Shown here in pieces: positions 1 to 64,000 of a stretch of 64,000 bases of DNA. The position numbers and the translations under genes are program-made. The notes below the pieces were generated by a model. The model was not told where the DNA came from and did not search any database. It saw only the letters and a list, made by a program, of their open reading frames with translations. Positions within the stretch are counted from its first letter, which is position 1. Each line of letters begins with the position of its first letter. The stretch spans positions 78,429-142,428 of the forward strand of contig ADNK01000490.1 in NCBI GenBank assembly GCA_000320545.1, in the 5' to 3' direction. Source of the stretch: Bigelowiella natans CCMP2755 (taxonomy: Eukaryota > Protista > Cercozoa).

Positions 1-740
1 CTTTTCTTGCTTTCATTGGCATTGCTTGATTTCATTGTTCAATTTGAGAAGATTTTTTGCATGCTTTTTGCAGTGGATGTGTTTGTTGTGACACTTCTTG
101 ATCACGTGTTTGTTGCAAAAGCAACAATGTGTTTTGTCGTGTTCATTTGCATTGTCGCAGTGACAATCCCTTGATCGAATGGGCATCAACATGATCTCTG
201 TTGTCCGTTCTGTGTTGAGCTACCCCCACCTACATCAGGAGCAGAAGGGACATTTTTTTGGGTCAAATCCACACGTCCACTGCGGCACAAACAAGCACAC
301 ATGCGCATTCGACCACACGTGCTTGAAGCGTGCCCGTGATGTGCAGATGCGATGGATCGACTGCATTTGCGCACATGGCACACGTCGATCTGGGTGCACA
401 TGGACGATTGTCACGTGCTCCACAGTTGTCTAGCTGTGCACAATTGAACAACAATGTCGTGTGACTTCGCAACACAAATCTAGAAATGACCAGTCTAGCA
501 GTGACGAATGGACATCACATCCGCGACAGCGCATGCTAGCATGTGCACATCATGCAGGCTGTGCCCAACTAGCCAACTGTAGCTCAGTCATCCGGCTAGC
601 CGGCCGCACCTGCTGCACAGCCAAGCTAGCAAACACTGCACAAGCGAACAAATGCCAATGCGTGCATGCAGCACTTTGATGTAATGACATGCTAGCATGC
701 GCAACATCGGCATTCAACATGTCATTGCTCCCCATCCAAG
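1..740. other. TpA-depleted intergenic island
   Basis: By-eye count of about 12 TA dinucleotides in 740 bp, about 11 of them in CTA/TAG context. Rich in TG/CA, with CpG retained. Confidence 0.85.
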
Positions 741-797
741 CTTAGTTTCTACTTTCACCTACATGCCCTTTCATTGCTACGTCCTAATCGCATCTTG

Positions 798-1494
798 CTA
801 TTCAAGTTGCACCGGAGTAACTTTTGAGCTTTCCTTACTAAGTTCCGAGCGAATATGATTCCACAGCCGCTTTTGTCGATCGTTCTGAATGAGAAGAACG
901 GACCACGACGTTGACGAAAAAGTATGAAGAGAACAATTGGAAACTAATGTTTGACCATATTTTCTATGTTTGATTCATGAATACAATACGAACACGATAA
1001 GAGTACTTAGCTATTGGCACCGGCATCTACTCACCTTGTGCTGGAGGAGGAGGGACGGAGAAACCTCTACAAGTTCCCACACACCTTTCTCTACTTCATC
1101 ACGCAATAAGCCCTGAGTTGTAATAAAATGATTCCACAAAGATGCAGAATGAAGAATTTGAAGGTTAGAGAGGAGCAGACATCGCCTTTTCACAAATTAG
1201 AACAACAGACTGTTATCATCAATCATCATCCCAAACATCGTCGTCGTCGTTATAATTGTTGTGATTTGTTCCTCGTATTGATCCATCAAACCCACCGGGA
1301 GCCATTCAACACGTTTAAAGAAGAAGTGAAACTTTCGTGGATCAAATTCCCTCTGATGCACCATATCATCTTCATCATCATCCTCACCACTACACAAATG
1401 TGTGATTAATGTTGCTGTTACAGTATTTTGGCATTTTTCACGATGACCCAGTGGTAAATTTTTGTAGCAGCGATGAGAGGAAGACATACACACA

Positions 1495-1560
<66 letters not shown>

Positions 1561-3382
1561 TCACAACTAAAAATCGGAGCGCTATACTGTGGTATGAGGA
1601 TCAATAGTCGTCGTTGTGTCTAAGTTCTTTTCTTAAAGTACTGCTGCTGCTCCTACTACAACTCCTACATTCTCCGTAGCTTCAACAGCAGCACTAACTC
1701 CCCCAATGTACACGCCTGAGTCTCCAATAGCCTTGGCACCCTCCAACTGCACATCAAGTTGAACCAGCAGAAGCGTAGAAAGCAAAGAGGAAAAAGTACG
1801 TGTATCGTATTAGATGATGGGTAGTATCCCAATATTACACCAATAAACCATGCATAACCTCCCGTCCGACCGACTTTTTTTTATGAAATGTAATAGCTAC
1901 GATGATAGGATAAAGAAAATAGGATGCTAACTACACAACAAACTCGGTAGGAAATACTACAATATTACGTCTGCGACGGAATGCAGCATTAGCAGCTTAT
2001 CTGGCCCGTCGCCCCCACCCATGCTTAGCGGTGTCTCAGAAAGTTTCGTATCCTCAAACACAGGGGCCTACAAAAAGTCGGGGCACAGTGATAGTCAGCG
2101 AGAGTGGTGGTAGTGGTAGTAGTAGTGGTAGGCCATTTCTGTAAGAAGATACTGTAATGAGATTATTATCAAAACATTGTTCTAAAAGAGCTAGCACAAA
2201 CATCGATACATCTTGCCGCACCAAGGGAATATTTTCAGCGCAGCATTGCAAAGGATAAAAGGAAATAAGGAGAGTTGTATTGTAAACTAAGACGGCATGC
2301 ATGCACGGACCATCTCCCCAACTTCCCAGGGCGTGTTCTTGTCAATTAGAAGACCCACCGTTCCCCTGATGAAAAAGTGGCGGAAGACATGTTAGAATGA
2401 TTCCTCTTCCTACTACTACTCCACTATTTCTCTCTATTACAAATACATGCAAAGCTCAGTGTAGTCGCTACATATCCTACACATTTTGTTCTAGATATGA
2501 CGCGACAGCTCAATGTATCGACTTTATAATGTGCGCTGGTGAATTCTTGGCCGTGTATGATAAAATAACCTTTCCTCATGGTCTTCCAATATAAGTATTA
2601 CAGAGTCGGTCAAAAAATGGTCAAAATGACCATATTTCTGGGTGACCAGAACGACACCTATGTATGTATGCAAGCAAGCATCATATACGTATTATTTTCG
2701 TCTAAGTATTTATCTATAAAGACTCGTGAAATTTTTTCTCCAGCACGTTCCCACCATTTTCACGCATAGAAGTACGACACAAGGATTATATCAGTTGTAA
2801 TCAAACCTGGCTTAATCTTCTTGGCTCGCCTTACCCATTGATGCTCTTGCTCTCCAATTGAAGTGCCATCACCTGTAGTATCCCTTGTAGCCCACTCCTT
2901 CTCATCACTATTGCTCTCTGTATTCTCCGATGTGAGTAGCTTGCCGTCCATAGAATATCCCCTTCATTACAATAATTAGGGTTAGCTTCAATCAATGCTG
3001 TAAAAGCAGGATGACGATGCAAATTACATTTCCTGGACTGCCTTCTCAAGCTTCCCCGCTCCACGCATATATTTGTTGAATTCCAAATCGTCGTCCATAT
3101 CTGGGGGAGGACGGGACCGGGCTGCAGCCTAGGAAGTATATATTTAAACAAAAACATTTCACATCGAAAATCCGCTCGTATGCATCATCTTCGGGACGCA
3201 ACCTTCCAGCTTCTCTGGCGGAATGAGATTATGGGTCTCCACATCTTGGAGACTTTTCTGGTGGAGGAGCACTGTCTCGAGGCTTCAATGGTCTGGACCC
3301 CCCCCCAGCTAACAAGGAGCAGCAGCATCAGCATCGGGTGCGATAGGACCTTCCGGGTAATACGGAAGGAGGAGCTACCCAT
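798..3382 (-). CDS. DUF179 (YqgE/AlgH-like) protein with N-terminal signal/transit-like leader, multi-exon
   Basis: Exons read by eye: MGSSSFRITRKVLSHPMLMLLLLVSWGGVQTIEA (leader); ILEDHEE; GTVGLLIDKNTPWEVGEM; LEGAKAIGDSGVYIGGV; EFDPRKFHFFFKRVEWLP; LLRDEVEKGVWELVEVSPSLLL; RLWNHIRSEL...QLE* (TAG at 798-800). The motif order matches DUF179. Confidence 0.75.
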
Positions 3383-3911
3383 ACTTGCTCGAGGAGTGAC
3401 CGACCGACCGACCGACCGACCGACCGACAGGAATCGTCCGATGAATTCCATGCATTTTTCACCTAAAAACAAGTCTTTTTCCAGTCGCAGATAAAGAAAT
3501 ACCACGTCTTTTCGCATGCAGGAAAACATTGATTTTTGATCTGCGACAATATTAGTTTGCATGTCGCAGAAAAAAATTGCCACACCGATCCTGAGTCACC
3601 TCGTCTCCTGCAACCACCCCCACAGACCAACAGCTGCCTCCTGAGGGTGGCAGAGGGAAATGGCATAAACTCCCGCTCTTGATCCCCCAGGCACACACGG
3701 AAAAAGATCACGTCTTTGTCGTCTACAGGTGGAAGCCACGAGAGATTGAAAAACTGAGAGGGGCAGGCTAGCAGGGAGAGATGGTTCCAGACCAGGATCT
3801 CAGTGATGTTCAATAGTCCAAATAGTTCTCCTCTTCTTCGTTTCTACATTTATTCAACTCTTAAACCCTCCTCGTTCTTCTTTATCTTCTTACCTTTTGA
3901 TCAGGGAGAAA

Positions 3912-4058
3912 ATGCCAAACAAAGTTACCGCAGCAACACGCCTCTACCCGGCCGTCACACCGGCGGTCGTTCTCAATGCGGGAGTCGGGATCTTATTCTC
4001 TGCTCTCTTCTTTTTTGTTTTTGTCCCGCAACACTTAGAGTGTTATCGACGGTATATT

Positions 4059-4130
<72 letters not shown>

Positions 4131-4400
4131 CCTCTCTCCCTCTCTCCCTCTCTCGCTCGCTTTCCTCTGGAATCACCAATGCTGTACCTGTAATAATTTA
4201 CCGTAATTTAAAGTTTGTCTCCCTCTACACAGGAAATCGACAGCAGGTCTGTCGCCTTGGCTGTTGCTGTTCGGTGGTATCTCGTTCATGTTTGCCTTCT
4301 ACAATGTGCTCCTGCTAGACCTTGGTATTTGATGATTCATGAAGAGTCATTAAGTGAACTCTATAATTCCGCTTTCGAGTATTTACTGTGACAATGCTGT

Positions 4401-4476
<76 letters not shown>

Positions 4477-4764
4477 CCCACGAGATCGTTTGTCCTCTTA
4501 TCGTCTGCAATGTTTGTCCAGACACGCTTGGTGTTTGTCATGGCGATGATAAGTACAAGCCAGAAGTCTATAATTGCATAGCGGCGGCCTCTCCGATATT
4601 ACAGCAGCTTCTACCCGCCATCACGGGGTGTGTGTAAATTTATTCATTTGTTCTGCGTGCAGTAACACTCGTTGGGGTCGTATGAATCGTGTTCTTGTAA
4701 GTACATAGAAGGAGATGCAGGTGCAATGCATGACCACTATGGCTATATTATTGCCGTCGTTGTT

Positions 4765-4800
<36 letters not shown>

Positions 4801-5178
4801 TCATGCAGCATTCACGTTACAGATATCCATCTTGGTATATCTGGTTTCACCTGTACTGTCCTCCGGAGATACGAGAGCAACACATAATCTCGTTGTGCCT
4901 CTTTTTGACGACAGCTTTCATTGGGTGAATATGTAGAATATGTTCGTGGCGATGAAAAGATTTTGCAACATAGCACAATTTAGATATGATTGATTAGTAT
5001 ATTCGATTTTGCAAGTAGCACCACGAATATTTCATCCTGTGCATATGGGGCATGAATAATCTATTTTTCCTGTACCGCTGGGGAAATATAATATGAGAAA
5101 TAGCTGACATTCATGTCGAGGGTTTGTGCGTTTTTGGTGTGGACATCGTTATCCTAAGTTATACCCACTTACGTTCTC

Positions 5179-5228
<50 letters not shown>

Positions 5229-5680
5229 CGTGAATTTGGATCATAGCGCTGCAATATCAGTTTATGTCCTATTTCTCCAAGATCGTGAGCTCACACTCTT
5301 TGTCGGGACGGTAAGGACGACTGTTGCCATGAATTATTATCAAAACTAAATGTATACGACGACGATTTGTTCTCCCAGTCGATACGAAAACACTAATTTT
5401 AAATGATTCGTAGTTCTCATAACGATAATACTCAATGCTTTGTGTTCTACGACCATAAAAACGACCATGGAAAAACAATGTGTGTGTCAGACAAATGCTT
5501 CTTTCTTTGATACCCAGTCTTACGCATCTATGCTTTTCCTATCCGCTCCTCTAGCCAATTTCGTTGCTAACCACCGACAATTAAATGTAGACCTGGGGCG
5601 TGATTGCGACGATCATGAACTTCATTATGTGGTTTCCGCAGGTAAACAAGACGAAAACAAACAAACAAACAAACAAGAAC

Positions 5681-5723
<43 letters not shown>

Positions 5724-6857
5724 CGCGCGCATGACATTATTATATATATGCTATAGTTCTGTAGTTGCTAAGGATATTAAATTCTCCACACGCATATTAT
5801 GTAGTTGGTTCATTCTGAATTATCATGATTAGATTGAGACCACTATACGCCTCAAATCCCGCGGGGCGTTGTCCGTGTCGATGCTTATCTCCACGATTAT
5901 TAGGTAGTACCTGCTCTGTTTGCACCCATGATGGCCATGTGGTGATCAATTATGCTCTTCATATTCTCTCTTCTTCAGCGCTTCTTGCCGCTGATGTTGT
6001 TGTTGTTGTGCTGCTGCTTAATTCTTTTGGTCGAGCGAGTAGTCCAACAGGCATCCATTTCTTCTTTGTTCTTTTCACTTTCCCTATTTCCATCTCAACA
6101 TCTTGAGATCACCATCATCAACGCATTAGGATCCTTTCGTTCGTTATATCCCACCATCACCACTCATCACATTCTACTTCTTCTTCTCCTTCTTCTCCTT
6201 GTTCTTCTTCCCCTTCACTAGTGACATCGTCTTCACGCTTTATCTCTGTGTCTTGGCTCGTCAACATTGGAGCGTTTGGCTTCCACAGGTGCTAAGCAAG
6301 GCGAAAGACAGGGAGGGGGGGGAGTTTAATCGGTTAGAAGTTTGTCAGTGTGCTCCGAATATAGAGAGATCAATGGCGTTGCTCCGCGACGACGACAGTC
6401 AGTGGAACAAAATTCCACAACGATTAGTCTGGTTTTCAGCGAAACGATGCCATGAACGTCATTGCGCCGCTCTCCATCTCGCCATTGATTGAGGGCACTG
6501 ATGCTGATTATATGTTGCTGCTGTTCAAAGGTGCCCGATGCATTCCAGCAGATGTTGCTCCTCGCTCTTCTCTGGCATTACGGCGACTTGGGCAAGGCAG
6601 AACCCAACTACATCTCACCTTCGCTTTTGAGTTCCTCCACGAGTATGATATCGATGAAGCCAGGCTACAGGGCATTGGCTTCTTCTGAGTTGGTGGTTCA
6701 CCGCCATTCTCACGGAGCTGTTCGTGTTGATGTGTCCCCCTCATCAAAAGCAACGAACGGCGACAGCAGCAACGTGGTAATTGCTGTACCGTCCTCTGCT
6801 GATGATGCTGGCAACGGCGGGAGGTATAGGCCGATGAAGCGTCTCGTTAAGTCTTAG
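3912..6857 (+). CDS. PQ-loop repeat membrane protein (transporter-like), multi-exon
   Basis: Two PQ-loop motifs across GT-AG exons: FFFVFVPQHLECYRRKSTAGLS and TWGVIATIMNFIMWFPQIETTIRLKSRGALS. Further hydrophobic helices follow, and the last exon ends RPMKRLVKS*. Confidence 0.8.
4063..4127. repeat. (TC)n microsatellite, representative of dozens of intronic (CT)n, (CA)n, (TA)n, (CAT)n and (TAG)n tracts
   Basis: Directly visible. Similar tracts at 4405, 4765, 10468, 10881, 19818, 34501 and 52170. Confidence 0.95.
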
Positions 6858-6964
6858 AAATCACCAATGATGAAAATGCATAGACGAGACGACGAATGTG
6901 TTAGACACGACCTTCCTGTCGCATGAGCATGGCAGTGCGTGCGTGCGTGCGTGCGTGCGTGCGT

Positions 6965-7006
<42 letters not shown>

Positions 7007-7653
7007 CACAAATACTACTGCTGTGTTCATCTAGTCATGCATGGATCAGTTTAAAAAAGCGAAGAGCATTGTCACATTATGCATCTGTGAGCACTACGCA
7101 AAGAAGTGTTCAAGATTTTGTTACTCTTAAATGAAATTGGACCCGCCCAAAATTTGAAAAATATGCATGTAATGAATGTGTCGCCCCATGCGCCGCAGCA
7201 TTGACTAGATTGAGCGGGTCGACACACACACACAACACATAAACAGCGCCCCCACACGAATGCATTGTTTATTTCATGCAAAGCGCTGTGCTCATATGCT
7301 GGCATGCATTCAACTATTTTGTGTCGAAGCACCGCTTAAGCTTGCAAAAGCTCTCATAGCGTCTGCTTTCGATAGTAATGCGATGTCGCTATTTGTATGT
7401 CGAAAGTCATGATTTTACAAGAGTACGTGGTGAACACTTTTATGTGCATGCCATTGTCGCCGACGCTCAATCAGCATAGACTATTACGCGTCAATAAATC
7501 ATCGTAAGCGAGCTAGATGCTGCAAGATCGAGGTCTGTACGTCGATCTACTTGAACTTCAGTGTTTTGTCAATTTTTTCGGGTAGTCCCCTGCTTGGCCG
7601 AGTCGAAGAAGCTCCTTTTCATTTTCCTAAGATGATTATCGCTGTTGTTAATC

Positions 7654-9140
7654 TCATAGAGCACCGACCTCCATTTCAAGACTGCACTGACGCTTGATAT
7701 CGAGAAGGCTCGAATTAACATTGGAAATTCCGAAATGATCTGCTGCTTTCTTAAGATCCTTAATGTTAGTTGCCTCTCACATTTATCCGCATCATTCTGA
7801 GACCTACTACATGTTAAAACGACCTATCATCAATATCACAACTGTCTTTCCAGTCTAGCATTTTCTCAAAGACACCTCGCTAAAGATAGTCACTAGTTGT
7901 GGACGACTTTCATATAATGAGTATTTGTTGGACCCTCTTCGATGACTTTGCAATTCCTCGAGAACTTGCTTCGATGATCCGTGGACTGATCACAATAAAA
8001 AAGAGTCTGAATCATAAATGCGTGCTTGCTACCTGGCATCAAAACACTTGCTTCGACTCTGATGCACTAGTAGGCAGAAAGCCTGGAGAACATGGGAGGA
8101 GGAGAGGATGGCAAAGGTCATCGAGAGCAGCTGTGAGTACCGAAATGATGCAGAAGCAAGCCAACATTTACAGACACCTGTACGGTAATATAATACATAA
8201 AACGTCTAAGATTTATTCCTGCGACAGCTCTTTCCGTTTGTCGTTCGATCAGAATGTACCGTAACTGAAGCACCAGCATGCCGTGAATCACGTTGGTATT
8301 TAGGCTTGTACGCATCCATTCGACCCTGCGGCACGTTTGTTGTCGCTGAATGAAACTCCCCAACGATGGCACAAGAGGACAAAACATTGAGTAATTAAGA
8401 GCGAGACCAGACAACCCTCTCTTCGTTTGGGGAATAATATATCCCAGAATCACCTTATGTAGGCCGTGCCGCAAGCGGAAAGTCACCCATATTTTCCAGA
8501 GGAGAATTTTACACCTACACGTAGCTCGAATTCAGAGAGAATTTGTCCATCTTGTTCGAGTAGGTGTAGAAAGATACCCTGAGATTACATGAGTGTGACA
8601 TGAAGAATGGCTTGTCGCTTGCACACTATTTTGTATAGCTTGACCAAGCCACGTGAACAAATGTGAGGATTGAATGAAAACGCATTTAGTTCTAACATAA
8701 CGTCACGTTTTTTATGTCGACGCAGGTGGTGAATGGATGGTGATTTGGTGTAGTCGTAAAATTTTACATGGCGATTTCGTTCGGATTTCAGGATTTTCAG
8801 AGGATTTCATCACAACAGATAGACTGGACGTGCATGCGTGGAACCATGGCGACTCTTCCCGCTCCCAAGTCAAGGACTAACTCGCTCTCTAGGATACATC
8901 TCCCTGCGCTAGCTCTGGCTGTAGCCTCGGTAATCGGGATGGTTTTCATTGTGGGGAATCGACTTCGAACAGCATGTGGCACAGGGGATTAGTACCCACT
9001 CATCACATGCACATAAGCACATACCCTCCGGGCATCCTTGAGCATTTCGCTGTGATCTGCAATTAAGCTTTATTCGAATATTTTCGGGGACACAATATAA
9101 TAATTGAAGAATACGGCGTATCTTCCTGATCGTCATCGTC
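7654..9140 (-). CDS. Hypothetical multi-exon protein with short introns
   Basis: Several short coding-like segments bounded by GT/AG (e.g. RGVFEKMLDWKD, DLKKAADHFGISNVNSSLLDIKRQCSLEMEVGAL*). No family recognised and limits uncertain. Confidence 0.3.
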
Positions 9141-9418
9141 AGGAAAAATCTATGAGAATTTGAAACAATAGATACATTGAAAAACTAATTCAAATGAGAA
9201 CATATTTGGAGGTACGGGGGTATAACTTCAAATCTAAGATTATTGTAGCTGGAATTAGCAGACATGATAAAAAAGATAACCCTAGATCGAACCGACATGC
9301 GAAATTCGACCTTCAATGACAACCATCTGCATTTTCTTACAAAATTGGTCGTCGCTCCGCCAACCCCTGATTTTTCAGGTTTCACTTTACGTTGCCTTCA
9401 GCTCGCTGTCCTCCAGCT

Positions 9419-10465
9419 ATGCCCCAACCCTTGAGCTCGGTAGCCCAGTTCATTAGGATCATGAAATACATTGTAAGGGTGATATGACTCGAATTCTTTA
9501 GGTTATGCGCCGTCTCGATCTATGACAGGGACGCGAATTGGCTTCAATCCAGTGGCACAAATTCCAGGTGAATTAGAGAACATACCACAATCAATGAGAA
9601 TACTCGATTTGTATTTGCGTTAAAAATTCGGCGTAAGCGGTTTCGAACCAATTCATTTAACAATCAGCAGTACGAGTACCCCAGAGACAGCAGCGTTTTC
9701 GCAGCTATGCAAGGTTCCTGCCACTGACCATTCAATCAATAATGATAAAACACATAATATCCCGGTGATATCTAAACATAATCCTCCCACTAACGTGCAG
9801 GATAGAAAAGTGGATTCAGACCCCGAACGGCGAATACAAGGGAGAGATATTTGATAAGGTAAACTCTTGAGCGAGGTTATTAGCAACTGATGGTTTAGGG
9901 CTGATGATGTGCAGAGGGGAGGAATGGACGAGTGATTTAAGGATTGCATCCATCCATATCTCTTGCTTCATTCTTTTCATCATCCGTATTCAGCATATCA
10001 TCTTTCCTCGATGGTCGCCCCATCATCCCTTAATTCTTCCCTCTTCCACACTCTCAAAACCCCCAACAGGCTGGAGTCCCTGATGGCTCATTAATCACAA
10101 CCAGCAAAATCGTACGGAAGGTATTATCACTCAAGTGTGCGCAAATGCAGCAAACCACGCGCATACATAGCAGTCTCTGAATGCAGTTAACAATCGACGC
10201 ACACCTAATACTCGCCGCACAAATACCGAATAATACCCATGCAATGACCACCTCCCATCCACCCACTCACCCACTTCTATATTTTAGGCTGGAAACACTG
10301 TCTACACGGACTCTGGCTCCAGGTAGTAAGAAGAAGAGGCTGCTTGATGATTTTCAACCAATAGCAAGCAAACAACGATGCGATACTGCTGATGAAGATA
10401 GATACGAATGAGGACGTGTGAATCAGAGCATAATAAGAGCAAGAGAGAACTGAACAATGTCAATA

Positions 10466-10509
<44 letters not shown>

Positions 10510-10877
10510 GCGCCAATTCGCAGTTACACCCTGGGAACCCCTAAGAACGCCCCAAAGCCAGCTGCTGCTGCACCGAAAAAAACCGCTGTTGCGCCTGGTT
10601 GTGGTTTTTTGTAGTAGTGATGGTGGTGGGAAGGACAATGGGGTCATGGCGACATGTAATGATGTTGATGATGATGACGATGATGATGATGCCTCACCTG
10701 AACAACTTCGAGTGACATCATGTGGACGATGATACCCATTGACATTGCTGTATCGGCATTGAGGCGTTGGCTTATCATCATCCTTTGAAAGCTTTGTTGA
10801 CTGATGCTGTGTATGTCCGTCAGGCACAAAGAAAGTCCCTCTTGGCACACAGCGAGGCACCATCAAGAAGCCTCCTG

Positions 10878-10926
<49 letters not shown>

Positions 10927-10939
10927 ACACACACACACA

Positions 10940-10977
<38 letters not shown>

Positions 10978-12508
10978 GATTCGTACACAAAGGCAAACAG
11001 AGTTACTAGAAATTAATACTTTTCATCCTTACACCAATCAGCCCCTCCTGCGCCATCGTCGTCTGGGCCTTCATTCGGGTCGTCGTATTTGAATATCAGT
11101 AGTAGTAGTAGTAGTAGTAGTAATAGTGGCAATAAAGTAGCATACACATACGCAGCTTCTCATCGATTGTCCCCCGCCATCACCATTTCAGCAGAAGAAT
11201 TTCCTCTTACGAGTAGTAACGACGGTGTCATTGAATTTGTTCACGTTTTCCTATGCGTTTCTCCGTCTCCTCTCCTCCGTCGCCTCCATCGACCCTCTCC
11301 CTTCTTTTGTCCCATTATCTCTAACTGATCAGTGGTTTCTTCGGTGGTGGAGGAGGAGGAGAAAGTGCTAAGCCTGTTGCGCCAAGGGTAGTAAGTGCTG
11401 CACAGAACTCCGCTGTGTGTTCATATTTCACAACAACAAGAGGAAAGAGGGAGGAAGAGATATATGCACGAATAAACCCATTCATACATGCACGCATACA
11501 CTTACACACGCGCGCGCGCACACACATACCTTATATCATCATTTTAATTCATCTATGTGGGGGGGGGTTCTTGTATTTTCAGGGCACCGAGATTAGCAGA
11601 AAGGCAACGATAAAGAAACAGGTTGCAACCGTGAAGAAGCAGGCTCCCCCGCCCAAGGTAGAAGAAGAAGAGGAAGAGAATGAAGAGGATGATAGAAGGA
11701 GAACAAATGATGGGCGGGGATAGGTTTTATGCAGACACTGATCTATAAATTGTATGCTGGTGTATATCAGTTATTATAATCATCATTGCTATCATCGTCA
11801 TGATGGTTATCATGGTCTTTTTCTTTCTCTATCAGAAGGCTGCTCCTGCTGCAACTCCGAAAAAGTCACAAGGTGGTGGCGGCGGTGGTGGTCTTTTTGG
11901 CTTCTTTGGAAGCGCTCAAGAAGCTCCGCCAGGTTGCAGTTTCTACTGCCTTCCTCCAGCCCCCCCCCTCCCCAACCCCTAATCTCGTAATAGTCGTTGC
12001 CTCACATGGACTGTTGTGTATGTACCTTAGCTGCGGAACCTGCTGCACCAGCCAAGAAAGAGGTGAGAGGGGGAAGGAGGGGAGCAGAGGAGGATGATAA
12101 CATATTGCAACTTCGCATGCGCGAGGGTCGTGATGATGCTGATTAATGCTTATAATAAATTCATTAGCAAAGCGGATTCTTCGGAAGAAAAAGTGTAGCA
12201 GCCCCTGCCAAGGTGGCGATTATAAATACATATGTGAGTGCGTGTGTGCGCGCGTGTGTGTGTTCTTTCGCTTGTCTGAACCACATAGCACCTGTACTTT
12301 CTTCTTTGAAATATGCATTGTGAGTGCGTAGGCGTGTATGTGTTGTTAACATGCAATGTATATATGGTCACGCCAATTGCAGAAAGCTGCTCCTGCACAG
12401 AGGGCAACTGTGAAGAAGACAGCACCCCCAACGCCAAGGTGATATTATTAGCGCTATAATTGAGTTGATACTGTGCTATATCATCTCATCTTCGTCATCC
12501 ATCGTCGT

Positions 12509-12543
<35 letters not shown>

Positions 12544-14292
12544 ACACCAATCACCATCATCGTACATATATAGACCAACCCCAAGGCCAACCCCAAGGCC
12601 AACGCCGAAGCCTACCTTCAAGCCAGCCCCTAAACCGACTTCTCCACCGAAAAAGAAGGTATTATTTATTTATTGTGGAATAATAGCAGGGTGATTACCC
12701 CATTGTGGCAACCAATGGCAGCAATGCCTACTCAGCTTGTTGTCATCATCATCATAGTGTGATGATGAAGTCCCCTTCCTTTGTCTCACACAGTCATCAC
12801 CATCACCGTTACAACTATTTTCCCGCTTGTTTTTCAGTCATATTCACAATTATTTTGTCATCACAAGGCTGCGCCTCCAGCTGTGAAGCCTAAAGCTGTG
12901 GCCCCACCCCCCGCAGCTAAGAAACCCGAGAAGAAGGATCCTGCACCAAGTGAGTTGTGGTCAAGTGGGAGGGGTCATTTCCCGCTTGGGTTTTTGTCCA
13001 TCTCCATCGTGCTACCCCCTCTCTTCCTCCTCCCCCCCCCCCGCGTCCCCCCCCTCCCTGCATAGCTCTTCTAATGAAATGCAACGACCTTACGACTCTA
13101 CTTATATTTTCTGTGATGGCTATGTTGTGTATCATTATAGAAGGCCCTGATCTCTTCTCTCAGCTTTCTGGAACGATTCGCATGTCGACAAAAGTGAGTG
13201 CCATCTGGCTAAAAATAACAACAACAACAACAACAACGATGATGATGATGATGATGATGGTGATGATGCACGGGTGGTCCTCTAAGCTACTTTGTGTTGT
13301 CATCGTCTACCTACTTCCTTGTACGTCGGCTAAGGGAGGGATCAATCATCTTTAACTTTTTTTCTGGCGAATGTTTAGGCTTTGAACGAGCTCACACAGT
13401 CTTCGTCGCAGCCAGCTCCTACCTCTGCTCCAAAGCCAGTAATTTTGTTAAGTAGCAGTATGACGAAGATGATGATGATGAAGAAGGAGGAAGAGAGGAA
13501 ATAGAAGTCTCTTCTAGGTTTAGTGGTGGATATTGTAGAGTGGAAACTTGGGTGTTGATTATGGTCCGAGATGGTATTGAGGCGTTGCTTAAAATCATCA
13601 TCGCATCAGCCGTTTTGTTGGTTACAATTCTCGAATTTCGTCTCTTATTACCGGGGAAGGGAAGCTGTTAACGAATGATACATCAATTTGACTCCTTGCT
13701 AATTTATCAATACTCAATTATGTCCGGTGATGACCACAGCTGCCTACACCAAAGCCAACGATGAAGCCGGTAAGCATTTATCGAATCTAACAGGAAAACA
13801 ATCATTGTTTGCTGAACTGATCTTCCATCAATGAGTAGTGACAGATTAACACACACAAGCACACTGAATAACCCACGTATATTTTCTTCTTCTTTTCCTC
13901 ATTCCTCTCGTCCTGCACTATTGGTTGTCATTTCCCTTCCTCCGCATAGGTCGCACCACCTCCTCCTCCCCCAGCACAAGAGGTAGTAGTCGTTGCCGTC
14001 GTAGTAGCTCGCACAGTCCATTGCTGTCATCGTCATCATCACTAGCATGATCATCAACATTCAGCAGTAGTAAGTAAGGACCACAGCCATGAGAACCCTC
14101 ATTTCACAACGACTCTCTTCCATCTACCCCCCCCCGCTCCCCATCCTGCTCCTCCTGTTCCTGCAGAGCGTCGCTTCTACTGGAGGCGGTTTCGGGTCCT
14201 TCCTGTCGGGAACCGTCAAGAAATTCGCTTCGCCACCTGCTGCTAGCGAAGCCCCTGTAGCGCCACCTTCAGGTAATTAATTGTCGTAGTAA

Positions 14293-14325
<33 letters not shown>

Positions 14326-14748
14326 CAGTAGTGCTAGTTATTCTGATGCATTCAAATCAACACTGCTTTTTTCAAGTAGTTGGTATCTCACAGTAAACAA
14401 GCAGTTGCTCCTCCAATGATATTGTGATTTCCAGGGCTTGATACCTACTATATCGTCGTCGTCGTCGTCGTCATCATCAGTCATCATCAGCCTCATCATC
14501 ATCATCATCATCATCATTATCTCCTCCTTTATTCTTTTTCTTCAGGCACTGCTCGCAAGGTCATCATTCCTATCCCTGAACCAGAGGAGCTAGATACGCC
14601 TCTCTTCGATCCTGCGAAGGACTTCGGAAAGTTAGTTGCCGGCAGAGCAGCAGCAGCACCAGCACAGACATGCGAGAGAAAGAAGGGGGAGGGGAAAGAA
14701 GGGTGGGAAGAAGATGAAGATATTGGTTAATGGTCCATCCCCTATATC

Positions 14749-14780
<32 letters not shown>

Positions 14781-16108
14781 TATCGCCTTCATTGGTATTT
14801 GCCATTGTTGGACAGGTATAAGCTTGTTGACGTCGATCTGCTCAAGACCAAGGATGAGGATCTCAGGGTGGCTAAGATCAAAGCAACCCAAAAGGTGAGT
14901 GTGGGACTATGTACATGCAGCATGAGACATGAATGTTTCTTTGGATCTCTCTCTCTCTCTCCCCCCCCCCTTTCTTTCCCTCCCTCCCCCCCCCTTTTTT
15001 CCCCCACACATACGTACGTGTACACGAATACGCACAGGATGACCAACTGGCCTCGCTTCTTGCCCAAACGCGATCTCAACAAGCCGAGCTAGAGAAGCTT
15101 CGCGAGCAGGTATGCTACGATCTTGAGGAGCATTCTGCCGTCCTTTTCCTCCTCTTCCTCCTCCTCCTCCTCCTTGCTTCTCCTAATCTTTTGGATGATA
15201 CCAGGTTAAGCAATTGTCGCAGGGCGCCGCAGAAGCAGCAAAGGTAGGAGGTGTAGTTAGAAAATAGTGGCGATCAAAGGAAACAAAATAACTACTATGT
15301 TCGTGGTAACACTGCGGCGACATGGTAGTAGTACCGTGTGCTGATGCTGATTGATTCTTTGTGACGATGATAATTTGTCAAGGTCTCCGCAGAGCAAGCT
15401 GAGCTAGAGGAATACATTCTGCCTCCACAAGCGAAGGGTGAATCATTATAAAATAGTCACACACCATCGTTCGCCATTGGCATTGCTTGCACCGCACCCC
15501 CTCCCCCACCCCTTCGGCTGGTCCTTGTTATTCGTTTCTTCTTCTTCTTCTTCTTCATCTTCTTCTTTTGCTTTTTATCCCAATGGTAATTTTCCGATGA
15601 CGACGATGAGAATGATGATGATGCCTTGACTTGCTCCAAGAATCCGTTCTTCTTGCTGCATAGCAACATTGCAGCCGTGCCCTTCTCTCACATATGAAAA
15701 GAACGGTTGTTCTTCCTTCAAGCCCGCTCTTGAATGACTCGACTGCTGCCAAATCAGGCGCTCTTTCTATCCTCCGTGACGCCGTGGAGGATCGTGATAT
15801 CGACCCCGAGGAGGTCTACACTGCCATTCGCGCACTAGAGAAGCAGAAGTTGCAGGTTCCCGCCTTGGCTGTCAAGGTAACGAGCTAGATCTCCTTCTGC
15901 GTCACAATCGATCTATCATGATGACGACGATGATAATGATGATAAAGATGATGATGATGACGATGGTGATGTTGTTTCATCAGGGCTCATGGAGACTAGT
16001 GTTTACTAGCGGAACCGCGAATACACAGCAGGCAATGGGAGGGAAAATCAACTATGTTCCGGTATTATTCGAATGGTTACTACTGTGCCCTCTTTCGCGA
16101 GACCTTCT

Positions 16109-16144
<36 letters not shown>

Positions 16145-17370
16145 ATTTCTCTTCCTCCCCCCGTTCTCTGTTTTTCTTTGGCTCCTTTGAGTGTCGCTCT
16201 GATCAAATGTAACCCGATATCATGCTGCTAACTATGCCGCTGCTGCTATCACTAACGATGGTGATAGAGAAAGAAATGCTTCGTCGTAGTAGTAGTAGTA
16301 GTAAGTAGTAGTAGTAGTAGTAGTAGTGGCAGGGATGTCAACTGTCGTTTTGGAGCAAGTTCGTTCACGAAGAGCCCTCCCCTCCATATTGTTTACTATT
16401 TTGAATCTGACACTTTCAACTCGTCATTCGTCCCCTGCTCTCGCCCCTTCCCTCATACAGGTGAAGGCGGTGCAAACGTTTGGGGAAGATGGCGAAATAA
16501 CGAACGGGGTGTATCTTGGTCCTGTGCCACTTGTCAGATTCAAGGTGCGCTTCATGATGATGATGATGATGATGATGACGACGATGATGATGCTGGGCAA
16601 ATGTAGCTAGCGGTGATCATGGTCATTACCCACTTACCTTTATCTTGCAATTGTTATTCTTCCTTTCTTGGCGAATGGATGGACGTGCGTGTAAACAATC
16701 AATAATATCAGGGTCGATACAAGTGGCTCTCATACCGTTCCCGTCTGGAATTCGATTTTCAGGTGGTTGATGATGATGATACAGAGTTTATAGCAGCACT
16801 AGCTAGCAGAAGTAGTGCGCAGTCCTAGCAGCAACGTCCTCCTCTCTATAGAAGCTGTTATGTTTTCCCTTGCAGTCGTCATTATCATCGTGTCTATTTG
16901 GGTCGACAGCAACCTACTTCCCGCCTTTCGAGTAGTGTCATTGATCTCTGTTTGCTGCTGTTGCTGCCTTTTGCGCCGTAGGATGTGGAAGCTTTTGGAG
17001 TGTACACCCCAGAGAACCTCCCAGATCCTGTACGCAATATTCTAGGACTTAAGACGGAGCAGGGCGAATACAAGAAACAACCCGCTTTTAACTTCATCGC
17101 GGTTGATGATAAGGTTGCTGCTCGAATTCGCCGCAACATGTGTTGTCGTTGAATGCTACCAACATTACCTCATTTGTTCTGTGAATGGGTGGTTGATGCA
17201 TACGTTTGCCATGAAATGAAAGGGAGATGCAGCAACGACAGTTGTGGTGCGGTTCGATCATAAGTTCTCTGACAAATACCTCGCCCCCCCCCTTTTTTTT
17301 CAAATAGGTTCTCCTTGCACGAGGAGCTGGAGGTGGTGTCGGACTTTGGGTGAGAGAACAAGACGAATAG
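9419..17370 (+). CDS. Large Pro/Ala/Lys-rich protein with coiled coil and C-terminal PAP/fibrillin-like (lipocalin-fold) domain; >25 small exons
   Basis: C-terminal exons give DPEEVYTAIRALEKQK..GSWRLVFTSGT..KINYVPVKAVQTFGEDGEITNGVYLGPVPLVRFKGRYKW..RLEFDF..PAFNFIAVDDKVLLARGAGGGVGLWVREQDE* (TAG at 17368-17370). Upstream micro-exons encode PAK-rich repeats. Start codon uncertain. Confidence 0.7.
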
Positions 17371-17649
17371 AGCAAACAATCCTATTACCATAAACAATTG
17401 CTTTTCCTCCCGGTATGATAGACCGGTGTCCGTAGCTACTGCTTTCTCTCTCAGCTACCACATTCTAGCATTGTGCACGTCGCCATGACCATATAGGCAC
17501 GCGGCATCATGTCGTTTGTAGCCATTCTTTTCTTGTGAATAACTTGCATCTAGTACGGCTCATGTATGCATGTGAAGTATTATCTACCACATGACATAGC
17601 TTGACGGTCAGATGTCATACCTACACCTCTAGAGCTATCATTTCCGCAC

Positions 17650-18590
17650 ATTCAAATGCCATTGATGTGCTGCACGTAGCACATCTACAAATGGGACATC
17701 AACCATCTGGACCATGCTAGCATGGACGCATGGACGCGCATTCACATCTCTAGATCTAGGTGTAGCTGCAGCGGCTAACAAATCTCTTTTTTGTTGCACG
17801 CGACACGTGCACCGCATGACGATCGATGCCGCGATTGTTCCATGTTGTTTGCGCGCGCAATTCCAGAATTGCTGATGTGGCAACATGTGCGTGGATGACC
17901 ATCTAGCCATGCACGAACTAGATGAAGACGCTTTGGACGAGCACATCTGCTCAGACACGCCACCAGCTAGACAGCTGTCCTCTCACGCTTGTCACGGTTG
18001 CCATGAGCCAGTCTAGCAGTGACCGGCCCTCTCTGGCCCTTGCTAGCTACGCTCACGCTGCGCACCAGCTAGCTAGCGGCTAGCCAGCTTGCAAGCTGGC
18101 TTGCTAGCTTGTTGTTAATTTCAGGCGAAGTTTTTCATTGGGTCAGCACTTGCGCAGACCATTCTGGCATTGCACAACGTGTTGATCGATGGAAGTGCAA
18201 CAACACACAAACAAGCAGATCTGCTGTCCAATCAAAGCTAGCAAAGGTGCATGCATGCACAACGTTGCTGCAGTCTGGCAATGCCCACTTGGACCAACAT
18301 TGGATCGTTCGATCCAAGTGAGATGCCACACCCAAAAATGTCTCAGAAGCGCAACTTCACATTGCAAACTTGTGAACAATGAACAATGACGAAAAACTAC
18401 ATCTCCGAAGTGTGACATGACAATTGCAGTGTGCGAAATGCAGTGCCTCGAACTGGCTTCAGTGAGGACTAAAACTGTGCCTCGAACTAACTTGTGACAA
18501 AGTGAATCACCTCACCATCTCGGCGAGTTGGATTTTGCCTGCGCACGAATGGACAACGACAAGGTCAGTTTCCAATTTCCATGGATTTCT
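17650..18590. other. TpA-depleted, CTAG-rich intergenic island
   Basis: Nearly all remaining TA lies in CTA/TAG context, with a dense GCTAGC run at 18040-18110. Confidence 0.8.
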
Positions 18591-18690
18591 GGTCAATAAT
18601 TTGAAGAGATAATATCTAAGGATGTGCTAGAAAGAAACAGAATTTGTTTTTTTGACAAAGAAACGCCCATTTTCAGTGAGTCCCCTCAGC

Positions 18691-19811
18691 ATGGGGCACG
18701 TCGACGGCGGTACCCTACTACCATGGCCAGGCGTTGTAATGGCCTTATGCCTATTTCTTCTCGTCTCACCCGTGCAAGGGGGGCCAAGATGGTACCATGA
18801 TGAAGCCAACGACTACGGGGGGCAACGTAGGAGAGGAGCAGACGGGATGCGCTCTCCTGGTTGGCAAAAAATGCTGAGGCGAGTTCGAAAGATCGCCGTA
18901 CGTGCCGCGTTCTTGTCCATCGGCCTGAGCCTGGCCCGGAAGAATCATCTCATTCAGGTTCATAGTTTTGAATGTGAATGTTGACGAAGTTGTGCAATAA
19001 CGGAGAATTTGACAATAGTCGTGTGGTTGCACACAGATTTACCTTCACAACTTTCCCTCTGCGTTACGCTCACCACTTCGAGGGTATCTTGCCTTTGGGG
19101 ACCAGGTAGATCAAACCAGTTCAAAGCACATAGTCAATATTAGATAGCTTGGTCTGTTTACTTTTATTTCAGTGATAATTTGTCTTTCTCATCACATCAC
19201 ATTTCACACCGAACACTATGAGAAAGAGAGGGTCGTTGGAGAAGAGATGATGGACTTCGTTCTCTTACTAGGTTATCGGGACAGGAGAAAGCATGATGGA
19301 TGCGTTGAAAGCTGGTACAGTTCTACTCCAGACCATGATTTTTTTCCTTAATGCTTTCGCAGAGATCTAGAGATAATATCACCCAAACTGGAAGAATGCT
19401 GCTTGTGCACACCTTACTACTAAGCACAAATGCATATATATGTACGAAAGCAAGGACAAACACTCGTATTAATTACAATCGTTATTTTTATTGTATCATT
19501 CATTGAAAAGATGGCATCATAGTCGAGCGTAGTGGCCCTCGGCTACTTCCTCCATCGCAATATATTGATGCTGAAGGCTCATCTTCGTCTTCGACATCAT
19601 CACGAGTGAAGACATTGGCAGGAAAAGCTGCAAATACTGTAGGGAACGCTGTGGATTCTCTCGACCAAGCTGCAGGTATTCATTAAGGATAATTCATTCA
19701 ATGCCATAACAATTGCTCCATTTTTAAACGTACGTCCATGCAAATGCACAGCGCGGGCAGACAATATTACATTATTATCATATATGACGTATGTGAGCAA
19801 TGAATAATATG

Positions 19812-19861
<50 letters not shown>

Positions 19862-19903
19862 CTGGGTGTAGAGAGAACCTTCCACATTATTTAAATATCA
19901 TAT

Positions 19904-19981
<78 letters not shown>

Positions 19982-20090
19982 CATATATTCATTATTTGTA
20001 ACATTTGCATTCGCAAATATCTTCGAATTAGGCGAGGTAGTGGAAGGATTATATGACGTGTATAAAGAAATGAGAGCTGAGAAACGGTGA
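18691..20090 (+). CDS. Hypothetical protein with signal peptide, multi-exon
   Basis: MGHVDGGTLLPWPGVVMALCLFLLVSPVQG leader, then exons IYLHNFPSALRSPLRGYLAFGDQ, VIGTGESMMDALKA, GIIVERSGPRLLPP..SLDQAA, EVVEGLYDVYKEMRAEKR*. Confidence 0.6.
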
Positions 20091-20849
20091 TCATCTCTAT
20101 TGGTTGGGATTCCATCTTAAAGTTGCATGCATTGTTTATCGGGAAAACAGCGATAAGTGTCGAAACATTCAAGTACGTTAACAGGCGGAAGAGTTGCAGC
20201 AGCTAGAGACATGCCCCCACTTCAACATTGTATAAATATAAATATGAATATTATGTGTATGTATGTGTGCGCTATATTAGTCTGTACTTTTTTTAATGAA
20301 TGTTGCAATGCTATGTGCTGCACGAGACGGCATGCTTGCTACTAAGCTGAAAGCATAGCATAGCTAGTCAGAGCGCGCGATGCAAATATGAGCTGCAGCA
20401 GAGGTCCATCCGTTTTATAGCAAGCATTCTTATTTTGAGCTATTTACTTTAGTATATAAATGCATATATAGCTGGAGCCGTCGCAGCTATGAGCTCGGGC
20501 GTTGACGTAAATTACTATTCTTATCGCATGCAGCATGGTACATATGCGTGAATCGCAGCTGCTGACAAGGCGTGCGTAGATTACGTTCGTTTGACAGTAT
20601 TCTACATAATAAAGACATTTGTAGATGTAAAGTTTTGTTGGCAAAGACTGTTATCTGTTATCCTTTCTACAATGACTAGTAGAATCATTTAGCCTGTGTT
20701 TAGATTCTGAACGCTGCATCGCGAATTGCGAATAAAACCATCAGCATCTACATGGCTATGCTGCACTTCGCATGGAACTTATAGTGAATGAGCTCTTACC
20801 AAAACAATGGCCCTACTGCTAGGATATTAAGTTGTAGTTAGGTTTTTGC

Positions 20850-21677
20850 TTACAGCTCGTCTCTGTATTCCACAGCCTGGTAATTCGCAAAAGCATTTAT
20901 TTAGAAAGTGCGTGTTTATTTCTTAGAAGCTATCTTACCTTATAATAATCTGAAGGTTCTCTAAATTCTGCGACTTGAATATAATAGTTATCTTCGTGGT
21001 TTTCCGCACTTTGAACGTGAGATTCTTCAGCAGTGTCTTGAAAGATATTAGGGATCAAAACAACGTTGTTTGCTCCACCAGTTGCAGCAGAGCTTGTGCC
21101 AAGCGTGATCTTATCGCTTGATTTGAGTTCTTCATGTAAAGAATCTTGTGGATCATTACTTATGAACTCACTACGGTCGTTAGAATTGTTATTTTGTGCG
21201 ATGTCAAGTCCTTCAAGTGCGCCCCTCATCCCCTTTCGTAAGGTAGAAGAGCCACTAGCTACTGGGGCTGAGCTTGAGCTAAAGGGAACGGGTAAATTTC
21301 TTGAAAAAATCTGAAATTAAATACAGTATGAGTATCGTCTTGCCATACTTATGTTGAAGATACGATGCACAAGCGTATTGAACCTGAGGGTCGATCGCCA
21401 CCGCTTCTGTCTCAATGACATGCCCGTCAAAAGTTGAGAGTTCTCCTTCTCCCTCTACGACCACTATAGTACTTTGCGTTCGCGGAGATGTTGCGGGGAT
21501 AGATGAATCCACTAATTTCGGTACTACTTTCTCGCTGAACCCTATTAGGTGGTGTTAAATTTCAAAATATTTTCAACACGCAGAAAAAATTGTGATTTAG
21601 ACTACTGCTGACAGACCCTCAATGAAGACGAAGAGCAGGAGCAGCGTACAATGTAGAGCCAAAATTTGCCCACGCAT
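20850..21677 (-). CDS. Acidic ER-luminal protein (signal peptide plus C-terminal RDEL)
   Basis: MRGQILALHCTLLLLFVFIEG leader, ORF segments 21279-21512 and 20930-21310, and a last exon AVEYRDEL* (TAA at 20850-20852). Confidence 0.6.
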
Positions 21678-22069
21678 GCCCCTACTTATCCTCTAGGTTG
21701 CACTTCCTTCGAGGTTGAATATAGGAGCTATGTCAAGGAAGGTTCCCCTATCCACGCTCGCATCCAAAGGATGCAATTCAAAATTTCAAATGGCCACAAT
21801 TTGCGTGGTTGTAGGTGCGGAGTGCAGACCATTTTACTCATGCGACAACGAATCATTTTACATATCCATTGGAATCCACGAGCGCTGACGCAAGGCTGAA
21901 AAACAGGTTATTTTTGACGTGATCCTGGGTGAGAATTATTTTGTGAAATACCGAACATTATGACTTGACGGCAAGCAGGTTTCGTTGTCGCAATTATGAT
22001 GTAAAGAAAGAATATACAGATCCTAACCGAACATTCTCTCCTGCTTCCTCACAACCCAACAGAGTAGAT

Positions 22070-23406
22070 ATGAGCGATAAGACGACGGACAGCTTAGCGC
22101 AGCAACTGGCCAACGCCCGGGTCGGCCTAAAGCCTCGTAATACTGTGTTCACAGATGAAAGAGGCAACGTCCACATGGAGAGGATTACAGGAGATCCGCT
22201 GGTTGACGAGCGCAAAACGGAAGAGAAGAAAGCGAGCCAGGAAAGGATGAAGGCTCCCTGGATTCATATGCATGGCCGCCTGGGAGCGAAAAACTGGGCT
22301 GCCCCGATTATAACTAAGGTGTGTAACGAAGATGCTCGACCAGGCTACAACACGTGTAAAGCCCATGAATATAACGAAGATCCAGAAACGTTCTCCGAAA
22401 AAATCAAGAAACTTGCAGAGATCATCCAAAAAAGCAAACGATGCATTGCTTATACGGGAGCTGGAATCTCTACCGCATCCGGCATTGCTGACTATGCGTC
22501 AAGAGACTCTGGTCGACCTAAACTTATGTCTCCATTTGACGCACAACCAACTCTAGCCCACCGTGTTTTGGCAGCTCTCCATAAGGAGGGATTTCTCAAA
22601 AATTGGATACAACAAAACCACGATGGTTTGCCTCAAAAGGCAGGCTATCCCCAAAAGGATTTGAACGAGATCCATGGTTCGTGGTATGACCCGTCGAATC
22701 CAGTTGTCATGATGAGTGGCAACCTTCGTGAAGACCTTTTCTCCTGGCTTATCGAATGGGAAAAAAAATCAGATTTATGCCTAACCCTCGGCACATCCCT
22801 CTGTGGAATGAATTCCGATCGAATGGCCTTAACTTGTTCGAAACAGAATCCTGAACTGGGAACAGTTATAATAAGTTTACAGCAGACCCAACTGGATGAA
22901 CATGCAAGCTTAAGATTTTTCAGTACCTGCGACAAGGTGATGGGCGCTCTCGCCAAAGAAATGAATCTCAAACTACCCGAAGAAAAGGTTTATATTCCCA
23001 ATATCCCAAAAGATACAATTGTAGAACAGGATGTATTTCTTGTGGGCTACGATGCAAAGACTGGCAAAAAGAATGGAGACGAAAGATTTAAGCTGGATTT
23101 GAGAGTAGACTCGAAAGTTGTGATCCCTGTTGGACAATACAAGGGAGTTCAGGGCACAGTGCAAGGAAAAAATCGGGAAGGCCATTACAAGATTTGCTTC
23201 TATCATCGATTGAAAAAGGGCTCAAAAATCAAGCGCCCACAGGTCAGGTTTCTATGCAAAATTTTTGTCGAGTAAATCAATGTGACAAAGCGTTAATTCT
23301 AGTATAAACTCAGGTTCGGGTACTCGGAAGATGGTGGATTGAGGCGGCAACGAATGGCACTATTGATCAGTTGCCATTGATTCCATTGACAATAAGCGCA
23401 GACTGA
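22070..23406 (+). CDS. Sir2/sirtuin family NAD-dependent deacylase (SIRT6/7-like), with C-terminal extension
   Basis: Motifs YTGAGISTASGIADY, PTLAH, QQNHDGL, EIHG, LGTSL. One intron at about 23243-23313, then exon VRVLGRWWIEAATNGTIDQLPLIPLTISAD*. Confidence 0.9.
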
Positions 23407-24389
23407 TTAGCGCTGCTAACATCCATCCCGGCATAAGATTTATTAATGAACGTAATCTTAGTACATATATCTGCCTTGCTCGAGGTTTGCAAACTCAGAC
23501 GTCTTATCACTTGCGGGAGCTTTCATAACATTCTGTGCAAAAACTTTGAAATCGATCCGATCGAGCAGATGCTACATCGTGTCGCCGCGAAAACTCAAAT
23601 TATGTGATAGATGTATACGATGGCTGCTTTGCAGCCATGCTAGCATGGCTCGTGCTGGTGCGTTCTTGCCTAGCTTGCACTGTTTTGACCGAATTGTCAT
23701 CCTAAGCGTTAATGAAAGCGTGTGTGTGTGCACATGCTAGCATGTGAAATGCAGATGTAACAAATGTACAAATTGCATGGAATCAACAGTCATCCCAATG
23801 TCTAGATGTAGCTGTGCAAAGCGGCGGCTGCAGAAGTCGGTGGCCATTAGTGCTCAGCTGACATGTTCCATGCTAGCATGTTTTGCCGAATGTAATGCCA
23901 TTGTTGTTGTTGTTTCGCCCGGCGCGTGACACACATACATGTATGCATGCGATGCATGCTAGCATGCTAGCATGCTATGGTCATGGCGCTTACTAGCTTA
24001 GCTAGCTAGTTACGATAAGTGGTCGAAATCTTAAACGTCGTCGCGCACATGGATGGATGCCTTTATTCTAACGGATGTTTGATGTGCATTCGATGATCCA
24101 GTATGCGTACATACAGTGAGCGAGTGACATAGCAGGTCGGAGCGTAGGGGCAATACATCTAAATGTCTGAAGCTAAGCAAGTAGCGAGCGTAACATATCT
24201 AGACATGGTGCAGTTTGGAAAATCTAGGTTTCGAGGGCGAAACAGAATGATGATATGTACGTTCTGATTGCGATACTACCGAGAAAACAGTATAAACAAT
24301 TAGGATACATCATACTATTTGATGTCTTACTGTACGCACTTCAGATTCTAAAAGCATTAAGTCCAATACCTGGCGATTCTAATAGTTTC

Positions 24390-25480
24390 ACTGTTCAAGC
24401 GTTTTAGTGGCAGCGTCTTAACTTCTCCATCCCACTAAATTAGTTAGCAATTTGTCGTTGATGATTGTTTTTTACTTCACGAATCATAAACGACGGCGTG
24501 TCGAAAATAAATTTCGAGGAGAAAATTGGGGTTAAACCTTATATTTGTGAAGGTTTTCAGTCGTCCAGTAGCCAGAAACCTTACTATTTGGAACGGAAGA
24601 ACCTTTTTAAAGTTTTAGGTTAACTAACATCGTGCTGTAACTCATCTATCCAGAACTTATCAAGTTACCCATTCCCACGGAACATGTTGGATTCTCACAT
24701 GAGCCTGGGTTGAAGCAAAATGGACACACATGTTCCTCCATGCATCCTGGTTAAGCAATAAAACCATCTTTATTTACAAAAAGTTTCGAATTGCTAATTC
24801 CCCCCTCTATGAGCAGCTGAGAGCAACAGGTCTTACTACCACATTTCATCATTCCTCCTGCACAGCCCTCGCATAAACTCCCGAGACAGTCGGGGCAGAA
24901 ATTCCATAACATGATGGAGGAATCCACGAATACTAAGACATATATCATTGAATGGGTAATCACAGGCAGATATAGAAATATTGGTGTGTGCTTCTACATC
25001 TTGTTGGGGGTATCTCGTCCTGGCCTCGCTCCTGCAATTCCTCATTTGTGCAGTCGAAGCACAAGCTACTTTCGCATCTATAGCACACAACTTTCATCAT
25101 GGAATTGTCAGTCAGGTGATGGGCTCTACATTCCATAGCCTACCGAGTATGGCATGCAATGCAGTCGACAGAGATGAACTCCTAATGCACACATAGGAAC
25201 GAATGAGTTCGGGCAGATCAGGCGACACAACTTCGAGCAAATTCACCTCATACTCATCCACACGACTGCATTTATCACAAACGCCACCGGCTACGTAATC
25301 CAAGATCAGAGTCACTAAGCCTGAACATATCGTCATCGTTGGCGAGCAGGTACGTGAAGGAACAATGTACAATGTGGAGCACCTTGATGAGCCACGTTAT
25401 GACCTAGCGCATCTTGAATCGTCAACACAAGTTTTTTATGCACTACAGGTTCGAGGCTCATGATGACGATGAGCAAGTTT
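24390..25480 (-). CDS. Cysteine-rich hypothetical protein, multi-exon
   Basis: Spliced segments GGVCDKCSRVDEYE / EFISVDCIACHTR / CESSLCFDCTNEE / FCPDCLGSLCEGCAGGMMKCG / CMEEHVCPFCFNPGSCENPTC. Boundaries uncertain. Confidence 0.4.
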
Positions 25481-25629
25481 GGACCTATTCCTTCCCCTCT
25501 TCCACTTGTCACGACTCGCACGTACGTACTTCGGTTGCTTGCAGGAGAAGAACCTGTGCTCTCTTTGGACAAAACACAGTTGAATTTTGACATGCGACAC
25601 GACCTCAGCTGCTGCAATTTTTATAGAAT

Positions 25630-26430
25630 TTTTGCCTGTGTGACGTGATGGGTGAGCACACTCATGATCCTTCAAGATCCCCTCATTGGAATCACTTCAT
25701 TCATTCATTCTTTCATTCAACCTGAATCGTTCGGCTGGCGGATGCGAAATTTGGTTGGTTGGCTTGTTCATTGCAAAGGAGGTGGAGCACGTTGAGCACC
25801 GAAAGAAAAAGAAGAAGAAAGAAAGAAAGAAACTTTGTAGTTCAACTGCGTTTCCAAAGTTTTGCATGAAAAAGAGTGAAACATTGAAACATCGAAACCT
25901 TGAAACGTTGATTGCAATGCGACACTCAACACGATGCACAGACAGCACGCTGCACTCCAGCACTCCCAGCGCGATGAAAGCACCTCGAACAATGGGTGAA
26001 CGAGTGAATTGTGAACGAACGACTTCACGCGTGTTTCCAGTGATCAATCGCACGCCACTGGCACCAACATTGATCGTCGCATCGCATCGTGCGTCACGGC
26101 TGCGCGCCGTCCACCATGCGCGTCTTGTCATTGTGCTTTGCTTGCATGGCTGGTTGGCATCGATTGCATCAATGTGGTCCTGCGCCAGCTAGATCGACTC
26201 TGTCGACTCGTGGCCACGACTGCAGACACGATGTGCACAGTGCACACATCGCATGTGATCATTGTGTACATGCAGTGTGGCACACATCTACTAGTCTAGT
26301 AGCTAGCTACGTGCAGTGCAACTGTGCAACACACATTGCTAATTGCCATATTGCGCACGTGAGATCGACCGATGTGATGTGATCAATGCAAGCTTTGCAA
26401 TTTGATCAATGGTCATAGATGGTCATGTCA
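25630..26430. other. TpA-depleted intergenic island
   Basis: Only one TA (GTAG at ~25838) between 25630 and 26188. Confidence 0.9.
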
Positions 26431-27165
26431 TCTTGATTGACTGATGACGTACAGTTGAACAGTGCACAATGTGCACCTTGTCGATCCATTGTCACGCAGC
26501 ATGCTAGCATGTATCGCATCATTGTGAGATGTGCAACCAGCTTGATAATCTTGGCTAGTGGAGCTGCAGCCACGTGCTCGCTCACGCAGGTGAACTAGCT
26601 TGCAATGTATGTGCTCCCAGCGAATTGACGTATGAACACGAAGCATGAGCGAGGTGTATAACAGTGCATGCATGATGGGTCAACACTGCGGGTCGTGGCA
26701 TAGCAGGGGACTTGCATTGTACTGCACTGGCCGTTGTACATTCACAGGTAATGTTACGTGTCGCGCGTGTGGCATGTGCAAAGTCATGGCATTCATGCAT
26801 GATCTTCGTTTGTTAAGCTAAGGATGAACTAACATAAAGAAATCATCTAGTAGCACAATAAGCATTAGGATACATTGTGTGAGATATTAATCAATTGCAA
26901 CTCGGCGTAGATCGTTGAGAGGTTTTTACTACAAAAAAACCGTCACGCCATATCTGCCGGCTATCGGTCATAAGCTAAGTGCACCAATCGACAACACTTA
27001 ATTATTGAGCGAAGGGAAGTGAAAGATTGTTTCTGCTTCTTACTGGTGATAATCTATGACGATTTTCACTTGTGGTGAAATATCGAATGTCACAAAAGAT
27101 TGAGATTTTGCAACGTAAATTAAGATTAAATAAAAAGCTGCAGCAAATAGAGCTAGCTTGGTGGA

Positions 27166-27783
27166 CTACCGTCTCTCGAAGTCGTACTCTCTTGATTTCT
27201 TATTTTGACTATAGTTATGCGGCGACGTTGATTCTAAATGACTCCACGACTCACTCTCGTTTTCTATGCTGGATCGAGACTTTCGTCGTATCAAAAACTT
27301 ATAGAATTTTGGTATTGGTAATTCAGATGACGCCCCCTCATCTTGAGGGGCTTCGTTTCTCTCACTTTCCGCTATGTTGACATTGAGAGTTTCTTCTCGT
27401 GATGGTACGGAACCCTTAGGAGATGATACTTTTCGATAGTGTTGATATTCCCTCAGTGTCTGGGACTTTTTCTGTAGTTGTCGCTGGAGCTTATGAATTT
27501 CAGTTGCGAGCTTGTTCTCCCGCAATACTTGCCGTCTAAAAAAATAGGGAAATGTGTTGTTTTAGCTAATCTGTTTTAACAGCTGTCTATACAAAAAACA
27601 TTTGTTTTCCAAGATGAACACGTTAAAATTAATGTGATACCGAACATGGGCTTCTAATTTTAGTTTTTTGTCTGAGTCTCTATCCGCCGGAAGAGTTGGC
27701 CGTTGCCATATGGTGAGGGCACAGCACGTCACGATAAGACCCACCACGAATAGAATTGCTGCGACAACACGAGAATTGAGCAT
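27166..27783 (-). CDS. Type II membrane-anchored coiled-coil hypothetical protein
   Basis: MLNSRVVAAILFVVGLIVTCCALTIWQ anchor, an intron, then LRENKLATEIHKLQRQLQKK... ORF ending at 27166. Confidence 0.5.
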
Positions 27784-28479
27784 CGCTATCAAGAATCTAT
27801 GACATTGGTTGGATAAGCTCGTACCAGTCAGCAGGTGCATGGCCATGCCTTGATGTCGAAGCCAGCTCACTATCCCAAAGGAGGATAGAGTACCTAGGAT
27901 TCGGCACCGACTGACTGCCCCTCTTTCTCAAACAATGCCTCGTTCTCTCTTTCGGTGCTGCTCCTAAGTACTCCTAAACAGCTCACGGGGGGGAATCCAT
28001 GGAGGACGACATAGACTCTACGATTGGCGGCGTTATTAGCAGTTACAACTCGTAGTTTACAATGTCAGTGACGGACAACAATAAATAACAGACCATTTCT
28101 TGCATTAATTTACTGTTTTTTAGTACCTGTGGATCCACGTGATTGTTGTCAGTGCAAATAGATCTAGATCTAGTTAAAAATACATCGTAGTTTCCCCCCT
28201 GAAATCTTTTAAAAATCACTCTTCAGAAATCATATCTAATGGATGATATCCGGATTACCAGAAATATTTCTTCACAAAAAATAAGGTATTTTCCGGAAGA
28301 ACATCTGGCCAAATAATACATGTACATTTAGTCTACGCTCATACCTGGACTACGAGCTCATTAAAATTTGAACCTTCTCGGCAATAACCTGGGTTTGGGT
28401 TCCGAACTTGTGGGATAAAATGAAGCGAACAGCGAACTGCCAACTGGTCCCAATTTTTCCCATGTTTCTACAACAAGGT

Positions 28480-31400
28480 CTGCAGATCTACGAGCTTAGA
28501 GAAGATGAATTGTAACTACTTATTCCGTCCATTCAAAAAAGTTGCATCCTCGCTTATTGCATAGAAATAAGATGAAAATTTTATGTGCGACAAAGGAATA
28601 GAGCTTAATTTGTTAGGAAACCCAGAGAAACCACAGACGAACAGTCAAACGGAATGGCGTCGATCACGTAGGAGGTTGGCCTAGAGTCGGTTTACATCGA
28701 TGTTGGGGATGGTTTTTTGAGTGTGGGAATCTAATAGTTAAGATAGAATTTCTGCTCTCCTATTCATACGCCATGAAGAAGGGGAGGATTGGATATCTTT
28801 TGTTGCAGCCGTAGTGGAGTCACGTGCTCATTCATAGTTTTCCAATTACTTATTTGGACCACAGACGCGTCTTGGGCTGACGCGTTGATTCCTGGCATAG
28901 AGATAACTGGCTTACGGAAGGAAGATTTCAATGCCATTCTTCTCCCCATCTTCCTCCATGGAGGGACCCCTACCGAGGGAAGGCGGGGAATTCCAATCGA
29001 ATGAGGACCTTTTGCCCTTAGCCCTTCAACATCGACCACCTCCTATCGGGCAATCTGAACTTGAAGGAAGTGATTCTGAATCAGACAGTGAAGCTCTTGA
29101 AAGGGGATGGGAAATAGAAAAGAATGACATTTTTCGAAGAAATGATAAGCCGTTGGGGGATGAGATGCTCGCGTTGATGTGTTCGGGAAGAATACAAGGA
29201 TGGGGTAACGCATCTTCCTTCTATCTTCTAAGTCGTATTTTCAATGATATTATCTACTTCTTTAAATATTGCGACACAGAGCCTGATGATGACGATTTCG
29301 CCGGTCATTTCCCCGGTGAAACGGAAGAGGATTTTGACGAACGTCAGGATATCAAAGCTTTCAAGCCTGTTTTGTGTGCCTATACAATTAAGGAAATGCT
29401 GCTGAAAGCTGGAGCGGTACCCTAGAAACGAGACGCTAGAACTGATACAATAAAACAATGAAGGCTTATCCAATTGACAAAATGAATTGTTGTTATATCT
29501 AGCCTCGAAAGAGAAGTGTGGGGAATACGACGGGGCGCAATGCATCCCCGGCATTTGGCTTCGGGAGATATAACTCAGCACACAACAACAACATTCAATC
29601 GAAATCCACCCCAGAGGACGAGGGTCTCTCTGAGGATCTGAAGGAAGCAGTGGAGCGGCTGCATTGCGTAGATCTTGATTTTAGAATACGAGGAAAAGAC
29701 CAGGTTGGAATATTTTTTTTTATGCGTGTTGTCGGTGGTTTTTAGTAGCTACAGCAGTGGACTTGTAGGGAACTTCTGAAATCTCTGATAAATAACTTGT
29801 TGCAGGCAATGCGTTTTGGAAACGTTGTTCCGACATCCATCTTTAGTTTTAAAAACATGAAAGCTTTCCCCAATGCCTCAAGTTCTCTCGCGGGCACTTA
29901 CTTTGGGTGGTCGTATTGGTTGAACTAGCTAAATTTCATCCTTCTAATAGACGTATTGTCTCACAAGCAACAACGCCGACACTTTTTTGATCTTCTCCCT
30001 GCTGCTTCCAGGTTCAAGATAAAGGGGGTATTCAAGAGCGACTCTGATGGGCGAAAGCATCTAGATATAAATTTTCTCTTTCCGAAGCCAACAAACCTCG
30101 ACGCCGCTGGTCTGCTATGTGCATTGTATAATGATAAAAAAAAAATGTTTCTCGTGGCAAACAAAAAGACAAAGTTGTCTCCAGTGAGTCTTTATCATTT
30201 AATTCGCATTCTGTCGCTTGTTGTCATCTTTTCTTTGCACGTATGGATCGATCGACCGTAAGAGAGAAGGGTTCTCCACCTAACCTTTCCTGGCATTTGC
30301 TAAATTTATGTGATCGGTTCCTGAAGTAGGTATGGTTTTCAGGTTTTACTAGAAAAGCCCTGCTAAGCGGACGACTTCCAGCCAGGGAGAGGACGCGCAG
30401 GAGACCACCCCCTCAGCAAGGGGGGGGCGCTAGCGCTACTACTACCGCGCAAAGGCGAAGATCTAAATCGAGGGCAAGATCAAAGTCGAGGAACCGAAAT
30501 GCAGACTTGAGAAAGAAGGTAGTCAGTAGCAGTTTCGAGGAGTGATAAAGTGATGTCATGATATTCCGAAATTGTCCTCGAAATGTGGAACGAACTCGCC
30601 GATGGTATTTATTTTCTTGGAAGTCGATCCTTGGCTATGTTGTAATGGCAGTATTAGTAGTAGGAAAGATGACATTTCGAACTAGAACCGTTATAGCGAA
30701 GAAGGCGATGGTGAAAAGCATACTTCAACTTCCTACCAATCTGCCGTTAGTGACACATTTGTAAAACTGCGGAGGAGGAAGGGAGGAGCCCTTTCCTCCT
30801 CCGCCATCGTTTCGTTGAAGTTTGATTGATTTACAAGCCTTATTACGTGCTGCTTCTCCCATAGGTTGCTGCTGTTGATTCCGTCGATCTAGCTAAGAAG
30901 GGAGAATCACAAATGCGGTATTAGCAAACTACTTAGAGAGAGAGGAGAAGAAGAAGAAGAAGAATAAGAAGTGTCAGAGCATTGATGTCACAACGATGAT
31001 GGGGCTGATAATGTTGATGATGATGTACTCTTTGTACCCTCTCCCTCGTAATCTCTTCTCATTTGCCTTACTACTACCGCAACAACTACCTCAACAACAA
31101 CAACGACGACGACGACGACAACAAAATGGATAGAAATCGGAAAGCAAGATTTGAAATTCTAAAATAATTTGTCCCGATTGTTCGACTTAAAATACTCTTT
31201 CCCCTTGAACCAGGGAATGGCTTGAGCGAAAGAATGCCAGGAAGATGAAAAGGTCTTATTATCCCTACGATCATTTCTCTGTACTACTACCGCAACGCAT
31301 TGTTTGCAATCTCCTACGTACATTAAGACCTTGGTGATGTTTTCTTTCCTGCGACACGGCATTGTAAGACAGAAGTCAGCCGTCTTTGCAGTACCGTTTT

Positions 31401-33190
31401 AGAAGACGTCGTAAATATCTTTGTTCTGAATGTTTTGAAGCCGAAATTCAACTAGTATCTTGCTCGTCTTAACGCTTCTCGTTCGTACGAATTATTTGTG
31501 CTACTGCAAAGATGGGGACGACCTTCGGCCTACAAGACGTTACCGGCACACGAAGTATCTCAAGATCAAGTAAGCAGTACTAGTTGTTGTGTTGTTGTTC
31601 AACAACTTGGCCATGCTATGGATAGATGGACTGCTTTTTTTGGTTTTGATAAATAATACATCTACAGTCTCTTTTATCCCTCGTTTCCTCTTTTCCTCCT
31701 CCTCCTCCTCCTCCTCCTCCTCCTTCTCATGGTATGATTTGAGTGACATCACCCACCATCGTGTACTGCTGCTACGTAGGATACTCAAATAGAAGCTGAC
31801 CGGTTGATAACGAGAATCGTGAAGAATCAAAACACCACTAGAGGCACGCCCAGAGGAGGTAAGAAAATCATTGCTCATCATCGCAAACCATGTCAAATGC
31901 GTGCAGCACATACCTTTCACGAATTGATAATGCGAACACATTGGATCTTTTCCGGTGGCAAAAAATATGTATATCTTATGTAGAGACTGCCATCGGTCCT
32001 ACCTGCATATGCAATACATTGATTCAATCCGAAAGGAGGGGATTTGTTTTACTCTGTTTCATTTTCAAAATTAAAAAATTTCTGTAAGCATGCATGGCGT
32101 GCATTTTCTCATCATCCCGAAGAACTAACTCTAATCGTTTAATATTGGTCTCGCGTTCGTCGTTGTGACCACCATCACAATCGCAGCGACTGGTAGGGGC
32201 TATACTCATAACTACCTCAACTACGTCAATGCACAGCAGCAGCAGCAGCAGCAGCAAAAACAACTCTCAGATAGCCGAGCTGGGGGAGCAGACAAAAAGC
32301 CGAAGCGAACCCTCGGCAAATCCCCGAGAAGAGACCAAAATCATCAAAACCAAAATGCTGCTGGCAAAAATAGAAGCAGCCATCACCAAGCTACCACTTC
32401 AACAACAACTACACCTACTACTACAACCACTACTACTAGTACTACTACTGCTAAAAGTGGTGACCAACAGCAGCAGCATCCACGTCCCCCCAAGGAGAAA
32501 AGGAAGAATCGATTCACAACGGGGGCACGGGTAAGATCAGGTAGTATGGTCAGAGGCCAGAGGAGAAAGCATAGAAGCAATACCAGCAGTAGCAATCGGT
32601 CAAGCAGTAGCAACGGTAGTAGTAACGGTGGTGGTGGTGGTAGCGGTCGTAGTAGTAGCAGGAGAGCTGCTGACACGCAAGGCGATGTTTACTACAAAGC
32701 TATAATACCAAGAGCCATATCGATGGGCGTTGGGCACAACGAAAATAGCAGCTACAACAACAGCAATTGCCTTGCAGGGGGGGAGGGTGGCCCTGCCGCT
32801 GCCGCTGCTAGGGGATGCAATGTGGAGGCCAAGGGAAGAAGCTCTACCCCCCCTTACAACCACCCTTTCCACCTGAAAACGGATAGTACTGCAACTAATA
32901 GTGACACGAATGGCATTACCACGGAGGCAGCAGCAGCAGCAGCAGCATCAGAAATGCCTAAAAGTGGGAGGGTCGCTAGCTTGAATTTCAATTCGATCCC
33001 CAAATGGGACAACTACAATTTTGTGGCTGGAGGAGGAGGAAGTGCTTCTCAGAAGCATCTTCACGAGCAAAATACGCCTTCTAGTGGTGGGAGGGTCAAA
33101 CAAAAATATCAGCAACACCAACAACATCGCTCTGCCACTCTTGCCGCCGCTCGAAAGCCATACACCCGCCTCAAAGGTTTGATGTGGAAG

Positions 33191-33231
<41 letters not shown>

Positions 33232-33800
33232 TGTAGAGAGAGAGAGAGAAAGAGGAAGAGAGAGATTGATTGATCCACAGCTTCGTTATCCTTCCTTTCA
33301 ATATCGTGGCCAGATCAACCCGCAGGAGGCAAATCAGCCGCCACAGCAACAGCAACTGCCACAGGGTATTGCAGTGTATTGTATTGTACTGAATAGCCAT
33401 TATTAGGCTACTCAGTTTGATGATGATGATGATGACGATGATGGACGATGACTGCCACAAAGAAACAATATCGAGATAGATGCGAGACGACAGCATGTCT
33501 TTGCTTTTGCTTACATATCTGTTTGTGCTAGTACTTGTACTCCACGGGGCAGGCCATCATCGTTATCGTCATCATCCTCCGAGATGTACGCTTACGCCTC
33601 AAAAGGGGGGGGACCACCATCTGGGCGGAAGCATCAGCAGCAACAGGCTCCTATAAATCACCACTACAACCATCGACAATATCTCCATCATCATCATTCT
33701 CCCGTATGTAACCTAACTTGTTTAATTTTCTCAAAGGGATCATGAGCACACACATATCTTTGTTTCTCACCTTGAATATGTGTCTCCTCTCCGTCATTGA

Positions 33801-33843
<43 letters not shown>

Positions 33844-33951
33844 CTCTCTCTCTCCTCTTCTTCTCTATTCTGTACGCCTCTCACCCGATAGATGAAGACG
33901 AAATACCAGCAGCATTCGGGCAAGTTTCCATCGCTCACAGGAGGCCACTCG

Positions 33952-33982
<31 letters not shown>

Positions 33983-34497
33983 CCTGCTACTGCTGCTCCT
34001 GCTGCTACCACTACTACTGCCAGTATTAGAAGCATCATCACAACTTGTTCGCAGTTATTCACTTACCAGGGACTAAATATTCTTCATCATTATTTTAAGC
34101 AGCGCTAAATCCTCCATCGCCCATGTCTTGATCGGAAGGCAGCTTACCTCCGCGGTCTCGCTAGTAGTAATTAGTAGTTACTTCATGTGGAAATCTAAAA
34201 AAACAACCTCATCATCGGTTTACGAAGCTACATATTTTTGCCTAAAAATACAGAGAAAGGGTGCGCTCATTCGTCGCAAGAAGTGATGATTAACGTATTC
34301 TTCCTCATCCTCCTCCCATTGCTCAGGTGGATCGGATGGGACAATCGTCTATGGGGCTATCATCAAAGAAGCTTGCATCGAGGTTGTGCCTCCTGCTGCT
34401 CCTGCTGCTGCTACTAATGCCATTTGTTAGTTGATTAGGGACCGTTTGATTGATGTACTTCATTAAGTTCCCTTCGTTTCCTCATACCAATTTACCA

Positions 34498-34551
<54 letters not shown>

Positions 34552-34900
34552 ATATGTAAACACAAATCATCATGCCGATTCCTCAGCGACAATGGCCACT
34601 CTGCCTCAACTTCTAGACTATTTAGGGGTAAGTATATTTCATCCAAATTTGATATGATCTTCGTTGGTGTGCCTCACCTCAATGACCGTAACAGCGCTAC
34701 AAAATGACGTCAAATTACTTTCAGGTGCGAAATCCATTTCGACTGCAAAGCTACGATTTCTACCGAAAAGCCGTACAGACAGCACAGGAGGTAGTTCCTT
34801 CTCTGCAGATGCATTACCAGTAGTTGAACACATTTTCTTTTCATAGGCCGCTCAAAGGCTCGTTTGGAAAAGCGACAGCAAGAACTTTACAATGCTTTAT
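28480..34900 (+). CDS. Large hypothetical low-complexity protein (possibly two genes), multi-exon
   Basis: Coding-like exons at 28931-29425 and 29956-30184, short exons at 31213-31858, and a long Q/S/T/G-rich exon at about 32187-33177. No domain recognised. Confidence 0.35.
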
Positions 34901-35544
34901 TTAGAGACAAGACTTGACTTGATGCGCCACGAACTCGCCTGTCTCTGTTTACATAACAATGTATAAACCTGCAACCAAGTTCTCAATGAATTTGTTATAG
35001 TTCGCACATATGATATGCTTTACGTATGCTAGCATGGTGGTAAACCCAACTTACTCAAAGTCTTTAGCAATATGATACACGCATACTAGCATAATGCTAT
35101 GTCATTCTCGCAGGGAAATCTGCCTGGTTGCTTTGTTATGTTGGTTGAATTCCATTCGCTTGCATGGGCGATGGTTGCGCAAAACGTACCGCTAGGCGTA
35201 TAGCAACAGAATCTATTGCAATATCTAATTATAATGTGGATCGGATGTGCAACGCATGACCTAACTAAGCGAGGCGTTGCTTGCCAGCCCCTAGCCAGCC
35301 ACCATGCACGTAGCACAGCAACTTAAACTTAGTTTGGATCGTCCCGCGCGTGAATGACACGATGCGCGCATTTACACATACATGTGATGCATATCCATAA
35401 CTAGATAATGCAATCAGTCGCATTATTGATTAAATACTGCTCCGCATTGATTAAATCTACGCAATGCCACGCACACGCGTGTTTAGTCCACGTCGCTGTC
35501 GTCAGATTTTAAAAATTATCGTGAATGCTAACGCAGCCCAAATT

Positions 35545-40651
<5,107 letters not shown>

Positions 40652-40929
40652 TTAAAGTGAAAAGCATTCTCATTGTGGGTGTTCGTTGCTTCCAAATCCT
40701 GAGTCAAAATCTCGAACTACCATGCTCACCACTTCCCCATTCTACCATCCCATCACTAGCTAAACTCGGTCCATATACCCATCAAGGTAGAGGGTGTGCG
40801 GACAACAGTGCTTTGTTATCAGCGTGGCAGGCAGATCTGTCGTTGGTCGCTATGCTGTTCCCGATTCTTCTTTTCTTCTCGATTTTTTACCTGTGACAAA
40901 CGTAAATTGTTGTCGTTTCATTGCCTTAA

Positions 40930-41940
40930 AGAATCGAAACAATTCCAGATTTTCGTTCTGCGACACTGGATTGATTCCTCCTTCTCTCACCTCCTCGTTG
41001 CCGACGTGTGTTTGACGGAATCACTTCTTGCTGCGTCCTCGCAGCCATGCGCGTCAATTTTGCCCATGCTGGTTTTCACACCAGAGAGTCCTCATTGTTT
41101 TCAGCTCGAGGCACTACATTTCGCACTTTGCTAGTGTCATGCAATGGTTGGAAATGTGGTCGATCAACAAAGTTTCTTTCTTTCACGATCGACAGAGCTT
41201 CCACATCGACCTTTTGTCAAGTCCCCACGTCCGGTCTACGTTGAGTGCATGGCTGCTCCGCTTTCCCAGCTGCTTGAGGCGCGACCACTTTGTCAGAAGT
41301 GCGTTTGTGCACGTCTTGTTGGAGTGTCGAAGTGAACACGAATTGACGACCTTGAACCTTTCAGCCTTGGATCTTGACTTTGACACTTTGGCACGTTGCA
41401 CCGCGCTGGGCCATTTGGAATCACTTCACTCATTCATTGATTTACCTGTTCATGGTTGCCGCTTCTTCTCCTTCTTCTTCTTCTTCTTCTTCTTCTTCTT
41501 CTTCTGCTTCTTCATCATCTTCTTGATTGCAAAGCGCAAGGTGGAACTTGGTGCACTACTTTTTGTGGTTCTGTGAACGCAACAAACTGCAACATTCGAA
41601 CCACTTGATTCGCGCACTCATCAATGGGATTCATCAGTCTCCAATCATTTGTTGTGTGAGTGATCGAATGGGTGATTTCCAACAGGATGCAGCACACACA
41701 CATGCACAGTGCAGGCGAGCAGCAGGGGAATCATCAAACCCCAACGGGCTAGCGGGTGTGAGATGTGAGACCAAGTTGCCTGGGAGGGGACCGTTCACGT
41801 CTGAGTCGCCACAGCAACATCTAGAACATAACCATGCACAGGCAGGAAACAAACTTGCGGCACTCCATCTCTCTTGTCAATGCTTTTGAACATGCACGCA
41901 CGATCTGGATCATGCTAGCATGCATGGCTGGCTCGGATGA
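40930..41940. other. TpA-depleted intergenic island
   Basis: About 9 TA in 1 kb, about 7 of them in CTA context. Confidence 0.9.
40940..41440 (+). mobile_element. Degenerate repeat, possibly a non-LTR retrotransposon 3' end
   Basis: Encodes a HVLLEC motif resembling a LINE C-terminal zinc knuckle and ends in TTGGAATCACTTCA(C/T)TCATTCATT, which is shared 23/24 with 25686-25709. Confidence 0.35.
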
Positions 41941-42272
41941 GTCGTATTTTGATCGAATGAGCATCGCAAGATGCGAGCCCGTGCTAGTTTCAGTAGATCA
42001 CAACATGCGATGTAGCTAGGAAAAACTATGCCTAGATGTAAACATCACTTTGGATTGATGAGACTAACTTTCTTCTGTAACCATGCAAAAAATACATGAA
42101 AAACATCAATGACAATGGTTTATGCCGCGTGTCTAGTTCGACTCTTGCTGCAGCATGCTACCCCATGAAGTGGATGCTCGAATGCGAGTTGCTCGAAACC
42201 TAGTTTGTCCATGAAATTGGTCTTTGGTGTCAGTGTCATAGATGATTAACTATTAGCACAAGTAGCGAGCTG

Positions 42273-43213
42273 CTATTCGAAGACTGCAGCGTATACCGGT
42301 CCCTGGACATACTTCGTTGGATCTCCAGAGCGATTCTGAATCAGTCCATACATTTGGCCATCAAATCCTCTGAAGTTTACCTGCAATCTCCGGTCGGGCC
42401 GCATTAGTACCGATGCAGCGCTTGTTGGAAAGGGGGCGTGATTGCTGAAATATTGCTTGTCACAGTCCGGGTCGGCGACGCAGCTGATGCACCACGGGCA
42501 GTCCTCTGGCGAGACTGCCGGACACATGCACGTACCCTCGCGCGCCTTGGAGAAGGAGAGAGGATCTTTCGGGTCTTGCTGATAGATTTGCCATAAGTCA
42601 ATAAATTCCGACATTCGTGCGAATACTTCGATCTGCCCATTCGCATTCACGGCTGCCGCAGGGTCAGTGTCAAATGTTAGGGAAGCATTGGGAGTAAGAC
42701 AATGCCATTTGCTGAACGGTACCGAGTCCGTTATCTGCACAGTTGAAGTGGAACGAATGAGATCGATGACAGCATCAATATCATGATTTTTATTGTAATT
42801 GTAAAATTTTAATCGTGTAATTTATACACATATACATGTGTGCATACGGCATTATACACGTACACCGCGATGTTCCGCACGAAAAATACAAGTGAAGTTT
42901 TGAATTTGCGCAGTTGTTACAAAAATATTCTGGAAGGAAACAAATAATATAAACTCAGTCGCTTATACTCGAAAACCACGAAGTAAGGAAGTTAGCTCAC
43001 CTTTGAAGCGTTGCCTATCTGAAACTTGTGGAAGAGAGATTGGTTCTTTCCGAGCGCGAAAACGTGCAGGCCGTAATGCGGGTTAAATACTTGAGCCCAT
43101 ACTTGGTTCTCGATGTGAGATGGATCGAGAACAGAGTTGTTGTAAGCACTTTTATTTGCCCTCCCGACAGCGGCGAGGAAAGCGAAGAGGGTAGGCACTA
43201 GTCGCAGCGGCAT
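42273..43213 (-). CDS. Secreted protein with PLL-like (fucose-lectin-type) beta-propeller repeats, 2 exons
   Basis: Signal MPLRLVPTLFAFLAAVG. Repeats LHVFALGKNQSLFHKFQ, DPAAAVNANGQIEVFAR..LWQIYQ, ASVLMRPDRRLQVNFRGFDGQMY. Intron at about 42738-43000. Confidence 0.65.
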
Positions 43214-43259
43214 TGAACGGATGGATATTTTGGGAGATTATCCGAAGATCTCGATAATA

Positions 43260-43764
43260 GGGTGTGATCCACGGATTGATTTTGGATGGATATCGTCGAT
43301 TTCCGACCCCATAAAAATTCGGTAAGTACTTTTAAAATTTCGCGCGGTCGAATTTCGTGAGCAAGAACTTGCCTTACTCAGGAATTCCGTACGGGTTTGC
43401 TCGACGATTTCCGTCCATGAGGAAAAAGACATGAGTTTCAGATATGCGACAACTACATTGACATTCTTTTTTTTTTTAATAAAAATGATTAGATCTCGTC
43501 TGTATGACACGATACTAACGATATCGTACATATAAAATCGAGTATTGGGTTCTCATCTTTCGTAGGATGGCGAACAGGGTCGTAATGGATGAATTTAAAA
43601 TGTGTTGTCGCACTGTGCAAAATCAATGCGAAATGACTGTGTTTAGTTTTCAACAATTTCCGTCCGTGGAAGACCATTATAAGCTCACGAAGGTGCACCG
43701 GAAATCATCGAAATCCATCCTGGACGGATTTCGTCGATGGATTTCCAAACGGTGGATCACACCC
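43260..43764. mobile_element. MITE 1 (505 bp) with 13-bp perfect TIR and TA flanks
   Basis: ta|GGGTGTGATCCAC ... GTGGATCACACCC|ta, with additional subterminal inverted similarity (GGATGGATnTCGnnGATTTCCG). Confidence 0.7.
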
Positions 43765-44084
43765 TAAATTGTCGAGGGGCCGTAGGATAGGGGAAAAAAA
43801 AATTCGGAGAATTGTTTTCGGCCATGCAGTGTGACAGGCCTTGTCGCGAAAATCGTTTTCTACTGTAGCCCAGTGCGACGAGATGTCACTTTTTTGGCCA
43901 TCCACATTCCTATCTACAGGCTGTACCGAGGAACAGTCCATGCAGTTCACATAAGGAGATGATGGTAATTTCCGAGAGTGTCCGATAGTGTCCGATAGTG
44001 TCCGAAGTTTGTTTGTGTCTCGTTTTATTAAAGATTCGAATTCCAATCCAATTGGATGCGACATGGCAAATTTGTAATTGATTA

Positions 44085-44442
44085 CCCCCGTTTTCAGGTT
44101 TGGCATATTCGTCAGATTTTTATGCCGGCATAATTTCTGCCGAACTCCGTTCATTTTCAGGTTGTGATTTTGATTACGAAAAGAAAAAAAATCACGGAAT
44201 ATTTTAATGATAGCAATAAAAATTCATGACTATTCGAGCCAGATCGATGAATCCCGGTAGGCTCCCGGGCAGAGTCCGATTTTCACCTTTCTGGCATGGG
44301 AAAACACACCCAACTTCTGACGGCATAATCCCGGGGATTATGCCGGTAAATAACGGGAATGCCGGAAGCCCCGATGGCATTTTAGGTGATATCATTTTTC
44401 GGCATAAAATCTGACGATCTTTTGCAAACCTGAAAAAGGGGG
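44085..44442. mobile_element. MITE 2 (358 bp) with ~43-bp imperfect TIR and TA flanks
   Basis: ta|CCCCCGTTTTCAGGTTTGGCATATTCGTCAGATTTTTATGCCG ... CGGCATAAAATCTGACGATCTTTTGCAAACCTGAAAAAGGGGG|ta, plus internal palindromes at 44120-44133 and 44321-44345. Confidence 0.75.
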
Positions 44443-45204
44443 TAACGTGAATTCTCGCGTTCAAGGTGTTCTGATCTGTGAAATCTCTGATGAGTACAAT
44501 TGATCTGTGATGAGAATCACGTGCAGCAACTACGTCCGAACTCTGCTATTTCATGTCGTAAGCGTGAAATATTCCATATCGTATCTATGAAACATATCCC
44601 ATTTGCAAAATAGCGAGGAGGGTAGTTCCACGCCAGCCTCTTGCACACGTTGCGAAACCCAATGGATGGTTCACCAGTACGAAACGATTCATCCCCACCC
44701 AACCAAATCTCTCAGTATCTTCATCCTTGGTCGATAGGAAGGATGCAAAGAAGAAGAAAACTACCCCAATCTGCTTGCAGTGTGTCGGATATCTGTCCGC
44801 CTGACAACACAAAACACAAGAAGAGTAAGATTTTATTTTGATGCATGTATCTTTGTGATGTATCATGTTGTGATGGGGGGAAAATGAAATACTTCAACTC
44901 CATGAAGGCTTCACATGAACGCTAACATAAAGATATTGAACATGCCAGGATATCTTGTATCCACGGAGACTGGTACACCCTCTGTATCTCTGAAAGTCAA
45001 TTTAACGTCCAATGAACTAGCTTCGTGCGATAGTCCTCACAGTAGGCTAAGAAAAAGGAGGAGGATGTACGAAAAATCTGCAACAAATCTTGATTGGCTA
45101 ATCTGTAATATCTCTCCCCTTAAATGCCCTCAGAAACGCCACCATAAAACACGAGCGTGTTGATATAGGAACTTCTCAGAGGCAGAGACAGAAGATACAC
45201 GCAG

Positions 45205-46476
45205 ATGAGAGGGGGTAAATTCACAATGGTAGCACTCAATCAAAACTTTTTCACCGATTTATGTAACCTTTTACGCAGAAACGAAGAGCAGAAAAGGGAA
45301 ATGCTTGCGCAATTTAGTGAGATGAGCTCGCATTACAATAGAAGGCATCACTCAACCTATGTCCGCCAGGATTCTGTTTTTCCATTGCAACTTTCTGCGC
45401 CATATCTTGCTCCTCGAATGCGAATGCCTATAGTTTATCCACTGCGTCACATACCCTATTTTGGTATGCATACACTTGGAGAAGTACACGTTGATCATCC
45501 AGCTCTCCCCCCTCAAAATTTTTATTTCATTTCCCCACATCAACAATCATACGTTTCGATACCACCAGTTCTCCTTAAAACTCACCCAAATCCTGCGACT
45601 TGGTCGCAAGAAAGAAGCCTACCCCAAGATTTTCAGATTAAGCATGCTCCAAATCATTACTGCTCCTCAAGCAGTCACGAAATTTATCCGCCACCCCATA
45701 TCCCCCACTCTATCCATGCTCGTGTCGCCCACACCCCAGCCACGGCCCCACCCACCTCTTACCTTCCCACCTCTTCAGTATCAAGGCAATATTCGGAAGG
45801 AAGAGAGAAACAGGCCTCAATGGCAAATTCTGGCAGTAGTAATGGCGGCCATAGCCAATATTCTCATCTGTCGTTACCAGATGGCGAAGGGAATGTTGTC
45901 GGTCCGAAAAATTTCGCTGTGAAGACTATTCCCCCTGTTACTATGCCTTCGCAAACAGTCAAGAATTTACCGAACGTACTGCTTGGAATGTGTGACAGAT
46001 TCACCGAAAAAAAGGGGGGTTACGCCGACGTAGCGGAGGATTCACAGGGTGGACTTTTCATCGTAAATCATCATTCGAAGGAAGTGCAATCAATCCGTCC
46101 ACAAGCAGAAGAAACTCCATCATCTTCCGGTCGTAGTGCAAACAGCTTTGGAGTGCCTGATCAAATTCGAACAGTTCAAATTTTCAATAAGCATTCCGGT
46201 AAAATGCACAATGAACCTTCCTAATAATCTGGCATCCATTGTTACTGACAAGCGATCACTCGCATATGTTCTGTGAAAGGTCGTTACAACTTGCGGTATG
46301 TTTGTTCGGTATGTGGATCTATGAAAGCTGGCAAATGTCACATTCTGTCGCATCTGCGATCTCACACAGGAGAGCAACCATTCAAATGCACGATTTGCAG
46401 TCGAAGGTTTGCGCACAAATCGAATTGTGTTAGGCACCTCTTGCATATGCATGGTGTGAAAATCCCATCATGTTAG
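45205..46476 (+). CDS. C2H2 zinc-finger transcription factor (two fingers) with long P/S/H-rich N-terminus
   Basis: An intron at 46199-46279 joins ORF 45205 in frame to YVCSVCGSMKAGKCHILSHLRSHTGEQPFKCTICSRRFAHKSNCVRHLLHMH. Confidence 0.85.
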
Positions 46477-46669
46477 ACAAGTAGCAGAGCTTGTCTGGAC
46501 TAAATGAAATTGATAGACTTGACAAAGAAGTGTGAAAATTCATTTTAGAAAATCTCTGGTTTACAAAATAATGATAGAATTTAGACATGACGATGAAAAC
46601 TTAAACATTGTTTCTTTTCTTGATCCTTCGTCGCACCTAAACACCAAGGTCTTAAAACCTTAACTTACA

Positions 46670-47330
46670 CCAACTTTGAACATGTGGAAAGAAGCTAAAT
46701 GTGCTTGCCATCATTTCTTCATGAAAACTATCGTGTGGTCTACAACGATGCAATTGCACATCGTGTGGTGCGATCAAAGATTGAAAAATCATGTGGAATC
46801 TTTGCAGTGAAAAAATGCAGAAAAATAGATGATGCTGCTATGCCACTTTGACTGACATGATGTTTGAGTTCGATGATCATGGCTAGATGGGCATCTCAAT
46901 GTGCGGGCTTAGGAACAACTATCTAACTAGACAACCGTCTGTGCGTTGTCTCTGCTAGTCCTGCTAGCCTGTGCGTTCTAGCGTTGCCCACATTTAACAG
47001 CGCCGCGCTAGCTAGCGCGCATGGCATGCATGTGCAACTAGCTAGGTTGTAGTAGGGCCAAAAACTAAACTAAGTTTTGCTCACAACCATCTCCATGCGC
47101 CATCTGCTGTAGCTAGTAGCTAACTAGCTAATGCATGTCCACTGCTAAATCCATGCTGCACGTCTAGCTGTCTAGCTGTGTTAGCCATGCTATGCTAGCA
47201 TGCTAGCATGTCCGTGGCAACTAGTCTAGCTAGCTAGTAGTGTTCAGCTAGCTAGTTCCACATCTAAGCATGCACACAACAAAGCTAGAAAGTGACGCAA
47301 ATTGACAACATGCGTGCTTCTGCAGGTCGG
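46670..47330. other. TpA-poor, CTAG-rich tract between convergent genes
   Basis: For example CTAGTCTAGCTAGCTAGTAG (47221) and ATGCTAGCATGCTAGCATG (47192). Non-CTA/TAG TpA is rare. Confidence 0.8.
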
Positions 47331-47612
47331 CATTAGTAGCTTTGTACGAGAACGCCATGCACAGCACGTGCAGCAGTGTTTCTTAATCTAGTAATCTTAG
47401 CAAGTACCATGTAAATTGCAACATGAATCACGGACACAATCATGTCTTGTCTATACCTAGATCTTTTCTAGATTCAACGCAACGGAGATGAAGGGACACA
47501 GCACATATGAATACACACACACCAATGATGGGAATAACCAACAAGTCATTGTCAAAAACAACTAACTACTAATTGAGAAAATCTAAAATGTCATTTTCGG
47601 CACCACTAGATC

Positions 47613-49496
47613 CTAAAAATATAACAGCATATAGGTTTCTGAATTTGGAAAGAATCGATATGGCTTCTCGTGCAATCCATTTTTCATATTGTTTGTGTTA
47701 CCTGGAGCAACTCCAGAGTTCTGCCCCATTGTTCCCACGACTTTGTTGAACCCGCTATTTCCTGTCTCGAGGAAATCCAGGACATCACCACCTCCTCCAT
47801 TCCCTCCCATACTCCCTGGAGCTTTCAAGAACCAATCAAAGAAACAAACAAAACCAGTTGTTATGTTGATAACAAAACCAATTGTTTTGTTGATTGTAGC
47901 TGAGAATTCGTATATCAGTAATCAGCTAGTTTCTTATGAAGTAATTGGTGGAGGGGTGTGAAGAGGGGAGAGGGGGGCGGACCATTCCACGCCTCAAAAT
48001 GGGTACATATATTCTGCTGTTGATTTGTCAGGTGATACGCAGTATTCATATGTTATCGCATTTCGAGCTGCTATCATTTTTTAACTTCAATCTCCTACCA
48101 GTTCTAGTTCCCGCTGCAAACCCGCCGAGGAAATCATCCATCCCGCCTAAAGAAGGAAAGATGTGGAGAAAAAGAAAGGAAAATAATCATGACTCGCGAA
48201 AAAAATACATGAAGAAGTTCAATGGTTCATACACAAAATTTGGACACTGAAATGTACGCTTGCCTCTCAAATAGTGTACGACAAACTAATTTAAGTTTTT
48301 CCGTCTTTCAGCAGGTTGCAAACAAATCATCCATCATTGAACTTCCACCTGAACTTCCTGCTCCGATCATTCCTCCCATCAAGTTGCTACTATTGGTGGT
48401 GCCGCCCATGAAGCCAACGCTGGTGCCGCGAGATACACTTCCCGAGCTTCCTCTCTTCGTCATCTTTGAAATCACACTTGCTTCCCCTCCTCCTCCTTCT
48501 CCTCCTGCACCTCCGGATCTTACCATCTTGTTGCTAGAGCTATGCTTGTTCATTGCTGCGTTGTTGCTATTTCTACTTCTGTCGTTGCCACCACCGAACC
48601 CAAAATCCCCGAAAGGATCATCCAGGGCGCTGGCGCTGCTGCTGCCTCCTCTCGAGGATGAATGCTTACTGCTGCTGCTGTTTCCTCCCATTCCATTCCT
48701 TTGATGATGAAGAGGGTTGCTGCTGTTACCGTTGTTCTTGGTGCTACCCGTGCTACCACTCATTAGATCGCCAAATATATCATCCGCGTTGCTAATGTTC
48801 GTAGTAGGTCCTCCTCCTCCTCCCGAGAGGAAATTGAATGCATCGGATGTGCCATCGTTACTCGCTGATTCATGCGTAGAGATAACCATGACAATAATGT
48901 TGTTACTGTGTTGTTGGTGATAATGATGAATGAATACATGCAGCAGCACAGAGATTCTTATTCAGTTCCAGGCAAGAAAGTAAAAGATTTCACTGTCGTG
49001 CAGCCTCGTATACATCATTCTACACACGCTCGCCGTCGTTAGCAGCATCATTGGCCATAATGATAATCATCATCATCAATATCATCATCATCAATATCAT
49101 CATCATCAATATCATCATCATCATCATCATCATCCTCATCCTCATCGCCTTCGCTTCTCTTTTTATCATTAGGCATTGTAACAACCCCTACCCTGTGTGG
49201 TCGTAGTCGTACTGCTCTGCTGGTTCTGGCTGGTCTGAGAGATATAGTAGGGGGCAAGGGGAGGACAAAAGTATGTGGAGACGTGTCTTGATGTTATTAT
49301 TTAAATTTTGGAAATTAGAAAACACAACAAAGATTATTTGATAACTGAACAAGGCAATATCTCAAAGTATAATCTGTAACATACATGCACGACTTGACTA
49401 CTTCCTCCCACTTTATCATTCTGCATTCTAACTCGCTTCAACTACCACGCGAGCAGGCAGTTTTGTCTGTCGTCCTGTCCTTGTGGATGATGGTAG

Positions 49497-49527
<31 letters not shown>

Positions 49528-50264
49528 ACTGCTGCACCCATCATTGTTTTCCCCCCGCTCCTACTGCTGCTGCTGCTGTTCCCGCCACCGAAGAAACCCA
49601 TGTCGAATGGATCTCTTCCTCCTCCTCCTCCTCCTCCAGCTACTTCTGCTGAAACTACATCACCTCCCGGTGTTGGTTTGGTCGCATACTCCTTGGCAAG
49701 TAGATCCGAGAAGGTTCCTGACACAACAATAACATAGAAGGGTCAGCAGATAGTACGAAAGAAGAATTCAACCGTCGCTCGTCTTTAATGATGATGACTA
49801 ACTTATAGTCAGCTCATGTTGCTAGAAGCAGAAAGAGACAGCTGCAGCAGCAGCAGCAGCAGCAGAAAAAGAAGAAGAAGAAGAAAACACTGATGATAAT
49901 GATAATGATGATGATGACGATGATAATGATAGTGCAGAATTTGCTAATTTCAAAATAAAGTTCGATACGAAACGACATTCGTTTGTCATTGCTTCTTGTT
50001 GGTTGCCAACCTCAAATTCCACTCCATTCCCTCCGCCCCCGCCCCCTTCCACCCTAGGTCAACTCCATTACCAACATCGCCAGAATCATCAAGCGCTGCA
50101 GTTAGGCCCGAAGCGTCTACTTCCTGAAAAAGAGCATCATCATTCACATCTCCCTCCATTGTTGTTGGTGTGGTGTCGCCATCGTCATTGTTGCCGTCAT
50201 TCATCGTCGTGATTGTCGTGTCCGTGTCATTATTCATCATCATGGAGAGTATACTGTTCAAGAT

Positions 50265-50298
<34 letters not shown>

Positions 50299-51033
50299 TG
50301 ATCCTGCCGAAGCCCTGTCTGACAGCTGTGCGAGTCTCAGCCTCCCAACACTAGAAAGCATGGTCTAGAGCAATAGCGCATAATAATGAGAGAATAAAGA
50401 TATTGAAGACAATGACATTCACGATGTCAGCACCCACACCACCACAACCTGTGTTATTTCCAAAAGATTCGCAACATCAGCCTTGGAGAGACACGACTCC
50501 ATCAGCAGCGGCGTGACCTAAAAGGCAGTGTGGCGGATGATGATGCAATAGGTGCGATAATAGGCTGTGATGAAGTAGAAGAGTTCTCCTTAACAATACA
50601 ACCGTATGTGATACAAAAGATCATGCAACGTGCGTTAATGTGTGCATGCGTGATGTGTGTTTCTCTCTCCCTCTCTCTCTCTCTCTCTCCCTCGTACGTG
50701 TGTGATGGGTGCAAACAGGCGAAAATCGCGAATCGAGGAAATATAAGTGAAGAAAATGGTGGCAGGGGACTTTTAGCTCTTTGGTATTAATGGTGTGCAA
50801 TTCTTTCTTCCCCAGCCCTTGGCCCCCCTCCCTCCAAATTACTTTTTCCCTAGTAACCATCTATCCTTTCTTCTTCTACTACAACTACTACTACTACAAC
50901 TACTACACTTGTATTAGCAACCATTGGTAAAAGGGTTGTAGCTGTGATGTTCGCTCCCATTGCCTTGCCAAGAGACGAATACAATCGTATAGCCGCCCGT
51001 AGTAATATCGCAGACTAACACACCATCAACGTA

Positions 51034-51074
<41 letters not shown>

Positions 51075-52165
51075 CATATATATATATATATTTTTCACAT
51101 ATATAATACCATGGTGAAAGATGCTTATGATTCAATTGCAAGAAGCAGTGTTACAAGTCCTCTCCTTGCATCAATCAGTCTTCCATCATCGTTGCTATTT
51201 ATCATTATCATCATCATCATCGTTCTTCTGATGATGCAGGGTTCCCACGCACGACTGTCATAATCACGCTACTACTACTACCGACCCTGCCGAATTTAAT
51301 TGCATCATTGACAGCAGGAATGATAAGCTCCTTCACCGTGACTTTATCAAATAACTCGAACAGGTTTCCGATGGCATTCAGTGCACCTTGTTGTTCAAAT
51401 GAGGAATAGCACATCATCATAGTAGTTCTCACCATACTCACCCACCCTCCCTCCACATATTTTCAGCATCGTCATCATCATTCCACCGTGATTAATCTAT
51501 GTTTCCTTCAGGGATGCGCTGCTCATCAATCAAGATCGGGGTTGCTTCTATCAATCTTCAATGTTTGACATCATTGTTTGTGGTTGCTTCTATCAATCTT
51601 CAATGTTTGACATCATTGTTTGTTGTTGATAATTTGCACACCCACCTGCTCGCACCTCAGCAGGACCTGGCCCCTTGGCGAGTCTTTGGATCTTCGGTAA
51701 TATGCTTTTTTGTTGAAGACGGAGAAGACACAAGGGATGGTGAGGTGGCAATGACGACGATGATGATGATGATGATGATGATAAGGAACGACATCAATGA
51801 TGCAAATGCTGCTGCTGCTGATGATGATGATGAAAGTCTGGTGGTGGAGGAAGGAAAAAAACACGTAGAAACAAACTCGCCCCCCCCCCCCCCCCCACAT
51901 CTACACAAGAGCAAGCAAAAGGAAGAAAGAGAGAGAGAGACTAAAGACACTGAGATACAAACGTACATATATTGTGATTTGTGCATACAAATATCTGTGG
52001 CCATGTCCGCTTGCACAAACACACACACACACACACATACAGTTACATAAAAATGATGATATGATTTGTACCGCTGCTGCTGCATTGGTTGCATACATAC
52101 ATGCGAGGAGGAATTTGTGTAAAGCTTGGATCAGTTATTAATGACTTGGGTGAAAGAAAAAAGGG

Positions 52166-52251
<86 letters not shown>

Positions 52252-55200
52252 CGCGCGTGACACTGTATATATGAGGTTGTTCTCACTCTGTTTTGAGTGC
52301 AGAATAAGCGAATTTGTTCGCATTGGCCGTTTCCACGATCTTTCGCATTGCTAGTTAAGTAAAACAAATAAAATAAGAATAGAATCACCGTCCATCATTC
52401 ATCATTACCCCTTAAACTAAGACCGGGGAGAGAGGGATAAAGGAGAAACTTCATCTATCAACTGCTACTCCTTCTTGCTTCTCATCACAGACAGTAGTAG
52501 CTACGATAGCATGCACATACATTATCTTCTTTATAAGAACAACACGCTACTGCACTCCTCCTTCCATTTTAGGTGACTCAATCATCGACTCACTTCCAGG
52601 TGGAAGGGAAGATGTTGATATTATTATCACCACCACCAAGAACCGTAGTAGCTAACACGCATGGATGGCTACGCACCTAAGTCCTGCAGACGATTTTCTT
52701 TGGACTCCAAACCCGCAAGGAGCAATGGCACTAGAAGCTATAACCACAACCCAAAAGGACAGAACGGTGAAAAAAGTGTAAGGAAGAATGCTCCCAACAT
52801 TGCTGTTACATCTTGTGAATATCAATAATATTCTTTAGCAGACAAAGTAGTCATCCATTCGAAAATTTCGAATATCTCTTATAGAAGCTTCAATAACGTG
52901 TGCAATTAAACGGCAGTGGAGAAACATTTACTAACTCCTTGCTGCTGGCCATCATCCGTCTTCTCCACCAGGAATGTAAAATTTGACAAAACCTTTATCG
53001 TAATACAACATTCATCATTACCACCACCATCATCATCATCATCATCATAAGCAACATCATGCGGCACTTTCTTCATCAACTCGTTTACGTCAATAGCGAC
53101 GTATCCCGAACTGGTTAGGGTAGGGGGCAGGAGGTGTCCTCTCTCTCTCTCCCTCTCTCTGTGCGTGTGTGTAGACTTTCGATCTCGAGAATTAAGTATA
53201 TATGTGCTACTAGTATTTACATACATATATTCATTCCTCCTACTTCTTACCACATAAACGAACTGTGGCGTTTTTATCTGAGACACCCTTCGCAAAACCG
53301 GAACGATCTATCCGACAATGATGATGACGACAACCAGAAACACAAACATGTGCGTAGATGGCCACACTGTGATGTGAATATCTCACCGATATATGTCGCG
53401 TCTATTAGAGCACTATCATCACCATTATCATTATCATTATCAACAACATCTTTCTCGATCCTCAGGCCCACAACCCCTAATACTGCCACCACCACCAACC
53501 ACAAGATTCAACCTAGACAACAAACAGCAGCAGCATCGGCACACTCACGAACACTACTACTACTAGTAGTAGTAGGTAGTAGGAGTAAATACCACCTTCT
53601 CTGCGAACGATCTTTTCGGCATCCTTTCCGCACACTTCAAAATAGCCGGCAACGTATACAACATCAGTGGCTTTTCTCCCACCTGCCGGGTTCGTACGAA
53701 TAGATGTTCACTAGGTGAAAATGATGATGATAATGATGATAATGATGATATTATGACGACAACACAATATCATTTGTCGCGATATAGTAATATTTACCAT
53801 CATGCAATAATAAAAAAGAGTAGTTATGGCAACTACCTTCCACTGGAGCATCAGCTTTGGAAGGACCTGGAAGAATATTGTGTTTAGTTCATAACCGTCA
53901 ATCAATTGAGTCCATACCCCAACCCCCCCTTCTTTGTCCACAGAATGCATCACCTTCATCTCCGCGTTCCTTGCATCGAAAAGGTTAATCACTTTTGGAA
54001 GCTGCCTATGGAGAGCAGAGAGAGAATCGAGGAAAGACGAAGGGATGAAGAAGATGATAATGTAGTATAACTTCAGAGTAAACTTAACAATGAACTTTCA
54101 AAAGAAACTATATGCGAATGAGTCCTGAGAAATGATTTGCATGATATGATGATGCTAACTACTGCACGCGATGATATAAGATGTACCACCCATGATTCTA
54201 TCGACTATTTCATTATTATTTCGGTGCAGTGTGTACAATATCGAATCGAAGGGGGGAGGTGGAGGCTGTAGAGGAAGAAAATAATAAATAACTACCTTAG
54301 GAACTGCACGCGGGTCTTGAGGTCTGTTTGGAGCAACCCATCGAGGTACCTTTTCGTTGTTTGCAGTGATGATGAAGGTAAGTGATGAATGATGGATGAT
54401 GGTGGATAATGATGATGATCCATCGATGATGGGTTACATGCTGCTTCAGCCCAGTAACCCAAAAAAATGGTACGTAATGGATCTTCTTCTTCCTTTCCAC
54501 GCACATCCCCCCCCCCCACCCACCCACACCTGAGTGTCCTTACAAGCACATCGTTGTAATACTCGGACGATAAGAAGCCTTTAAGCGAAGCTCGATGTGT
54601 GGGATCAACGGCCAGCATTCTCGCCAAATACCTTCAGCAATGACGATGATGTGATGATGATGATGATGATGATGATTATAGGTTACTACTACTTCCGCAG
54701 GGTCTTCGGTATACTGTCCAAGATCAAAGGCCTGTGCAAGCTCCCTAAAGCGTAGATGTCATTGTTGTAATTGTTGCAATCGTGTACACAACATATAAAT
54801 ACAGATTTTTGGATGAAAACGCATAATTTCGGTGGGGGCGAGCGATGAGGGAGATGAGAGGAATACGTTTATTGTCTTCTTCGAGATTTATGCTATGTAT
54901 ACACACTACTACTACTACTACTACTACTACTACGTGCGCGCACCTAACATCTGCAATAACATACTGCACTCTCCTACCTACTAGTTGAGAAACTGTCAAT
55001 GCTACTACTACTGCTTCTACTACTGCTACTATTGCTACACTACGCTCTACCTATCCAAGCCCTGTATTCATCAATGCTTGCCACCTGATATAGTAGAGAC
55101 AGTAACGTGAGTAACTAGTAGTTGAAACATAGCAGCAGCACCAGCACCAGCACAAAAGGTGTCAACACTCTTGAATAACATCCTTTCCTTATAACCCAAC

Positions 55201-57884
55201 ATGCAAAAACTTTGTCCTTTACGTATATGTAGGAAGCAAGAGGAGAAGTGGTGGGAATGGTGAATGATAGCAGCCATGGCAAGCTCGAAGACGACGGATG
55301 AAAAATATGTATATGTGTTGTTCCTACTACAACATTATCAATGCTAAGTGCATTGCAGTCTTTGAGTTCTCACCGGCTTCGGGGAATGCTGCTTCTTGGC
55401 GATGAACTTGCAAAGGTGATATGCAACCTACCACGGCGAAAAAGGATGGTTGATGATGAGAATGAGGGACATAACGAGATATTATAACGAAAAGCGAGTA
55501 GCCACGGTACGCTAGAGAGAAAGAGGAAAACGAATAACAGAAGGGGGGGGGGGGGGGGGGGTGACGGAGGAGTTCATAAATTCAACCCCTATTACAAGCC
55601 CCTTGCTACTTTGTTTCGAGTCTCTTCTATCATCTTCTAAGCTATAAAATGTAGTAAGGAGCAGCAGCCGTGATGGTGAATAAATAAGCACACATGAAGG
55701 GCTACGATATTGAAGATGATGATAATATGACTGCAGGGAGATGACAAATGATGATGATGCTAATGATGCTGATGATGCTGATGATGACGACGGATGATGA
55801 CTATGATGATGATGATGACGGATGATGATAACGGCGGCGGTACCAAAGTCGTTTGTGTCTCCGCCTTCTGGGAGAAACCGAACCCTGTTGTCATTGTTGT
55901 TGATGTTGATGATGGATGATGGGGGATGATGGATGATAGCAACGATGTAGGAATGACTACAATGACCATTATGACGACTACATCATTCAACGAAATTGAT
56001 GAAAGGTAATTATTTGATGATGTGCATGGTGCACGGATGAATGGATGGATGGATGGAAGGGGAATAGCATGTTGGCAAAGCTATGCGCCTCTCTCACTCT
56101 CTTATCACCCGCGAGTTTCCAGTGGCCGCTAGGCGTAAGATAGATGTTGCAAGGAGATACGTGGCCATGGATCAAACGTCCTGATGTGTGCAAAAATTCC
56201 AGGCATTCTACTAGTTGCCGCAATCCGTTCTTCACGTCCAAGTGCGTGATCTGGACCTAAAGAGGGGGGAAGGTTGGTGTCAAGGGTTTGGCGTATCTAC
56301 CTTCTTCTGCAACCGCTACTACTGCTGTCGGGGCATGTTCTGTCTATGAAAGTGAAGATATGGCGACGGGGAAAAACAATGCTCTCTTCCTTGAATATTT
56401 GTACATTAGCCAGGTGGGCTGGGAGTTGTAGCGATGTTGACCCTAAGTAAGGAAAGAAGGAGATGTTTGGAATATTCCGCAATGGCAAGTATAGGGAGAT
56501 GATAAGGGAAGGAGGATTCTCGATAGCTCAATATTCATAGTATGAAAATGCGTAGTCTATATGCTGCAGATATGCCCATCATTACCGTTGCCCTTTCCAT
56601 CCTTGCCCTCTGCTGCCGCTCCGGGAACAACCTACGGAGAAGAGCAAGATTCAAAACGCCACCTCTTTCGTCTCCTTCTCTTGGGGCTTCGAGAAGGGAA
56701 AAATAAATAAATAAATAAATCGAAAGAAACAGGTGTGAAGAAGCATATTCTCTGAAGTAACCCCTTCGATCCCACGGGTGTCGCCAAGTAAGTTTGCTAG
56801 TGAACACACCTTATAGCAAGGATGTAAGTATAAAAATAATCACCACTGTATGCAAGAGTCACAAAAAGTCACATATATTCTGTCCTTAAAGCATGGTGAA
56901 CAAAATAATATACGTGAATGATACTACTGCTGCTATTCTCCTACTCCTCCTCAACCCCTCCTCCTCCTACTCCTTCTTCTCGTACTACTACTACTACCAC
57001 TACTACTACTACTATTTCTACCACAGGCTCCGTAACGAACACCAAAGCACCTAGAAGAAAGGAAAACAAAATATTAAGACAACACCTCCATCTCGCACAT
57101 CTCGCAAAATACCCATCATCACTACAGAAAATCTCATATCATTTGTATTCAGGTTATATCGAGAAGAATATGGAGCACCAAATGTCCATTTTTATATAAT
57201 ATTTACGACTAGAGTTATAAATTGAAGTACTATATATTATATTATTCCTTTTCGTTAACAATTTATATTATTTTACAGAGCACCTAAATTTTAGTAATAA
57301 AATACTGATAATCAACAACAAAATCAAGAGCCACGCACTTCTATCTTCGCAAGGAGCACGTTTAACATCCAATACGTGCGGATGTCTGAGCTTGGTCAAG
57401 ATCGATGCATCCTTCTTAATCACCTGAAATCACCGCGAGAGTGATTTTTTGCACGTGTAATTTTTGTAAATGATCAATATATGCACATGTAAATATATCA
57501 CCCACCTTCTCCCAAAGTTCGTCGCGACCTACCCTTGGAATGCTCTGCAATTTAATCAAGAAAATGACAATATAATAAATGAGATAAATACGTATGGTGG
57601 TAGGGGATTGACGATGATGATAATGGCGATGATGATGATGGTGATGGTGATGATAATGATCACAACCTTCTTCTGAATGAGGAAGATTGACACTTGCTTC
57701 TTCGATTTACGGTCTCTTCCAGGGAATATCTGAATGCAAGTGGCTACGTGGGTGGATCATAATCATACAGCGACTACTCTACATCGCCAATAAGGACTTC
57801 ATCATACACCTGCCAAAGCATTCCAACGCCGCCCGAGGCTGCTTTAGACCGATCCCAGTCATAGTGTTTCAGCAGCTGGTTCAT
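47613..57884 (-). CDS. SCYL2: SCY1-like pseudokinase (SCYL2/CVAK104-like) with HEAT region and disordered DPF-motif tail
   Basis: Exons LLKHYDW..GGVGMLWQ / IFPGRDRKSKKQVSIFLIQKK / ASILTKLRHPHVL / LVFVTEPV / GLRQLVECLEFLHTSGRLIHGHVSPCNIYLTPSGHWKLAG/FGFS / ARMLAVDPTHRAS..YYNDVLVRTLR/YLDGLL. The tail has DDPFGDF and RDPFDM. Confidence 0.85.
51541..51624. repeat. 42-bp tandem duplication in an SCYL2 intron
   Basis: GTTGCTTCTATCAATCTTCAATGTTTGACATCATTGTTTGT(G/T) twice. Confidence 0.95.
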
Positions 57885-58699
57885 TATTGTTGTATGATTC
57901 ATTCGAATGCCGTCATGATATATGATAGTAATCTCTATTTGGGAAAAAGATGGAAAATCTAAGGTGGTAAGACGTAGATGCCTTGCTGGCCACTTTCATA
58001 TCTACTAGTAGTCTATTCTCTTTAAGCGCGGACTTCCTTTCCGAAACCCATTATAGTGATAAAATAGAACTATTCTGACAAGTACCGCGTTCCCCATCTA
58101 CGAAGAAGAAGGACTTCGGGTGGCTTCCCTCGAGAATGCCTGCAAGGAAGTGGCGGAAGAACAAGCTTCGCGATCGGCCCGATCAATTCAGATACAAACA
58201 ATGTGTGATCATAGGGACAAACTGTCATTTCCCCAAGAGTTTTCATTATGCGACATGATTCCCGTCCTTATCTCGCCAAACATTACGACACAACAAAAAG
58301 GACCTGGTTCTCTACACGATACATGGGCGCCTGAGAGTCTGAATCATGTTTTCAGTGGTTCGCAGGCTGACAATTTATCATGCGGGAAACTTCTATTAGG
58401 CGACGATCTCCAAGCTAAAGAGTGCATATGTGTTGTCGCATGTAACAAAACCGATGGGATTTTAGGAAATATCTAAGGAGAAGAGCTGTCTCATAAGGTT
58501 TCGCCTCGTAGTCACAATTCGAGAGAGAATTATTAGAAGAAAGATCCCATCCCCCCTTGCCTTTCAGAACACCTCTACCGTCCTCTACCGTCCTTCCTCA
58601 CAATCTAGAACAGAAGAAACCGTCCCGGTCCCAACCTCTAGTTAGTCTAAAAGAAGAAATTCCCCCTTATTCTTTTTTTAGAGTCTATAGGAGTCAGGG

Positions 58700-59248
58700 A
58701 TGGAAGAAGGCGCGGAGCAGCAACAGCCGCAGCAACGAAACAACGGAGTTGTTCTGGACGAGGAAGCTATTTTCTTCAAACAAGAGCAGCGAAGAGAGAC
58801 TGCAGCACGGCGGAAGCGGAGACGTGCGGAAGAGAAGACTGAACAGGTCAAGCGCCTTAAATCTCAGGAGGGGAAAGCAGATGAATCCGACAAGAAGTTC
58901 CTGGAGTGTTTGAAGAAGTTGAAAGTGAAAGAACTCAAAGTCTTATGCGAAAGTAACTATCTCTTCAAGTCCGGTTCCAAGCCTCAATTGATTGAGCGCA
59001 TTTTCTCCACGAAGAAGCACGGGGGCGCTGGCCCGTGTCCAAATTGTGCGCACAATCTGTTTATCTTCTACAATAAAAGAACCCATGACCCAAACAGCGT
59101 GGAGTGCAGAAATACCAGTCTTTACGGAGAATCCTGCACCTACAATGCTAAAATTACACGTTCAAACAAGGCTACTGTACTCAGCCACAAGTTGAGAGAT
59201 ACCAAAGACGGTTTCCTCCTATCTGTCGGCATCACCCTTGACCAGTAG
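58700..59248 (+). CDS. Intronless small protein with SAP-like helices and a PADR1 (PARP Zn3-like) C4 zinc-binding module
   Basis: LKKLKVKELKVLCESNYLFKSGSKPQLIERI followed by GAGPCPNCAHNL...VECRNTSLYGESC, with a basic NLS-like RRKRRR upstream. Confidence 0.65.
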   Translation: MEEGAEQQQPQQRNNGVVLDEEAIFFKQEQRRETAARRKRRRAEEKTEQVKRLKSQEGKADESDKKFLECLKKLKVKELKVLCESNYLFKSGSKPQLIERIFSTKKHGGAGPCPNCAHNLFIFYNKRTHDPNSVECRNTSLYGESCTYNAKITRSNKATVLSHKLRDTKDGFLLSVGITLDQ

Positions 59249-61066
59249 CAGTTGATTAATAAATACTGCTGCTGCTGCTCTGTGTTCTATGGTGAGAGAA
59301 GTAATTCCTGCGTATTTTAAGCATACCATATTATTTTCATTTGAAGCAATATTCCACTTGGTGACAAAAGCGTATGAATAGAGTTAGTTCTTAGCTCGTA
59401 TTACAAAATGGAGACCATTGTCTTCGAAACACCCCAGTACAGCTTCCTTCTTGTGCCAATCAAGTTTGTCTCTTGCGGCATTTTTTGAAAGGAGAGAATA
59501 AGTTCGGCTTGTCATGGTTGAAATGAATTTGCACTTGCAACTCTTGCAACTCTTACATCTATTCCCCCCTCCCCCATCAAATGCATTCACAATCAATCAT
59601 TCAAAAATAACGATGCACGCTGTACATATTCCTAATATTCTACCAACAAAATACCAGTAGTCCTTATTCCAAGATATCACTCCTGTGGTGATTTATACAG
59701 TCTTCGTTTATACAGAGATCATTATTTAAATGATTAAACCATATTATCGGTACGCGTGCTATTCTGTGCGCGTGCAAGAATGCTACTTTTAATACCGACT
59801 TCGTAGACCTCAACTCTACAACAACAAACTAAACATCACCTTGTAGCAGGTCGAACAAAATTAGCGAAACCTTGCTCTTGCAATGGTGCCTTGAAAGCCA
59901 TAAGATCATAGCGTGCAATATACCTCAATAATGATGAGAGAAATGTTTGCCTTTGTTCAACTACTCATTGTTATTCTTTACCGATGCAGTAGATAAACTC
60001 GTGCAATCCAACATAATTAAATTCAATAAAATTTTAATCCAATGGTAGATACGTACTATGCACGCATCTGGCCGACCTGTAATGCTCTGCTCTGGCTAGC
60101 TGGTGAGCTGCGCAGCTAGCTATATGATACAAGCTTAGAGGGGGAATGCGCGACGCGCCCGTTGCAGAAAGCAAAATAGAGAAAGGCGGGCGTTTCATCA
60201 TCGCTCACATCTGGATGTACATGCTAATAATCGTATCAAGCCTACTACATGTCACATCGAATGTAGCTCTAGAGCTAGATGGAGTGAATCTGCCATAGCT
60301 AGCATAGCTAGATAGTTATGTCTAGAGTTCAACCGCACATGCGTACTACGACTTGGCGACCTTGCTAGCTGGTAAACGCTACGGACCGCCCGGCTAATGT
60401 GTCCACCACCATCTTACGAGCAACACCAGCAGTGCTAGTGTGTGGATGAATAGCCAGAGGAATGCTAGCATGCTAGCATATTTGCATGTTATGCAGAATA
60501 ATCTCGTAATATCAAGAGTCTCACGAGTCAAGAGCACGCAGCATTATGATGAATTGACTGCGTTGCATGTGACGTACAGCTGCAATGCATGAACACGTAC
60601 AAGGAACAATCTACTAATGCTGGGATATATCACTATGTATATGGCATTGTACGCTAGGCGCTATTTCCGATCTATGTCTATGATCACCATATTTTCACAT
60701 GAAACAAACCCCAAGAACAAGGCGAAAGGAACAAGCTTGGTAAGGCACACACATACTTCACGGGGCGAGAATTGTTTGCGCTCACTAAAATTTAAATAGG
60801 TTCAAATTTTCCCCATTCATGAAAATGTGACTTACAATTTATAGTTGTATATTAGTAAACGCATTACACATATCTCATACACGAATTTTATCGTGTTCTT
60901 TTCGTCCTTACAGATATAAAGAAGGTAAGTAGCAGTTGTAACATTGTTCACATTAAGGACAAGGAAAACAAAAATGAATACTATTGTATACGTAATATTG
61001 AATGAGACTTCCTAAGATAATTGGTTGGAACGGGCACAGACATCATATTAGGCAGTCACAGCTTCT

Positions 61067-64000
61067 TCAAGTCTTCTTTTGTGGTGGCTTCAAGGCTTCG
61101 AGCTTTATGCTTTGGTTGCTATACGCCCGCACCGTAAACTTGCGATGCACCTGTTATTATTATTACCGAAGGGGTTGTTAAGTCAGTGCCAGATCGATGA
61201 TTGCGCACTCTTCCTTTTGTTTATGCGTCTATTATAAGTGTATACATACACACACCAACACACACACACACACACACATACACACACGTAAACGGGCTAT
61301 TTGGTGTATATCACCTTTGGATGGAAGGTAGAAACCAGGACCGTGTAAGCTGTGAGCTCCCCTTTCCGGAAGTATTGAGGTAAGGTAACTTCGCAGGTCA
61401 CCTCTCGGGAGTAAACATAGCCCCTTGGGTTGGATTTCAACTTCTTGCCGCTCTTCGATCGGGACACGCGCCTGCCCCTATTTTGATAGATCTCAATGGC
61501 AATGGCGGCCTTTTTCATCTGCTTGCCTGTTTCTGGGTCGAACTTCCCGCGCGCATCTTCCTGGGCTAAGTTGAGTACAACTGTCGTCGCCCCTGGCTTG
61601 AGGCAGGTGAGGTGGAACTGCGGCGACCTGTGTACGCTCACATTGTTCGTGCACCCACCGTCGTTGGTGTCATCCCATTCGCCAAAGTAGGGAGTTTTGG
61701 GGATCCACCCGGCCTCTGGTTCGAAGAATCTGCAGATGTAAATGTCCTCGAAGTGTATAGTGAAGTCCCTGAAGCTCATCCAGAAGGCCCCGTCGTCGGC
61801 CGAGACGAACTTTTTGTTCGTTCTCATCTCCACGATTTTCTGGTACCTACGTGTCCATTTGGGGCTTTCGTCGCTCCAGTCCCCCGTCCACTCTTTCCTC
61901 CCCCACGGGTTTCGGAGCCGTATGAGGTTGATGCCGGTATCGAGCTGAAACATATCGAGGATGGAGTAGGCATGGCCTTGAACAATGCCCCAATACGACG
62001 CATTCGCCTCTGAGTCAGAACCAGAGGGAGTGCCGGCGCCCATCAAGAAGCCCTGCTGGTGGTAGTTGATAAGGGTTTGCCAGAGACTTCCGTCGCTGAT
62101 CTTGGCTTTTGTGACATCCTTGGTCATGTCGTATCTCGACGATATCCCGTTGGTCATGTCCACGAGCGCCTGGTCAACAAACCCTGCCTCAATCGCCTCG
62201 TAGCAAGTGTGGAGCTTTGCGTAGGCCTTCTCCAAGAGCATCACCCAGAGCTCGGTATTGTTCTCGCTGCGGGCGAAGACAGGGCGGTTGTACCTGTTTA
62301 CTAGGAAGGTGTCGTCCACAGTGACAACCTTGAGCTCGTTGTTCTTGAAGAACCGAACCGAGTAGAGGCCATTTTTCGAGTCCGTGTTGAGGAAGACGCT
62401 CTCCAGTCGCTTACGGTGCTGGGAGAGCACTGCAATAGCCGAGAGGAACCAGCAATCACCCAGTGCTCCCTGTCGTATATCACTTGGCTCGATATCATCC
62501 TCGAAGAGATGGGGCGTTTTCCCCTGCTTCTTGAGGAGCTCTGAGATCGACACCCACTTATATTTAGACCAGTTCTTGTGGCGGGGCTTGTTCGTGTTGA
62601 TGTATAGAGCGCTCTTTCCCTGCTCCCTTTTCGGTCCAAACTCTGGGTCTTTCCTGCCCTTCCACTCCCTCTCCACCCTCGACGTCGGGTCGGGTATCTC
62701 CATCTCGCCGCCATCGGTGTCCGGCAGTACTATGTACTGGTTCCGCTTCATCAAGGCCTTTCGTCGCTTCTCCTTCTCCCGTTTTTTCTTCGCTTTCTCC
62801 TCCATCTCGCGTTGAGGCGTATTTTTCTCTCGAGCTCCTCCCTCTTCTTGCGCTCGGCGGCCTCCTTCTCCCTCTTTTGCATCTCGAGGAGTTTCTTTTG
62901 TTCCCGCATCTTCCGCTCAAATTCTTCCATCTTTTCCTTCTCGAGCTTTTGCTGCTCCAGTCGCTTCCTTTCCTCCTCCTCTTTTCGTTTGTTCTCCTCG
63001 AGCTTTCTCTCATAGGCCTCGCGCTCACGCTTCTCTCGCTCTTCTTGTTCCTTCTGCTCTTTCTCAAGCCTCTCGAGCTCCTTTCGCCGCTCCTCCTCCT
63101 CCTTTTCCTGCCTTTTCCTCTCTTGTTCCTGGCGGATTCGCTCCTGCTCGACTCTTCGGGCCTCCTCCTCTGCCAGCCGGTTTGCAATCTCGGGGTCTAG
63201 CCCAATAATGTCCTTGTCCTGCTGATTCTCGTTCTGCTTTCGGCGGCGCTCCTTGAGGTATTTGCGGAAGGCCACCTCTATGGCGACGTATTCCAACGTG
63301 GACGTGTTCATAACGCGGAACTCATCCGCCGTGATCTCCAGGCCGCGCTCTGGTTGGATTTTTTATGTTTGTGTGTGGGTGTTGCGTGTCGAGGGTGTCG
63401 GTGAGACAATGCGAGAGTGATAATTGTAGCAACTACACTACCTTGGAGCATGTTCGCCACGAGACTGGTATTCGTCTTCTTCTCCCCTAGAATGATGATG
63501 ATGATAATGATGATAAGGATGTGGATTATGATTGAGATGACGATGATGATGATCATGATTATTATTATTATCATTATTATTATTATCATGGAGGCAAACC
63601 ATAGCGCACAGGACAATGGATAGTGAAGATCATAGAAAAGAGGAGCGAGGGTAGGACTCAGCAGCAGGTAAAAGATCTATTTCCTTCGGCCTCTTCTACC
63701 TTCCGCTCTGGAGATTATGTTGACGACGCTCTGGACGAGAAATCTATAGCATGAGGAGCACACCAATCATGATCGATATTGCTTGTGATTTATTACAATA
63801 AAGCGGAGTAGGAGGAGGATGAGTGTGAAAACAGTCATTTATTAGGAAAGCGGGGTGTGTCGGCCGGTTGCGGCCGCAGCAAGGCTGAGGAACCATCCCC
63901 CCCCCCCAACCCCCCTATCATTAATACGATGTGATACTACCTGGTGAACAGCAAATATCGAAAAGATTCGTAGAAATTCAGTTTGATCGCTTCCTATAAC
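61067..64000 (-). CDS. Calpain-family cysteine protease (coiled coil + CysPc + domain III); 5' end probably outside the window; frameshift near 62812
   Basis: Catalytic triad motifs QGALGDCWFLS, GHAYS and RLRNPWG, plus LLEKAYAKL and domain III GEW..GGCTN..SPQF. Last exon VHRKFTVRAYSN..KKT* (TGA at 61067-61069). Confidence 0.9.

Follow-up and report, generated by a model that had tools for sequence, protein, structure and literature searches.

An 8-bp insertion scar, N4-CTAG-N4, recurs in the CTAG- and CATG-rich tracts at gene ends of Bigelowiella natans

Results

The focal tract and its two convergent genes

The window analysed here is a stretch of 64,000 nucleotides (contig C3247, positions 78429-142428) from the genome of B. 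natans CCMP2755. The tract under study lies in it between the 3' ends of two genes that are transcribed towards each other, and Table 1 gives the coordinates of all features. Gene A on the plus strand encodes a C2H2 zinc-finger protein. An MMETSP transcript protein (P0001) was placed at 44915-46473 by tblastn and shows 99% identity to the open reading frame (ORF), and the RNA contigs give the introns of gene A as GT..AG. Gene B is read from the minus strand. We mapped four RNA runs over positions 44800-50700. The transcript contigs of gene A end at 46749, 46830 and 46845, and for run X22 (3'-biased raw reads) the plus-strand signal dropped from 14.6 to 2.2 in the bin 46770-46966. Minus-strand reads begin at the bin 47361-47557, and the 3' end of gene B is marked by an oligo-T loose end on RNA reads just before 47379. 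The RNA depth at 46967-47163 was zero in all four runs. The gap between the convergent poly(A) ends thus measures about 500 bp and the focal tract fills it. Since the tract lies between two convergent poly(A) sites, it is where RNA polymerase II (Pol II) must terminate. Both poly(A) sites, the only two that were mapped, fall outside the tract.

Throughout, we use the term scar for the arrangement N4-CTAG-N4, where N4 is an exact 4-base direct repeat. The outermost scars of the focal locus (46879 and 47384) touch the transcript ends. The latter is transcribed, and RNA contigs from three runs match the window without differences at this scar. Contigs of run X2 also showed loose ends at 46871 and 47192, which most likely join other CTAG-rich loci.

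Table 1. Coordinates of the features at the focal locus and of the other scar clusters in the window
Feature	Position	Strand	Basis or remark
Focal CTAG/CATG tract	46880..47330	.	22 CTAG per 451 bp; unique in genome
Gene A, C2H2 zinc-finger protein, coding exons	44915..46476	+	last coding base 46473
Spacer separating the two convergent poly(A) ends	46870..47379	.	RNA depth and contig ends
Gene B, seven CT..AC introns	47379..50518	-	poly(A) site ~47379; one contig extends to 47345
Scar ATGG-CTAG-ATGG	46879..46890	.	N4-CTAG-N4 scan
Scar CCTG-CTAG-CCTG	46960..46971	.	N4-CTAG-N4 scan
Scar CGTT-CTAG-CGTT	46974..46985	.	N4-CTAG-N4 scan
Scar CTAA-CTAG-CTAA	47120..47131	.	N4-CTAG-N4 scan
Scar CTGT-CTAG-CTGT	47168..47179	.	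N4-CTAG-N4 scan
Scar CATG-CTAG-CATG	47199..47210	.	belongs to a short (CATGCTAG)n run
Nested scar CTAG-CTAG-CTAG	47226..47237	.	target itself a CTAG
Scar AAAG-CTAG-AAAG	47281..47292	.	N4-CTAG-N4 scan
Scar TAAT-CTAG-TAAT	47384..47395	.	within the final 17 nt of the gene B 3' UTR
Scar cluster, 6 perfect scars	476..699	.	scar scan
Scar cluster, 6 perfect scars	17461..18111	.	scar scan
Scar cluster, 7 perfect scars	23636..24000	.	downstream of SIR2-domain ORF (+)
Scar cluster, 2 perfect scars	26287..26511	.	adjoins TpA-erased island 25626-26189
Weak cluster, 2 perfect scars	35082..35408	.	scar scan
Scar cluster, 2 perfect scars	41745..41922	.	adjoins TpA-erased island 40930-41740; upstream of minus-strand Pyr_redox_2 gene
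Scar cluster, 3 perfect scars	60092..60315	.	between SAP-domain ORF (+) and calpain ORF (-)

Tracts across the window

The window has a G+C content of 44.5%, an observed/expected ratio (o/e) of 0.76 for TpA and many microsatellites. Overall, CTAG is slightly rarer than expected (203 observed versus 244 expected). Three longer motifs exceed expectation, GCTAGC by a factor of 3.65, GCATGC by 3.2 and CTAGCTAG by 8.6, and all three occur in tight clusters. In the 500-bp bin at 47001 there are 20 CTAG compared to a mean of ~1.6. The initial annotation had described ten tracts of this kind, and they are real: together they span 3,690 bp (5.8% of the window) and contain 84 of the 203 CTAG (41%), which corresponds to 22.8 per kb compared to 2.0 per kb elsewhere (binomial P ~3e-49). 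They also hold 35 of the 41 perfect scars of the window, and each of the eight main tracts has at least two if scars just beyond the tract limits are included. The four so-called divergent gaps (3.7 kb) were said to be poor in CTAG and indeed contain only six, with one scar. In the 11 RNA-supported introns (1.88 kb) we counted four CTAG and no scar.

As had been proposed, the tracts are not copies of one repeat. A search of the 91.4-Mb genome with the focal spacer returned the spacer itself and one further match of 35 nt, and a self-BLAST of 222 kb revealed no sequence family common to the tracts. The proposed location downstream of a stop codon and between convergent genes was borne out in part. 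RNA shows it for the focal tract, and Pfam strands support it for the tract at 60090-60480 and for the left side of the tract at 23630-24010 (SIR2 on the plus strand). The tract at 41.75-42.2 kb is upstream of the minus-strand Pyr_redox_2 gene and therefore probably follows the 3' end of the gene to its right in a head-to-tail arrangement. Beside the tracts other than the focal one the gene strands named here come from Pfam, and a search with 20 flanking ORFs gave one match. A self-trained codon model was too noisy as a strand caller, base skew was weak, and the splice signals of the 11 introns were too loose to serve as a scanning model.

Structure of the scars

The scar sample comprised 222 kb: the window, the rest of its contig (C3247) and 80 kb of contig C908. 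Of the 619 CTAG sites in this sample 82 (13%) had the form N4-CTAG-N4, where one in 256 is expected by chance. The window contributes 41 of these (among 203 sites), the rest of its contig 15 (among 192) and contig C908 26 (among 224). Other palindromic tetramers carried perfect N4 flanks in 0-1.6% of cases, and in the window only the cores of dinucleotide microsatellites scored as high as CTAG for flank repeats. The similarity of the flanks is restricted to exactly four positions. When repeat lengths of 3-6 were combined with insert lengths of 0-12, only the combination of 4 + CTAG + 4 stood out. CT..AG inserts of 5-11 nt were not enriched, and over the range of 5-40 nt no excess was seen save at 12 nt. 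This small 12-nt excess consists of nested scars such as CATG-CTAG-CATG-CTAG-CATG and N4-CTAGCTAGCTAG-N4. Further nested forms are CTAG-CTAG-CTAG and (CATGCTAG)n, the latter with a period-8 run at 23945-23977.

The unit of change is a gain of 8 bp, namely CTAG plus a second copy of the 4-bp target. A palindrome of ~850 bp on contig C908 carries ACCT-CTAG-ACCT in one arm compared to ACCC only in the other, and as the partner arm is without those 8 bp the scar represents a gain. The simple 4-bp tandem duplications CTAGCTAG and CATGCATG were elevated as well, and so were many other tetranucleotide repeats.

Distribution and number of scars

The scars accumulate in clusters, which we call zones: 70 of the 82 fall into 17 clusters of 140-940 bp each that make up 3-5% of the sampled 222 kb, and the remaining 12 are isolated outside the zones. 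We did not encounter a scar in 48 kb of best-scoring ORFs. For the genome-wide scale we used exact counts over the 91.4-Mb assembly (3,736 contigs). Here, CATGCTAGCATG occurs 3,828 times compared to 7 times for the reversed-letter control, and the 20-mer of 2.5 units 147 times compared to 0. The genome would thus contain between ~17,000 perfect scars (from the CATG share of 22%) and 34,000 (direct extrapolation from the sample). In dead transposon copies the scar density was ~0.25 per kb versus ~6 per kb in the zones, i.e. ~25 times lower. Neutrality alone may therefore be insufficient to explain the clustering, where the dead transposons are presumed neutral. Scars with one mismatch in the flanks numbered ~20 above background compared to 82 perfect ones. 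As so few carry a mismatch, the scars are young on average, with roughly 3% decay.

Target preference

The 82 scars use 50 different N4. N4 begins with C (53 scars), A (20) or T (9) and never with G, and it ends with G (46), T (24) or A (11) and only once with C. Inside the zones targets of the class C..G were used 7.1 times more often than their availability predicts. The G-first or C-last classes make up 42% of the available zone 4-mers and account for none of the 70 in-zone scars. The preferred targets are symmetric, C-W-W-G, with CATG as the best: CATG accounts for 18 of 82 targets (22%), and 28 of the 82 N4 are palindromic. Such a symmetric preference would fit a two-fold symmetric enzyme with a 4-bp staggered cut. 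It also explains the excess of GCTAGC that first drew attention to the tracts, because G precedes and C follows the CTAG insert.

TpA erosion and CTAG

In B. natans, silent viral DNA is subject to A:T-to-G:C hypermutation at TpA (TpA-to-CpA/TpG), and 124 TpA-poor clusters are found across the genome (10.64898/2026.01.13.699255). This preprint contains no mention of CTAG (10.64898/2026.01.13.699255). A 30-base reference allele that it lists for B. natans scaffold_11 has an exact match in the assembly analysed here. The initial annotation had linked the tracts to TpA-erased islands, and the base composition agrees with such a link: outside CTAG six of the eight main tracts show a TpA o/e of 0.13-0.59 compared to 0.72 for the window, the same six show a TG+CA o/e of 1.4-2.0 compared to 1.19, and two tracts directly adjoin erased islands (Table 1). 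For the focal tract the TpA o/e is 1.34 overall, but 0.59 outside CTAG. Erosion of TA-rich DNA would yield CATG and TGCA, and TATA can become either. As TpA erosion yields CATG, it would explain the GCATGC excess and supply the preferred target of the scars.

We also found that CTAG itself erodes. The commonest single-change variants with perfect flanks are N4-CTGG-N4 and N4-CCAG-N4, and 10 of the 28 such eroded scars are located in zones, where 1.4 would be expected. Two Harbinger-like copies that are 95% identical carry CACG-CTAG-CACG and CACG-CCAG-CACG, respectively. The concentration of eroded scars in the zones and the repeat copies with CTAG versus CCAG speak against CTAG as a protected context in which TpA survives. 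Erosion as the source of the tracts is therefore contradicted for CTAG and valid for the CATG/TGCA background.

Search for the agent

We looked for elements with terminal inverted repeats (TIRs) and a 4-bp duplication in the window and for CTAG-ended inverted repeats in the 222 kb plus ~60 kb of repeat loci. Both searches returned only scar-to-scar pairs and one local palindrome. A parent element with CTAG or CT..AG termini flanked by a 4-bp duplication was likewise not found in the 222 kb plus ~60 kb of repeat loci. A Pfam profile search of the genome detected no piggyBac (PF13843), DDE_3, mariner, MULE, CACTA or IS4/IS5 transposase.

Several transposase families were present. Harbinger-like sequences gave 15 matches, which are TpA-erased (TA o/e 0.01-0.08), end in ...AACAATGCCC and are not associated with CTAG ends; we rejected them as the agent on account of their termini. 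The three hAT-like matches are heavily TpA-eroded. On contig C2036 the direct repeat TTCCAGAC(T), 8-9 bp long, lies on both sides of the hAT copy, a duplication of the size usual for hAT, so that hAT was rejected too. The 38 rve integrase matches comprise LTR-type elements and a family with ORFs of 373-379 aa, the element of which terminates in AGAGT.... Two near-identical pogo-like copies have other ends and were dismissed. The last candidate was a TIR family of ~370 bp, with at least 40 copies, which occurs as inverted pairs 3.4-21 kb apart inside CTAG zones. Its internal ORFs gave weak Pfam matches only, and all six copies examined end at ...CTGCTGC, which again excludes it.

Among the 21 de novo indels published for mutation-accumulation lines (10.64898/2026.01.13.699255) there is no N4+CTAG gain, with only ~1 expected by our estimate. 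Our rough scar rate is 2-4 x 10^-4 per genome per generation, computed from 17,000-34,000 scars, ~3% decay and mu = 3.5e-10, and the mutation-accumulation effort amounts to ~3,300 line-generations, as we estimated from Table S3.

Discussion

Insertion and excision as the probable source of the scars

We lean towards reading the tracts as footprints of repeated insertion and excision by a candidate agent, an element or an enzyme, whose cuts are staggered by 4 bp, on a background of TpA erosion. A DNA segment would be joined to the target at a 4-bp staggered cut, so that N4 is duplicated. The segment would end in CTAG (or CT...AG) and leave later, and the self-complementary CTAG 4-nt ends on both flanks could then pair and be ligated without processing. 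The uniformity of the footprint would follow, because CTAG cohesive ends can simply re-ligate. We also considered that two bases might be retained at each end (CT + AG). Non-complementary joining of such ends should give mixed products and none were seen, hence we rejected this variant. One counterpoint to insertion and excision is that end-joined footprints are usually heterogeneous and these are strictly uniform.

The agent would presumably be a cut-and-paste mobile element with CTAG ends. The pile-up of scars may have arisen because a bulky insertion, even a transient one, would be tolerated only beyond poly(A) sites, because termination zones are targeted, or for both reasons. Selection would fit the lack of scars in ORFs, introns and promoter gaps. 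With regard to targeting, the zones could reinforce themselves. Each scar would add further targets (CTAG itself and the second N4), and zones that have been hit would attract further insertion. TpA erosion would turn AT-rich spacer into CATG/TGCA-rich DNA and thereby supply the favoured CATG target, and re-insertion nearby would follow as erosion makes CATG and scars make CTAG and copy N4. In time, erosion would slowly convert the scars to N4-CTGG-N4 and N4-CCAG-N4.

A bolder version of the insertion model, possible in our view but rather unlikely, is that a very low-copy element with cohesive CTAG ends or a domesticated enzyme is still active and directed at the zones where Pol II terminates. 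Its own footprints would build and lengthen the spacers, and the new CWWG targets would act as self-reinforcing landing pads, also for other mobile DNA.

Alternative explanations

The scars could also be written without any mobile element, by a host or domesticated nuclease or transposase that puts the 8-bp mark straight into the zones of Pol II termination, for example at breaks caused by convergent transcription. Such a writer would explain why no parent element turned up despite ~17,000-34,000 extrapolated scars and why the product is strictly uniform, and it sits well with the tight confinement of the focal tract between two poly(A) sites and with the dead transposons, where scars are ~25 times sparser than in the zones. 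However, we know of no repair route that adds a constant CTAG to filled-in 4-nt overhangs, 12 of the 82 scars are isolated outside the zones, and a few low-copy elements hopping over ~1e8 generations would yield scars in such numbers. We regard an element-free writer as unlikely. Even less can be said for a selected cis-signal for termination, insulation or a chromatin state, as the initial annotation had suggested, and we give it little credence. The position of the focal tract is exactly in the termination zone, and the focal spacer RNA folds somewhat better than shuffled sequence on each strand (z = −2.7). The better folding is, though, expected from palindromic scars alone, both poly(A) sites are outside the tract, and each locus has a sequence of its own. 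Insertions with an arbitrary N4 (50 N4 among 82 scars) suffice to explain the motif content, and the CTAG sites represent one stereotyped 8-bp insertion, by which one palindrome arm has gained 8 bp relative to its partner. A secondary use or later co-option of the tracts may be compatible with the data.

The other origin that had been proposed, a footprint of base modification or TpA erosion in which CTAG is the sole surviving context, appears highly improbable. Most tracts are poor in TpA outside CTAG and rich in TG/CA, and TpA-directed hypermutation does exist in B. natans (10.64898/2026.01.13.699255), but the survival of CTAG can create neither a 4-bp duplication around it nor a gain of 8 bp compared to a paralog, the TpA of CTAG is itself eroded in scars, and what marks the CTAG sites is a stereotyped 8-bp insertion with a 4-bp target duplication. 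Replication slippage that expanded a microsatellite of the 8-mer CATGCTAG could account for the short (CATGCTAG)n runs, such as the one with period 8 at 23945-23977, and for the 147 genome-wide places with 2.5 units. As N4 is other than CATG in 78% of the scars and most scars are single 1.5-unit events in unique sequence, slippage is scarcely credible and is contradicted by the diversity of N4.

Comparison with known systems

In the excision footprint of Tc1/mariner-type elements, two copies of the target duplication enclose a few bases from the element's termini. The scars resemble such footprints in that both copies of the duplication flank a short palindromic remnant and record an insertion followed by an excision. 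They differ in that the duplication is a variable 4 bp instead of TA and the remnant is always CTAG, and no Tc1/mariner transposase domain was found: there are thousands of scars and no element. Excision of piggyBac re-ligates 4-nt cohesive ends, restores the TTAA target and leaves no scar. A 4-nt stagger with self-complementary overhangs, as in piggyBac, would explain the uniform product, whereas here a scar is left and PF13843 is without a match in the genome. IS5 and PIF-Harbinger elements make short duplications at YTAR- or TWA-like targets, similar to the short staggered cut and the symmetric W-rich target resembling CWWG that we propose. Unlike the scars, the Harbinger-like copies of this genome end in ...AACAATGCCC, have lost almost all of their TpA and are not associated with CTAG ends. 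Topoisomerase II-dependent 4-bp duplications arise from a 4-bp stagger, and convergent gene ends gather topological stress. Such events give N4N4 without anything between, so that the constant CTAG is not explained.

Two processes that do not insert DNA also offer parallels. Base J of kinetoplastids likewise marks the zone where convergent transcription ends, but it is a chemical mark on T, whereas the tracts of B. natans are inserted sequence. Hypermutation of TpA in silent viral DNA (10.64898/2026.01.13.699255) accounts for the background of the tracts, poor in TpA and rich in CATG/TGCA, and for the eroded scars. In contrast to the scars, it substitutes bases and cannot give rise to an insertion of 8 bp. 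We found no paper that describes N4-CTAG-N4 scars.

Implications

The scars explain an excess of CTAG and GCTAGC that would otherwise be mistaken for a regulatory code, and they record, in a form that can be dated, how DNA at gene ends was broken and rejoined. If the agent is mobile, it unites features in a combination not yet described: a target duplication of 4 variable bp, termini of CTAG, a CWWG target and a footprint that is perfectly uniform. A system that is still active would constitute a new class of insertion chemistry, in which a variable 4-bp duplication is coupled with seamless CTAG re-ligation. If the agent is not mobile, the scars point to a new mutational process tied to transcription termination. 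In this compact algal genome they appear to make up a noticeable share of the DNA between gene ends.

TpA loss in transposon copies

The copies of DDE transposons that we examined have lost nearly all of their TpA, with TA o/e values of 0.01-0.35 at the Harbinger-like (L017-L022) and hAT-like loci (L031-L033 and L040-L044). This depletion is in line with the TpA hypermutation of foreign DNA reported by a mutation-accumulation study of B. natans (bioRxiv 10.64898/2026.01.13.699255). The LTR-type and integrase loci (L023-L030) retained a TA o/e of 0.8-1.1, and their intact ORFs, the longest of 1,646 aa, occur in ∼20 copies. Within the window, two TpA-erased islands are immediately adjoined by clusters of CTAG scars.

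For the two pogo-type regions we found a DDE_1 domain of this type within an intact 594-aa ORF, and in both the homology starts with AAGTGTGCGAC... A perfect 59-nt hairpin lies near L045:3200-3258.

Coordinates of the pogo-type regions, TpA-erased islands and terminal inverted repeat
Feature	Location	Characteristics
Pogo-type region, copy L045	C2661:200580-204035	99.4% identical to L046
Pogo-type region, copy L046	C2845:4546-8001	99.4% identical to L045
TpA-erased island	window 25626-26189	TA o/e 0.03; sharp edges
TpA-erased island	window 40930-41740	TA o/e 0.10; sharp edges
∼370-bp terminal inverted repeat, copy L014	L014:7250-7637 (C908:57250-57637)	further copies in L035-L039

Terminal inverted repeat family

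Several copies of a ∼370-bp terminal inverted repeat are contained in the CTAG/CATG-rich zones. The family comprises at least 40 copies with 83-97% identity, every copy examined has the terminus ...CTGCTGC, and inverted pairs share a contig at spacings of 3.4, 5-7 and 19-21 kb. The repeat is adjoined by two ORFs of 459 and 419 aa, which are only 21% alike and for which we obtained a weak match to the RHSP P-loop. Elements resembling virophages or transpovirons have been reported for B. natans, and the family possibly represents these.

Contig C908, which carries copy L014, opens with (CCCTAA)n telomere-type repeats (L009:30-161), and its start is therefore a chromosome end. It also holds a 2.7-kb tandem array with a period of ∼179 bp (L012:4054-L012:6748; C908:34054-36748), the copies of which are 82-87% alike.

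RNA contigs and insertions

One contig of RNA run X17 showed 7 additional bases (AATGCTG) after window position 46202, the donor site of the last intron of the zinc-finger gene A. Contigs of run X2 agreed with the window only from 46871 or 47192 on, and the sequence preceding these positions was unrelated. A 42-bp unit is repeated 2.1 times with 97% identity at 51540-51628, within a + strand ORF (51499-52050).

According to the supplementary table of the mutation-accumulation study (10.64898/2026.01.13.699255), 8 of ∼14 de novo insertions end in ACA, among them +GACA, +CAACA, +ACA, +ACACA, +TGTTTGTAACA, +TACGCGCAACA, +CATTACA and similar, and one multinucleotide change is TGGC>AACA. The ACA-ending insertions look like a recurring insertion signature of a different kind from the CTAG scars.
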